A DNA stretch of 64,000 nucleotides from Lytechinus pictus (taxonomy: Eukaryota). The notes beneath the pieces are model-generated. The model had not been told where the DNA came from and ran no database searches. It was given only the letters and a program-made list of their open reading frames with translations. The DNA is taken from positions 26,474,001 to 26,538,000 of the forward strand of contig NC_087256.1 in the NCBI RefSeq assembly GCF_037042905.1, in the 5' to 3' direction. Positions 1 to 64,000 of this stretch are shown here, one piece after another. The first letter of the stretch is position 1. Every line of letters starts with the position of its first letter. The position numbers and the translations under genes were made by a program.

Positions 1-2
1 AG

Positions 3-185
3 TAGCAAGACCATTTTACCTTTCATATGAGGGCACATACCGGAGAAAAGCCTCATGCTTGCACTTATTGTCAGAAGAGATTTAGTAAGAAGGCCCATCT
101 TACCCTCCATATAAGGACACATACCGGAGAAAAGCCTCATGCTTGCTCTCATTATGAGAAGAGATTTTCTGATAAAGTTCATTAA
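3..185 (+). CDS. 3' end of a C2H2 zinc-finger ORF entering from the left edge (partial)
   Basis: Frame +3 reads ...[57 protein letters not shown], with TGEKP linkers and TAA at 183-185. This could be the true stop or the first disablement. Confidence 0.5.
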
Positions 186-1410
186 CCTGTCATATAAGAA
201 CGCATACTGGAGAAAAACCTTATTCTTGCTCTTATTGTGAGAAAAGGTTTTCTAACAAGACCAATGTTATCTGCCATATAAAAACACATACTGGAGAAAA
301 GCCATATGCTTGCTCTCATTGTGAGAGGAGGTTTTCTACAAAAAGTGAGCTTACCCGTCATATAAGAAGACATACTGGAGAAAAGCCATATGCTTGCCCT
401 CATTGTGAAAAAAGATATTCTTACAGTACTTATCTAAAAGACCATTTAAGAACTCATTCTGGAGAAAAGCCTTATGCTTGCTCTCATTGTAAGAAGAGAT
501 TTTGTACAAAGACAGAGCTTACCCGTTATATACGAACACATACTGGAGAAAAGCCTTATGCTTGCTCTCATTGTGAGAAGAGACACTCTACAAAGGGTGA
601 TCTTGCCCGTCATATGACAACTCATACTGGAGAAAAGCCTTATGCTTGCTCTCATTGTGAGGAGTGGTTTCCTACAACGGGTGAATTAACCCGTCATGAA
701 ACAACACATATTGGAGAAAAGCCTTATTTTTGCTCTCTTTGCAAGAAGAGATTTTCTAAGAAGAGAAATCTTACCCTTCACATAGTAACACATACTAAAG
801 AAAAACCTTATGCATGCTCTCATTGTGAGAAGAGATTTTGTGACAAAGGCACCTTAACCCGTCATGTGACAACACATACTGGACAAAAGCCTCATGCATG
901 CTCTCGTTGTAAGAGGAGATTTTCTACAAAGAGAGAGCTCTCTTGTCATATGAGTACACATACTTGAGAAAAGCCTTATGTTTGCACTTATTGTCAGAAG
1001 AGATTCAGTAACAAGACCCATTTTACCTTTCATATAAGGACACATACCGGAGAAAAGCCTCATGCTTGTTCTCATTGTAAGAAGAGATTTTGTACAAAGA
1101 TTGAGCTTACCCATCACATACGAGCACATATTGGAGAAAAGCCTTATGCTTCCTCTCATTGTGAGAAGAGACATTCTACAAAGAGTAATCTTACCCGTCA
1201 TATGACAACTCGTATTGGAGAAAAGCCTTATGCTTGCTCTCATTGTGAGAAGAGGTTTTCTAGAAAGGTTGAACTTACTCGTCATGAAAGAACACATACT
1301 TGAGAAAAGCTTTGTTCTTTAAAATCTCATTACTAATTATGCTCATTGATTAAATAAAGCACATTAAATTAACCTGTCATGTAAAAATGCATGCTGGAGA
1401 AAAGTCCTAT
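186..1410 (+). pseudogene. Degenerate C2H2 zinc-finger array
   Basis: 84-bp periodic CxxC...HxxxH-TGEKP units interrupted by stops (e.g. TGA 965-967) and frameshifts. ORF 614-967 holds four intact fingers. Confidence 0.85.
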
Positions 1411-1424
1411 CAGGATTATGCTAT

Positions 1425-3620
1425 TGTGAGAAGATATTATCTTTCAAGGCCAATCTTACAGAACATTTAAGAATACTTAATGGAGTAAAGCCTGATGCTT
1501 GCACTCATTGTGAGAAGATATTATCTTACAAGGCCAATCTTACAGAACATTTAAGAATACTAAATGGAGTAAAGCCTGATGCTTGCACTCATTGTGAGAA
1601 GATATTATCTTACAAGGCCAATCTTACAGAACATTTAAGAATACTTAATGGAGTAAAGCCTGATGCTTGCTCTCATAGTGAGAAGATTTTATCTTACAAG
1701 GCCAATCTTACAGAACATTTAAGAATACTTAATGGAGTAAAGCCTGATGCTTGCACTCATAGTGAGAAGATATTATCTTTCAAGGCCAATCTTACAGAAC
1801 ATTTAAGAATACTTAATGGAGTAAAGCCTGATGCTTGCACTCATTGTGAGAAGATATTATCTTACAAGGCCAATCTTACAGAACATTTAAGAATACCTAA
1901 TGGAGTAAAGCCTGATGCTTGCTCTCATAGTGAGAAGATATTATCTTACAAGGCCAATCTTACAGAACATTTAAGAATACTTAATGGAGTAAAGCCTGAT
2001 GCTTGCTCTCATAGTGAGAAGATTTTATCTTACAAGGCCAATCTTACAGAACATTTAAGAATACTTAATGGAGTAAAGCCTGATGCTTGCACTCATAGTG
2101 AGAAGATATTATCTTTCAAGGCCAATCTTACAGAACATTCAAGAATACTTAATGGAGTAAAGCCTGATGCTTGCACTCATTGTGAGAAGATATTATCTTA
2201 CAAGGCCAATCTTACAGAACATTTAAGAATACCTAATGGAGTAAAGCCTGATGCTTGCTCTCATAGTGAGAAGATATTATCTTACAAGGCCAATCTTACA
2301 GAACATTTAAGAATACTTAATGGAGTAAAGCCTGATGCTTGCTCTCATAGTGAGAAGATTTTATCTTACAAGGCCAATCTTACAGAACATTTAAGAATAC
2401 TTAATGGAGTAAAGCCTGGTGCTTGCACTCATAGTGAGAAGATATTATCTTTCAAGGCCAATCTTACAGAACATTTAAGAATACTTAATGGAGTAAAGCC
2501 TGATGCTTGCACTCATTGTGAGAAGATATTATCTTACAAGGCCAATCTTACAGAACATTTAAGAATACTTAATGGAGTAAAGCCTGATGCTTGCTCTCAT
2601 AGTGAGAAGATTTTATCTTACAAGGCCAATCTTACAGAACATTTAAGAATACTTAATGGAGTAAAGCTTGGTGCTTGCTCTCATTGTGAGAAGATATTAT
2701 CTTTCAAGGCCAATCTTACAGAACATTTAAGAATACTTAATGGAGTAAAGCCTGATGCTTGCACTCATAGTGAGAAGATATTATCTTTCAAGGCCAATCT
2801 TACAGAACATTTAAGAATACTTAATGGAGTAAAGCCTGATGCTTGCACTCATTGTGAGAAGATATTATCTTAGAAGGCCAATCTTACAGAACATTTAAGA
2901 ATACTTAATGGAGTAAAGCCTGATGCTTGCACTCATAGTGAGAAGATATTATCTTTCAAGGCCCATCTTACAGAACATTTAAGAATACTTAATGGAGTAA
3001 AGCCTGATGCTTGCACCCATAGTGAGAAGATATTATCTTTCAAGGCCAATCTTACAGAACATTTAAGAATACTTAATGGAGTAAAGCCTGATGCTTGCAC
3101 TCATTGTGAGAAGATATTATCTTACAAGGCCAATCTTACAGAACATTTAAGAATACTTAATGGAGTAAAGCCTGATGCTTGCACCCATAGTGAGAAGATA
3201 TTATCTTTCAAGGCCAATCTTACAGAACATTTAAGAATACTTAATGGAGTAAAGCCTGATGCTTGCACTCATTGTGAGAAGATATTATCTTACAAGGCCA
3301 ATCTTACAGAACATTTAAGAATACTTAATGGAGTAAAGCTTGGTGCTTGCTCTCATTGTGAGAAGATATTATCTTTCAAGGCCAATCTTACAGAACATTT
3401 AAGAATACTTAATGGAGTAAAGCCTGATGCTTGCACTCATAGTGAGAAGATATTATCTTTCAAGGCCAATCTTACAGAACATTTAAGAATACTTAATGGA
3501 GTAAAGCCTGATGCTTGCACTCATAGTGAGAAGATATTATCTTACAAGGCCAATCTTACAGAACATTTAAGAATACTTAATGGAGTAAAGCTTGGTGCTT
3601 GCTCTCACTGTGAGAAGATA
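1425..3620 (+). repeat. 84-bp zinc-finger-derived minisatellite, about 26 near-identical copies
   Basis: Unit gatgcttgcactcattgtgagaagatattatcttacaaggccaatcttacagaacatttaagaatacttaatggagtaaagcct translates as DACTHCEKILSYKANLTEHLRILNGVKP. The second His is lost in all copies and the second Cys is often Ser. Confidence 0.95.
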
Positions 3621-4060
3621 TTTTCCCCAAAAGCCCATCTAATACTTCATACAAGAATACATACTGGAGAAAAAACCCTATATTTCCTCTCATTGTAAGA
3701 AGGCATTTTTTTCGATAGAGAACTCGCTTAACATTCTTATAAAAACTCATAATGGAGAAAAACTCTATCCTTTATTTGCTGTCATTGTGAGAAGAGATTT
3801 TCTCCCAAAAGAAATCTTTCGAAATTTATCACGACACCTGACTCTGGATTAAAAAAATATATGTTGATATTGTTAGAATGGGTTTCCCCAAAAGCTTTCA
3901 TTTTCTGATATGAACACATACATGAAAAATGGCTTCATTATTGCTATCCTTGTGAGAAGAGATTGTCTAAGAAGAGCAATATAAAGTGTCTTATTGCTCA
4001 AAAATCTAATATCAAATGCTAAAGTAAAATCCCATCCTTGTCCAAATTATGAGAAATTGT
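3621..4060 (+). pseudogene. Further decayed zinc-finger units
   Basis: catactggagaaaaa and cattgtgagaagagattt motifs with indels and stops. Confidence 0.7.
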
Positions 4061-4137
4061 TTTCTGCAAAGACATTTGAATTAAATTTGAAACGCAATGC
4101 AGGAAAGTCATGTGATTGATTCTTAGCAGGGCTTCTA

Positions 4138-5351
4138 CAGTGCGTATCAAAAAAAAGTTTACTCTTAGAAAAAATCCTGTAAAATTATACATTTGTAATA
4201 TCCTGAAGATTTTTCCACATTTTAACATTGGTACAGATCCATTTAACAAAATGACAATATAACAGTCGAAAAATATTTCTGCCTGAGTGAGCACCATTTA
4301 CTTTTGAAAAGTTAGTGAAAAATTATTTGCGCAGAACTTGGAAATAGTTATGCGAATAAAAGTAGGCCATAATCATGAAGAACGTGTGGAATTTACCTAG
4401 TACAAGTGATTTGTAGATATCTTTTACCTTTTTCAAACTTGTTTCCTTGCCCAAAACACTTCAAAGAGTGCATTGCACCCCACCCCACTCCCCCACACAC
4501 CGAGGCCATCGTGACGATATTTGATTTACACTGAGCTGTGATTTACATGAAATGGCTTGGGCTTGATTTTCAATTTGTTAATCATTGTCAAGCTTGGAAA
4601 AAGTGTGGAGAAACAAGTACTAAATGAAAAATGAAATGTAAACCCACTTTAAATGAAAAAAACTTAGTGAAAAATGCTGGTGATGTCTGATATAAAATTT
4701 TTGTTCAGATTCAGTTATGTCCTCAGATCCAGCTGGCACAAAAGGGTAAAGGTTGTGCTTAGTAAGTGTTGAAATTTCAATTTGGGTGGCAAAATTGTTA
4801 CAAATTGTTGCGTGAATGTATCCATTTTATTTCAACTGAATAAAAATGCAAGGGAAATGTATAAGAAATGTTTTGCAGGACACGTTTGATTTTGCCCCTT
4901 CCCCTTGACTCAACGTGAAAACGAGCATTTCTGGGCAAACAGATTTCTGCGAGCTTTACAAAAATGGGCAGTGCTCACTCAAGTGTAAGATTTTGTCAAA
5001 CCTTTTACTTTCATTGGATAGATGAGACCCAAACTCAATATTATATGTGAAAAAACTGGTGACACAACATTTGCTCCTGCGACATTTGCTCCGGTCTTGA
5101 TATCTCAGACGGAATGGGGTTAGAGTTGGGATTGTAATAGAGTTTTTGTTTCAAAAGAGTGTAAAGATTATGATTAGGGTTTATTTAGTTTTGGAGGTTA
5201 GATTAAATAGTTGACTTAACGTGCAAATCTTCCATCGGAGCAATTGTCGCCGGAGCAAATGTCATGGAACCGAAAAAACTACCCACATGTTGTATATTTT
5301 TTAATTCCCAGGGCTTTTTCAAAGTGTAAACTTTTTTTGATATGCACACTA
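4138..5351. mobile_element. Tc1/mariner-type MITE
   Basis: TA followed by cagtgcgtatcaaaaaaaagtttac on the left; gtaaactttttttgatatgcacact followed by ata on the right; non-coding. Confidence 0.7.
5057..5272. mobile_element. Small MITE nested in the Tc1-type MITE, 7-bp TSD AAAAAAC
   Basis: Inverted subterminal repeats acatttgctcc / ggagcaaatgt; aaaaaac at 5050-5056 and 5273-5279. Confidence 0.75.
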
Positions 5352-5699
5352 TAAGGTTCAACTGATTGATTGATTGATTGCATTTATTCTTTTTCATTCC
5401 AAAATTTAACAAAAGTTACAATGTAAAGCAAAACACAAATATATAATATACAGAAATGAAAAAAGGGAAACCCACTGGAAAGCAAAGCTTGTTAGTATGG
5501 GTTCCCTAAAATAGTTAATTAAAGTATATCTTTGATCAATGAAATTTAAGTCGTAAATTAAAAAGGTTCGTACAATGAAAAAGAATACTAGTGTGGTCAA
5601 GCTTTTTATGCCTAGGTACTCACTATGTTACAATTAACAGAAAAAAATATATCATACCCCAATCATCCATCGTATAAGATGAGGAGATAACTTCTTCAC

Positions 5700-6000
5700 C
5701 TTTCCCCATTTGAGAAAGGATTAACTGTGGAAAGTAAAATAAATCAACATCTTGGAACGCACACGTATCTTTGCCTGTATTTTGAGACCAGATTCCCTAT
5801 GAGAGTACACTTTATTACCTGCCATATCAGAATATGTACGTAAGAAAAACCTCACCATTGCTCGCATTGTGAGAATGGATTTTCCATTAATGGTCTTAAC
5901 TCTCATATACTGATAGAGAAACCCTCCTTTTGCCTCCATTGTAAGAGAAAGATTTTATTTGTCATGTAAGAAATCATCATTGTTCTCAGTGTAAGAAAAT
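5700..6000 (+). pseudogene. Highly decayed zinc-finger remnants
   Basis: cattgtgagaatggattttcc, gagaaaccct and cattgtaagagaaagattt motifs resemble the upstream fingers. Confidence 0.5.
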
Positions 6001-7839
6001 TTTGAGAGGCCATCAAGGCCTCAAGAAAATTCTGAGCCGTTCCAGACACCGAACCTTAAAATGTGAAATAGGAATTCTGAGAAAAGAATGGGTAAATAGT
6101 TCAATTTTTAGGCATGAAATTTCGATATTTTAAGGGCAAGGCCATTTTTTTTCTCAGGCCCTTTTTTGTTATAGCGCAATGGGGGAGAACTACACGTAAA
6201 AAGGGCCAGGGGGATGGTCATCTTGACACTAGGCAAGAGGGTAGCCTAGCCCTTAGTGGTCGTGGATAATAAATTGTACATTCAAAGATTGAAATAAAGA
6301 GAAGAATTTTTTTTTGAATTTTTCAATGTCACAAGGTCCACGCTATTTCTATATTGAATTTCATAATGCAGATGAGACCGATCTACTAGGTTGTTTCTAA
6401 CATTTCTGATATTTCTAAAGTTCTTATCTTCAAACCAAATCAACATAATTAGTATAAATTTTAATTCACTGGCAGATCCAGGGGGGGGGGCAAAGCCAGC
6501 CCGTAACCCCCCCCTTTATAAGGCACGATTAAAGTTTTTAATGTAAAAATGCTGTTAAAATAGAAGTGTGCCCCCCCCCCTTTTGAAAGTGAAGACCTTT
6601 TTGTTATTTTTTTTTGCTTGTCAAATTTTTCCTCAGAATATGTGCCCACCACCCCTTTTAAAACCCCTGGATCCGCGGCCCTGTGTTAATCTTAAAATCA
6701 ATTAATGTCGTAGCTTTGTAGACAACTGAAACCATATTAAAAAGCTATGTCATTTCAAAGTGTACAGCTGTGTTTACCTAAAGGTCGTTCATTTCACATT
6801 TTATTAGGGAGATAATCTAAACCATAATGCCATGATTAGGGTCAAGGGATATATTGGCCTGCCTATGTATCTTTACTTACTTGGATGTACTTGGATGTTG
6901 AGACGTAAAGCAATGTGCTCATGTGCCCCTCGTTGATTTTTTCTTATCTTTGGATGTCTGTACACTTCTTAAACTATTAATACTGATGTAAAGGATGTAT
7001 TTAGAATTAGGATTTATGTTTTGCAACTGTTATGTCAATAAGGTTTCACTTGTATGTTCATTGTTTTTTGTTCAACCATCTACTGTGGACAAACACTAAG
7101 ACACAAGGGTGTCTATTTTCCTCATTTTTTCGAATGAAAAAAAAAATCATTAAGATAAATTGATACCGCATGTTTGTTGCATGATTCTTTTTTGTATTAC
7201 TGAGGTTCCCATGTATGAAATTTAGCGATATGGATATTTTTTTTTCCCTGGTTTGTGCACTGCTTAGTCCTTTGAGAACAGAATTTGTAAAGAAAGAAAA
7301 AAAAAAAAAAACATATGCAAAGAAAAAAAAAAGATTCAGTATTATGAAGGTGAGAGATATATTAATTCTGTATTGGGTTTGTTTGAGAAATTTAATACTA
7401 AGTGGATGTCAATTCATTCTTTATTTACTTGAGAGAAATGTGAAGTATTATTAATGTGTGAGTTCATACATATATATATTGATTGTATAATAATGTTTGC
7501 TTGTGTATATTTTGATACTATTTTACTCAATAAAAGGCATTTCGAGGGCTAAAAAGGTGACAAAAAAAGAAGAGAAGTTGTATTTTGTCCCGGAAATTGC
7601 CCATCCAATCATTTCTCCTTTTCTTTTGGTATTATGACTTTGTTTCTCTGTTCCTGCTTGAAAAGAACACATGTGACCCACAGTTTGTTCACAGTGTGGA
7701 ACACGACAGTATTTTGTTTATTAGGTGTAGATATACCTATGCTTGGACTGGCTTATCTCGAAATGTTGCATTGCAGTGCAGTAAATGAATGGGTGTAAAT
7801 AAATTTTAGTGGCACTGTGTCTCCAAGGGCTGTTTGTAC

Positions 7840-8271
7840 CGCATACATTCTTAATTCCGAAGCTTCGTTATTCCGAAGGTTCGGATATTCCGAAGGTTCG
7901 TTATTCCGAAGGTCCGTATTTCCGAAGGTTCGTAATTCCGAAGGTTCGTTAGTCCGAAAACGAAGTGAGGTTCGTAATTCCGAAGGTTCGTTAGTCCGAA
8001 AACTAATGATTAACGAACCTTATTTCGTTTTCGGACTAACGGACCTTCGGAACAACGAACCTTATTTCGTTTTTGGATTAACGAACCTTATTTCGTTTTC
8101 GGATTATCTAACCTTCGGAATAACGAACCTTCGGAATAACGCCACAAATGTTCGGATTAACGAACCCTTTTACGTTTTCGGATTAATGAACATCGAGGTA
8201 TAGGCAATTTACGTGTTTCGGAATTACGAACCGTCGGAATAAAGAACCTTTGGAATTACGAAGTGTAACCG
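7840..8271. mobile_element. Foldback-type MITE built of ttccgaaggttcg repeats, 7-bp TSD TTTGTAC
   Basis: Left half (ttccgaaggttcg)n, right half (cgaaccttcggaa)n; tttgtac at 7833-7839 and 8272-8278. Confidence 0.85.
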
Positions 8272-8436
8272 TTTGTACACTACATACAACAATGCAAAAT
8301 GAGAACTTGAACTATGTTCAAACCAGAACATTCAGTTCATTACTTGGCCTTCATAAAATATCACGAATTATGATGTATTATACCCTTTGTTTTGCACATG
8401 GTTGCAAATTGCGATTGGTCATGCATGAATGATTAA

Positions 8437-8974
8437 AGGACAAGTCCACCCCATCAAAATCGGATGTAAAATAAGAAAGTTATGACATTTGAAAGTTTTG
8501 CTTAATTTCACAAAACAGTTATATGCACATCCTGGTGGGTATGCAAATGAGGAGACTGATGACACCATCCATTTACTATTTATTTTGTATTTTATTACAT
8601 GAAATAGGGAATATTCTATTTTTCTCTTTATTGTCAAGTGATACAACAATTAATTCCTCCCTAAACATGTGGAATGAGCATTGTTTAATACTATATGATT
8701 CAGTCAAGTTGGTCCTCATTGTCAAATCTATAAAAAATCAAATATTTCATAATTCAAACAATAAAAAAAAAAAAAAAATAGTGAGTGAGGGACATCATCG
8801 ACTGTACGTGTCATTTGAGTTGTGCATATCAATGTTTTGTGAAAAATGAGCAAAACTTGTTAGTATCATAACTTTCTGATTTTACATCCGATTTTGATGA
8901 AGTTTTCGGCGTTTTGCTAGTTTGATTTCTCTCTTTTCATTCAAATCAACATCTTTCTGGGGTGGACTTGACCT
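8437..8974. mobile_element. Kolobok-type MITE (TTAA TSD, AG termini), family A
   Basis: ttaa|aggacaagtccacccca ... tggggtggacttgacct|ttaa; second copy at 41620-42223. Confidence 0.8.
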
Positions 8975-9384
8975 TTAAGAATCATGCAATAATGCATATA
9001 TTTAGACCTTTCTGTGATCATTGAAGCATTAACATGTCATGTTTCAATGATCACGACTCATTTTTTATTGATAATGCTTTCATTTGATATTCAATTCAAA
9101 TGTGCTTCAGTCAATATTATGCATTTTGCAAATGATTTTTAATGTATGGATATCTGCCTGATGTTGCCTCGAGGTGCAATTAGATATTTCATTTTCTGTC
9201 AAAAGAAACAATTAAGGATCAGAACTTTATATGAAATTATGCATATCATTTTAACTCTCAGAATTATTTAAGAAATAATTATTGATCAATGAAGTATTGC
9301 AAGTTACGTTTCAATGAAAATGTGCATTATATTCATTCATGCATGAATATACTGAGGTGAAAACTGGGTGAAAACAAAGCTTAA

Positions 9385-9977
9385 AGGGGAATCCAGCCTT
9401 GACAATAAAAGTTGTGTTGGGAAGGAGAAAAATAAATCAAACAGAATGGTGAAAGTTTGAAAGAAATCAGACAAGCAATTAGAAAGTTATAGCTGCTTTA
9501 AAATTGAGATCACTAATACTATGTAGATTTCAAATTGGCAACTGTGTAAGTAAATTATGACAAGGGGCAAGGACAACTTTCCCATAGGCCATTTACTTTA
9601 TTATCAGGGATATGTGGTTTTCTCCTAAGTACCCATTCCCCTGGGGCATTTATCTAAATATAACCCAGGTAGTATATTTTGTTATGTCCTCATGAAAAAA
9701 AATATAATTTAAAATAAAACTTTTGGGAAAAATGACATTTTAGCCTTAACATGTATTGGAGTACATGGAAGAGTAGTCCTTGCCTTACATCACTATGACA
9801 TCCCATATGCGGCCAATTTGAAGTCTCCATGGGTATAGTGATTACCAATATTTACAACTTTTAAAAATTCATAACATTCTTGTTGCTTGTCCAATATTGT
9901 TCAAATTTTCACCCATCAACTTATCTGATTTTTCTTTTCCTTATAAAAACAAGTTTTTATTTGGGTTGGATTCCCCT
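9385..9977. mobile_element. Kolobok-type MITE, family B
   Basis: ttaa|aggggaatcca ... tggattcccct|ttaa; 5'-truncated copy at about 32320-32883. Confidence 0.8.
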
Positions 9978-10492
9978 TTAAGGATATACTTCTCATTCAT
10001 GTAATATATAGTTCATCATTACATTTAATGAAAGCCAATTAACTAGGCAGAGAGTTTTTGTATTCCAGCATAAAAAAGACATAACATATAGGACCTACCA
10101 AAAATATGTGATACGCTTGATATTCAACTGATAGGAAATTATGGAAAAAAAAATCATTTAAAAAAAGCAAAAAGCAAAAAAAAATATCTGCAGGGGTGTG
10201 TGTGTGTGGTCTGGCTGATATCTAATTTTAGAGTGTGCAGATCGAGGAACACCTTTTGGCTCATATACCCATATTTGTTATTGCCTGATTATTTTTCAAG
10301 TTATTTGATTGATTGGATCAATAGTAACTTTTCAATTGTAAGACGGGACCCTGAGGGGATCCAGTCAACCGAAAAGAGAGATAATAATAATTATAATCGG
10401 CATCAACTTATGAAAAACCGACTGTTGTTGCGACGCCCCGGCCCCAGAGCGACGCCCGGTCTGCTGCCCTCAACGTTATACTGTGATATATC

Positions 10493-10507
10493 GCGGGTAC
10501 TTTTGAA
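10493..10507 (+). promoter_or_regulatory. CDE/CHR-like cell-cycle element in the probable NCAPG promoter
   Basis: GCGGG, 4-nt spacer, TTTGAA in a CpG-rich patch; inverted CCAAT (gattgg) at about 10311; a splice donor follows at 10580. Confidence 0.55.
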
Positions 10508-10509
10508 AA

Positions 10510-10579
10510 TCAAGCCGAGCTGAGCTGTTGACTTTTGTGTGTCTGGGCCGAAGTCTGAAGAAAACACAAACTTTTTCAG
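10510..10579 (+). other. NCAPG: Probable non-coding first exon of NCAPG (5' end approximate)
   Basis: Donor CAG|GTAAAG at 10579/10580. The ATG exon has a strong acceptor (tctttccag, 13339), so an upstream exon is implied. Confidence 0.45.
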
Positions 10580-10767
10580 GTAAAGAATGTTTAGATTTAT
10601 CCTTGTCATTTACTTCATTCCGTGTATTAAGACAATGGCAGTTTTTACGTATAATTGAAAAACAAAATGATTTTTACAGCCGCACTGCCACTGGCGTCTT
10701 GCCTGGCTTGGCCTGGCTTGGGCTTGGTACGTTGTCGTTAAAAAAGACGTTAGCTCGGAGTCGGATA

Positions 10768-11716
10768 ACCCAGGGAGCTCCCGCCCGCGAAAACAGAAAT
10801 TATGCACTTACCATGATTATATTGATGAAGCCTGAATGTCTATCGAGTGGTAGTATCCTGACATCGAGGCACAGACTGGAACCTCAAAAAAAAGAAAAGT
10901 TCTCTCCTACCCCAGTCCTGATCACGATCATGTCGATCGGCCATTTTTGTTATACTTATAGGCCCTAAAATCATAACAAAAATGGCCGATCGGGACTGGG
11001 GTAGGAGAGAACTCGTTTTTTTGAGGTTCCAGTCTGTGCCTCGATGTCAGGATGCTACCACTCGATAGACCTTCATCCATATAATCGTGGTAAGTGCATA
11101 ATTTCTGTTTTCACAATTTATCTTCAGGATCTTGCTAGATATTTTGACCATAATCTACCCTTGTCCCGTGATGGGTAAATACACGGTTAGAGTAGACAGC
11201 TGGCAGCCGTCTGTTTCGAGGAGTTTTTAAACATTTTTTTCCCCTTAAATTTCTCCTCGTACACAGATGGCTCGCTAGCGTGCAGCCACCATTAGGGGAC
11301 TTGCAATGCAAAATCCCCCCGTCTGGGCTCTTCAATTTTTGTCTTTAATGAATAAAAATTTTGAAAATTAACGCGACCAAAATGCAAATTAATATTCCCT
11401 CTTGGCATATTAATTGCCAAAAAATGGAGAAAAATCAAGTTAAAAGGAACAAAAACAGTGACTTACCGCAGCTGTCGCGCAAATTCACTTCCCCGTTTTA
11501 TCCGATCTTAAGTACATAAACATATGGCCACCGGCCATTGAGTCCCCTGTACAGATCGCGCTAGAACTTCGGTCTCTGTATTTGGTGAGTGAAGCCAACG
11601 GAGAGTCGGAGTTCAGCTCAGCTGAACAACCAACATAACAGAGACCGAAGCTTTTGGTCTAATACACGGTGAGCTCCTGGGCGCCGGCCTGCTTCGCGGG
11701 CCAGCGCTCCCTGGGT
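10768..11716. mobile_element. piggyBac-type non-autonomous element with an internal long palindrome
   Basis: ataa|cccagggagctcccgcccgcgaa ... ttcgcgggccagcgctccctggg|ttaa; CCC/GGG termini; inverted arms at about 10789-11112. Confidence 0.65.
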
Positions 11717-11859
11717 TAATTCGGTGGTGGCCAATTTTGCATGTGACCAAAGTCAAGTTTCATCGCCGATCCCTGAAGTAAAAAAAAGTTCAATGTAAAT
11801 GTTGTTTTAATCGGCGGCGGACACCAATACCTAAAATTGATATCGGCAAAAATATTGAA

Positions 11860-12585
11860 ATGTTAAGTTGTTGTTTACCATATCTAAAAATTTAGGTGTC
11901 TTTTTGTCTGGAAATGTTTTAAAGTGTTTTGAGGTGTAATGAGTTAAAATATATTTGATATGCCTTTCGCTATGGACTCCAGTTCTCCTAGAAGAAATAT
12001 AATAAATCACACATTTTTCTGACAACCGCGGAAAAGAAAAAACAAAATAGAAGTCACAAACATCTCAGATCAATGAACAATCGATTGGGAATGTTTTAAA
12101 ATTGTTTTGAGGTCCTAACGAGTTAAAATATATTTTATATATCTTTCCCTATGAACTCTCTAAGAAATATAAATGATGCACTATTCTGAAAACGGCGGAA
12201 AGGATTATAAAACAGAATAGAAGTCGCAAACGAGTCAGATTAATGAACGATCTATCAGGCATTTAACATTGTTTTATGATGCTAACGAGTGAAATTTCAA
12301 ACTCCTTTGATTAGGAACTCTTGTTCTCCGAGTATAAATATAAATCACACATTATTCTGACAACATTGGAAAGGAATATAAAACAGAATATAAGTCACAA
12401 ACATCTCTGATTAATGAACGATCTACATGTATCAGAACAGGTGTTAAATTGTTTTGAGACGATAAAGAGTTCAAATACATTTTAAATACCTTTCGTTATG
12501 AACTTTCTAAGAAATGTAAATCACACATTTATTCTGACAACAGCGGAAATAATAAAAGAACCGATGTCACAAACATATCAGATCA
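11860..12585. repeat. Degenerate ~170-bp tandem repeat, about 4 copies
   Basis: aaatcacacatt..ctgacaac..aaacagaatagaagtcacaaacatctcagat recurs near 12005, 12175, 12342 and 12519. Confidence 0.7.
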
Positions 12586-12654
12586 CTTGGATTGTGAAGC
12601 GTCCCGGCTTCATAGGGAGGTATAAACCGGGGTATAAAATAATGATAGTATTAC

Positions 12655-13036
12655 AGATAAATTCCAGTTCTGGTAACGATCTCAAAATTACTTTTTACAG
12701 AATCTAATATAATGACCTTTTTTATGAATAAAAAATATGTGCCAAAGGATTCTGGAAGAAATTGTGTAATTGCTGAGAAATAAGTAAAATAAGTGCGGAT
12801 TCGGTCACTTCCGTCGGGTCTTTATTCCAGCAATAATAAAACACTGTCCCACGTGTGCCTATCTGTGTTGGTGATCTTCAGAGTGAACATTTTTCAGCGT
12901 AGATTTCAAGATTTCACGAAGTTCAGTTTATGTAACTGTACCAGATCTACATCCTCGATGATATACTGACAATTAAGCCTGGTTTTACAGACTTTCTCAT
13001 GAAATCAGTGTTTACTGCAACTACTGGCATTTCTCT
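12655..13036. mobile_element. Kolobok-type MITE, family C (uninterrupted copy)
   Basis: agataaattccagt ... actggcatttctct|ttaa; same family as 18201-30424 and shows the empty site ctgtacCAGatctac. Confidence 0.8.
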
Positions 13037-13384
13037 TTAAAATTGTTGAAGATTCATAACATATTTGTTAAGCGTTTTGATGCGATATCGATTTATGATA
13101 TAAAATCATTCTCCGAAAAGCAAAATGAAGCTCACAGCCAAAGCAAGTGATTCGTCCTTCATCATCAGGTACATTGCGTAATACCTTGGGAGACCCAGCT
13201 GGGCCATTGTGGGGCAGTTCGCCCCCCTTTAAGAGATTGTTCTGTTAATTTCAATTTCATCCCCTTGTTAATGTTGATGTTTACATGACATCCTAAATAA
13301 ATTGCACTACACATCTATGTGTTTTCAATTTCTTTCCAGACCATTTCTACGTTGCAAGTGTTCTATAAATAAAGTAGAAGCAGG

Positions 13385-13492
13385 ATGGCTCCAAAGCGGC
13401 AATACACCATGAAGGAGGTCTTTGAAGAGTGTCAACAAGGTCTTCATACACACAGCAAGTTGATGACAGCACTGCTAAAAAATTATCAGCAG
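13385..13492 (+). CDS. NCAPG: NCAPG coding exon 1
   Basis: MAPKRQYTMKEVFEECQQGLHTHSKLMTALLKNYQQ then gtaaaa. Confidence 0.85.
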
Positions 13493-16400
13493 GTAAAATA
13501 TTTGAAAATATAAAAATATATCCTTTGAAAAAAATATTCAAGTAAGTTATTGTTTCCAAGTGAAGCCAGACATGTCCCTGTCAACATCTCCTGAATGGTT
13601 CAGTTGACAATGCACAAAACACACACAAACTCAAACCCCCATTCCACAGAGAGCAAGACCTCTGAAAAACTGCTATAAGACTATGAAACTTGCTTGATCC
13701 TTCAAAGATCTTTCCACGAGCTTTTAAAGATCTCTGAGGTCTTTCACAATTCCTGATGGACCTTTCAGTGGTCTTTGTGGTTCGCATGATTCCCAAAACT
13801 TTTTGAAACAGTTTAAAACAGTCTTTCAGGAGAATGGTCTTTTGGTGGTCTTTCGGCGGTCTTCCAATGAACTTTCAAAGGTCTTAGTCTTTCCATGATC
13901 TTTCGACAGTCTCTCAAGGTTTTTTGCAGAGAGCAATTTAAGACTCATGAAACATCATTGAAAGGCCAGGAAAAGTCCATGGAAAGAATAATGAATGATC
14001 ACTTATTGCATAAAAGATCTCTGAAAGACAATTGAAAGATATCTATAGGACTAGTCTAATTTCAGTACAAGAAGTATAAATTAGTCTTTCAGAGTTCTTT
14101 GAGGGGTCTTTCTGAGCCATGTCACAGAAATTTCAGTGATCTTGGAGACTGCTGTCTTTGTAAGACCTTGCCAATTTTTGGTCTTTCAAAGGTCCTTCAA
14201 AGGTCTCACCTCTGTGGAATGGGGACCTTACATGTATGCATTGAGTGAGGCCATGAGCTACAATATTGGACACCATGTTTCTTATTCTCAAATACATCCC
14301 ATTTTCATTTCAGCTGCTGCAAAGTTGACATATAATATGCTTACTCTCAAGTAAATTCGTTCCAACATGAATTGAAATGATTGAATCACAGTTTATTCCT
14401 CGTTTTTCTTTTAAGGCCGAGGATAAAGCAGCATTCAATGATGAATTTGCTGGATACCTGAAGTATTCGATGGTCATCTTCAAGCGGGAACCCGCCGTTG
14501 AACGAACCCTGGACTTTGCTGCAAAGTTTGCTGCGTCGTTTGGCGTTGAAGAAGGAAAGGAGAATCAATCAGAGGACGAAGCAACTTTCCTCACGTTCCT
14601 CTTTGATTTTCTCTTGAAGGTAATACTTGCCCACCCAAGTGACTCACCTTAAAAAGTTGAAACCCACAATAAGTGGCAGGAATTTTTCTCTGTAATAAGC
14701 CACTAGGTCATGAATATTTGTTATTTGATCAATCAAGTGATGGTAATAAATCCTTTCTCCTTTTTATGGTAAACCTGAATCGTTAGAATCACCCAAAAAG
14801 TGTCGAGTGCAAAGTGTAAAATTGGGAAAAGAAACAGAAACCTGTACTGATACCAAAGCTTATTTTGTTTCTAGGTTCCATATCTGTCAGAAATAGTCTA
14901 TTTTGGTTTCTGTAAGGAGTAAAGCTGTGCTGGTTCTCATACACATTGGTAATATTTGATCTGATACATTCAAAATTACTACTCTTTGATTTGAATGTGA
15001 TATTTCGTATTTCAGGATTTTGAAAATTTTAATGGTGCAAGGCCACTTTCCATTAGGGCACTTTTCTACATAAAAGCAGAAATATGTATGAAACTTTAAA
15101 AAAACACAATATCCATGTCCAATGAGAGGGACATCTGGGGCAAACAATCAATAAGGGCACCCAAAGCCATGGCCTCTGGTGGCTTTAGATTAATTTGAGC
15201 CCTGCTTTATCTGAAGACACATTGTCATTGCAAATCATGTATGTATTTATCTTGGATTAGTCCCACAATGGGCGTGACCGTGCAGTGCGGTTCCGTGCTT
15301 GCCAGATGATCAACAAACTCCTGTCCAACCTAGGGGAGGAGGCTCAGATCGATGACGACCTCTATGATCGTATCTATCGCTGTATGCTGGCCAGGGTCCA
15401 AGACAAGTTTCCTGCCGTGCGAGTCCAGGCGGTCATGGCACTTGCTCGTCTCCAGGATCCTTCTGATCCCGACTGCCCAGTGATTAAAGGTTAGTTTTCT
15501 TCAACTTTCAATCCAATCACTCCTTGCAATAATTTCTCAAGAAGATAAAAGGGTTTTGGAATACCATCTTAGAACTAGGCCTGTTGCGATTGCCCTTTTT
15601 GACATTCGATTGTTCAAACAATCAAATATCTTGAACAATCGAGATTCCTGGATTATCCGAAATCACAAAAAATATTCACCTTTGCACATGACCTATCTGG
15701 GGTCTCACATCATGAGCTTGTTGACTCAGTTGTGTGTCCTGTACAGCTCTTACGACATGCACATCAACTCGGCTGAATGATGCGCGGTCGCCAATGCAGA
15801 CATCATTATCATGTCTTGAAAGAATGACATTGTTGGAATTCATTAAATTTTACCATAAATTTCATTTGTTATCTTGTTCTTTCTTGTCAAATGACAAAGA
15901 CTATAACCATACACTTTTGAAGACCGAATGTCTCGAATCAGTAATTAACAACATTCGATCAGTGTGAAAAGAAGTATTCAGTTGCCTAAAGTTGGGACAC
16001 TGATTGAGTGCATCAATTGTTTGAGTTCTGCTCCCAAGCCTACCTAGAACCTCTGTCAGCAGAATTTTGAGGGCAGCATGGCATATGATTGCTAGCACGT
16101 AGGCTTCTATACATGTCATGCTCAGACCTCTTGGCTACACAGCAGCCAGCAAATATGAGTGGGGCTCTCTGTAAAACTTGTTACACCTCCTTTAAATATG
16201 CCCTAATTACCAAGGAGCAGTAAGAACCAGACCAAGTCAATACAATGGCCCAGGCTCTGGCCAAATGTTTGCTATTCACTTGGAGATGATATTCATGAAA
16301 GAAGAACCGAACCTCGTAATAATTGCTTCATGTGTTAGTTGAATTTCTGAAGCATTGTACATTCTGCCAAATGAATGGACACAAATATGCAATAAGAATA

Positions 16401-19400
16401 TGAAAGAATAACCGAAATAGTACTAGTTATGATTGACAAGAATAGAAAAATTCATTGTAATAAGACCATTCATGGCCACATTAATATTATCAGAGGCATT
16501 ATCACGCAACATTGATTTGCCCCTTCTTGATTACTCACTGCGCTATAGCATACCTTTATCTGATGGAGAAGGATGTGAACTTTGAGGTGAGGAGAACAGT
16601 CCTGTCCTGTATCGCTCCTGCATCCCAGACCCTTCCAGCCATTCTGGAGCGAACCAGGGACATCAAAGATACTGTCCGTAAGATGGCTTATCAGGTAATT
16701 GCAGGGAATTATTTTTCTTACCAAATTTTATTAACATTTTTGGTTTTAAGAGAAATTCAATTTCTGTACAGTCTTAAATAAAAAATCTGCTACACAACAG
16801 ACTTTTTGTTCAGCAGTCTTTTTAAAAAATCTGGAGCAAATTGTGATGCGATACCTACATGTAAGCCCTGTTCCGTAAAAAGTTATTTCTATGGTAACTT
16901 TGCATTCCAATCGTAATTAGCATGGTAACATGACCAATCAGCCAATCAAAATAAAGAATTAATGAAAGTTACTATTGGATGGCAAAGTCGCTAGACTATT
17001 AACAGTACCTTTTATGCAATTTTGCCCTAAAAAAGTTATTCCCTGGGTAAAGACATTGTTCAATGTTAATAGTTGTAGTCCGTTAGGCTATTATTGCAGA
17101 CTGGTTTGACTTGAGCTATATTCTTTGTATGATTGCAAATATAGCTTAGCAAGCCCCAAATTTTGAACACTTTTTTTTTCTTTTACTATCTACATTGTAT
17201 GTTTACGTACATGTATGTTTATTAAGGGTTTTGTTTATATAATCATATTGACAAAAAAAATCATCACTTCTGGGCAGGTTTAAATTGTAAGAGTTTTGTA
17301 TGTGGTAATTCCATAAAATATATATGTCTGACCTCCTATATATGTACATGTATGTGGAACCTTCTTGAACTTATCTGTCTCTGTTTTCTGCATGTAGTTT
17401 ATAATTTGAAAAGTTGTTATTCCATCAAATCATCATGACTGGAGCTGTTCATAAAGGGAAATAAGAATGGAAAAACATGGGGGGGGGGCATGGACATTAC
17501 AAAATGTGGATTGTTTTATGGAATTGCCCATTGATAGTTGAATCTGTTTGACCCTGTTTGATTTGTTTGAATTTAGGTTCTATCAGAGAAGGTTCATGTG
17601 AGATCCCTCACCATATCACAGAGGATCAAAGTCTTACAGTCTGGACTCACTGATCACTCAGGTATGAAAGTGTTTTGAGTTATAATATGTTCAATTCAAT
17701 TCAATTCAATTCGGTTTATTAGATATAAAACAGAATACAATGCTGTAGTCCGAAGACTAATTGTGCAATGTTTACATTGATTATTATTTACATTTGAAGA
17801 TTGTATATACACTTAAAAAAATGATTCACATATAAATGAGAAACAGTTGGTTGATTAATTGAGTCATGCATAAGTGAGATTTCAGTAGATATTACTAGCA
17901 AGAATTCTGATAATTGTGTATTGGGGAAAAACCTGTTTTAAACTTACAATTATACAACAAAAAGGTCAGAAATATAATTCAGATTTGATATTCATTATGA
18001 AGAGATTTAGAATCAAGTTATTGCAACAGGATTAATCATAGTTATAGAACATTTAAATAATAATAATAATAACATTTGAGATATGAAATCCATTAAGAAT
18101 GGAACCAAGATTACTTTGAGATATGCGATTGAGGCTGATAAAATAATTCATAATAATTCTTTAAAAAAAATCAAAATTAACAATTAAATGTTGTGATTAA
18201 AGATAAATTCCAGTTGTGGGGACGATCTCAAAATGACTTTTTACAGAATTTAATATAATGATCACCAAAGTGTCTGTTTGTATGAATAAAAAATATGTGC
18301 CAAAGGATTCTGGAAAAAATTGTGTAATCGCTGAGAAATAAGCAAAATAAGCGCGGATTCTGTCACTTCCGTCGGGTCTTTATTCCTGCAATAATAATAC
18401 ACTGTCCCACGTGTGCCTATCTGTGTTGGCGATTTTCAGTGTGATCGTTTTTTAGCTTAGATATTATGATTTCACAAAGTTCAGTTTATGTAACTGTACC
18501 AGGGGCCTGTTTCACTAAGCGCTAAGACGCGTCTTAAGCATCCATAAGTCCGGTTATAGGACTTAGTGTAAGATGCATCTTAGCGGGAGTTTCACAAAGA
18601 CCACTAAGACGCGTACCGTACTTTGTACCCATTTAACTAAGTTGCATACAGAGCGTAGCCTACGTCTCGTCGAGACGAGACGTAGGAACTGTTCTTAGTG
18701 TAATGTCATGTGATAAATTTCGCGCCAAATTTGAAAGTTTTTTCGAATTCTCGATGATGGCCGACCTCCAAATATTGATGGCCGATCGGGTGGCCAGAGG
18801 GCTTTGTCGAGAGCGTGTTTTTCGCGACAGGCAAAACCCTCTAGATAGATTTAATGAGGATGAGATGTACGAGAGGTATAGATTTTCCAGAAGAGGTGTT
18901 ATGCAACTGTTAGATATCTTGGCTCCGCGATTGGATCGGGAGACATCCAGAAGCCATGCCATTGATGGACGGATGCAAGTGTTTACGGCGCTGCGTTTCT
19001 ACGCCAGTGGCACCGTGCACCACAACCATGGTGACCATCACGGCATCAGCAAGGCCAGCGCAAGCAGGATTGTCCGCCGCGTTAACCGTGTTCTGGGACG
19101 GATGAAAGATGAAGTCATCAAATTCCCAACAACCCCTGCTGAAGTTGCAGCCAGTCAAGCCGACTTCTACGCTGTAAGCGGTATGCCCCGAGTTGTGAGT
19201 GCCGTGGATTGCACTCACGTTTTGTTGAGGGGTGCAAGGTAGGTCTATTTCATTTGATATATTATAACATGTATTTAAAGCATTATAGAGCCTGTGGTAT
19301 GTCACACGCTAGGATAGGCCATCGGGGAGAGAGTACACCCTTATAAAAAGGTACCATGAAATTACCATGGTAACTATGGTTCTTTTTTCCAAATTACCAT

Positions 19401-22400
19401 CCACCATAAGAACCATGAAAACATGGTATCAAACCATGGTAATTCCATGCCCTAAAAATGATCATGAAATTACCATGGTTTGATACCATGATTAGGCTTA
19501 CCATGGTTTTTATGGTGGATGGTAACTTGGACAAAGACCCATGTTACCATGGTACTTTTTATAAGTGTTTGTGGGGTAAAATATTGTAACCATGCGCGTG
19601 TGAACAAACAAAATTGAATAACCTGCAAAAAGTTGCGCTGTGTAACATGTTAAACCCAGGTGTGGGTCCAGGGGGGGGGGCAGGGGGTCTTGCCCCCCCC
19701 CCCCCTCCTCGCCAAAGAGAGAGAGGGAGAGAGAGAGAAGGAAAGGGAAAGAGGAGAGAAAGGGAAAGAAAGAAGAGGAAGCAGAAAAGAAAAGGGGGAA
19801 ATAAGAAGATCGGGGGGTGGGGGGGGGGGCGAAAGTTCCTTTCCTCCCAGGCTGTTGACTCCCCCCCCCCCCAGAAAAAAAAACAAGAGAAGGAAAAGGA
19901 AAGAAAAAGGAAAAGAGGAAATGGGAAGGAAATAAAGTGGAAGAAGCCAAGAAAAAGGGAATATCAGTTGCGATTTTCCCCCTTAACAAGGTGTGGCTCG
20001 GGGGGAGCGGGAGGGGCCGAAAAGCTATTGCTTCCCCCCCCCCTTCCGTAAAAAAAAGAGAGAGAGAGATAGAAGGAAGGGAAAGAGTAGAGAAAGTGAA
20101 AGAAAGAAGGGGAAGCAGAAAAGAAAAGGGAGAAAGGAGATCGGGGGGCGCGGAAGGGCCTTGTGCCTTCCAGGCTGTTGCCTCCCCCCCCCCCCCCCAG
20201 CAAAAAAAAAAAGATAGCAGGAAGGAAAGGGAGAGAAAAAAGGAAAAGAAGAGATAAAGGGAAGGAAATAAAGTGGAAGAAGCAAAAAAAAAGGCGGATA
20301 TCAGTTGCGATTTTCCTTGCCAACAAGGGAAAGGGAAAATATAGAGGAAGAAGAAAAGAAAAGGGGGAAAATAAGGAAAGATCATTTGCGATTTTTATCG
20401 CTTCTTCTATCATCATTGTACAAATGTATTTATTTATTTATTTATGTCTGTTATGTCCTGTTTGATAACAAAAATATGAATATAAACTCATAACAGCAAC
20501 AAAACAAAATGGAGAAAAAACTATTTTGCAGGCAGAAAGAAACGTAAAAGTAATCTTACTGCAATGGAGATTCTAAAATAAATAACATAATGGTTAATTT
20601 TTTCTCAACATTTTGCAGGAAAAAATTCTAGTTCACGATATATGGTTAAATAATTTTCTATTAATAACTGACTGCAACTTCTTTATTCATTAAACCAATC
20701 CATAGATACGGAGACGACGCATACGTGTATGTAAATAGAAAACGGCAGAAATCCATCAATGTACAACTGATGTGTACCACAAAGTACAAGATCACCAATG
20801 TGGTTGCAAGGTGGCCTGGATCGACCCATGATAGTCGGATCCTCACACACAGCAACATTGCTGCAGAGTTTGAGACTGGCAGAAAGGAAGGCGTCCTCGT
20901 TGGTGACAGTGGATACCCCCTCAAGCCTTGGCTGATAACACCAATCCCAAATCCACAAACACCTGCAGAATATGCCTATAACAGGCAAGTATTATAATAC
21001 AATAAAATTGCAAACTCAACCCAAACTAGAAGGTGGTATTTCATAATATTGTCGAATCATCTACAATGCTATCTAGTGCAGATATTAATGTACCAATTTA
21101 TTAGAATAGAAGAAAAATAAAGAGGAAGAGCGGGTGGAATGGAATATGATGAAGAGAAGAAGAGAAAAAAGGTGAAGGAAGTAAGAGGATGAAGAGGGGC
21201 AAAAGAAAGACAACTTGAATACCAAAGGAAAGCGGTATATTTTAAACACTGTAATGATACTCGAGACCAAGCGTAACATTTTAACGTTATGCAATGTATT
21301 TATCACATTTTTGAAACTGGAAATATGTTGAAATTTTCAATATTGTCTTTCAAAAAGCTTCAAAAACCAAACTTGCTTCACATCTACTGTAGATAGCAAT
21401 GTCAAAATCCAAATAGCAAATCTGGCTCTAACTTAACATAAATTAGCAGTAGATCATTTGATAGTAATGGCAGGACCACCTGTTTATCGCTTTTATTTTT
21501 TTATTTCTCAGCGTTTTAAGGGAATTACTAGTGATTTAAGAGCAACATTCAACATTTTGAAAAGAACGTTTTTCATTTTATATTTTCAGAGCTCATCCAA
21601 AAACGCGGGTCTTCATAGAACAGGTGAACGGGCAACTTAAGGCAAAGTTTCCGTGTCTTGCTGTTGGGCTTCGCGTGGAACCGAAACACGCATGTCGTAC
21701 CATCGTTGCCTGCGCAGTTCTGTTCAACATGGCCAAAGAGATGGGAGAACCACATGACTACTTTGTTCAGCCTCCTCCAGATCCAGCAGATATCAATGAC
21801 TACCAAGGTCAACCTGGTGCAGTCGCCATTGCAGTTCGAGACCAAATTGTACAAGAATTTTTCTGAATGTTTATTTTGGTTCCAATTTTTTGAACTCTAG
21901 AACTTAGGAACGGAGTAAGGTATTGTGATGAAACTTGGTATTTGTATGTATGATTGTGTAAGTTTCAGGCGGAGGCATGTTTCTCAACTGCACGGTAAAA
22001 TTGACTGATATCTGAATTATCTCATCAAATCAAATATCACTATTTATTTAACAGTTTTTTCTACAACAGGATATATTCAGGCTGGTACACACAAGTTGTA
22101 CGTAATGTGACAGCAAATTTGAATTTGTTACATGCCAGTTATTTAACTTCATTACACTCAAAACTAGCAAAGAAAAGACAGCTTTTGCTGTGGATTGTCT
22201 GTAAAGCAGCAGTAGTATTTATTATTCTGATAAAAATAACATTCCATTTCTACCATAGTAGACCATAACCGTAGCAGATAATATTCTTCTTGATTGATAA
22301 GAGTAAAAACTTGATAATATCAAACAACCTAAATTACATAATATAGGAGTTGTATGATGCCTCACAAATGTTAGCTAAACATGTGGATATATTAAAATGC

Positions 22401-25400
22401 TCTCACCTGTCTACCCATTGAATGTCAAAGGTTTCCTGTTATTAACTAGTCTTTCGGTGTCATCACAAAATATCTTTAAAAATTTACAGAAGGGTGAACA
22501 CTAATAAATTATGTTAAATGGTGTGGCTCAGTTGATTTACAGAAATACTGTATTGTTCGTAATAGACGCACCCCCCTCCCCCTTATTCTTCACTTGAAAG
22601 AACAAATGAAAGATAGTTTCCTTGAATAAAATGGGTCTGCAGTTAAGTTTCCTGTTCACAAAATAATACAGTTACTAATTTATAAATGATGTCCGTGTTT
22701 TGATCAGCACGTGACCTAACGAAATTGAACTGAAATTTGGTGTACCTTTGACTGTTGTTATTTGTTAGTCTTAAAAAACATGACTTGATATATATGACAC
22801 AGAGACCTGTATATATCATATAATAAGACAGTAAAGGCTCTATGAAGTGTTGGGAACTCCACAAAATTTATGACAAAAATTCCCCTAAATTGCATAATGA
22901 AGTGAAAGAAGATATCATTTAACACACATTTATGCAATAGTTTTCAGAACAAATGTGTTAGAAGATAGATATTGATGAAAGAATACAAAATTGAGGTTTA
23001 CTGCGTACAACAGAAAACCTGAATTTTTTCTCTTCAATCATATTTATAATGAATATCATTCCAGAAGTGTCTCTTAAATGACATCCTCTTTCACATCATT
23101 ATAACAATTTAAGTGAAAATTTGCCATGAAATTTTTGGTGAATTTTCATCTCCCAACACTTTAGAGAGGCTTTAATAAAGGAGGAGCTGCTGAATATAAT
23201 TAATTTGGGAGGTTGCAAAATTCACCTCAAAATTTTGTATAACATTATGGAGAAAAAAATGATTAATAGCGCCCTTGCTGAGTTGAATTAAGGAGATCTA
23301 TGGCTGAGGGTTGATTTGCTAGGGTATTGTGGATACTCCTTAGCTCTTCCAAAATTGATTCGCTTACATGTAATTGCTTCTGTTTAACTATTAATTTGGC
23401 CTGTTGTATTCTCAGCAGCTCCTCCTGAATTTCTAATTGCCTGATCTGTGCAGGTCTCTGTGTCAAAATTTCTCGCGACTGATTAGACTGGATAGACCGA
23501 GGCTGAGGCTGAGGCAGAGACTGGGGTTGGGGCTGAGGCAGAGGCTGGGGCTGAGGCAGAGGCTGACACTGATAACCACTTGGGCCTGAAACATCTTCAT
23601 TATACAAGCTCAGATCCGTAGCCTCTGAATCCTGTTCACAAATACACAACAATATAAATTAATTCATAAAACAAGAAAAAATTGGTATCTCAGATTTTGC
23701 AATTGCTATATCAATGAATAGGAGTTAGCAACTGTGATTGTAATGAGTCAAATTTAACATTTTTAGTCTTCCTGAAAACTTTACAAATGTAAAGATTCCC
23801 ACAATTTTTTATTTACTGGTATGACCTAGTATGGTTCTGATTTTGTAAAATGGGACCAAAATGTTAACTGCCTGTGCATAACATGAAGACAACTAATGGT
23901 TTTCACAAGCAAAATAATTCTGACAAAATAAGACTGATGGATATTAGATGAAGACCTTATTATTGAACATGCCATCCAGACCCATCCCAATTTAAAGCTA
24001 TCATCACTTATAGCTCATGTCCCATAACACTTGGTATTGATACACATATTACTTCTGGAAGTCTCCTGGGGGAGGGGTTAGGGGGGAATACTCAGAGATT
24101 ATGAAACTGTAAGAATGCATGACACGCCCATTAATGAATAAACTTAAACTTTGCATAAAACGCCCATTAATGAATAAACTTAAACTTTTGAAAGATTCAT
24201 TTCTTTCTTATTTGCATTCTCAAACTTTCACTGAATTCTTTCTCTAATATTTCTGATTATATTAAAACCAATTTAATATTACCGGGACTAAAATAAGAAA
24301 CACTATAAAATTTCAATGCTTTTGAATGTCCTTAAAGAATACCTGTGAATTTTGCTCATCTTCTGGCAAGATTCCGTTGACAACTTCTTTGGCCAAAATT
24401 GCCAAAACTCGCTCGTGTATGTCATTGTTCTCTGGTGGTGGTCCACCACCTGGAAAGTAAAGAAATTGTAGAAATATATAATTAGGCATAAGAGTATTTG
24501 AAGTTTTGAACTATTGGGCTTTAACTTCAACAAGATTTCCACTGTATAGATGATTAAGATTTAGGACTGGCTGGGAGGGGGGGGGGGGCACACTCACATT
24601 GGGAAGCAGTACAGGTATGTGCCGCCCTCAAGAACACCCTTTTTTCAGGCAACTTTTCCGCTTCAGAGACACAACATTTCCAGCTCTTTTCAGTTCCAGA
24701 GACCCAACCTTTTATTTCAGACTTCTTTGGGTTTTTTTTTCTCTCAAAAAAGCTCTAAATCAGCTGAAAACTGCCGTTCCAAAGGACCAATTTTCAGAGA
24801 TTGTAGTTGCGAAGATTCAACTCAGGGAGGCACATAATACCTAACCAAATAATTTTTAAGTACCCTCCCAAGGTAATGACTATAGTATCCTCCCAAGGTA
24901 ATGGCTATCTGAAATTTTGCATCCCCAAAGAAAAACCAGCTTGACCCAGGCTAGCAGAGAGGTTATTTGTCTCATTGGTATCATTATGTACATAAATCAA
25001 ATACTTTGGATTTAATTGGCCCTGGCAAGAATTATTAGTCTGGTCTGTTAGCGAAATTATGTGGACACGGTGGACAAAAGCATGATTTTTTCTCCAGACC
25101 TTTGTTTATGTATAAGAATTAAAAATGGGGTATGCTCCAAAAAATGGTAACAGTGTATTATGGCAAAAATAAGGTACAAATCTTGCAATTAGAACTACTT
25201 CCTCTGTTTTCATCCGATTCTCATGAAATTTGGCACACACATTGGTCTTGAGGTAAAGATGTCTAAAACACATTTTTGTGTGTCTTTCAGAAATCTTGTT
25301 GCCATGGTAACAACATATCATTTGGTGAAAATTGGTTTAAAAAAAGATTTGTACCTTATTTTTGCCATAATACACTGTTACCATGGCAACACAATTTCCA

Positions 25401-28400
25401 ACACACACAAAAAATGTGTCTTGCACATCTTTACCCCAAGACCAAAATATGTATATACACACTAACATTCAACCCACTCCACCGCCACCCTTCGGCTTGC
25501 TTAGCATCTGCATTCAGATATTTAGTGCATTGAGATGCGAGGACAAACAGAACATCTGTTCAAAAAGGGTCTGATTTCAAGAACTAAACCAATGCAAAAT
25601 AATGCACTGCTATTGAGTTTTGCACTAGCGCTAGTCTATATATCAGACCAATCTAAACTCATAAATTCTGACATTTTCACCCATTTTTTCACTGTTCCTG
25701 CAGCCAGATTTTTTGGAGCATACCCCATTTTTAATTCTTATACATAAACAAAGGTCTGGAGAAAAAAATCATGCTTTTGTCCACTGTGTCCACAAGTAGG
25801 GTGTTTTTTACGCTAACAGACCGGACTATATAGAATAGTCAATTTGACCATTAATGCATCACCTGTCCCAATCTCTGGCAGGTGCTAAAACGTGGTAAAA
25901 TGAGAAGAGAAACCTTGTAGACATCTAGGTATTGTTTGTTGAATACAATTTGTCAGTGTTTTATATACATATTTCTTTTTGTTAAATATTTATATTTGTC
26001 TACTACTTTTATATTATAGTATAAATCCTAAAACTGTTCAAATTAACCCCAATCTCCTCTATTAAGCATCACACTTACCTGTCCTTGGGGCTTTATATGC
26101 TTTGGCTTTTGAAGCCATGTCTCGCCATTTCTTTCTCAATGTATGCCATTCTCTTTCTTGGCCACCAGCTGCTCTTAACGAATGTGTTGCTCTTTTCCAG
26201 GTTCTATGCATGGAAATAATGTGGAAGTAGACAAATTATAAATTTAGGATTGGTTGCACCAAGGGTCTACATGGGTTGCAAAAATAACATGGCTGTTGCC
26301 GTGTCACGATCTAAGCTTTTGGGCGTTTTGGATTTATTTGTAACTGATCGTTATAATAAGAGGGCGCATGACAAAAGTTTGCAGGATAAGGAGGGGTGTG
26401 TCACGTTGTTGCTAGTGTTGATTTTTTACCAAGGATGTAGATGCCTAGCACTGGTATGGAAAAAAAAGTTTCAATTGGATAACTGTACTTTTTTTTAAAT
26501 ACCTGAATAAGTGTCAGGTTTTCTAATTTATCAACAGACTACCATACCCTGGGATGAGATTCTTCGGTCGATCAGCTAAATTCCCCCGATTTCGCGATTT
26601 TAAGATTTTTTTCTCTTCTTTTTCCCCTTACACTAACCTTAACCCTCGCCAGGGGCATGCCCCCCGGACCCCCATTTAATCTTCCTCCTTTTGGAGAATT
26701 TCTCTGTCACATCCCTGCATACCTTTCTTTCAACTTTTCTTCTTTGCTGCTCCCCTTTCCTCCAGTTCCAAACAGTTCATGTTTCCTAGTGGCCACAAAC
26801 TGCAGGAGCGCTTCGACTTCGACCCTTTGGAAGTCCTTGCTTCTTTTTCTAGGCGTTTCCTAAATTTTTTGAGGAAAATGCATATTGTTATTATTTATCT
26901 TTATGAATTGCCCAACATCATGTCATTGCCTGTCTGTACACTACCAAATATGTTTATAGTATAGAGAGGGAGGGGGGGGGGGTAATGAGCACTATTTTTT
27001 ATACTCAACACCCCCCTTCCTCCCTTGAGAAAAATCAAAAAGATAAAATTTTGGTTAATCTTTTGTTTTTTTATGCCAGGGGTGGGGGCCCGGCCCCCCT
27101 GTTTCCCCACCCTGGATCCGCCATTGCAGTAATGGGTGTCACATTCAATGATACATAGAGTCGGATATCATACTCATAGACTATATTCATGTACAGTAGA
27201 CCTATGTATCGTCTGGCATCATCATGATCAAATTCAGGGGCATGTAATTAATTAGACAGTGTGAATAGAAATGAGCCATAGTACTGCCATAGACTATATA
27301 GAGATCTAGGTCTAGTCTACATCCACACTATTTCTCACGTACGACCAATTGTGTACATCTAGGCCTAGAATCTAAAAAATATTAATTTCAATTTATAATA
27401 AATAGGTCTAGACCACTGGCGTAAATCCCGGGGGGATGGGGGGATATATCCCCCCCACTTTTCGAGGAGGGGGGAATGGCCTGTACAAACATCCCCCCCC
27501 CCCACTTTTTACGAAAGAAATAAAAAAAAAAATCACAAGAGATAATTGTATTATTGGTGAAAATTCTTCCAAAAATACCGCTTAACAAATAAAACAATAT
27601 TATTGAATCATAAAATGCAAATAAAGAGCCAGTTCACCATTTACAAACGAAATACTTATGTCCTTATTATAACATTGAAGAGAAACCCCCGTTTCTTCCA
27701 ATTCATCAATGTTGGGGTCTTTGGGAAGGGATTAAGATGGAATGTCAAAATTTTTTGAATGGAATCTCTAATAAAACCATTAAACCATCATGGGGTAAAA
27801 AAGATAATAATATTGGAGGGGTATTTGCCATATGGACATACAGTGGCGTAACTACGGGGGGCATGGGGGGCACATCCCCCCCCCCCCCCATCGGCTGACA
27901 AAAAAACGGGGAAAGGGGAAAGGAGAAAAGAGGGAGAAAGGAAGAGAAAGGTAGTGGGAAAGAAGAAAATATTATTCATTATAATGTTATATTATATTAT
28001 AATTATGTTATGTTACATTACATAAGAAACATATTTATCATAAATTCATGAAACATAATTTGCCCAGGGCCTACGTCTTCATTGTTCCTGGTGCTCGCAT
28101 TGTCTGTTTAACGCGATATATAATCCTGTTGTACTAAAACATCCCGTTTTCAAGTCAATATAAACCAAATATATTTCATAGCACTTGAGTTATCATTGTT
28201 TTATGTAGTGACATATGCTTCTTTTTCACGACTCAAAAAGTGATTGCCCCATGTTAAGGTCTTCGTATATATGAAACATTTCCTGTCCGTGATTACGTTC
28301 GCATTGGTGGATTGGTGAGATATGTCTGCTTTTCATAAATTCCTAAAATCAGTCCTTAAAATGTCCCTTCTGATCTGAATATCAAAAATGTTCAGCTCGC

Positions 28401-31400
28401 GCTTCGCGCTCGCATCATTTGGTTAATGAAATACGTATGGTCCTAGTTAATTCTTACAAAAAAAAACCTTAGAATGCCCCACTGCAGGTCTGAATTATCT
28501 AAATTTTCAGCTCGCGCTTCGCGCTCGCATTGTTTAGCGAGACAGGTACCTCTCATGTTTACACAAATTTGGTTATAATGTCCCTTTTAAGGTGTGAATA
28601 TAAAAAAATTTCAGCTCGCGCTTCGCGCTCGCATTATTTGATCAGTGAGATACATATCAGTTTAATGACATTGTCCTTAAAATGTCTCTATTAGGTCAGT
28701 TTAACTGGCAACTGAGCGCACTCACTCAGTGATTCAAAATTTTTGCTGGTGCCCCCCCCCCCCCCCATGCCGTGACCCACGGTACGCCACTGTGGACATA
28801 TCAATGGCAATTCCTTGCATATCTAAAAACATGATTGCAGAAAAAATGCCAAAATATTTCAGTCATCCCCCCCACCCATCAACACGGATTTACGCCAGTG
28901 GTCTAGACTAGTCTAAATCTAGGTCTATAATGAAGAAATATTTTCAGTTTTATTGCTAACAGTAACACTAACACTAAGAGTAACAGTTACATTAACAATC
29001 TTGTCCAATTAAGTTCTAGGCTAGAGGTCTACTTCTATTCTAGTTCTACTAGTAGGCCTAGTATCATCTACTGGAGTCTAGACTTCTAGTTCTAGATCTA
29101 TCATCTAGATCTAATTCTATGTGACTGTCCCCTGGCCCTGTTAGATCTAGAAATCTACTTGATACTGGTAGTACTGCCACTGCCACTGGTACTGCTACTG
29201 CTAGTATTGATTATACTTTTTATAGACCCTGTCCCTAGATCTAAATTAAAGACTAGAGTAAGACTAAGTTGCTCACTAAGGACCGTAGGTCAGGAGTAGG
29301 CCTAGACCTAGAGAGTCTACTACTACTTGTCTAAAAGTTAGGGTAGGCCCTATACTAGTCTAGGCCCCAACTAAAAGTCTATAGTAGTAAGTGTAACTTG
29401 TAAGACTAAGTCTAAGATTAACATTAGATTTAGATCTAGATCTCTACTAGTACTAGTACTAGTAGTAGTAGTATCCAGAAGTACTAGGCCTACTTGTAGG
29501 CCTAGACCGAAAAATTATGTCTCTTTAGACTTTAACGTTAGACTTTACGACTTTAGACTTAGTTTCGTTTGTTAGCCTCCGACTCCGGTCTGATGGGGTA
29601 GGGTCGGTCTAAAGAGAGGAGCCGGCCCTATCCAAATCAGAGGTTAACGAACGAAAGAGACAGAAATTTTCGGTCTAGGCCTACTGCCAGTACCCCGGGC
29701 CAGTACTGATACTAGACCTAGGCCTACTACAACTTAGTCTAGTTAATATAATAGTTTGGTCGTGCATGAGAAATAGCGTGATTGTAATCATCCACAACCA
29801 CAGACTGACAGCGGGCTCGCTACCGCCACACGCACGGTTCACTGCCAATTAATCTAATATTATTCAATCGGCCGCGATTCGTCGAGGTACCGGTATCAAA
29901 TACAACTTCCATCACAAACTTCCACTGCATACATTTCACTTTCAATATTTTACTTCTATGTTGTCTTAACTTAAGAAAAAGGTTAATACCATACCTTCCC
30001 CATTATCTTCCTACAGTAGTCAAAATTATGTTAAAGTGACAAAATTCCTCCTCCTTTCACTTTTTAGTCGCAGACGATGCACACGAAAACTTGCGGGAAA
30101 TTACTACTTTTTATCTTCACACAAGGTCGAAGGTCACGAAATTAGGCTTCGTAGACTCAAAATCCAGACGTTTTATTGTTGAAGACGCGTCGCACACAGG
30201 ACTTAGTGAAGAACTGTTTAGTGGAACTGACGCACCAACAGGACGTCAGTAAGACCCGTCTTAGTGTATGACGCGTCGCAGCGACACTAAGTCCCGTCAC
30301 ACTAAGTACTGTTTAGTGAAACAGGCCCCAGATATAGATCCACGATGATATAGTAATACTTAACCTTGGTTTTACAGACTTTCCCACAAAATCAGTATTT
30401 TACTGCAACTACTGTCATTTAGCTTTAAAGATGAAGGAAAGCAAACCTGTTAGTAGTTAACACTGATTTCATGAGGAAGTCTGTAAAAACCAAGGTTCAT
30501 TGTCAATATATCATCATGATCTAGACCTTGGGGGTGTTTCACAAAGATTTAAGTATGACATAGAGTCGCACTTAAATGCCTAGATGCGCGCGGTGTAAAA
30601 GACATGACCATATTGGTCAGATCATGCCAAAAGCACTACTGCGTATTGGTCAATTAGATTGTGCGTTGCATTTCATATACGTGTCGGCATTTAAGTGCGA
30701 CTCTATTAAAGTCATACTGAAATCTTTGTGAAACACCTTCTGGTGCATTTACAGAGACTTATTTTTTTGAGAAATCATGAAATCTATGCTGAAAAAGATC
30801 ATACTGGAGATCGCCAACACAAATAAGCGCATGAGGGAAAGTGTATTGTTATTGCTCGGAAAATGACCTGACAAATTGCTAAAATGTCTTGCACAATTTC
30901 TTGTCTAATAGACCAGTTCGTAGTTACTCATGGACAATTTTCGGTCAAATGACCTTTCATTTCTTTCATTATGATAGGCAGATTTCAAAGCAAAATATTA
31001 CGTAAGCTTGCCTTACATAGCAGGATGAAGAAATTGACTAGACCAGGTGACTAGAATAGGGCACCAATGAACACTTTATGAAGGTATTTGTTGCATTCCT
31101 ACTTTGAATGCATATCATAGCATGTTGCACAATGTACTTGGCAAACTGTGAAAACCAGGACGCGTTGTTGTTTTTTGTGGATGTAAATGAAAACCACAAT
31201 TCAAAAGAATATATTATGAATAATCAAGGCATCAAAGTTGGTGCTTATCTCATTAGATTTTAAACCATGTCACTTTAGTACAAATGACCTTCCTCTGATC
31301 ATGCGTAGAACCTTTTGATCATGCGCAGAAAGGAACTACGAACTGGCTTATTCTTTGGCACATATTTTTAATTTATACATACATTTACATACATCTGGGT

Positions 31401-34400
31401 TGTCATTTTATTTGATTCTGTAAAACTCATTTTGAAATTGTTACCATAATTGGCATTATGAACCCTTATCTTTCCTTTGGCAAGGTGTTAATCTACATGT
31501 TCATTTGCCACTCCCATTTATGTGTTGTCCAAGGATACCAGATGGAAAAGAATCACTTAACCCTAATTCTCCCGGGGGGGGGGGGGGCCATTATGGCCCC
31601 CCCCCGCTTGACAATTTTCGCGATATATCTGCTGCGCAAAATTTTTTGACCTCGCCGCTCACTGACTTTTTACTTTCAAGTCTCGCGCAAATTTTGAGAC
31701 CAAATTTGTGACGCCCGGGTACGCGGTTACGACATTACGCAACATTATGTAAGTGCATGTCAGACCCAAAATTGCTCATAAACGTGATTTCATGTACAAA
31801 TCCAATGCAAATTGTGTATTTGGCCAAAATTCATAAATGTATCATTATTTCTACTTTTAATGATTAAACTTAATTAATTTTGCCTTGTTTATGATCAGAA
31901 TTAAGTCTGGAACGATTTCCATCGAAAAAACAATAAAAAACAAAAAGTAAAAAAACAAAGAAATACATAAGAAATTTAAAAAACAATAAAATACATAAGA
32001 AATCGGTCTTGGTACCAGATTTTTTTTCATTCACAATTGTTAGGAATGCTATAAAGAATATTTTCACCAAAAAATAGCATTCTAGGAGCTTTATTTAGTG
32101 AATCAGAGCAAAAAGTATGATTTCATGAATAAATTAGCATAATTAATTCATATAAAATAAAAATATATGAATTCAGTGAAATTTAACAATGCAACTGCGT
32201 AGATTACGTCATTCTCTACCATCATGCAAATTTTTGTTGTGATCGCGCAATCCACGGCTGAGATCTTAAGGGGGGGCCATAATGGCCCCCCCCCCCCCCC
32301 CCCCCCGGGGAATGACAAGAAAGGAGAAAAATAAATGAAACAGAATGGTGAAAGTTTGAAAGAAATCGGACAAGCAGTAAGAAAGTTATTGCTGCTTTAA
32401 AATTGAGATCCCTATTACTATGTAGATTTCAAATTGGCAACTGGGTAAGTAAAATATGATAAGGGGCAAGGACACCTTTCCCATAGGCCATGAACTTAAT
32501 TATCGGGGATTTGTGGTTTTCTCCTAAGTACCCATTCCCCTGGGGCAGTAGGCCTAATCTATATAAAACCCAGGCAGTATTGTTTTATATCCTCATGAAA
32601 GAAAAATATATTTGGAAGTAAAACTTTTGAAAACAAAATGATGTTTTAGCCATTTTATGTATTGGAATAGATGGAAGAGTAGCCCTTGCCTTACATCGCT
32701 ATGACATCACATATACGGCCAATTTGAAGTCTCCATGGGTATAGTGATTATCCATATTTACAACTTTTAAAAATTCATATCTTTCTTATTGTTTGTCCGA
32801 TATTGTTCAAATTTTCACCTATCAACTTGTCTGATTTTTCCTTTTCCTCCAAAGACAAGTTTTTATTTGGGTAGGATTCCCCTTTAAAGGCTTGAGCACC
32901 TGATCCTGTTAGCCGTGCCATGCCATAGCCATAGTAATAATTTGCAGGTCTTAAGAATATTGTATTAATCAGATGAAAATTATCATTCATTTAATCTGAG
33001 TTTGACAAATTACGGATAAAAAATCTGCACTTAGTATTAATGAAAAATAAATAAAAAATAATATTTTGACGGGCACATCATCTTCTCCAGGTGGTAGAAC
33101 AGGGCCCCATCTTACAAAGAGTTGTGATTGATCCGATCAACCACGACTATGGATGGCCAGCAATGTCACGATCTAAAATGGAAATTTGTTCAAAATGTTT
33201 TTTAGATATCCATAGATATCCATCGTTCTCTTGCAAATTCAGTGTGCGTGCTGCTTTTTGTCTCGCCCACCAGAGGTGAAGGGGAAATTTAGGGATCCAA
33301 ATGTAGTCCGTCCGTCCGTCACAAATCTAATGACACATAACTCCACAACCGTAAGTTGCTTTTCAACCAAACTTGGACGGTAGATGGACCTGGGGGACCT
33401 GCATGTTATGCTGCAGTCGGAGGTCGCATGGTAAGGTCAAAGGTCATTTTCAGGTCAACGTTAAAGTTTACATGCAAGACTCTCTTATGACACCTAACTC
33501 CGCAACCGTAAGTCGCTTTTCAACCAAACTTGGATGGTAGATGGACTTGGGGGACCTGCATGTTACGCTGCAGTCGGAGGTCACATGATAAGGTCAAAGG
33601 GCATTTTCAGGTCAACGTTAAAGTTTACATGCAAGACTCTCTTATGACACCTAACTCCACAACCGTAAGTCGCTTTTCAACCAAACTTGGTTGGTAGATG
33701 AACTTGGGGGACCTGCATGTTATGCTGCAGTCGGAGGTCACATGATAAAGTAAAAGGTCATTTTTAGGTCAACGTTATTTACATGCAAGACTCTTATGAC
33801 ACCTAACTCTGCAACCGTAAGTCACTTTTCAACAAAACTTGGATGGTAGATGTACTTGGGCAACCTGCATGTTTTGCTGCAGTGGGAGGTCACATGGTAA
33901 TGTCAAAGGTCATTTTCAGGTCAACATTTAAGTTTACGTGCAAGGCTCTTATGACAAGTGTTATTCCATCCCAGTCATTTCACAATGAAGTTTCAATACA
34001 ATTCTGTTGCGTGCCCTCGCAAATCACGATATTTTCTGGTTATTTTCATAAGTGGGCGAGACACAAAATCACTTTTGCCTTGTTTATAAAGGACATTCAG
34101 GATTTTTTTTGTAGAAAAAATTATGACATTGATGGATTTTCTAACAGTTGAGGTTGATTGGATCAATGGTAACTCGTGGAAAGGGGGCCCTGGGCCCCGT
34201 TGTACAAAGAGTTACGATTGATCGGGTCAATCGTAACTCTATGGAAATCCATCAGTGTCAATTTTTCTACAGGAAATTTGCAAAATGTCCTTTGTGATCA
34301 AAGGAGAACACTCCAAATTGTCAAGAAATCATTGAATTTATGGATATGGATATGGATTCATAATCTAGAACTTTTTTTTTCCATAGTTGCGATTGATTGG

Positions 34401-37400
34401 ATCAATCGTAATTCTTTGTACAACGGGGCCCTGGTCTGCGGCAAGCTATTGGAGACTACACTGGCTTTCAAGTGTGTTTATACAGATGGGTCTTGGAAAC
34501 CCTCAACTATTTATTTATTTATTTATTTCAAAATATTTATTCAGGATAAAAACATGTATCAGCACAATGGCTGTTTTACATCATGGTCCTGAAGGACAAA
34601 ATACAATCTGTAAAATAAATTCAATATTCATAAGATTAATATACAAGCAACAAAATAGATATAAGACAAACAAAATTGCAAAACTTAAGAGTAGGACAAA
34701 AATTTGGAATCAAGAGAAATGTGATAAGTCGAGTTTGAAAGTAGAAACAGTTGTTTGAATGTCAGAGAAATAGAAACGACGGAGGATTGAGCAATAGTCG
34801 ACTCCAGGGATGGAGCGAAAATAGAGGGGATGGGAGTCAGAAAGAAATGAAACAAGAAATTGAAGAATAATGAGAAGAGGAATATTGAACCAAACTCAAA
34901 ACATTAATATGACAAACATATCAAATATAATTTAAAAAGTAAACATAATTATTCTTTTCATTGTAAAAAAAACCCCATCTGATTAAAGAGTAATATCAAT
35001 CTTATTCAAAAATATTTTTGTTTATAATTTCTCTTGAACGAGTTAAGGGTTTGTTGATTTTGTAATTCATTTAGGAGAGAATTCCATGATTTTGCACCTG
35101 AGTATTTGAAGGATTGTTTGAAAAGTTCGGTATTTGGTTTGGGCGGGACGACATTTAAAGAATCAGCATTACGAGTATTAAAACCATGTCTGTCATAAAA
35201 CATTTCTATTTCATTGCAAAGTCTGAGTGGTGTAGAGCCATGTATGCAACGATACATAAGTACATTAATGAAATAATATCTTTGCATCTCAAAGTCTTGC
35301 CATTTTAAATCTTTAAATAATTTTGAAACACTAATATCACGTACACCATAATTCTTAGTGACTACACGAGAAGCTCTTTTTTTAATCCGTTTGATAAGAT
35401 TACGATTTTTCGATGAACAATTTCCCCACACAGAGCTTCCATAATCAATGACAGGTTGGATGGAGGATTTGAAAAGGGTATTCAGTAAATGGGTGTTTAA
35501 CATACTACTAAGCTTACGCAACATATACACTTTGTAAGAAAGGTTTTTATACAAGTCAACTGTTTAATGTGCTCATCCCAAGTCAAATGAGAATCAATAT
35601 TAACACCAAGGTATCTAGTACAACTGACTTGTTCAAGTTTTGTGCCATTTAAGAATACATTCAATTCAGTAGGATTTGAATTGGTTTTTGTCGAAATTAG
35701 CATAACATGGGTTTTATCGGAATTGATTTTCAATCTGTTATTTTTGTACCATTTATCAATTTCCGTGATGCACATTTGCAATTTAGATTCAGCTTCTATT
35801 AAATCTTTACCTGTTGTATAAATGGCAACATCGTCAGCAAATATGCTACATGAACCAGCGTTTACTCTTTGGATTATATCATTGATATATAAGAGAAACA
35901 GGGTGGGGCCAAGGACCCCACCCTGGGGAATTCCTATTTTTACTTTGCCTAATTTTGACATTTTACCATTAAAATAAACAGATTGCTTTCTTTCATTGAG
36001 GTAACTTTGAAACCATCGTAATTCGATTCCATGAATACCATGATATTGTAGTTCAGATATTAATAGATCATGAGAAATAGCATTAAAGCACTTCGAAATT
36101 TTTAAGAAACATACCGAAACCACTTCACGATCATTCAAGGCTTCTAGCCAATCGTCAATAACTCTGTGTAGACAAGTAATGGTTGAGTGATTTTTTAAGA
36201 ATGCCGACTGTTCCACTGTGATAAAATCATGATCCATTAGGTACGACATGAATTGTTTGAGTACCAGTTTTTCCATTATTTTGGCTAAATGTGAGACAAC
36301 AGAAATTGGCCTATAGTTGGAAGGAACATCTTTGTTTCCCTTTCCTTTGTAGATTGGGGTAACCCGCGCATATTTCCAATCATCAAATATAAACCCATTT
36401 TTCAGTGAGAAATTAAAGATATTGGTTAGACTCATTGTTAGGTATGGGGCAGCAACATTTAACAATTTACAGTCAATTCCTAACACATCAATGTTGCTTC
36501 TACTAGGTAAATCATTCAAACAGTTTAAAACATCATTCACAAAACTTGAATTCATGTGGACATGGTGGATTATTCCAACATAGAGGGTCATGGGAAATAC
36601 TTTTAGTAATATTTTGACCAACATTAATAAAAAATCATTAAAATCATCAGGAGTAATATCGTTATTAATGTCACTCAAGAACTTGGAATTGCCAGTGACT
36701 CGATTTAATTTAGTCCACAGTTTTTTAGGGTTATTATTAAACTCATAAGATACCGTACTGAAATACTCAGCCTTAGCCTTTCGAATAGTACTGGTCACAA
36801 AATTACGTTGCTTACGATAATCTTCGAAAGAATGGTTACATTTAGCTTTGCGTTTTAAAAAGTCCCTTTTGTTTATGGACTTAACAACTCTGACGTTATC
36901 CAAGGATTGTATCTGTTTTTAACTCGTGAACATTTAATAGGAGCATGTTTATTGCAAATGCCTAAAAATGCATTGATCCAAGAAAGCCAAATATCGTCAC
37001 ATGTCGTGCTAGTTTCGGGAATAAAATCATTCATAAGACGACTACATTTGGATATGTCGCTTAAAAAGTCATCCAAATTAAATTCATTATATGTTCGGAA
37101 GCTTATCATTTTATGACCAGAACGTTTGAAATCAAAGTCAACACAAGTAAAAATCATGAAATGATCACTGAGTGATATTTCACATACATCACTAGTAGTA
37201 TGGGAATTTGGTATAGTGGAAAGAATTAGGTCAATACAAGTGGACGAATGTGCAGTAACACGAGTTGGCTTTTTAATAAGCTGCTGTAGTGGGAATACAC
37301 ATTCAATGGAATGTATTATTGTATTATTTCCACTGAGGTAATCAACATTAAAGTCGCCGAGAATTATCAACTCTTTATCATCCATCATAATTTTTTTTAA

Positions 37401-40400
37401 GACATTGGAAAAATGATTCAGGAAATCGATGTCTGTGTTAGGTGGACGATACATGCAGCAGGTAAAAATATTTGTAGATTTACATTTAATTTCAATGAGA
37501 GCCATTTTAATAGTAGAGTCAGTAAGCAGGTCACATCTATCAATAATATTTAATGATTTTTTAGCATAAATGCAAACACCTCCACCTCTTTTATCAATTC
37601 TGTCTTTTCTTATTATATCATAGCCTTCAATAGCGATGAACTGGTCTACGATCTTATCATTGAGCAAGGTTTCCGATATACACAGAATATCTAAATCAAG
37701 TGTTATATGTAGATATCTCATTTCATCGATCTTCGGGTAAAGACTGCATGTATTTATATGGGCTAATTTCAAACCAGAACAACTTCTAATTTTATATTTA
37801 AAGTCATGTATAAGAGACTGTGAAGACTCACAATTTACAGATGTGTTTGAAGACTGTGGAGAATCACAATCTACAGATGTGTTTGAAGACTGTGAAGGAT
37901 CACAATCTACAGATGTGTTTGAAGTCATATTATGAGATGAGCATATGAGGGAGGATAGATGCTCATTAACGGCAAAATCTTCTTTGCCAACTAATTACAA
38001 ATTTTGGTTGAAACGATGAAACTTGGCTTTGTGGCCATACTGAGAACAAGAGTTACACTGTAATTTTGATTCATATCTACAATTTCTCTGTTTATGGTTG
38101 AGTTCACCACAGTTGTAACATCCTGTATAGGAAGGATGTGGAGTGGCAGAGGATTCAATCTGAGTTTTTGGAGTGTCAATTATATGGGAAGAAATTGCAC
38201 AACCAAACAGTCTAGCGCCTTCAGCGTTCAAGTGGACGCCATCTGCGGCGAGATGATTTTCAGGATCTATGTTCAATAAACTTCCAGTTCCTTCGCAGTG
38301 CCATCTGGTGAAGCAGCTAGTTTGCCTCGTAGGTTTTCCATTCAAGTTCCTTTTGAAAGGTCTTATGAGGGATGATGGAACTCAAGACAATTGTTGAAAC
38401 AGTAGAACAGTTAGCTAAAATCTGATCGCCAAGAGATTCAATCTGTACAACTAACATGCTAGGATCAGCGTTAATCAAATTATTGGTTCCGACATGAAGA
38501 ATAACTACTTTTGCATGGTATTTATTTGCAAGATGATGGGCATGTTCGAAGACATTCTCTACTCTGGCACCAGGGATAGTTTTACAGTAGACTCGATTCT
38601 TGTGATTAGACATTGACAATGGTTTAAGATGTTTAATTATCGAATCACCAATCACAAGGGTATTGATTTTCTCATCGGAAACGAATACACGATCAGATTC
38701 AATACAATTTAAATTCTCACTGGTATGAGACTCATGAGTAAATCTCACACTATGTTTGTAACGGTAATCATGAAGTTGCTTATCGAAATCTTATGATGTT
38801 CGGAAAGCTTCGTCATTCCCACTGTGGGTTAGTGGTACTGGAACGGGAGGTGGGTCTTTTTGAGGATGGTCATCTGAAGGATGGTCATTTGAAAGACAAG
38901 AAGTGTTTTCATTGGGGCTGTTAAATATCTGTGCATGACTAGATTGAATAGCTTCAAGCAAGCTATTTACAAGGGATTTGAATTGCTTGAACTCATGTGC
39001 AAGATAATCCAATTTTTCACGAAGATTAACATTGGAAGTTATAGTTGCTGTCTGCGCATGAGAATCATTTGACGATGAGCAATGCTCGGCACAAGAGTCG
39101 AGAACGGGGGAATCCTCGGTGGGTTGTGAATCATCCATAGAATCCTTTGTGTTTGGGTAATTACATGGGGGTTCCACCAACACTGGGCATTCATCCCGAT
39201 GTATTGGATTAGAAACTTTGGAGGTCAAGGGAGGATAATCCGTTTCGCACCTCCCTTCAATAGGATTAGTTTCGGGCTCCGTATAATGGTTGCTAATGGC
39301 AACGCTTACATCAGTTTGGCAACTGTTGTCATGGTGTTGCCTAACGCTCGGCTTGTAGCTTTCTGGACGTTTGGGGCGGCCATTTTGAAGAGATATGATA
39401 CTAAAATGGCGGGCTATATCCTGGTTTAAATTAGGATAAATAGACCCCAATTCAGATGTAAGATAGTCCACAAGTTCATCATCTAAAATAGCATCAGTAA
39501 TATCATGAATCAGTAGATGTGAAAGAACTGCGTCAATACTTGAGATTGTTATATGCTTTGGTAGTTTACATCTAAAGTCGTCCGAACCAATGGTTCCATG
39601 GCAGGAATTAGTTTTTATCTTCGTGCAATGTTTTGATTTAGTCATTATGAAGCTTCAGTATCATATGAAGAAGAGGATATTGTTGAATTCATATAGTTAA
39701 ACATGCACAAGATGATAATATGTTACCTGGTGTTACGAGGGTAGACAAATATAACAACGAAGGATTAGCTCGGTTTGCGAATCCAAAAGTGTGTATGGGA
39801 CTAGGTGTGTCCAATACATCGTTCTCAGGGTCACATAATGTCGAATTGATGATATCCAAAGTATGGTAAAGTCCCAAGAATAAATCCACAATGATACAAA
39901 ACAGCACAGAATATATTCTGGAAGCAGAAAGAGTATTATGATTTCCAAGTATTGAAAGTCACAAATTGTAAAAAAGGTAGATTTAGAGCCAAAAAGCAGG
40001 AGCAACGAATAATTGAAGTGCAAGCAGAAAATCGTAACACAGCTATCACCACAGAACGTTTGCTTTCTTGGAAATGATGAATCCAGAAGTGTGGGAACTC
40101 TCAACAACTAATTCTAACTCTCGCTGGACAACGATCCGGGTAAATCTGAACTTTAAAAGCAAACGAAGACACCTGAAACAATGCAACGAGACGAATTTGT
40201 ACAAATCATTTGAAGGAGACAATTGGTCCACATTTAATACCATACGTAGTGCGAGATTTTGTAAAATTTTTGATCAGGGTTGGCCAGATTTGGAAATTGG
40301 GACGGTGAATACTGGCAAACTCCGGTAAATACTGCCTTTGCTGGTCTTTGAGGAAAATGGAAAATAGTTGGAAATACAGGGAAATACTACAAACTATACT

Positions 40401-43400
40401 TCTTGAATATTTTCAGGCATTGTCTCTCAGCATATTCTAGCATTTCCTTGTACATGCACTCCCTGTACATCTGAAATATTTCCCAGTGTTTCCAACCAGA
40501 GCGGGAAATACCAAAATTTCCCCAGGAATTGAACTGCTTCATGCATGCCCTAATGAAATCCATAATTAGGACTTGCGTGAACACAAACAAAATCTTTCGT
40601 ACATAGTTAATTGATTAAAAGCCCTCATAAGAAATGGATATTGCAGAATAGTTTTTTAAACTTCATTGTCAACCATGTTATCTTTGTAACCTAGACATTG
40701 TCAAGGACATCTGCTCTGGTAAGATGCTTCAGAGCTGGCTTAGAGCCTTTGATGGTAATGCCATTGATCTTCTCAAGCGCTTGGATGTTGAGAACTCCTG
40801 CGCTACCGCAGAGCTCGCCCTGAAGACCATTTTCGAGAAGGTTCCCGTCTCGGGATTGGTGGAGGACTTTGATCTACTGAATGAAGAGTAAGTCATACCA
40901 GGGGCCCGTCTTAGAAAGAGTTGTGATTGATCCAATCAATTGCAACTATGGAAAGCCAGCAAAGTCAACATATGAAATGCATGTTTATTCAAAGATTGTT
41001 CTAGATATGAATGTATATCCATAAAGTCATTGCTTTCTTGACAATTTGGTGTGTTTTCCTTTGTTTACAAAGGACATTGTGCAATTTCCTGTAGAAAAAA
41101 TTAACACAATGATGGATTTCCATAGAGTTACAATTGATTGGATCAATCGTAACTCTTTGTAAGACGGGGCCCAGGTGGGTGTTTCATAAAGCTGTTCGTA
41201 AAGTTACGAACGACTTTACACATGTTCTTAGGTCATAACTCAATTACATAGGGATATCACAGAGCACAAGAAAGGATCACCAGTCGTTCGTAAAGTCATT
41301 TATCTTACGAACAGCTTTATGAAACACCCACCAGGAGTCCTTCTTTAAAAGAGATGCTATCCAATCAACCTCAACTATGGAAAGCCAGCAACACCCACAT
41401 ATTTGTTCAAAATGTTTTCTCGATATGTTTACTCATACATTCATTGTTGTCTTGACATCTTAGTGTCCCTCCACTTTGTTACCAAAGGACATCGTGCACA
41501 TTTCTGGTAGTAAAAGTTATGACATTTCTGGATTGCCATATAATTCAGGGTGATTGGATCAATCACAACTCTGGGACCCAGATTAGGTCCCCAGGATATG
41601 CTTGCTATTTTTTTTTTAAAGGTCAAGTCCACCCCAGAAAAATGTTGATTTGAATAAATAGAGAAAAATCTAACAAGCACAACACTGAAAACTTCATCAA
41701 AATCGGATGTAAAATAAGAAAGTTATGACATTTTAAAGTTTCGCATATTTTTCTCAAAACAGTTATATACACAACTCAGTGATATGCAAATGCGAGAGTC
41801 TATGATGTCCATCACTCACTATTTCTTTTGTTTTTTATTGTTTGAATTATACAATATTTCAATTTATACAGAATTGACAATAATGTAAAACTTGACTGAA
41901 CTACATAATGTTAAAACAATGTTAATTCCACAAGTTCAGGGAGGAATAAAGCTCGATTTCAAATGACATGGGTGAGAAGATCAGAATATTTCATATTTCA
42001 GATAATGAAATACAAAAGAAATAGTGAGTGCGTGATGTCATCAGTCCCCTCATTTGCATCCTGGCCAGGATGTGCATATAACTGTTGTGTGAAATTAAGT
42101 GAAACTTTAAAATGTCATAACTTTCTTATTTTACATCCGATTTTGATGAAATTTTCAGTGTTATGATTGTTGGATTTTTCTCTTTTTATTCAAATCAACT
42201 TTTTGTCGGGGTGGACTTGTCCTTTTAAGTGAATACCAAGTCTGATTCCTTTCATAAACAAGGTTACAATTACAACATTTAAATGGTTGTTTGTATCATC
42301 TTCAATGCATTACCTCATTTATGATAATGCAGTAGTATACAACCTTTATAATCTGATCAATTCCACATGCTACTATGACTTGAAACCATTCCATTTATTA
42401 AAATTATTGTAGTCTCGTCGATAGAATATTGGACTGATGATCGTGAGGATGTGAGTTCGAATCCCTCTGTCTTGTGCTTTCACTTTTACAAAAGGCCCAA
42501 AAGTAATTTCTGTCAACTATAGATCCAGCCACTATGACTGATTAACATGAAAATATCTCTTATGTAATTGTTTTTACCAGCTTAGCATTGTGCAGCAGAA
42601 AGTTGTCCTGCTGAGGTTCTACAGGAGTTATTGTAACAGAAACAGAAGTCACACTTAAATCTTTGTGAAATACCCCCTGGTGGGTGTTTCACAAAGATAA
42701 GAGCGAATTTAAGAACTACTGGTAAACCTTTCTAATGCGCTAAATAATCACCAGTGAACATTTAATGGTGAATATCTTTTACCACAAGAAAGGATCACCA
42801 GTCGTTCTTAACCCTAACTAGGCCGGGCTTTTTTGGCTGTTCTGTGGCCGGGGGGGGGTTGATTCAACCCCCCCCCTGAGATCTCGGCCGCCGATCGCGC
42901 GAGCGCCGCAAAAATTTGCACGCTGGTAGTGTGCGATGTAATCTACAAGGCTGTATGGTAAAATTTTCCAAAATAATGAGATGTTATTTTATATGAATTA
43001 ATTATGCTAATTTATGCATAAATCATACTTTTTGCTCTAATTCACTAAATAAAGCTCCTAGAATGCTAATTTTTGGTAAAAATATTCTTTGTAGTATTCT
43101 TAACAATGGTAATTGAAAAAAACTTCGGTTTGGAAATCAATTTCTTATGTATTTTATTGTTTTATGAATTTCTTATGTATTTCCTTGTTTGTCAACCTTT
43201 TGTTTTTCTTTGTTTTTTTCACCAGATTTATTGCACAAGCTTTTTGAAGCATAATTATGCTAAAATCAATTGCTTTCAGCTGTTTAAAGTAAAAATAATC
43301 ATATCTTTATGAATAAGATGAGAAAACTCAATTTGCATTGACTTTGTACACAAAATCACGTTTTGGAACAATTTTTGGTCTGACATGCACTTACAAAATG

Positions 43401-46400
43401 TTGCGTAATTTCGGAACCGCGTACCCGGGCATCGCAAATTTGGTCTCAAAAGATGCGCGAGACTTAAAAGTATTAACTCTGCGAGTGGCGCGGTCAAAAA
43501 ATTTCGCGCGGCGGAATAATCGCAGAAAATGTTGAGGGGGGGTTGATTCAACCCCCCCCCCCGGCCATTTTAGGGTTAAAGTTGCTCTTGACTTAAGAAC
43601 AGCTTTATTAAACGGCCCCCAGAACAATAATTCTACAATATTTCTCCTTCTTCATGTATCTCCTCATCTTATATCTTTTACACAGTCTTATAATACCAAT
43701 TGATGAGCTGTCTTGTGAGAGTGTATTATACTGGCGCTGTCTTGTTGAACATGTTCGATCCAAGGGAGACGATATTCTGATGGACAAGCTCCTCCCTACC
43801 GCCTCTGCTTTCTGCGACTATGTCCTCAAGTAAGATATTTAACTGAAGATTGATCTTAGGTCCGTCTCATACTCTGCGATCTGATGCAACGCGATTTTTC
43901 AAGAAATTGCATTTTGCATTAAATATGAAGTTCCAAGAAGTATATTCAATTCATATAAAGTTTGGCATATTGTTAGGAAAACTGAAATCATATTTTTACT
44001 TTGCGACAAGCCCTATGGTCGGAGTAAAGTCCAAATCTGCTTCAAGTCGCAGCCGATGATGACGTCATTACGATTTGGAAATTTTGAATTTGTTTTTATT
44101 CATTCAGGAAGGCTCTAACTGGACTGAATTTTGATTTTCAGTAGTCCTACCACTATTCTGAACTCTGATCCATAATATTTTATTAGTTGGAATATCCATA
44201 TCAAATGTTATCACAATTAATTTGAAATTCGGATTGCAACAAATCGCATAGTATGAGACAGACTTTAGGTGGGTGTTTCATTAAGCCGCTTGAATGTTAA
44301 GAGCGACTTTGTAAACAACGGGGGCCCGTAACACAAAGCTTAGCAATCATCGTTTCACGATTGATTGCATTGACTACAATGTACAATTCAAGCTTATGAT
44401 TAATCGTAAACCTTTGTGATGCTAGACCCTGATGACCCTTTCTTCGGAGCTAAATCAACAGCAACAAAATTTTGGTGTATGACATTTTCTACAAAAAAGG
44501 GGTCACCAGTCATTCATAAAGTCGGGCATAACTTACAAACAGCTTTATGAAACAGACCCCTGGGCATTTTCATATTAAATAAAATGATCAATTCATCATA
44601 TGTATGATAGGAACTTTAAAATAAAAATAATCATGTTGATATTTCTGAATACTCAAAGTCTTTGATTAAATTGCTCTAAAAACCCATTTGTTTAAAAATG
44701 CTTCCCAGTAGTCTCCTCTCATTGTCATGATATTGTTTCTTTTATCCCTTGTCTTTTCCTGCTCCATGTAATCGTTCTTATTTCCTTTCCTCAACGCCTT
44801 GAGCACATAATCAATATGTGTTTGGCTCTTTAGAAATACTCTATATCATTATTATTATTAATGTTAGAAACTGCAATGAGATACAGACCAACGTCCATAA
44901 CATGACGGCCGTGGAGAATTCCTTGAGCAAGGAGTTTGTAGCCGAGCATCTCCTCAAGATGACCGCCAGCCTGGACCAAACAGATGAAGTTGGACGGTAA
45001 GCCATTTCCTCTTTCTCACTGATATTTTGTAAGCTTACGCTTCATTACTTACAAAGATTATGCAATAAATATGCAGTTTGTTGCAAGCATCAATATCAGT
45101 GGGTGGATAGAGCTTCCACCCGCTCTTTTGAGACCCACCGAAAACAATAAAAGTACACCAAAAGGTCAAGCGCGCACAAAGTTCCACACTTTTCTATCAC
45201 ATGTGCATGTGCATACGTGGAGTATTTACGCGTTGGTATGGGCCCATATACTGTTTATTGCGTCATGGAGTACATGTACTTTTCCGTCGGCCTCTAAGGT
45301 CGTGCGTGCGAGCGTGCATACAAGCTCCATCCAGCTTTGGGTATCGATGACTGCTAGAGACATAATTTAGATGATACACAGTAGTGTGGGCATCAGGGAG
45401 AATTGCTCTTTCCAATACCTGTAGAAAAAATTTTAATGCCCAAGGCTATAGCTGATTTTTTTATGTGTGTATTTTTCTTAATGTGTTTTGAATATACCAA
45501 GTGTGGATAAAGTGTTTGATACCCTCACTGATGTCTATTATTTGTGTAATAATACCATTTTGTATCATCATAACAGCTTCTCTGCTAAAGCCATGGTAAT
45601 CATGCTGCATTACTTTAGAGCGCTCAGAGACTTTTGATAAAGGGGAAGTTCACCCTGACGGAATGTTTATTGTAAAATAATAGGAGGGAAAATAATAAGT
45701 ATTGGTGGAGGTTAGAATTTAATCCTTTAAAGATTTAGAAAGTAATAAGGATTTTAAGTTTTTGATTTGTGACATATTAATGGTTCATGGTGACTAAAAA
45801 TGCTGTCAAATCATGAACCCTGATACCAAGCGAGGAATTTACTAATATCTAAAATCAATTCTAAAATTAGGTAAAGTCAATTTTATGAGATCTGGGGCCC
45901 ATAACACATAGCTTAGCAGTCATCATACAACATTTTTTAGGATTGATTGCATTGACTACAATGTACAATCAATCCTAAACATCAAGCGTACGATTAATTG
46001 CTCAACTTTGTGATACGGGACCCTAGGGCCCATAACACTATGGTTAGCTATGATCATAGAACATTTTTTTAGGATTGATTGCATTGACTACAGTGTACAA
46101 TAAATCATGAAAATCAAACATATTATTAATTGCTGACCTTTACAGGACCTGGTTGGTCCACTGGTGCTTGAAATGGATTTGAGTTTTCAGTGCATCAACT
46201 CCAGGTTAATTAATGTCCACTTTTTTTTACTTTGCAGGAAGAAGCTTGACAGCCTTGTCCAAGACCTCCTGATCGCCCCACACGTGCCCCCGTCCCTCGT
46301 AGCTATCCTCGTAACCCGTCTTAAAGATTTCCATAGCGAAGATGAGGAACGGATTGAGCTGATGGCTCAGATTATATCTGACATCAGGGTACCGATTACT

Positions 46401-49400
46401 ACCGTGGAGAAGCCTGTAGCACCTGAGTTGATTCGTCAGAGGGAACTCAAGGTTAGCCTTTACTTATGGAATCAGTTAGCCTTTACTTATGGAATCAGTT
46501 AGCCTTTACTTATGGAATGAACGCGCCACTCGCTGACTTATTTATGTTAACAAAATGTTACTTCTCGCGCATCTGTTTATGTTTACATGCATTTATTTAA
46601 ACAATTTTATTCCATTTTTCTAATCAAGAAATGGAATGCATTACCTCTGGAGCACACAATAAATTACCGGTATACTACTAATAAAATATTTTTTTTTTTT
46701 TTATTATATATGATGATATTGATAATTCTTTGTTTGTTAATGAAATAAGCCATTGATAAATACAAGTAAGAAACAGATTTATTTAAATTTGGATTTGCAC
46801 ATTCGATACAAACATCACCTGTTGAATTTGATTCCATGTTTCAATGATTTGTTTTCATATCAAATACCATTATGAGTTGGTTGTTAGGTACTTGCAGGTT
46901 AGAGTAAATTATTTATAAGCAAATGATCAGACAAATTTCTTGTCTTGATCTGACAATGATGGAGGTATAATCTGGACTATGTGCATGAGAATTCATCTAG
47001 TTTTACGTGAAGTTTTTTTCTTTTGCGCCCCAGTAGCAACTTACAACCCATGAATGTCAGTAGTCTTTCGTCATTCTGGTGAAGAATGGATGTTAAGGCC
47101 CAGTCACATCGTTCCATGCAAGCCTTGCGGGCGAGTTGCAGGTGTTTGGCTGCAATTCACCAGCAACAAAGTTTTGAGCATGTCTAATACTTTTTTGCCA
47201 TGGTGTAATTTCCTTCAGCAAGAAATTTATTTAAGCTGCACTCGACCCAGGTGAGGTGAATGGGTACCCGGCAGGATTAATTCCTTGAATGCATGAACGC
47301 TGAAAGGCAGCTCGAGCTAAAGCCGGGGTAATAATAATAACAACGCGCCTCGGAATAAAAAATTTCTAGACAGATGGCGCTATACAAATGCCTATTATTA
47401 TTATTATCATTATTGCGTGCAAATCAGACTTGGGGCACTCCTGCAGGCAACTGCATGCAGGCCACTTGCGTGTACCAAAAAAGTCACCCGCAAATCGCAC
47501 ACAAGGCTAGCAAGGAACGATCATCGTTACGATGTGACAAGGCCTTTGATTTTAACTGTATGTTCACCCGCTCAGCTTGCTAGCGTTCGGCTGGACCTTA
47601 CCCAGGCCAGGGATGCTCTTGAAGATTCCGTAGCCAACCAGGACTTTGGCCAGGCTGCTGAGATGAAGAAGAGGGTCGAAGAACTGGAATGCACCAAGAA
47701 CTCCCTTCTTGAGGAATCCCTGGTTATGAACACCACACGAGAGATTCGCACGGAGAAGGTAAGCAAACTTTTAGAGCGATTGTCGTCTCGTTTTCATGGA
47801 GAATTCAACACCAATCAGATATAAATAACAACTGATAGAACCACGGTAGAACGAGATTTAAGACTAGCAGACATTATGAAATGCCACTGGAAAAGTGCCT
47901 TAATATGGCAAAGTCACTATCTCTCTTTCCCTGGCCTGACAGAAGCCTGAGGCTGATCAGGCTTGGCCAAAGACTTTCTTGCTGGTACACCGAGTTTGCT
48001 TATCCCTAAAGATGTCTCTGTAACTAGTATTTCCATTGCTTTTCACAAAGTCTGGGCTCAGCAAATAAGAATCCATTCCCCCAAAAAGGTGATGTCCAAC
48101 TGACTTTAAGACAGTGTTGTATGCACAGCCAGAAAGCCAAGGTCAGTGCCAAGGTCAAGGCCAATGCCAAGGACTTCAAGACTTCCTAGGCCAGTTGTTA
48201 AACACAAAAGCCAAGGACTCTTTCTAGGTTCTCTGCCTATCAGTGGAAATTATTCAACTTTTTACAGCAAGTGTAAAAGCCTAAAGACGGTGCTTATTAT
48301 TTCCCATTGATTTGATAGCATTTATTCCATTCATCATAAAAACAAATACAAGGCACATACAAAGTTTACATAAATTACATGGGAAAATTTCAGATATTAC
48401 AATGATAAAAATCTGGGAAACAGTTGAATAAAGTACATGATTTATAAATGAATGAGGAGGCAACTAGAAAGGGAAAGCCTTATTAGCGCTGCCACCTTTA
48501 CAAAATCTGGAAACTGAATATATATATATGATATTGTAAAATACATGATGTAATAAATACTGAATACCAGACATAAACATTAAACATAAAAGGGGGGGGG
48601 GGAAAAAACAAAAAACACCTGATCATACATTATTTGAATATTTACTGAGAAGTTGTGTTTTATATTTCCCATTGGATTCCCATTACATAAATTGTACTGT
48701 AACTGTAGAGTGATGCAATTGTAAAATTGTGTTTTTATATTGATTTTTCAAAGAAAGTCATTTTCCTGATTTGTGCCCCATGTTACAGAGTGATCCAGAA
48801 ACATTGTTGAAGTGCCTGACGATTGCAGCAGAGCTTATGCAGCATGTATCGATGAAGGAGCTTAACCCGACACTGCAGACTCTCTTCACTGTTCTGGTAA
48901 GTAGGCAAATAATTAGTGTTGGTAAGGGTTATGAGAAAAGAGCTATAATTTCTGAGGCCATATGGATGTACAAATTTTTCTTAAGGAAAGCTTAGGTAAA
49001 GTGTTGTCTACATTCAAATGGCAGAGGAAGTGATCGTTTGCTAACTAACTTTCATCGAAAACAGTCCACAGTGCATTAATCCAGACAGTGATCCCTTTCT
49101 ATAGATAAAATCTGTTTATTTTGAGAGAGGAAAGAAAGGCAGAACACACCCTTGTTTTTTATGGTAAATCGACAATTGTAATAGGTGCTTAGGAGAAAAA
49201 CATGAATTCCTTATTGTTTAGTATATGACAAGTGGGAGAGTTGTCCCAACCACTTGTCACAATCTGCCCTCTAAGTTGCCAATTTTGAGGTGGACATAGT
49301 CCTTGTGTTATAATATATATATATATTTTTTTTAATTACAATAACTTTCAAAATTATGGTCAAATTTATTTCAGGCTTTCACTCTTTTTCTTAATGTTCT

Positions 49401-52400
49401 CCTTTTATATAAATAATTTTATTATCAGGTTTGGATTCTCCTTGTAACATCATACAAAATGATTGTAATCTGGCAAATTAGTCGCTACCATTTTGGTATT
49501 ATATGTAGGCCTGTGATAATTGTTTTGAAAATGAATATTAAGAAAAAAAAATGATGCTGTGCTGGAGAAATGAATCATTTAATCGCAAGTGAAATATGTG
49601 TTGCAAATTTATTAATCTTTCAATCTTATAAAAGTTTTGTAATATGTTTTGAAAAGAAAGAGTAAAATCATGCCACAAAACACTGAAAATTGCTTTATTT
49701 TCTGTGAAACAGTTTTATGCATGTCTTCATGTAGTATTGAGCAAGCTGATGATGTCATATTCCCTTTTTATATTCTTTTGTATTTAATCATATTAATTTA
49801 AGTTTGTCCACAAAGAATAAAAATAAAATGGATTATCAACTGATACAATGCATAAGATAATCATATTTGCAATCAATGCTGTTACAAGGAAGTCATATCG
49901 TACAAACATATATATAACGATATCAACTAATTATGATTTCATGTAATAAAAGGAAAGCAGGGACATGACATCGTCAGCCTACCTAATGAATATTCATGAC
50001 AGCGTGCATTTTCACAAAATATTATTTAAATCTTAATAACTTTGTTATTTCTCATTAGATTTTGATGAAATTTTCAGTATTTTGCTCATTGAATCTTGCT
50101 CAGTATATATAGGTTTAAATATATCATCCCGGAGTAGCCGTTTAATGTCATTATTCATTCCTATTTGTGTGATTGTTACTAGGTTCTCCCCGGTATAACC
50201 AGCGAGGATGCATCTGTCCGTAACATGGCTGTGAAGTGCCTTGGTCTAGGTGCCCAGATCAGCAGGGTTTTCGCTATGCAGCAACTCCTCCTCCTCATGC
50301 AGGTAGGGAACCATTCAAACCAGCTCAATCAGGATCCGGTTTCATAAAGACTTCTTACAATAACAAATGCATCATTTCTATAAACAGTTCACTATCAGCC
50401 AATCAGATTGAAGGATTTCAGTAGCTTTTAACTGTTATTGCAAATTTGTTATTTTAACAAGTTTTATGAAGTGGACCCCTAGTCTGACGGATTGTTTTGA
50501 CGTGAGCGAATATTCAATTCATTTACCTGTATGAAGTGCATGACCCCATTGAGCCCAGATAAGTGTTATTTAAAAAAAATCACCTTCAATGAATTTTAAA
50601 AGAAACAGCTTCAAACATTCTTAAAATGTGCAAGTGAATTTGATGGCCAGATGCCCCCTCCTCCCATAATAGAATGCTTAATGGTAGATAAGGGTGTCAC
50701 AGAACCATTTCATGAAAGCTACTATACATTCAAAAATATTTTAATCATTCACTCCACTTGTTCTATATATATCTCTGAATATGATTATATGCCACAAGCC
50801 TACAAATTTAACAAAGCATTCACTCCAATTTCTAGAAAGAATTTGACTCCTTTGTTCATGTCGGGGGTTGGACATCTGATCTGTGAAATCCCAGCTCTCC
50901 AAGCAATATTTGACAATGTCATGTTGTTCTACCTCAAAATTACCCAAGCAGATTAAGAAACAGTTCGCCTCACCCCCCCCAAAAAAAAAAAAAAACAATA
51001 ACTAACCAACTAGTGATTAATAATTGGGACTGATTTCTATGATTAATTCAATTGATTATTGTTTATGATCAGTTGTAAAAAGCAGCCCCATGATTAATCA
51101 CTTAGCGTCATGTTACAGGGGCCCAGGTGATTGCTCTCCACTTGCTTGCTTGACACTTATCCCTACATCTTTTTGCTTCTAATCTTCAAGATATTCCAAG
51201 AAGATTGGGGGACAGTCCAGGTGACTGCTCTCGAACAATTTTTTTTACTATAACCCTTAGGCCCGTATTCTGAAGTCAGGTTTAACTTAGACCATGGTCT
51301 AACTCTGCAAAGATTATGGGAAGCCAAAAGTGTCAAAATTTTTATTAAGTTGTATGTTTCTTATGTTTACTGTGCTCTTTCCTGATTCATTGATGATGAA
51401 GACAATCATCTATTTATACTTCCTAGACAATTATGAATGATTTGAGAGCCAAATGAGCTGAAATGTGATATCTCTGCCGTTAGTGATTTATGTAACAATT
51501 GGCTATCCATACTTAAACCACAACTTTAAACTTGAGTTTAAGTTTAACCCAACTTCAGAGTATGGGCCTATAAGTTTTCTTTTATTTTGTTTAATCTTCC
51601 AGATATCCCAGGTACATGTAGATTAGGAAACTGTCCAGATGAGAGTTCTCCAAGCAATCTTTGACTATGATCTCTTTGTTTTTGTTTTTAAAACTTCAAG
51701 ATATCCCAGGTAGATCAAGAAACAGTCCAGGTAACAGCTCTCCAAGCGATCTTTGACATCGCCCAGACCTACGGCCTTGACATCTTCACATTGCCAGAGA
51801 CAAGCTCCGAGAAACATGAGGAAGGGAAGGACAATGAAGAGGAAGAGGAGGAGGAAGAAGAAGGGGAAGGTAAAACTAAAGACAAGGAGCAGTCTGCCCA
51901 GAGTGCAGCCAACAGCGCCCTCTCCATTCTTACCAAGTTATTGGATTCGGAGGTATGAATGTTGACAATCTTCCACAGGAAGCTTATCAACCGCATCAAT
52001 TTTGAAGCGTTTTTCAGTTGTTTTTTTCTCACATTGCTCCCAAATATCTACTTGTCTACATGTACCTTCAGCACTATACATGTAGAAACACGTATGTAGA
52101 AAGATCCAAGTGTATTTTGATGGATTCGTCAAGTGAATTGTTTTCAACTTGTATTAGATGTACGTTCCCTGCTTCCTGTGAGAAATACATGTACAAGACA
52201 ATGTCTTCCCATTTGGAAGGTGGTCATGGCAAACGTTTTTTTTTTTTTAAGAGTCAAGTCACTCGTTTATACAGTATGTGATATTGCAACATTAGCAATC
52301 GCGGAAATGGTCTACGGTACACCATGTGTAAAGTCCTGGAAGGACTGAGATAAAAGTGGATAGAGATAGAAGTGAAATGGACAGGCGAGAAAGTGGAGGT

Positions 52401-55400
52401 TGAGAAGATAAGTATTCTTTTCGGAATGACTGTAGTCCTTAACAGGACTGTAAACCAGGGGAGAGGAAAGCTGAGTAGTAGGCAGGGTGAGAGGCTTGAG
52501 TAGGAGGCTGGTTGGGTTGGAGAGGTAAGAGAGGCTTGAGTAGATGACAGAAGGCTGGCTTACGTCGGCGAATGGAGCTGTGGAGTAGGATAGAAGACTC
52601 AACATTTCGGGCTGGTTGACTGTCAAGACTAGTTAGATAAATTTCAAATTTGATCCTTCTTCTATAACTACTAAGGTAAACAAAATAGTAACATTAGCAT
52701 GTTTTCACTCAGCGACTTGGGCGTAGGGCAAGTCCTTATATTATTATTCCTATTTTCTAAATCAAGAAATACAATTATGGATTAAAGAATTCTTTTTCTT
52801 GATATGGAAAATGTTTTTTTTATGAAGAATTTACATTTGTTGTATTCTTAACATCAAACATTCAATTCTTGATTTAAAACATATCTCAAATTGTATTTCT
52901 TGCCATATACCCGCGTCGCTGAAAGCCCCATACGTCGCTTAGTGAAAACCGGCTATTACTTATGTAGACATGAAATTCTGTATACAACAAGTAGGTACAT
53001 TATGATGAAAAGTGTCATACACAGGTGGATGTGATGTTTCAAACATTTATTATATTTTTTTTTAAATTAAACAATAGTACAGTGAGTGTCATTTCCCAAA
53101 ATATCATCATCAACCTGTACTAATCGCACAGAAACATTGTTAGCGCTGACAATTCGCTAACAGAGGCCCTGTTACAACCGGTAATGTGGCAGCGATGCCT
53201 AATGTTACAATGCATCTCTTACACATTGAAATCGCCCCTAGCCCAAGCAATCTTCTCCCAGTTTGACTCTGCATTAGTGAGGAGTATGACTTTTGCAAAT
53301 CGACCTGTACATAATTTTGTACCTTCACATTGTTTCAAAACAGAGCAATGAGCTGCGCACCGTGTCTGCCGAAGGCCTGGCCAAGCTGCTTCTCTCTGGA
53401 CGCATCACCAGCCCCAAGCTGCTCTCCCGTCTCCTGCTACTCTGGTACAACCCGACCACCGAGGAAGATCAGCATCTCAGGTCCTGCCTGGGTGCTTTCT
53501 TCCCGATATACTCGTTTGCAGGAAGGTAAGAATCGTAATAAGGACACGCAAATCTTGTTTAGCGCCTGTCACATGATATAACATCTCTATATGCTTCCAA
53601 AGGACTTGAAGATTATTACCCTAGTAACAAAGAATAAGAAATTTTGATTGAGGAATATTCCTTTAGGGATGAGGACTAATGGATGAGTACATCACTCAGT
53701 AGAAGAAGCATTGCAGTGTCTGGAGGCATTGTTCCTTGCACAATCATTTGCTGAAAAGTAGGAATAATAACAAATAAAGGAGAAATAGGAACTTTAAATA
53801 AGATGGGGATTGATTTGGGATTTGATGATTTTGATCAAATGAGTAATAAAAATAGGGGTTTGATCAAATGCAAATTTGAACATTTGAGTGCAAGCAAATA
53901 CTAGCAGTAGCATCTTGTTTGTCCGGGGGGGGGGGGGGATTTGTTATTATTCGCATGAATTTGCTGGAAAGTAGGAATAAAAAGAAATATGTACTTTGAA
54001 ATAAGGAGTTAAAATATCTGATGTTGTTCTAATGTTAATAGGTAATTATGCTAACCCTAAAGACATTCTTCAATGTTCCAACTATCTCCCCTCTTAATTA
54101 TTAGTCGATTATCTTGTTTTTCTCCATTTCAGGGTCCACCAGGAGTGTTCGGAGGAGACTTTCCTGCTAACCCTAAAGACACTCTTCAATGTTCCAACTA
54201 TCTCCTCTCTTTCTTCATTATTAGTTGATTATCTTGTTTTTCTCCATTTCAGGGTTCACCAGGAGTGTTCGGAGGAGACTTTCCTGCTAACCCTAAAGAC
54301 ACTCTTCAATGTTCCAACTATCTCCTCTCTTTCTTCATTATTAGTTGATTATCTTGTTTTTCTCCATTTCAGGGTTCACCAGGAGTGTTCGGAGGAGACT
54401 TTCCTGCTAACTCTAAAGACACTCATCAATGTTCCAACTATCTCCCCTCGTTCTTCATTATTAGTTGATTATCTTGTTTTTCTCCATTTCAGGGTCCACC
54501 AGGAGTGTTCGGAGGAGACTTTCCTGCTAACCCTAAAGACACTCTTCAATGTTCCAACTATCTCCCCTCTTAATTATTAGTCGATTATCTTGTTTTTCTC
54601 CATTTCAGGGTCCACCAGGAGTGTTCGGAGGAGACTTTCCTGCTAACCCTAAAGACACTCTTCAATGTTCCAACTATCTCCTCTCTTTCTTCATTATTAG
54701 TTGATTATCTTGTTTTTCTCCATTTCAGGGTTCACCAGGAGTGTTCGGAGGAGACTTTCCTGCTAACCCTAAAGACACTCTTCAATGTTCCAACTATCTC
54801 CTCTCTTTCTTCATTATTAGTTGATTATCTTGTTTTTCTCCATTTCAGGGTTCACCAGGAGTGTTCGGAGGAGACTTTCCTGCTAACTCTAAAGACACTC
54901 ATCAATGTTCCAACTATCTCCCCTCGTTCTTCATTATTAGTTGATTATCTTGTTTTTCTCCATTTCAGGGTCCACCAGGAGTGTTCGGAGGAGACTTTCC
55001 TGCTAACCCTAAAGACACTCTTCAATGTTCCAACTATCTCCTCTCTTTCTTCATTATTAGTTGATTATCTTGTTTTTCTCCATTTCAGGGTTCACCAGGA
55101 GTGTTCGGAGGAGACTTTCCTGCTAACTCTAAAGACACTCATCAATGTTCCAACTATCTCCCCTCGTTCTTCATTATTAGTTGATTATCTTGTTTTTCTC
55201 CATTTCAGGGTCCACCAGGAGTGTTCGGAGGAGACTTTCCTGCTAACCCTAAAGACACTCATCAATGTTCCAACTATCTCCCCTCGTTCTTCATTATTAG
55301 TTGATTATCTTGTTTTTCTCCATTTCAGGGTCCACCAGGAGTGTTCGGAGGAGACATTCCTGCTAACCCTAAAGACACTCATCAATGTTCCAACTATCTC

Positions 55401-58400
55401 CCCTCTTTCTTCATTATTAGTCGATTATCTTGTTTTTCTCCATTTCAGGGTCCACCAGGAGTGTTGGGAGGAGACTTTCCTGCTGACCCTAAAGACACTC
55501 ATCAATGTTCCAACTATCTCCCCTCTTTCTTCATTATTAGTTGATTATCTTGTTTTTCTCCATCTCAGGGTCCACCAGGAGTGTTCGGAGGAGACTTTCC
55601 TGCTAACCCTAAAGACACTCTTCAATGTTCCAACTACCTCCTCTCTTTCTTCATTATTAGTTGATTATCTTGTTTTTCTCCATTTCAGGGTTCACCAGGA
55701 GTGTTCGGAGGAGACTTTCCTGCTGACTCTAAAGACACTCATCAATGTTCCAACTATCTCCCCTCTTTCTTCATTATTAGTTGATTATCTTGTTTTTCTC
55801 CATTTCAGGGTTCACCAGGAGTGTTCGGAGGAGACTTTCCTGCTAACCCTAAAGACACTCATCAATGTTCCAACTATCTCCTCTCTTTCTTCATTATTAG
55901 TTGATTATCTTGTTTTTCTCCATTTCAGGGTTCACCAGGAGTGTTCGGAGGAGACTTTCCTGCTGACTCTAAAGACACTCATCAATGTTCCAACTATCTC
56001 CCCTCTTTCTTCATTATTAGTTGATTATCTTGTTTTTCTCCATCTCAGGGTCCACCAGGAGTGTTCGGAGGAGACTTTCCTGCTAACCCTAAAGACACTC
56101 TTCAATGTTCCAACTATCTCCCCTCTTTCTTCATTATTAGTTGATTATCTTGTTTTTTCTCCATCTCAGGGTTCACCAGGAGTGTTGGGAGGAGGCTTTC
56201 CTGCTAACCCTAAAGACACTCATCAATGCTCCAACTATCTCCCCTCTTTCTTTATTATTAGTTGATTATCTTGTTTTTCTCCATCTCAGGGTCCACCAGG
56301 AGTGTTCGGAGGAGACTTTCCTGCTAACCCTAAAGACACTCTTCAATGTTCCAACTATCTCCCCTCTTTCTTCATTATTAGTTGATTATCTTGTTTTTTC
56401 TCCATCTCAGGGTTCACCAGGAGTGTTGGGAGGAGGCTTTCCTGCTAACCCTAAAGACACTCATCAATGCTCCAACTATCTCCCCTCTTTCTTTATTATT
56501 AGTTGATTATCTTGTTTTTCTCCATCTCAGGGTCCACCAGGAGTGTTGGGAGGAGGCTTTCCTGCTAACCCTAAAGACACTCTTCAATGTTCCAACTATC
56601 TCCTCTCTTTCTTCATTATGAGTTGATTATCTTGTCTTCTCCATCTCAGGGTCCACCAGGAGTGTTGGGAGGAGGCTTTCTTGCTAACCCTAAAGACACT
56701 CAATGCTCCAACTATCTCCTCTCTTTCTTCAGTATTAGTTGATTATCTTGTTTTTCTTCATATCAGGGTCCACCAGGGGTGTTGGGAGGAGGCTTTCCTG
56801 CTAACCCTAAAGACACTCTTCAATGTTCCAACTATCTCCTCTCTTTCTTCATTATGAGTTGATTATCTTGTCTTCTCCATCTCAGGGTCCACCAGGAGTG
56901 TTGGGAGGAGGCTTTCTTGCTAACCCTAAAGACACTCAATGCTCCAACTATCTCCTCTCTTTCTTCAGTATTAGTTGATTATCTTGTTTTTCTTCATATC
57001 AGGGTCCACCAGGAGTGTTGGGAGGAGGCTTTCCTGCTGACCCTGAAGACACTCTTCAATGCTCCAATCACCTCACCCCTGGCAGAGATCAACCCCAGCA
57101 ATGTAGCGGAGTTCATGGTTCACCTCACGGATCACACTATGCTCAACGATAAACAGGCCTCAGATATACAGGTAAACATAATATTGATAATATATAGCAC
57201 TGAAGCAGAAGAAGAAGGAAACGGAGGAGGAGAGGAGGAAGAATCGACCTTGTTAGGTGCTCAAGGCGCTCCTTTAAAACCCCGGCTAAGCTAGGAATTT
57301 CTTCCTGCCGGTACCCATTCATGTCACAAGGGTTGAGTGCAGCACGTGGTTGCGGATTAATTTCTTCCTGAAAGAAATTACGCCTCTGGCAGTCTGGCTG
57401 GGATTTGAATCCACAATCCTCTGTTTAAAAATCTAAACAGACAGACCCATCTTTAGGGCCCCATTTCATAAAAAGTTGCTATGATAGCAAGTCTTGCTGG
57501 AATGTCAACTTCCATGACAACAGTGAAAATTCTACTTTGTGATTGGCTCTTCCATTGAAAGATGATGTTCTAAGATAGCAACTTTTTATGAAATGGGGCC
57601 CTGGCCCTTACACTTTTCTATTTGGGTTTATTCATGCTTTGTATCGTTTGGCACTTGAAGCACTTTAATATTTTCTAGCTTCTTATCTGGACCAGGAAGT
57701 AAATCTTACTGGCATCCCTGTATGTCTTCTAATAATGATAATGACAATGTGTGACATTCATATCACGCGTTATCATGCTATCACCCCGACTTGTCAATTG
57801 CTGGAGTATTTAAGGAATTCCTTCCTGCTGGGTACCCATTTACTAACCTTGGTTGAGAGTAGCAAATAGATAAATGCCTTTCCAAATGATGCAAGTGTCG
57901 TGATTGGATCTGAACCCTGGATCTTATGATTCAAAGTCGAGACTTGTCCAGTGAGCCATGACGCCTCCACTTCTCTATTTATTTATTTATTCAGGAGACA
58001 ACTGTCCATGACAATCTAGCCTTGAAGCTCTGTAATGCCATCCTGAAGGACCCTGCTGCCCCAGGAACCAGGGTCTTGTCTAAGACACTGACCATGCTGA
58101 CTATCAACATACACAACAAGGTTCACCTAGCGGACATCAAGGTCCTAGCTGATATGCTTCTTGACGTAAGTAGAAGGATCTTTCATAACAATACCTCTTA
58201 ACTTAGATGGATGGGCAGTTCCATGAAATATTCAACATTTTCCATTCTTACTTCACTACATGAAGAGCTCAAGTCAGCATGCTATAAAACCAATGCCTTT
58301 CAATTGAACTATAAAAAAAGGACCAATCACTTCAGGAAGGTAATTTTTTTATTTATCATAGGTTAAGTTGGCACATAAAATGAAGAACTAATTAGGGATA

Positions 58401-61400
58401 AATAGGGGCATTTAGCAGAATGGTAAATTATTATGTTCGAACAAAAAGTTGGTTTGTATAGTTTCAGATGAGGTTTGTATCTTAGCTCAACAGGGGTGCT
58501 TTTCAGAAAGAGTATACAAAACTTATAATGAAGATGTGGAAGTTATAGGTTTTGAAAAAAAATACAAATTGGCACAAAAGGGCGCTTTTACTGTAAGCAG
58601 AAAGTGCATTGTTGAAAACCGGGGCTTCCCAGAATTTGAATTTGGCACTGTGTGATAGACAAAGGGCTATTGCAAGCACTTAAAAGTAATAGAATCCGGT
58701 GGTGTTGAAGAAAGGTAATTAACAATTTTCAAAAATTGAAATGATACTTATTTATACAAAATGTGCTTATTGTTTTATTCTGGAATACAACTTGGATATT
58801 GAACTTGTCATCTTGAATAAATGTGTCGGAAAAAAAACTCTTTGTTTACAGCATGTTGATGAGAAAGTTGCCCTGCGCCAAGTGGAGAAGTTCTCCGACA
58901 ACATCGACAGCTTGTTGGGTGTGGAGAATGAGGATGGGGGAGAAAAGACAGAGGATAGAACAGCTGCTGAAGGGGCAGACAAGTTGGAAAAGGAACATGA
59001 GGCTGGAGAGAAGAATGATGGAATGGTAGGTGGTTACATAAATTACACAAGTTTTGTATTTAGGGTCATGAAGACAATGTTGGAAGAGCCACTGACTACA
59101 ATTTTTAGTCTAGAACACTTGTGTAAATTCAAGCAGCAAACCTATTATTCAGGTGGGAGGGGGGGGGGGGATGAACCATTGTTCCACCTCCCCCCCCCCC
59201 CCCCCACTTGAATAGTATGAAGTCATGTATTTACTCCCATGGTCTAAAAATCATTCAATATGAGTTTAGAGACTCTTTTTTTAGATAAGATGAGGTTTCC
59301 ACCACTGTCACATTTCTAAAGTAAAGCTTTTTTTTAGGTGCACTCAATTTTGAAAAGAATATTTAGATACAAATTTTTAACACACTAATGATTTATACAT
59401 GTACACATTGCAATTATAAGTAATGAGTGGTGGATGACAGGGAATGTAGTCAAGGCCGGCATTCAGGCCACATTTTGCCAGCCTTTTGTCAACATTTGCC
59501 GGCCTTTTGTTGGAAGTACCGACCTGGATTGCATCCCTTGTAGACGATCAGTCATACTTGATCAATTGACAGCTGTCATCTACATCTTACATTGGTTTGT
59601 TGATTATTTATATCCTTTTCTCCAGATGAACGAGACGGCTCGTAGTGTTGCCGCAGCTCAAGAGCTTTCTGAGGATTGCAAGAAGGAGCTCGCTGCACAA
59701 GAACTGACGGGCAAGAAGAAGACCAGGGCCAGAGGTTAGTTGGAATATAAATCAACATCGTTGAAGGGGATGGACAAAGTGTCCACGGTGAGCTGGATGA
59801 ACGGGCTATCTTTCCTCAACTTCACTTTGGAAAGATAGCGTTTACATCCATCTCACAGAGATCAGGAGGTGATAAGGTGCTTTATATTCCACATCTGAAA
59901 CGATGTTGAATTTAATTGAATTTATTACCAAATCTCACTGTCAGGTACAATTACATGGAATAGTACATCACATATGAACAAAACATTTGGTAATTGGAGC
60001 TAACATAATAGCAAGACGCTAATCGAGGTTAGCCCCAAATAATGTCATTATCATAGTTTTAATCATTTTAAATAAATCACAATATCGTACATAAAATTCA
60101 GTACTAATTCTACTTATTACTGATGCAGATGATTGTGGTCATTTTTAGTGAACATATTTACAAAAAAAAATATCTTAAATATTCACAAAAATCTTTATAC
60201 AGAAATTATTTGTTTTCAGGCAGTATATACCATACCAAATTAAATCTTCCAGTAGCACGAAAAAGAAGAGAATTTTGTTATAAAGAATGAAAAATATTAA
60301 CATGATAACCCACTGGGCATTTTACCCGATATTACCCGGGTTGTAACAGGTAATAACGTAGTTATTACCACGGTAACACCAGTGGGTAGTAACGGGGAAA
60401 TAGTAGACCAATCTTTCCCCGTTATTACCCGGACCCGATATTACTCCATTTACCCAATATTACCCAGTATGATGTAACCGATATTTCCAGCATTTTAATG
60501 ATATCACCACCTCATATTACTCTGTTTACCCAATATTACCCAATTAATGTCGGCTCATTAAAAAAACAATTAGTGTCATTAGGGTCATTGAAGCACATTT
60601 TTACAATTCCATACTCTAAGCCATATCATCTTATCCTATCCTAAAATCCTACATCCTAATCCTAATCCTATCCTACACCTATCCACCAAACCCTGTCATT
60701 TACTTCTATATATTGAGCGAGTTTACAACACTTGACAAATTATGGTTAACAATTATTCAACCCTAAAACATTTTTCTAAAATTAATGTCATGATTATGAC
60801 TAATATGATATATAAACTACACATTTTTCTGAAAATTTTCTGGGTGGAATAATTGCATAAACATAAACACATTAATTATTACAGCTATATTAGCTAAAAT
60901 TTTGGCCATTTATTGTAGTAATGAATATTCATGAGTAACTAATATTCCCAGCATTTTCCTGATATTACCATCTGATATTACTCCATTTACCCAATATTAA
61001 TGGGTTCCGCATGGGTTGGAGGTCTCGTTTCCATCTGAGTCCTATCTGGGCACCATGTGGGTTCAAGTATATGTTTTCATCTGGGTTCCATGTGGGCCCA
61101 TATGGGACCCAGATATCCCAGATAAGAACCGTATGTGATCACTTTGCTGTCTGGGAATGGAAGCGTTTCAACATTACCCATTACCCCTTATCAACCTGTT
61201 TGTAACTGGGTAAAATGTTGGTTTCATCAGGGTGATAACAGTAATTTTTTGGACTTTGAAAATTTCGCTGGGATTGCTGTAAGATTGCTCTTATATTACT
61301 AAAGTTTGCAATGTTATAACCAATCAAAGTCATTCAACATTACCCTTATTACCCCTCATCACCCTGTTGTAACTAGGTAAATGTAGGTTTCATCAGGGTG

Positions 61401-63264
61401 ATAACAGTAACAGGTATCAACAGGAATTATAATTTCGGTAATAACATGGTAATAACGGTAATATTTGGTGTTACTCAAATTTCCGGGTGATATTACCGGT
61501 AATAACCGGTAAAATTGGTAATCGGTAACAAATTGCCCAGTGGGAATTACTTGAAGACCTAGATAAAGATATTAGTTGTTATCTTGCCAATGTTTTCTGA
61601 TATATTTTCAGGCAAATCAACCAAGACCCCTGCTGCTAAGAAGCCACTCAAGACTCCCAGTACTAGAGGCAGGAAGAAGGTAGTCAAAGAAGAAATTACG
61701 AGGTAATGACCTAGATTTCGGGAATATTACAAGCAGACCTTTTTTGAGAAACTTTACCAAATCTTTTGTGAGATACAACAGTTACCAAAACTAACATTAA
61801 ACAATCACTCCTCAAAGGGGAAGTTCACCCTGACAAAAAGTTTGTTGTAAAAATAGCAGAAAAAATATAAATATTGCTAAAGGTTTGAGAAAAATTCATC
61901 AAAGAATTGAAAAGTTATTAGAATTTTAATCATTTGATTTGTGACGTCATATACGGACAGCATTCCTATATAGCGAATGGTAAAAATTCAATGAAATGTC
62001 ATTTCACACTCAATCATGAATAGAAAACAAAGTCATCAGGAACCATTGAACGATTGAAATTCATGTAATTATATTACATAACACATGGGGCAGCTACTTG
62101 TTTATGACATCACAAATCCAAAACTTAAAGTTCTCATAACTTTCTTTATCTCTAACAGATTTTCCTCAAACCTTCACCAATAATTTTTAATTATTTTTTT
62201 TGCAACTTTTACCAAAAAACACTTTTCTTTTGGGGTTAACTTCCCCTTTTAAACAAATCTTCAAATATTAATACAGATTGGCAGTGCAGAGTAGTAGTCT
62301 TGCAACCTTATGGCACTGATTGCAATAAAGTCTTTAGTGGTTAATATTTGTGCAATGTTTTTGTGCATATTTTATTCTAGTGACCATGAGAATGAGAGTG
62401 ACCTGACAAGGTCAAAGGCGAATGGTCGGGTCAGGAATATGTCTAAGCTTGCTGAGTTAGTGATGTCTAGTGATGACAGCGATGCTGAGTTCCAAGGAAG
62501 AACAAGGTCGGTATCGGGGCTTTTGTTTCCTTATTATTGTTTGATTATATTTATAATCCAAGGGATATTTGACCCTATATAAGTTTCTTTTCATTTTTGT
62601 TTACTCTTTTAATTTTCATTATTTTTTTTAGAGGAGCATTATGTCTCCCCTGAAAACGTTTAAGCAAAAATCATATTTCAATTTTCTGAGGTTCTATTAT
62701 CTTTATTCGTGTCTCGAAATACTAGAATGAAACCGCAATTACCCCCCCCCCCCCCCCCCCCCCGGCTTGCATTCCTATTGGTGTTAATCCTTGCTGTACT
62801 TGTAAATTTTCCACCATGAAAATAGGGGGGCGCGGGGGCTAGGAGCCTTTTTTTTTTGTTGTCAATTTCTGGAGGAAAAAATATGGAAAATACGGTGTCA
62901 ACTCTCCTTATTATTAGTCATTTTTCTTCGTTTTATTTTATTCAAGTAAAAAATAAAGTTGGTAAAAACTTACAATAGGTGAGGTGGAATATTGTCCATA
63001 TCGTAAGCCGAAGACGATTGTACTCCAACCCCCAATCTCTGGATGGAAATAGATCTTGGAGCTGTTTTATATCATACCTATCGAAAAAAAAATATTGACT
63101 GACCTAATTGATGACCCTAATTTTATTTTCCTCCATACAGCCAACAGACAATTTTGTTTAGGCATAACTGAATGTAAATTCCCTTCTTTATTGTAACTTG
63201 CAGACATTCCAAGAGAGACCAAGTTCTAAAGGTCCTCAACTTTGCTGATGATGACAGCTGTTAA
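13385..63264 (+). CDS. NCAPG: Condensin complex subunit 3 (CAP-G), 21 coding exons, 1065 aa predicted
   Basis: GT-AG exons join in phase to 3198 nt. The peptides match CAP-G motifs I recognise: KREPAVER, AVRFRACQMINKLL, RVQAVMALARLQDP, ELRTVSAEGLAKLL, LLLLWYNP, HDNLALKLC. Confidence 0.95.
13637..14224. mobile_element. MITE, CMC/EnSpm-like (2-bp TSD AC)
   Basis: ac|ccccattccacagag ... ctctgtggaatgggg|ac; many internal ggtcttt/aaagac repeats. Confidence 0.65.
14416..14619 (+). CDS. NCAPG: NCAPG coding exon 2
   Basis: ttaag|AEDKAAFNDEFAGYLKYSMVIFKREPAVER...FLLK|gtaata. Confidence 0.93.
15261..15489 (+). CDS. NCAPG: NCAPG coding exon 3
   Basis: SHNGRDRAVRFRACQMINKLL...DCPVIK; phase-1 donor. 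Confidence 0.93.
16549..16694 (+). CDS. NCAPG: NCAPG coding exon 4
   Basis: AYLYLMEKDVNFEVRRTVLSCIAP...RKMAYQ|gtaatt. Confidence 0.93.
17577..17661 (+). CDS. NCAPG: NCAPG coding exon 5
   Basis: VLSEKVHVRSLTISQRIKVLQSGLTDHS|gtatga. Confidence 0.92.
18718..18735 (+). promoter_or_regulatory. E2F site, 4-nt spacer and CHR upstream of the transposase
   Basis: TTTCGCGC-caaa-TTTGAA, ending 18 nt before ATG 18754. Confidence 0.5.
18754..21866 (+). CDS. Harbinger (HARBI1-like) DDE transposase, 3 exons, about 346 aa
   Basis: Exons 18754-19238, 20706-20984 (GC donor AG|GCAAGT) and 21590-21866 join in frame. Motifs: ALRFYASG, AVDCTH, YVNRK, WPGSTHDS, GDSGYP, IEQVNGQLK. An alternative upstream ATG lies at 18703. 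Confidence 0.9.
19334..19568. mobile_element. Small MITE with ccatg repeats in transposase intron 1
   Basis: cttataaaaaggtaccatg ... catggtactttttataag inverted ends. Confidence 0.65.
19655..20410. repeat. Purine-rich low-complexity degenerate tandem repeat with poly-G/poly-C runs
   Basis: Duplicated blocks such as aaagaagaggaagcagaaaagaaaaggg and ggaaggaaataaagtggaagaagc. Source of many spurious ORFs. Confidence 0.8.
23263..30003 (-). CDS. Harbinger Myb/SANT-like DNA-binding protein, 5 exons, about 248 aa
   Basis: Minus-strand exons 30003-29995 (MGK), 26859-26723 (ETPRKRSKDFQRVEVEALLQFVATRKHELFG...), 26203-26079 (TWKRATHSLRAAGGQEREWHTLRKKWRDMASKAK...RT), 24449-24343 (GGGPPP...) and 23631-23263 (PQ repeat, coiled coil). 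All GT-AG and in phase. Confidence 0.85.
25036..25828. mobile_element. MITE with ~110-bp inverted ends, in a Myb-gene intron
   Basis: tagtctggtctgttagcg / cgctaacagaccggacta, plus the block gtggacaaaagcatg...ggggtatgctccaaaaa mirrored at about 25708-25790. Confidence 0.8.
27414..28900. mobile_element. hAT-type MITE, 8-bp TSD GTCTAGAC
   Basis: cactggcgtaaatcc / ggatttacgccagtg; TSD at 27406-27413 and 28901-28908. Confidence 0.88.
27841..28792. mobile_element. hAT-type MITE nested in the previous one, 8-bp TSD TGGACATA
   Basis: cagtggcgta / tacgccactg; TSD at 27833-27840 and 28793-28800; three internal cagctcgcgcttcgcgctcgcat motifs. Confidence 0.88.
28901..29760. repeat. CTAG / short-palindrome-rich low-complexity tract
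   Basis: Dense tctaga, ctag, agatct, aggcct and agtact words. Confidence 0.7.
30093..30100 (-). promoter_or_regulatory. Canonical E2F site upstream of the Myb/SANT gene
   Basis: GCGGGAAA on + is TTTCCCGC on -, about 90 nt upstream of ATG 30003. Confidence 0.45.
30446..31460. mobile_element. Inverted, decayed family-C MITE carrying two nested MITEs (about 30530-30740 and 30910-31349)
   Basis: Reverse-complement similarity to 12655-13036; inner TIRs ggggtgtttcacaaag / ctttgtgaaacacc and accagttcgtagtt / aactacgaactggc. Confidence 0.65.
31561..32883. mobile_element. piggyBac-type MITE fused to a 5'-truncated Kolobok family-B MITE
   Basis: ttaa|ccctaa left end; body is the reverse complement of 42812-43575; right end missing and joined at about 32315 to sequence matching 9421-9977. 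Confidence 0.7.
33102..34190. mobile_element. Harbinger-type MITE interrupted by a Helentron-like element
   Basis: gggccccatcttacaaagagttg...aagggggccc; related copies at 34192-34431 and 40901-41173. Confidence 0.7.
33255..34083 (+). mobile_element. Non-autonomous Helentron (HINE/DINE-1-like) with 4 x ~157-bp internal tandem repeats
   Basis: Subterminal IR tgtctcgcccac / gtgggcgagaca; (gtcc)n microsatellite; repeat periods 157, 157 and 152; inserted in a T-run with no evident TSD. Confidence 0.75.
34192..34431. mobile_element. Harbinger-type MITE
   Basis: gggccccgttgtacaaagagttacgattgatc / gatcaatcgtaattctttgtacaacggggccc; CTG flanks. Confidence 0.8.
35006..37928 (-). pseudogene. LINE ORF2 (AP endonuclease and reverse transcriptase), split by frameshifts
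   Basis: APE motifs HINTCSL, LCISET, GGGVCIY, YRPP, GDFN, IDLIL, SDH; RT motifs NYRPISV, GIPQGGVLGP, FADD, YLGV; spread over three ORF pieces. Confidence 0.92.
37995..39645 (-). pseudogene. LINE ORF1 (SGNH/GDSL esterase domain and zinc knuckles), disrupted
   Basis: VIGDSI, IPGA, LHVGTNN and DGVHLN blocks; then CYNCGELNHKQRNC and CNSCSQYGHKAKFH. Confidence 0.85.
40695..40887 (+). CDS. NCAPG: NCAPG coding exon 6
   Basis: DIVKDICSGKMLQSWLRAFDGNAIDLLKRLDVENS...; donor gtaagt. Confidence 0.92.
40901..41332. mobile_element. Two abutting Harbinger-type MITEs
   Basis: ggggcccgtcttagaaagag...gtaagacggggccc|cag then gtgggtgtttcataaag...ctttatgaaacacccac|cag. Confidence 0.75.
41620..42223. mobile_element. 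Kolobok-type MITE, family A
   Basis: ttaa|aggtcaagtccacccc ... ggggtggacttgtcct; homologous to 8437-8974. Confidence 0.8.
42812..43575. mobile_element. piggyBac-type MITE (TTAA TSD) nested in a Harbinger-type MITE
   Basis: ttaa|ccctaa...ttaggg|ttaa; host MITE spans about 42680-43620. Confidence 0.85.
43686..43829 (+). CDS. NCAPG: NCAPG coding exon 7
   Basis: LIIPIDELSCESVLYWRCLVEHVRSKGD...DYVL; phase 2/2. Confidence 0.9.
44868..44996 (+). CDS. NCAPG: NCAPG coding exon 8
   Basis: NCNEIQ...SKEFVAEHLLKMTASLDQTDEVG|gtaagc. Confidence 0.88.
46238..46451 (+). CDS. NCAPG: NCAPG coding exon 9
   Basis: KKLDSLVQDLL...IISDIRVPI...RELK|gttagc. Confidence 0.92.
46452..46520 (+). repeat. 23-bp unit x3 starting at the exon 9 donor GT
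   Basis: (gttagcctttacttatggaatca)x3, the last copy ending in ga. Confidence 0.9.
47190..47413 (+). mobile_element. SINE-like element with (tta)n tail
   Basis: ctgcactcgacccaggtg...aatgggtacccggcagga...gcgctatacaaatg followed by attattatt; inverted relatives at about 57270-57420 and 57730-57970. Confidence 0.55.
47576..47758 (+). CDS. NCAPG: NCAPG coding exon 10
   Basis: LASVRLDLTQARDALEDSVANQDF...IRTEK|gtaagc. Confidence 0.92.
48789..48896 (+). CDS. NCAPG: NCAPG coding exon 11
   Basis: SDPETLLKCLTIAAELM...FTVL|gtaagt. Confidence 0.92.
50183..50302 (+). CDS. NCAPG: NCAPG coding exon 12
   Basis: VLPGITSEDASVRNMAVKCLGLG...LLLMQ|gtaggg. Confidence 0.92.
51701..51952 (+). CDS. NCAPG: NCAPG coding exon 13
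   Basis: ISQVDQETVQVTALQAIFDIAQTYG, acidic loop, LTKLLDSE|gtatga. Confidence 0.92.
53344..53525 (+). CDS. NCAPG: NCAPG coding exon 14
   Basis: SNELRTVSAEGLAKLLLSG...WYNPTTEED...FAG; phase-2 donor gtaaga. Confidence 0.95.
54049..57080 (+). repeat. ~120-bp tandem array of the NCAPG intron 14 acceptor plus the 5' part of exon 15 (25 acceptors)
   Basis: Unit ...ttgattatcttgtttttctccatttcAG|ggtccaccaggagtgttcggaggagactttcctgctaaccctaaagacactcttcaatgttccaactatctc...; the last unit continues as the real exon. Confidence 0.95.
57003..57171 (+). CDS. NCAPG: NCAPG coding exon 15
   Basis: VHQECWEEAFLLTLKTLFNAPITSPLAEINPSNVAEFMVHLT...DIQ|gtaaac. Confidence 0.9.
57995..58165 (+). CDS. NCAPG: NCAPG coding exon 16
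   Basis: ETTVHDNLALKLCNAILKDP...MLLD|gtaagt. Confidence 0.92.
58852..59025 (+). CDS. NCAPG: NCAPG coding exon 17
   Basis: HVDEKVALRQVEKF...NDGM|gtaggt. Confidence 0.85.
59626..59734 (+). CDS. NCAPG: NCAPG coding exon 18
   Basis: tccag|MNETARS...KKTRAR; phase-1 donor gttagt. Confidence 0.8.
60309..61544. mobile_element. CMC/EnSpm-like non-autonomous element (2-bp TSD AA)
   Basis: aa|cccactgggca ... tgcccagtggg|aa; many ttacc/ggtaa subterminal repeats. Confidence 0.75.
61612..61702 (+). CDS. NCAPG: NCAPG coding exon 19
   Basis: KSTKTPAAKKPLKTPSTRGRKKVVKEEIT; phases 1/2 fit the neighbouring exons. Confidence 0.8.
61816..62248. mobile_element. Kolobok-type MITE
   Basis: aggggaagttcaccc ... 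gggttaacttcccct followed by ttaa; partial copy at about 45640. Confidence 0.65.
62381..62506 (+). CDS. NCAPG: NCAPG coding exon 20
   Basis: DHENESDL...DAEFQGRT; phase 2/2. Confidence 0.78.
63204..63264 (+). CDS. NCAPG: NCAPG terminal coding exon 21
   Basis: ttgcag|HSKRDQVLKVLNFADDDSC* (TAA 63262-63264). Confidence 0.72.
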
Positions 63265-63449
63265 ACCACCATCGCTATCAACATTCATCATATGAGGGCA
63301 ATGTGATATTTGTAATTGTTCCATTTGTAATCTCAAAAGAATCCTTGAGAGACATTTGTATTAGTCCGACCCATTTTTTTATATCACTTCATGAACTGTT
63401 CAAGCTGTAATAATTAAAGACCATTACAACCTTTCATATGAATTAGATG

Positions 63450-63640
63450 GGAGGCGCGATGGCTCAGTCGGATTCTGGTGACCTGGGCTCGATTCCCACC
63501 TGGTGCAATTGTGCCCTGTAGTAAGGCATTCATCCTCATTTCCAGGTCCCTCGGAGAGGACCTTAAGCCATCGGTCTTCTGGTTGCTTGCTTACAGGCAT
63601 TCATGCTTTCCTAGCAATCCGGTAAAAAGTCACTACCATT
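63450..63640 (+). mobile_element. tRNA-derived SINE downstream of the NCAPG stop
   Basis: A-box tggctcagtcgg and B-box ggctcgattcc; no cloverleaf; continues into a SINE-like body. Confidence 0.6.
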
Positions 63641-64000
63641 TACCATAATAGACAAATTATTTCAGAAAAAAAATGCTTTATCATATGCAGGGTCACGTGT
63701 ATATGATTTATGAAGTTTATCCAGGGGAGTTTCCACAAAGAGGTAAGAGTGACGTAAATTACTCTCGAATGTTAAGTTTCATGCAGAATAGAACACCTCT
63801 TTACTTTAGTGAGATCATGCCCTAGTGAACACTTGATACAGTTCAGTCATCACAGGTTATGTGTTGAATACCATTTGATCATTGGCACTTGCGCGCGATA
63901 TGAAGTCACTCTTAAATCTTTGTGAAATACCCCCTGAAATTGAATCTTGATTGGTTAAGATAGTGTTTTTCCATGCACAGTTAGTTTTACATTCATAAGT

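Follow-up and report, generated by a model that had tools for sequence, protein, structure and literature searches.

A predicted double E2F site is conserved upstream of the transposase gene in a clade of echinoderm Harbinger transposons

Results

A two-gene Harbinger element in an intron of NCAPG

The window analysed here, a stretch of 64,000 nt of Lytechinus pictus DNA, includes NCAPG, whose coding sequence starts at 13385, and in an intron of this gene an 11.8-kb Harbinger element (Table 1). The S. purpuratus locus, which carries a HARBI1-like and a Myb_DNA-bind_5 gene, is colinear with it over positions 18498-30329, with ~66-97% identity depending on the segment. As is typical of PIF/Harbinger elements, it is bordered on either side by the terminal inverted repeat (TIR) GGGCCTGTTTCAC and, outside it, by a target-site duplication of 3 bp. 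The latter is confirmed by the empty site, since contigs from other copies of the host repeat pass from 18502 directly into the right flank, and the sea-cucumber (A. japonicus) copy is flanked on both sides by CTG as its own 3-bp duplication. In an alignment of five lineages the TIR is the top-ranked 12-mer for conservation in the 5' region, with 11 of 12 positions invariant. The repeats ACTTAGTGT and GTTTCAC recur near the element ends and mark putative binding sites for element proteins, and the palindrome at 18659-18684 is probably bound by such proteins as well. The sub-terminal regions are CpG-rich (observed/expected 1.2-1.45).

Table 1 Features of the Harbinger element and its surroundings, with positions counted from the first nucleotide of the window
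Feature	Position	Strand	Basis or remark
GCGGG-TACT-TTTGAA, candidate CDE/CHR	10493-10507	+	Upstream of NCAPG, where CpG-rich sequence begins on the 5' side
Target-site duplication CAG	18500-18502 (left), 30329-30331 (right)	.	Sequence read and empty-site contigs
Two-gene PIF/Harbinger element, full length	18503-30328	.	Inverted repeat I17 and colinearity with the S. purpuratus locus
Left TIR GGGCCTGTTTCACTAAG	18503-18520	+	Inverted-repeat match; right TIR at 30311-30328
Palindrome CTACGTCTCGTC-GA-GACGAGACGTAG	18659-18684	+	Kept in 8/8 elements
E-box-like TCATGTGA	18706-18713	+	4 nt upstream of the 12-mer; 7/8 elements, constant spacing
Palindromic double E2F site TTTCGCGCCAAA (predicted)	18718-18729	.	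Consensus match on both strands
Canonical CHR hexamer TTTGAA	18730-18735	+	4 nt after the E2F 8-mer; sea-urchin-specific
Transposase exon 1, conserved start MMADLQIL	18754-19238	+	N-termini of homologues; spliced RNA contig joint 19236>20704
Transposase exon 2 (DDE_Tnp_4), then GC-AG intron	20706-20984	+	Pfam 8e-19; frame check
Transposase exon 3 to stop codon	21590-21866	+	Pfam, contigs, frame check
Other Myb/SANT-like coding exons	23266-26859	-	Within 26859-26710, 26235-26065 and 23658-23266; bounds approximate
Myb-like gene, coding part of exon 1 (ATG GGG AAG, then GT donor)	29995-30003	-	Sequence; ATG at 30003-30001
TTTCCCGC, single E2F-consensus 8-mer	30093-30100	-	90 nt before the Myb ATG; not conserved

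The three transposase exons join into a frame of 346 codons that is open, as judged by a check for stops only, and RNA contigs show its splicing and an intact product of 346 aa. Shifting the cut by 2 turns the joint between exons 1 and 2 into a GT..AG intron, and the joint 20981>21587 was seen in two runs. The product contains the domain of HARBI1-type transposases (PF13359, DDE_Tnp_4, 8e-19) and is 89% identical to an S. purpuratus 'putative nuclease HARBI1'. In two raw ribo-depleted RNA runs the transposase exons received ~0 reads, expression being too low to place a start site, and the RNA contigs yield splice joints only. The RNA depth at 19.8-20.4 kb is spurious and reflects poly-G/poly-C low complexity.

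In the second gene PF13873 (Myb_DNA-bind_5) is split over two exons (7e-7 and 0.015). The Myb exons were placed by tblastn matches to the annotated Myb genes of S. purpuratus (L002), A. japonicus (L088) and A. filiformis (L089), and they are colinear with annotated Myb_DNA-bind_5 genes. The start MGK followed by GT is also present in S. purpuratus, as the annotated start of the coding sequence, and in A. japonicus. No Myb exons were detectable at the Amphiura locus of the sister clade.

A predicted double E2F site of the DHFR type precedes the transposase start codon

The three motifs of the first-pass annotation, which had assigned E2F-type promoter motifs to both transposon genes as an echo of NCAPG, lie where it placed them (18718-18735; 30100-30093, minus strand; 10493-10507). 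The E2F-type site before the transposase, 25-36 nt upstream of the ATG, matches the E2F consensus (TTTSSCGC / TTSSCGC) on both strands, as TTTCGCGC (+) and TTTGGCGC (-) within 18718-18729. Both half-sites together form the perfect 12-mer palindrome TTTCGCGCCAAA, so that the motif is stronger than the first-pass annotation had described it. Positions 18717-18729 reproduce the classical 13-nt DHFR E2F element ATTTCGCGCCAAA exactly and equal the core of the DHFR EMSA probe and TRANSFAC R01928. The distance from TCATGTGA to the invariant GCGC core is a constant 7 nt, and 8 of 12 positions of the E-box region are invariant; TCATGTGA doubles as a start-stop pair ATG-TGA. The E2F-type site lies beyond the last sub-terminal repeat and is unlike these repeats in sequence, and when the element was searched no counterpart was found near its right end except for the non-conserved TTTCCCGC. 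Sites of the sea-urchin P3A2/NRF1 type have the pattern Y-N-Y-GCGC-W; this assignment was discarded, as the flanks do not fit on either strand.

Since it lies 5' of the conserved start codon at 18754, the motif is non-coding. Homologue N-termini begin with MAALQIL, which corresponds to the window ATG 18754/18757. The first-pass annotation had itself raised the objection that translation from the in-frame ATG 18703 would make the motif coding; we reject this reading, because that ATG is limited to the two sea-urchin copies (Lytechinus, S. purpuratus) and missing in 6/8 elements, and because the homologues start at the 18754 position.

The E2F-type core is conserved among related elements, the CHR hexamer is not

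Eight related elements were compared, from Lytechinus, Strongylocentrotus, a sea cucumber, a brittle star and four metagenome contigs, with transposase identities of 62-90%; beside the window copy these are L001, L002 (S. purpuratus), L003, L004, L086, L088 (A. japonicus) and L089 (A. filiformis). The core TTTnGCGCsAAA is kept in all of them, 20-85 nt before the ATG. The GCGC core and its flanks are invariant across the eight elements and at least three echinoderm classes, and the strict E2F consensus is present in seven, with L004 matching at 7 of 8 positions. The variants TTTGGCGCG, TTTAGCGCC and ATTGGCGCC either change within the consensus or leave one perfect half-site. In the five-lineage alignment only the TIR surpasses the E2F-type block in 12-mer conservation, while the leader around the core has diverged past alignment among the eight elements and the stretch from core to ATG varies from 18 to 85 nt. 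In echinoids, the holothurian and the ophiuroid the site was retained over ~2 amino-acid substitutions per site of transposase divergence.

In the tree the eight elements form one group (SH-aLRT 88), and the site needs a single change of state. It is not a general Harbinger feature, since the strict site was found in 0 of 31 distant lineages from metagenomes, in which relaxed patterns were not enriched either. Sister lineages hold near-matches only, TTTCGCGG in Amphiura L005 and a decayed form in L087. No further relatives of the element were found in the genome-contig and viral-contig collections scanned.

A tandem of a GC-rich E2F/CDE site and, after exactly 4 nt, a CHR (TTTGAA, TTCGAA or TTTAAA) or CHR-like hexamer is realised as TTTCGCGC-CAAA-TTTGAA (18718-25 and 18730-35 in the window) in the window and in S. 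purpuratus. The six other elements have ATTTGT, ATACGA, ATACGG, TTGAGT, TTTAAG and TATTCA at this position, none of which fits a described CHR or CLE, and TTYGAA was not enriched among the Harbinger lineages compared. Conservation of motif and spacing, which the first-pass annotation had named as a check, thus extends to the E2F core of the related elements, but neither to the CHR nor to distant Harbingers.

On the Myb side the comparison comprises three sequences, since the Amphiura locus stops short of the 5' end of the gene. The S. purpuratus copy, at 91% identity, lacks TTTCCCGC and has TTCCCCTT in its place; its Myb gene is still annotated as intact. No CHR was found near the Myb-side 8-mer. 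In the sea-cucumber copy an E2F-like TTTCGCGG precedes the Myb ATG by ~45 nt; it differs from the Lytechinus motif in position and strand and does not align with it. The claim of E2F-type motifs at both genes is hence partly supported, well for the conserved, palindromic transposase site and poorly for the Myb-side motif. The canonical CHR, which is confined to the sea-urchin copies, and the lone E2F 8-mer in front of Myb appear to be lineage-specific additions of uncertain value.

Chance expectation of the motifs

A single composite TTTSSCGC-N4-TTYGAA is present in the window, and none of 100 dinucleotide shuffles contained one, while TTTSSCGC alone shows no window-wide enrichment (5 matches vs 2.3 expected; 9 of 100 shuffles reach 5). 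Within the 11.8-kb element there are only three TTTSSCGC matches, each <100 nt before one of the two start codons. When the region between TIR and ATG is shuffled, one or more matches arise with a probability of 0.035 (transposase side) or 0.014 (Myb side), and the per-sequence shuffle values were P = 0.008-0.036. Among five independent close lineages a strict match was observed in four, compared to 0.03 expected from shuffles. The NCAPG pattern GCGGG-N4-TTTGAA is expected 0.41 times per window and is not above chance by itself, because 38 of 100 shuffles contain one. The reservation of the first-pass annotation that its motifs may be chance matches is therefore justified for NCAPG, but less so for the transposase composite.

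Discussion

In mammalian DHFR promoters the double E2F site directly follows the major transcription start site. Like it, the block of the Harbinger element consists of two overlapping, inverted half-sites near a gene start; the carrier here is however the transposase gene of an echinoderm DNA transposon. The conserved block is probably an E2F-type promoter element of this gene; this points to transposase expression in dividing cells. The best explanation overall, to which we give an even chance, is that the 5' end of the element is promoter and leader of the transposase gene, with a conserved E2F site bound by host E2F/DP. Its 250 bp would combine both roles, the E2F site being preceded at fixed spacing by the TCATGTGA E-box. 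Binding of E2F/DP would activate transcription in cycling cells, while Rb-family or DREAM complexes may repress through the same site in resting cells. This would place the synthesis of transposase mRNA around G1/S in proliferating cells, for instance those of cleavage embryos or the germline, when cut-and-paste excision could be repaired from the sister chromatid, so that copies are gained. Because the CHR hexamer is not conserved among the elements, constraint within the E2F-CHR tandem seems to act on the E2F site only, and the promoter would be of the S-phase 'E2F' type (at most E2F/CLE) and not of the G2/M CDE/CHR type.

Conservation proves constraint but not the identity of the factor, and it does not single out E2F, because the E-box and the palindrome are conserved along with the GCGC block. 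The whole block could thus serve another purpose, either through another host factor or the element's own transposase or Myb protein, or in the mRNA leader. It could be read by bHLH-ZIP proteins at TCATGTGA, by an NFI-type protein at the half-site TTGGC, which is part of the conserved TTGGCGC, or by another GC-box reader, and the start-stop pair ATG-TGA could throttle translation, in keeping with an upstream ATG at the same place in 8/8 elements. The tolerated changes, however, are better explained by an E2F palindrome than by a TTGGC half-site: the S positions are either C or G, a perfect TTTSSCGC half is present in 7/8 elements, and L086 has GCGCGAAA without GCCAA. Unlike the sub-terminal repeats, the block is single-copy and restricted to one end, and its GC palindrome of 4-6 bp forms no stable RNA hairpin. 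We consider a function other than E2F binding somewhat unlikely.

The proposal of the first-pass annotation, that DREAM/MuvB drives both genes through E2F/CDE sites, with a CHR on the transposase side, and co-expresses them in S/G2-M in parallel to NCAPG, now appears quite improbable. It could draw on the exact E2F-N4-TTTGAA of the two sea-urchin copies, on the restriction of E2F matches within the element to the two gene starts, on the E2F-like motif before the sea-cucumber Myb gene, on TTCAAA (inverse CHR) 6 nt after the site in the Amphiura copy, and on human NCAPG being a listed CHR gene. The CHR is, however, the conserved part of validated CDE/CHR promoters (PMC4176359), and the Harbinger elements differ from these promoters of G2/M genes in that their hexamer varies in 6/8 copies. 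On the Myb side the loss of the motif from S. purpuratus next to an annotated intact gene, the differing position and strand in Lytechinus and Apostichopus and the missing CHR do not support DREAM/CHR co-regulation of both genes, and the parallel to NCAPG depends on a chance-level pattern at a promoter that is itself only a candidate. E2F and E2F/CLE sites, with the common motif TTSSCGC, drive S-phase genes, and in human S-phase genes an E2F site is followed by a canonical CHR only as an exception, in one gene (Mueller, Engeland and colleagues; PMC5716687). The sea-urchin copies, with TTTGAA 4 nt downstream of the E2F site, resemble E2F/CLE and CDE/CHR promoters in this spacing.

That the block is a chance match without function, shared by ancestry alone, is highly improbable: while the motifs are short, the window-wide TTTSSCGC count is not significant and CpG-rich sub-terminal regions raise the odds of GCGC words, the core persists in 8/8 elements before a leader of variable length that cannot be aligned, its conservation ranks with that of the TIR, and matches in close lineages far exceed the shuffle expectation (4 of 5 vs 0.03 of 5).

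Returning to the E2F reading, we tentatively propose that in a clade of echinoderm Harbingers a double E2F site of the DHFR type may have kept the transposase wired to the host Rb/E2F programme of G1/S. This link would either predate the separation of the echinoderm classes or have persisted across horizontal transfers from one class to another, and individual lineages would have added a CHR (sea urchins) or E2F-like sites on the Myb side. Mobile elements have been connected to E2F before. Brassica and Arabidopsis MITEs carry and amplify E2F sites to which E2F was shown to bind in vivo (Henaff et al. 2014 Plant J, as cited in PMC5950925). They are likewise DNA-transposon sequences with a consensus E2F site, but non-autonomous and studied for their effects on host genes, whereas here the site lies in the transposase promoter region of an autonomous element and is conserved across animal classes. 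In mammals E2F/RB is recruited to the LINE-1 promoter, where it acts mainly in silencing through RB-HDAC/NuRD (PMC4727354). This also ties a mobile element's own promoter to the Rb/E2F axis; LINE-1, however, is a retrotransposon. For the rice PIF/Harbinger element Ping, the Myb-like and transposase ORFs rise together in the 3-day embryo as mPing transposes, and an intronic SNP as well as effects of position or dosage were associated with its control, with no E2F element described (PMC4055405). Ping and the sea-urchin element belong to the same superfamily, and a predicted E2F element is described for the latter only.

Cut-and-paste elements gain copies only when they move around S phase. To our knowledge, little is known about transcriptional self-control of autonomous DNA transposons in animals, and the replication links that we are aware of operate at the DNA or at the transposase protein rather than via a host cell-cycle promoter element. 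We know of no description of an autonomous cut-and-paste transposon timing its expression to DNA replication by means of a core cell-cycle transcription factor. If our reading is correct, a deeply conserved E2F site in the transposase promoter would be a simple transcriptional route to S-phase timing, and each insertion would in addition deliver a ready-made E2F site to a new place in the host genome, as happens with plant MITEs.

Structure of the element and its transcripts

The Lytechinus window holds a complete PIF/Harbinger element in an intron of NCAPG, and contigs of uninterrupted copies of a very abundant host repeat confirm the insertion, with an empty site and the CAG duplication. Since the corresponding duplication of the sea-cucumber relative is CTG, the clade may target CWG. 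The flanks of the element form inverted repeats with each other, which places the Harbinger within an older inverted-repeat element; the left flank stands out in one run by its extreme abundance (summed contig depth ∼6,700).

The transposase carries a DDE_Tnp_4 domain (8e-19), and its joined exons form an open frame of 346 codons in a frame check. Contigs from two runs give the splice joints 19236 to 20704 (GT-AG) and 20981 to 21587 (GC-AG after a 3-nt shift), the latter confirming the GC-AG pair of intron 2 (CAG/GCAAGT). Intron 1 contains a purine-rich minisatellite with long G and C runs, which draws hundreds of poly-G/poly-C RNA-seq reads and thus yields false depth. The Myb/SANT gene starts identically in the A. 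japonicus copy and in the annotated gene of S. purpuratus, and its Myb_DNA-bind_5 domain is divided between two exons. The transposase exons attracted essentially no reads from the raw data of two ribo-depleted RNA runs, both from this species, and two other runs yielded contigs with the spliced forms at low depth; low-level transcription of the element takes place somewhere.

Features of the element, its surroundings and the host gene in the window
Feature	Position	Strand	Detail
CpG-rich stretch	10400-13200		observed/expected ∼1.0-1.1
NCAPG coding start	13385
Flanks of the element	18239-18451, 30792-31425		34-81-nt inverted repeats
PIF/Harbinger element	18503-30328		terminal inverted repeat (TIR) GGGCCTGTTTCAC seen at both ends; 3-bp target-site duplication CAG
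Near-perfect 12+12 palindrome	18659-18684		CTACGTCTCGTC-GA-GACGAGACGTAG
E-box	18706-18713		TCATGTGA
Double E2F 13-mer	18717-18729
E2F-type palindrome	18718-18729		TTTCGCGCCAAA
Conserved 12-mer block	18719-18730
Transposase exons	18754-19238, 20706-20984, 21590-21866	+	three exons
Minisatellite, intron 1	19650-20400		period ∼165-170 nt
Transposase intron 2	20982-21589		GC-AG
Myb/SANT gene start	ATG 30003	-	codes MGK, then intron
Another TTTCGCGC	43490-43520		extended to TTTCGCGCGGCGG; in CpG-rich patch beside poly-C/G tract

Conservation of the transposase-side site

The three E2F-type motifs reported in the first-pass annotation lie exactly where it placed them. Reading both strands revealed more than it described on the transposase side: the motif is a palindrome, and the 13-mer containing it is identical to the classical E2F element of DHFR promoters, an overlapping double site (used as an E2F EMSA probe; TRANSFAC R01928), to which it forms a parallel. 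The motif would be coding, an outcome that the first-pass annotation named as a refutation, if translation began at ATG 18703, which is in frame in the window and S. purpuratus only. Because this ATG is missing from the other six relatives and the homologue N-termini open with MAALQIL, equivalent to window ATG 18754/18757, the motif lies 5' of the conserved start codon.

We compared the 5' regions of seven relatives (transposase identity 62-90%) from S. purpuratus (L002), the sea cucumber Apostichopus japonicus (L088), the brittle star Amphiura filiformis (L089) and four metagenome or unplaced contigs (L001, L003, L004, L086). The window element and all seven relatives have TTTnGCGCsAAA 20-85 nt before the ATG, with TTTCGCGCCAAA itself in Lytechinus, Strongylocentrotus and Amphiura and the versions TTTTGCGCCAAA, TTTAGCGCCAAA, TTTGGCGCGAAA, ATTGGCGCCAAA and TCTGGCGCCAAG in the remainder. 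Between site and ATG the eight elements cannot be aligned, and the length of this stretch ranges from 18 to 85 nt. In a five-lineage alignment from TIR to start (33% invariant columns), the block at the site is the second most conserved 12-mer with 10/12 positions invariant, tied with an internal TIR-like GTTTCAC repeat and exceeded only by the TIR (11/12).

The N-terminal-exon tree places all eight elements in a single group (SH-aLRT 88), which needs one change of state. The sister lineages have near-matches only, namely TTTCGCGGAAA in a second Amphiura element (L005) and, in the corresponding place of L087, a decayed version. In the promoter-like region before the transposase ATG of L005 (9900-10000), a CCAAT box is followed by TTTCGCGGAAATTTTCCCAC, TATATAAA and TTTGAA, an order that may represent an E2F-like arrangement in this 47%-identical lineage. 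Since the eight elements keep the site and 31 more distant Harbinger lineages (33-50% identity) showed no enrichment of strict or relaxed patterns, the site is, judged from these comparisons, under constraint in a single echinoderm clade and not a feature of Harbingers at large.

Possible functions of the site

The best-supported reading, to which we give about an even chance, is that an E2F promoter element of the S-phase type serves the transposase gene. One or both TTTSSCGC half-sites are perfect in 7/8 elements, with substitutions at degenerate positions, and the window copy contains only three TTTSSCGC matches, all of them no more than 100 nt 5' of one of its two start codons.

It is possible, with clearly less probability, that the site is functional but read by another factor or active in the leader. 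Other conserved pieces lie nearby: the E-box (CATGTG class, MiT/TFE- or USF/Myc-type) lies 7 nt before the GCGC core, at unchanged spacing, in 7/8 elements (window, L001, L002, L003, L004, L088, L089) and doubles as a minimal ATG-TGA start-stop, and in L086 an ATG at its place opens a 15-codon uORF. The 12+12 palindrome, kept in 8/8 elements, probably binds proteins of the element itself, and so, likely, do the ACTTAGTGT and GTTTCAC motifs repeated at both element ends; the E2F block does not resemble these repeats, is single-copy and occurs at one end only.

A broader model, in which DREAM/MuvB drives both transposon genes through E2F/CDE and CHR (TTTGAA-type) sites in parallel with host NCAPG, appears improbable. 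The 18-mer E2F-N4-TTYGAA pattern of the window arose in 0/100 shuffles, and human NCAPG is listed among CHR genes. However, the CHR, which is the conserved part of validated promoters (PMC4176359), is not conserved here: the corresponding hexamer, which follows the E2F 8-mer after 4 nt, reads ATTTGT, ATACGA, ATACGG, TTGAGT, TTTAAG or TATTCA in the six remaining elements, and none of these is a described CHR or CHR-like element. Even among human S-phase genes, it is an exception for an E2F site to be followed by a canonical CHR (PMC5716687). The Myb-side TTTCCCGC is located in a variable patch and is not conserved across the three sequences compared. The S. purpuratus copy, otherwise 91% identical, has TTCCCCTT and no E2F-like word anywhere between TIR and Myb ATG, and the sea-cucumber copy has a relaxed match, TTTCGCGG, on the opposite strand ∼45 nt before the Myb ATG, out of alignment with the motif of Lytechinus. 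An E2F-like word in two of three sequences (shuffle P ∼0.04-0.05 each) is suggestive at best. The NCAPG motif GCGGG-N4-TTTGAA is present, yet at chance level (0.41 expected); it lies at the 5' edge of the CpG-rich stretch, which starts sharply at 10,400, extends to the NCAPG start-codon exon and fits an unmethylated promoter and first intron.

By itself, TTTSSCGC shows no enrichment across the window (5 matches vs 2.3 expected), but a chance match on the transposase side is very improbable, with strict matches in 4/5 independent close lineages vs 0.03 expected from dinucleotide shuffles and P = 0.008-0.036 per sequence.

Several known systems offer parallels. Brassica MITEs are described as carrying E2F sites bound in vivo (Henaff 2014, as cited in PMC5950925), E2F/RB is present at the L1 promoter (PMC4727354), and Ping, a Harbinger element of rice, co-expresses its two ORFs in the early embryo (PMC4055405). 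The literature searched yielded no description of an animal DNA transposon with an E2F site in its own transposase promoter. Animal E2F proteins presumably share their DNA specificity, so that the same would hold in sea urchins. If the transposase gene is under E2F control, replication-timed expression would favour a cut-and-paste element.

What the first reader, a model, noticed from the sequence alone, without database searches (positions are those of the whole stretch)
54049..57171. Array of 24 duplicate splice acceptors in front of an essential condensin exon
Seen: each ~120-bp unit is the intron end (pyrimidine tract plus CAG) and the first ~75 nt of NCAPG exon 15. AG positions: 54131, 54251, 54371, 54491, 54607 to 56047 every 120 nt, 56168, 56288, 56409, 56529, 56648, 56765, 56884, and the true one at 57001. 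None of the duplicates carries the exon donor. The spliceosome must therefore pass 24 near-identical acceptors, many with a pyrimidine tract at least as good (catttcag vs catatcag). Established: exon definition pairs an acceptor with a nearby donor, which would favour the last copy. Inference: this is a natural test of exon definition, and array length could tune CAP-G dose through unproductive splicing and NMD.
Basis: partly seen in the sequence, partly recalled or inferred. Interest (0 to 1): 0.85.

Follow-up and report, generated by a model that had tools for sequence, protein, structure and literature searches.

The report
Silent splice-acceptor minisatellite ("mirage") in NCAPG
A 120-base piece straddling an intron/exon border of the condensin gene NCAPG has been copied 24 times in tandem, putting 24 look-alike splice acceptors in front of the real one. 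RNA data show only the real, last acceptor in use, so this is a large example of a known, tolerated repeat type ("mirage"), not a demonstrated control device.

Summary
Window 54049-57067 is a 120-bp tandem array of 25.3 copies at 94% match. Each unit holds about 42 nt of intron end (branch-site-like motif, pyrimidine tract, CAG) plus about 78 nt of the start of an NCAPG exon. There are 24 decoy acceptors and no usable donor inside the array.

RNA from four public runs shows one junction only, donor 53525 to the true acceptor (exon starts 57003). It has 17 + 32 reads plus assembled transcripts, and read depth over the array is near zero.

Decoy 23 is identical to the true acceptor from -223 to +11, so the choice must be made by sequence downstream of the acceptor. 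That fits exon definition.

23 of the 24 decoys would give a premature stop. Decoy 24 would give an NMD-immune in-frame +39 aa isoform, and it is not seen either. Dose tuning by unproductive splicing is therefore unsupported, though NMD-masked low-level use is not excluded.

The kind is already known: "mirages" in amphioxus genes, and the mirror-image human F7 intron-7 VNTR. This scan has noted the same kind at other loci of this genome (cubilin, SLC4, an ABC transporter). A decayed second one lies before another exon of this same gene.

Verdict: a new, unusually large member of a known kind, of modest interest.

The parts
53344..53525 (+). Upstream NCAPG exon ('exon 14'); its donor is AAG|GTAAGA at 53525/53526.
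   Evidence: RNA contigs and reads cover 53342-53523 and join to 57001. Boundaries were read. The translation matches human CAP-G.
53526..54048 (+). Unique 5' part of the intron. Without the array the intron would be about 565 nt instead of 3477 nt.
   Evidence: RNA depth here is zero.
54049..57002 (+). Mirage array: one partial unit plus 24 units of about 120 bp, ending with the true acceptor's own intron end. It carries 24 decoy acceptors (G of AG at 54132 to 56885). The + strand is 63% pyrimidine.
54067..55041 (+). Recent 4-unit higher-order duplication: 499 nt exactly repeated at offset 476 (54067-54565 = 54543-55041).
   Evidence: Identical unit pairs u1=u5, u2=u6, u3=u7=u9.
56543..57013 (+). 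Terminal 2-unit duplication: 235 nt exact at offset 236 (56543-56777 = 56779-57013). Decoy 23 therefore equals the true acceptor from -223 to +11.
56886..57002 (+). Last unit. Use of decoy 24 (AG at 56884-56885) would add 117 nt, an in-frame stop-free 39 aa. It is the only decoy without a premature stop.
   Evidence: No reads lie here.
57003..57171 (+). True NCAPG exon ('exon 15'), 169 nt, donor CAG|GTAAAC. About the first 78 nt are the source of the exon-derived half of the repeat unit.
   Evidence: The joint 53523->57001 (GT..AG, cut +2) has 17 + 32 reads and 606-nt contigs in X25 and X3. Conserved with the human protein.
57995..58165 (+). Next NCAPG exon ('exon 16'), joined to 57171 in the same RNA contigs.
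50893..51700 (+). Older, decayed copies of acceptor plus exon start in front of another NCAPG exon (51701-51952). Not part of the array, but the same kind of event in the same gene.
   Evidence: 51581-51669 is 79-88% identical to the true border at 51679-51761; 51170-51247 is 65-74%; a fragment lies at 50893-50964.

Best explanation
This is an intronic minisatellite of the 'mirage' type.

Origin. A 120-bp segment spanning the last ~42 nt of an NCAPG intron and the first ~78 nt of the following exon was duplicated in tandem. It was then amplified by unequal exchange or replication slippage, lately in blocks of 2 and 4 units. The intron grew from about 0.57 kb to 3.5 kb.

Why it is tolerated. 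The spliceosome pairs the upstream donor (53525) only with the exon-proximal acceptor, so every upstream copy is removed as intron. Most likely this is because only that acceptor is followed by the rest of the exon and, 169 nt on, by a real donor. The 24 decoys are complete acceptors but lack an exon body and a donor, so they are not committed. This is exon definition, possibly helped by enhancers in the non-duplicated 3' half of the exon.

Shown: the array, its unit anatomy, its block structure, and the exclusive junction in steady-state RNA.
Inferred: the mechanism of choice, the mode of expansion, and selective neutrality.
For: - Array and anatomy.
- The exon half is the ancestral part. It encodes residues conserved with human CAP-G, VHQECWEEAFLLTLKTLFNAP against TNQECFEEAFLPTLQTLANAP.
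- RNA: a single joint skips 3477 nt with GT..AG ends. It has 17 reads (X21) and 32 reads (X22), starting at 13 and 25 different places. 606-nt contigs in X25 and X3 join 53342-53523 / 57001-57172 / 57997-58161. Array depth is 0-0.5 against 16-34 in the exons.
- The unit-to-unit junction exists in an independent sample: a 181-nt X25 contig spans 1.5 units.
- Decoys are intact and at least as pyrimidine-rich as the true site, and there is no donor in the array.
- Decoy 23 is identical to the true site from -223 to +11, so discrimination must be downstream.
- No sign of selection for coding. 7 of 24 units carry frame-breaking indels. A stop-free 40-codon unit is expected by chance in 69% of shuffles.
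- Turnover typical of minisatellites: identical unit pairs and exact blocks of 499, 294 and 235 nt.
[quoted passage not shown] In the human F7 IVS7 VNTR only the exon-proximal of 5-9 identical donors is used (PMC1557585).
Against: - The RNA was not NMD-inhibited. With 49 junction reads, and a reporting threshold of 3 reads per joint, low-level decoy use could be missed: roughly up to 3% of steady-state mRNA, and more before decay.
- The RNA comes from other individuals ('organism B'). Their reads are mostly 95-99% identical to the window. Their array length is unknown, and only 1.5 units plus a few reads show that they carry array sequence.
- Tissues and stages of the runs are unknown.
- Copy number rests on the assembly. 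The exact 499-nt block could be an assembly stutter.
- Exon definition by size alone does not exclude decoy 24, which would make a 286-nt exon. The precise discriminating element is therefore not identified.
Confidence: 0.8

Rival explanations
1. A fraction of transcripts splice to decoys, acquire premature stops and are degraded by NMD. Array length then sets CAP-G dose.
For: 23 of 24 decoys would give a premature stop. The decoys are intact and strong on paper. NMD was not blocked in the RNA data, so some use could be hidden.
Against: No decoy junction was reported and depth is near zero in the array. Any decoy isoform would have to include the last 334 nt of the array, and depth there is zero. 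The NMD-immune in-frame decoy 24 is also unused. The same repeat type is splicing-silent in amphioxus genes and, as a donor array, in human F7. Similar arrays sit in unrelated genes of this genome, which argues for a mutational by-product.
Confidence: 0.07
2. Assembly artefact: the array, or much of its length, does not exist in the animal.
For: There was no spanning-read check. Exact blocks of 499 nt and 294 nt could be assembler stutter. The amphioxus globin paper reports a mis-assembled mirage in a draft genome.
Against: The units differ in a structured way, with several subtypes, indel variants and a gradient toward the exon. An independent run holds a contig crossing the exon-part/intron-part junction, which exists only if the duplication is real. 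A few sense-strand RNA reads map inside the array.
Confidence: 0.04
3. Raw material for a new exon or isoform. Decoy 24, or open runs of units 5-17, are used in some tissue or stage to insert 39 aa or multiples of 40 aa into CAP-G. Alternatively, the array is on its way to creating a new intron, as in the Ebner model.
For: The unit is 40 stop-free codons in the NCAPG frame. Decoy 24 gives an intact +39 aa reading frame. An intron-gain model from mirages has been proposed (PMC3087553).
Against: No such junction or coverage appears in four runs. Stop-freeness is expected by chance, 0.69. Indel units break the frame. The insertion would fall inside a conserved HEAT-repeat stretch.
Confidence: 0.04
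4. The array works at the DNA or chromatin level, for example as an intronic enhancer, a pyrimidine-rich H-DNA element or a replication element, and the splice signals are incidental.
For: There is strong strand asymmetry: 63% pyrimidine on the + strand, with GC skew -0.24 and AT skew -0.26.
Against: Nothing else points to it. There is no known RNA family, no antisense transcription and no flanking inverted repeats. The asymmetry is simply inherited from the pyrimidine tract.
Confidence: 0.03

Closest known systems
[quoted passage not shown] Sources: Ebner et al. 2010, PMC3087553; Pavelitz et al. 2013, PMC3902484; original Canestro et al. 2002, not held in the library.
   Same: The tandem unit spans a splice junction, here the 3' end of an intron plus the 5' part of an exon, exactly as in BflGb6. 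The authentic copy sits at the edge of the array. Most copies keep the AG signal. Regular splicing is not disturbed. Repeat turnover shows identical neighbouring blocks.
   Different: The taxon differs: earlier notes of this scan call the genome the painted sea urchin, which was not tested here. The scale differs: 24 extra copies over 3 kb, against 3-6 units of 150-160 bp in BflGb6 and units of 10-72 bp in Adh3. The host is an essential cell-cycle gene. Length polymorphism and somatic instability, shown for Adh3, were not tested here.
Human F7 intron 7 37-bp VNTR, whose first unit spans the exon 7/IVS7 border (Borensztajn et al. 2006, PMC1557585).
   Same: A natural array of splice sites identical to the authentic one. 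Only the exon-proximal site is used. Reading-frame preservation does not rescue the pseudo-sites: in-frame pseudo-sites are also unused there, like decoy 24 here.
   Different: It is the mirror image: 5-9 donors downstream of the true donor, against 24 acceptors upstream of the true acceptor. In F7 the pseudo-sites were shown by mutagenesis to be functional, and a 5'-to-3' scanning model was proposed. Nothing of that sort has been tested here, and such scanning would not by itself explain choice of the last acceptor.
Intron gain or extension by tandem genomic duplication (Rogers model; Gao and Lynch 2009; Hellsten et al. 2011; as reviewed in PMC3443670).
   Same: An internal tandem duplication is rendered harmless because duplicated splice signals let the extra copy be spliced out.
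   Different: No new intron is created here. An existing intron is lengthened sixfold, and the duplication is iterated into a minisatellite.
Regulated unproductive splicing (poison exons or alternative sites coupled to NMD).
   Same: Use of 23 of the 24 decoys would introduce a premature stop.
   Different: No alternative junction was detected, there is no evidence of conservation or regulation, and the NMD-immune decoy is unused as well.

Membership tests
Mirage minisatellite (tandem duplication of an intron-exon boundary) | Head-to-tail repeat with a minisatellite-size unit | tested here: met
   Period 120, 25.3 copies, 94% match.
Mirage minisatellite (tandem duplication of an intron-exon boundary) | The unit contains the host gene's own splice junction (intron end plus exon start) | tested here: met
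   Alignment of 25 acceptor-centred units to the true border. The exon half encodes conserved CAP-G residues.
Mirage minisatellite (tandem duplication of an intron-exon boundary) | The authentic copy at the array edge is the one in the mRNA, and regular splicing is not disturbed | tested here: met
   Single joint 53525->57003, 49 reads plus contigs; array depth about 0.
Mirage minisatellite (tandem duplication of an intron-exon boundary) | Repeat turnover or concerted evolution within the cluster | tested here: met
   Identical unit pairs and exact blocks of 499, 294 and 235 nt at offsets of 4, 2 and 2 units.
Mirage minisatellite (tandem duplication of an intron-exon boundary) | Length polymorphism between haplotypes or individuals | tested here: inconclusive
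   The X25 contig combines unit subtypes in an order not present in the window. The two parts overlap by only 35 nt, so a k=31 assembly chimera is possible.
F7-type VNTR of splice-site pseudo-sites | [quoted passage not shown] | tested here: met
   Decoy 23 equals the true acceptor from -223 to +11. The others differ by 1-2 nt in the last 20 nt.
F7-type VNTR of splice-site pseudo-sites | Only the exon-proximal site is used | tested here: met
F7-type VNTR of splice-site pseudo-sites | Pseudo-sites are functional when the authentic site is inactivated | not testable with these tools
   Needs minigene mutagenesis.
NMD-coupled regulated unproductive splicing | A detectable alternative junction leading to a premature stop | tested here: not met
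   Premature stops are predicted for 23 of 24 decoys, but no decoy junction reached the reporting threshold, with min_share set to 1%.
NMD-coupled regulated unproductive splicing | The alternative isoform rises under NMD inhibition, and the output responds to a signal or to array length | not testable with these tools
   No NMD-inhibited or genotyped RNA data were available.
Recursive splice sites | The acceptor is immediately followed by a regenerated donor (AG|GTRAGT) | tested here: not met
   All copies read CAG|GGT[CT]CAC, and no acceptable donor is regenerated with the upstream exon end AAG.
NAGNAG or other tandem acceptors | Competing AGs a few nucleotides apart that share one branch site and tract | tested here: not met
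   Spacing is 116-121 nt, and each copy has its own branch-like motif and tract.

The most novel reading that the evidence does not exclude
Splice-junction minisatellites are a recurrent, genome-wide class in this echinoderm, as in amphioxus. They arise preferentially at 3' splice sites because the pyrimidine tract promotes slippage or fork stalling. The NCAPG array, through low-level NMD-masked decoy use or delayed acceptor commitment, makes CAP-G output depend on a hypervariable copy number.
Probability: 0.07. Interest if true: 0.65.

Novelty: new member of a known kind. Interest (0 to 1): 0.33.

Why it matters
The array is probably neutral for the animal. It is still a very clean natural substrate for asking how a 3' splice site is chosen. 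There are 24 intact competitors, transcribed earlier than the true site. One of them is identical to the true site over 223 nt upstream, and another would give an in-frame, NMD-immune product. All are ignored. That argues against 'first come, first served' and against upstream-context models, and for definition of the acceptor from the exon side. It is the mirror of the human F7 donor array.

Together with other loci noted by this scan and a decayed second case in the same gene, it suggests that 'mirages' are not an amphioxus peculiarity. They may be a general route of intron growth in highly polymorphic marine deuterostomes.

Tried and rejected
- Known RNA families. The Rfam scan of 53000-58500 at E <= 0.1 gave one chance-level hit, 22 bits against a gathering score of 86.
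- Flanking inverted repeats that could loop out the array: none relevant.
- Recursive splicing and NAGNAG readings, rejected from the sequence.
- Selection for an open reading frame in the unit. The stop-free frame is expected in 69% of shuffles, and 7 units carry frame-breaking indels.
- A purine-rich enhancer unique to the true exon. The window has CTGAAGAC where the decoys have CTAAAGAC. All X21 and X22 reads carry A at 57045, as the decoys do, and are still spliced correctly.
- tRNA-derived origin of the highly expressed repeat in the next intron: no tRNA found.
- Literature searches for natural arrays of duplicated 3' splice sites outside amphioxus found nothing further. Gao and Lynch 2009, Kuhne et al. 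1983 and Canestro et al. 2002 are not held in the library.
- The organism was not determined independently. 'Painted sea urchin' comes only from earlier notes of the scan.
Full report
**1. The observation**

Tandem Repeats Finder reports a single array at 54049-57067: period 120, 25.3 copies, 94% matches, score 5229. Reading the sequence and indexing the motif CAGGGT[CT]CACCAGG gives 25 occurrences. Seventeen of the 24 AG-to-AG units are exactly 120 nt; the others are 116, 121, 121, 119, 117, 119 and 117 nt.

The flanking exons are 53344-53525 and 57003-57171. Their joined translation matches human condensin subunit CAP-G (PDB 6igx_B, residues 664-753, E = 3.5e-32), so the gene call is right. 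The exon number could not be checked.

Each unit consists of two parts:
- about 42 nt of intron end, with a branch-like yTnAy motif at about -25 and/or -36, a pyrimidine tract and CAG;
- about 78 nt homologous to the start of the true exon.

The exon half encodes residues conserved with the human protein, so the exon is the source and the array is derived from it.

The tracts are 88% pyrimidine in 23 decoys and 82% in decoy 23, against 82% for the true site. No GT in the array resembles a donor: the best scores 2.5 bits, against 7.3 and 10.2 bits for the two real donors.

**2. What decoy use would do**

I translated from the upstream exon through each possible acceptor to the true donor.
- The 120-nt unit is 40 stop-free codons in the NCAPG frame.
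- Because of the indel units, 23 of 24 decoys run into a premature stop.
- Only decoy 24 (AG at 56884-56885) gives an intact product, with 39 extra residues.
- The stop-free unit is not evidence of selection. 69% of shuffles of the intron-derived part stay stop-free, and 7 units carry frame-breaking indels.

**3. RNA evidence**

Two searches for public runs gave RNA runs of 'organism B'. I laid window 53250-58250 against two ribo-depleted raw-read runs (X21, X22) and two contig sets (X25, X3), listing differences from 1%.

- Only one joint was reported. It runs 53523->57001, which is 53525->57003 after the stated +2 shift. It skips 3477 nt with GT..AG ends.
- It has 17 reads in X21, starting at 13 different places, and 32 reads in X22, starting at 25 places.
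- 606-nt contigs in X25 and X3 join 53342-53523, 57001-57172 and 57997-58161.
- Depth is 16-34 in the exons and 0-0.5 across the array. It is exactly 0 over 56590-56923 in both raw runs.
- Any isoform starting at any decoy would have to contain that last stretch. Decoy-derived mRNA is therefore below roughly 3% of steady state.
- The in-frame decoy-24 isoform cannot be hidden by NMD, and it is not seen either.

Limits of this evidence:
- There was no NMD block.
- Tissues are unknown.
- Joints need at least 3 reads to be listed.
- The individuals differ from the window; most reads are 95-99% identical.

**4. Is the array real?**

Three things argue for a real array:
- The units fall into structured subtypes with indel variants.
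- A 181-nt contig in run X25 crosses the exon-part/intron-part junction, which exists only after duplication.
- A few sense-strand reads map inside the array.

The unit order in that contig differs from the window. The two halves overlap by only 35 nt, so this is not safe evidence of polymorphism. Copy number remains an assembly statement.

**5. Dynamics**

Acceptor-centred units are pairwise identical for u1=u5, u2=u6, u3=u7=u9, u14=u16, u18=u20 and u22=u24. Exact repeats occur as follows:
- 499 nt at offset 476;
- 294 nt at offset 241;
- 288 nt at offset 240;
- 235 nt at offset 236.

These show recent duplications of 4-unit and 2-unit blocks, the usual minisatellite turnover.

The 235-nt block is 56543-56777 = 56779-57013. 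It makes decoy 23 identical to the true acceptor from -223 to +11. Nothing upstream of the AG can therefore explain why the true site is chosen. The information must lie downstream, in the rest of the exon and its donor 169 nt away.

Without the array the intron would be about 565 nt. The neighbouring introns are 825 and 1388 nt.

**6. Mechanism**

The best reading is a tolerated by-product of repeat expansion. The duplicates are removed as part of the intron because only the exon-proximal acceptor can be defined together with a donor across a normal-sized exon.

This agrees with exon definition as discussed in PMC1557585. It argues against a first-come-first-served choice, because the decoys are transcribed first.

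Size alone does not exclude decoy 24, whose exon would be 286 nt. Enhancers in the non-duplicated 3' half of the exon, or simple proximity to the donor, must therefore contribute. This step is inferred, not shown.

One candidate discriminator failed. The window has CTGAAGAC where the decoys have CTAAAGAC, but all X21 and X22 reads carry the decoy-like A at 57045 and are spliced normally.

**7. What is known**

- Ebner et al. [quoted passage not shown] - The same paper cites earlier cases in Adh3, where the term was coined and somatic instability was shown, and at other loci. [quoted passage not shown]
- Pavelitz et al. 2013 (PMC3902484) add PGBD5 and TnC.
- The human F7 intron-7 VNTR is the mirror case. 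It has 5-9 identical donors of which only the exon-proximal one is used, even where a pseudo-site would preserve the frame (PMC1557585).
- Searches for natural 3' splice-site arrays outside amphioxus found nothing more.

The present array meets the defining features of a mirage that could be tested. What is new is the host taxon and gene, and the scale: 24 decoys over 3 kb.

**8. Recurrence**

A decayed set of acceptor-plus-exon-start copies precedes another exon of the same gene:
- 51581-51669, 79-88% identical to the true border at 51679-51761;
- 51170-51247, 65-74% identical;
- a fragment at 50893-50964.

Earlier notes of this scan report the same kind of array in cubilin, SLC4 and an ABC-transporter gene of this genome. 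I did not test those notes. This favours a mutational process that acts genome-wide over a device specific to NCAPG.

**9. Verdict**

Dose tuning by NMD is unsupported. The array is a new, unusually large member of a known kind, and its interest is modest.

Noticed in passing
window 50893-51700: Decayed copies of the acceptor plus exon start lie in front of another NCAPG exon (51701-51952). This is a second, older mirage in the same gene.
   Followed up: partly
window 16-3709: An 84-bp tandem array of 43.8 copies. Its consensus reads as C2H2 zinc-finger units (...TGEKPYACSHCEKRF...). It is presumably an ordinary zinc-finger gene at the window edge.
   Followed up: no
window 57243-57533: A stretch in the intron after the true exon has very high depth in the RNA contig sets (about 1000-2400) and many loose ends at 57243 and 57273. 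It looks like a high-copy, expressed dispersed repeat. It has no tRNA and no Rfam match.
   Followed up: partly
window 53364-53493, 57015-57148, 58030-58165: Polymorphism in the exons is very heavy. There are 8 heterozygous sites in one 182-nt exon. The last 4 nt of the exon ending at 58165 read TGAC in the window and AGAT in many reads; both encode Leu-Asp. This fits a highly heterozygous marine invertebrate.
   Followed up: no
window 57045 and 57068: At these two sites of the true exon the RNA reads carry the base found in the array units (A and C), not the window's base (G and T). 57045 is variant in all X21 and X22 reads; 57068 is variant in all four runs. The decoys therefore preserve an allele state of the exon that is present in other individuals.
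   Followed up: no
window 54049-57002, each unit about +34 to +40 of the exon-derived part: Where the true exon has TGCTGAC, most units have TGCTAAC, a perfect branch-site consensus about 85 nt upstream of the next decoy AG. It may be coincidental.
   Followed up: no
window 33326-33956: Another minisatellite: period 157, 4.1 copies, 90% match. It also appears as a 309-bp dimer.
   Followed up: no
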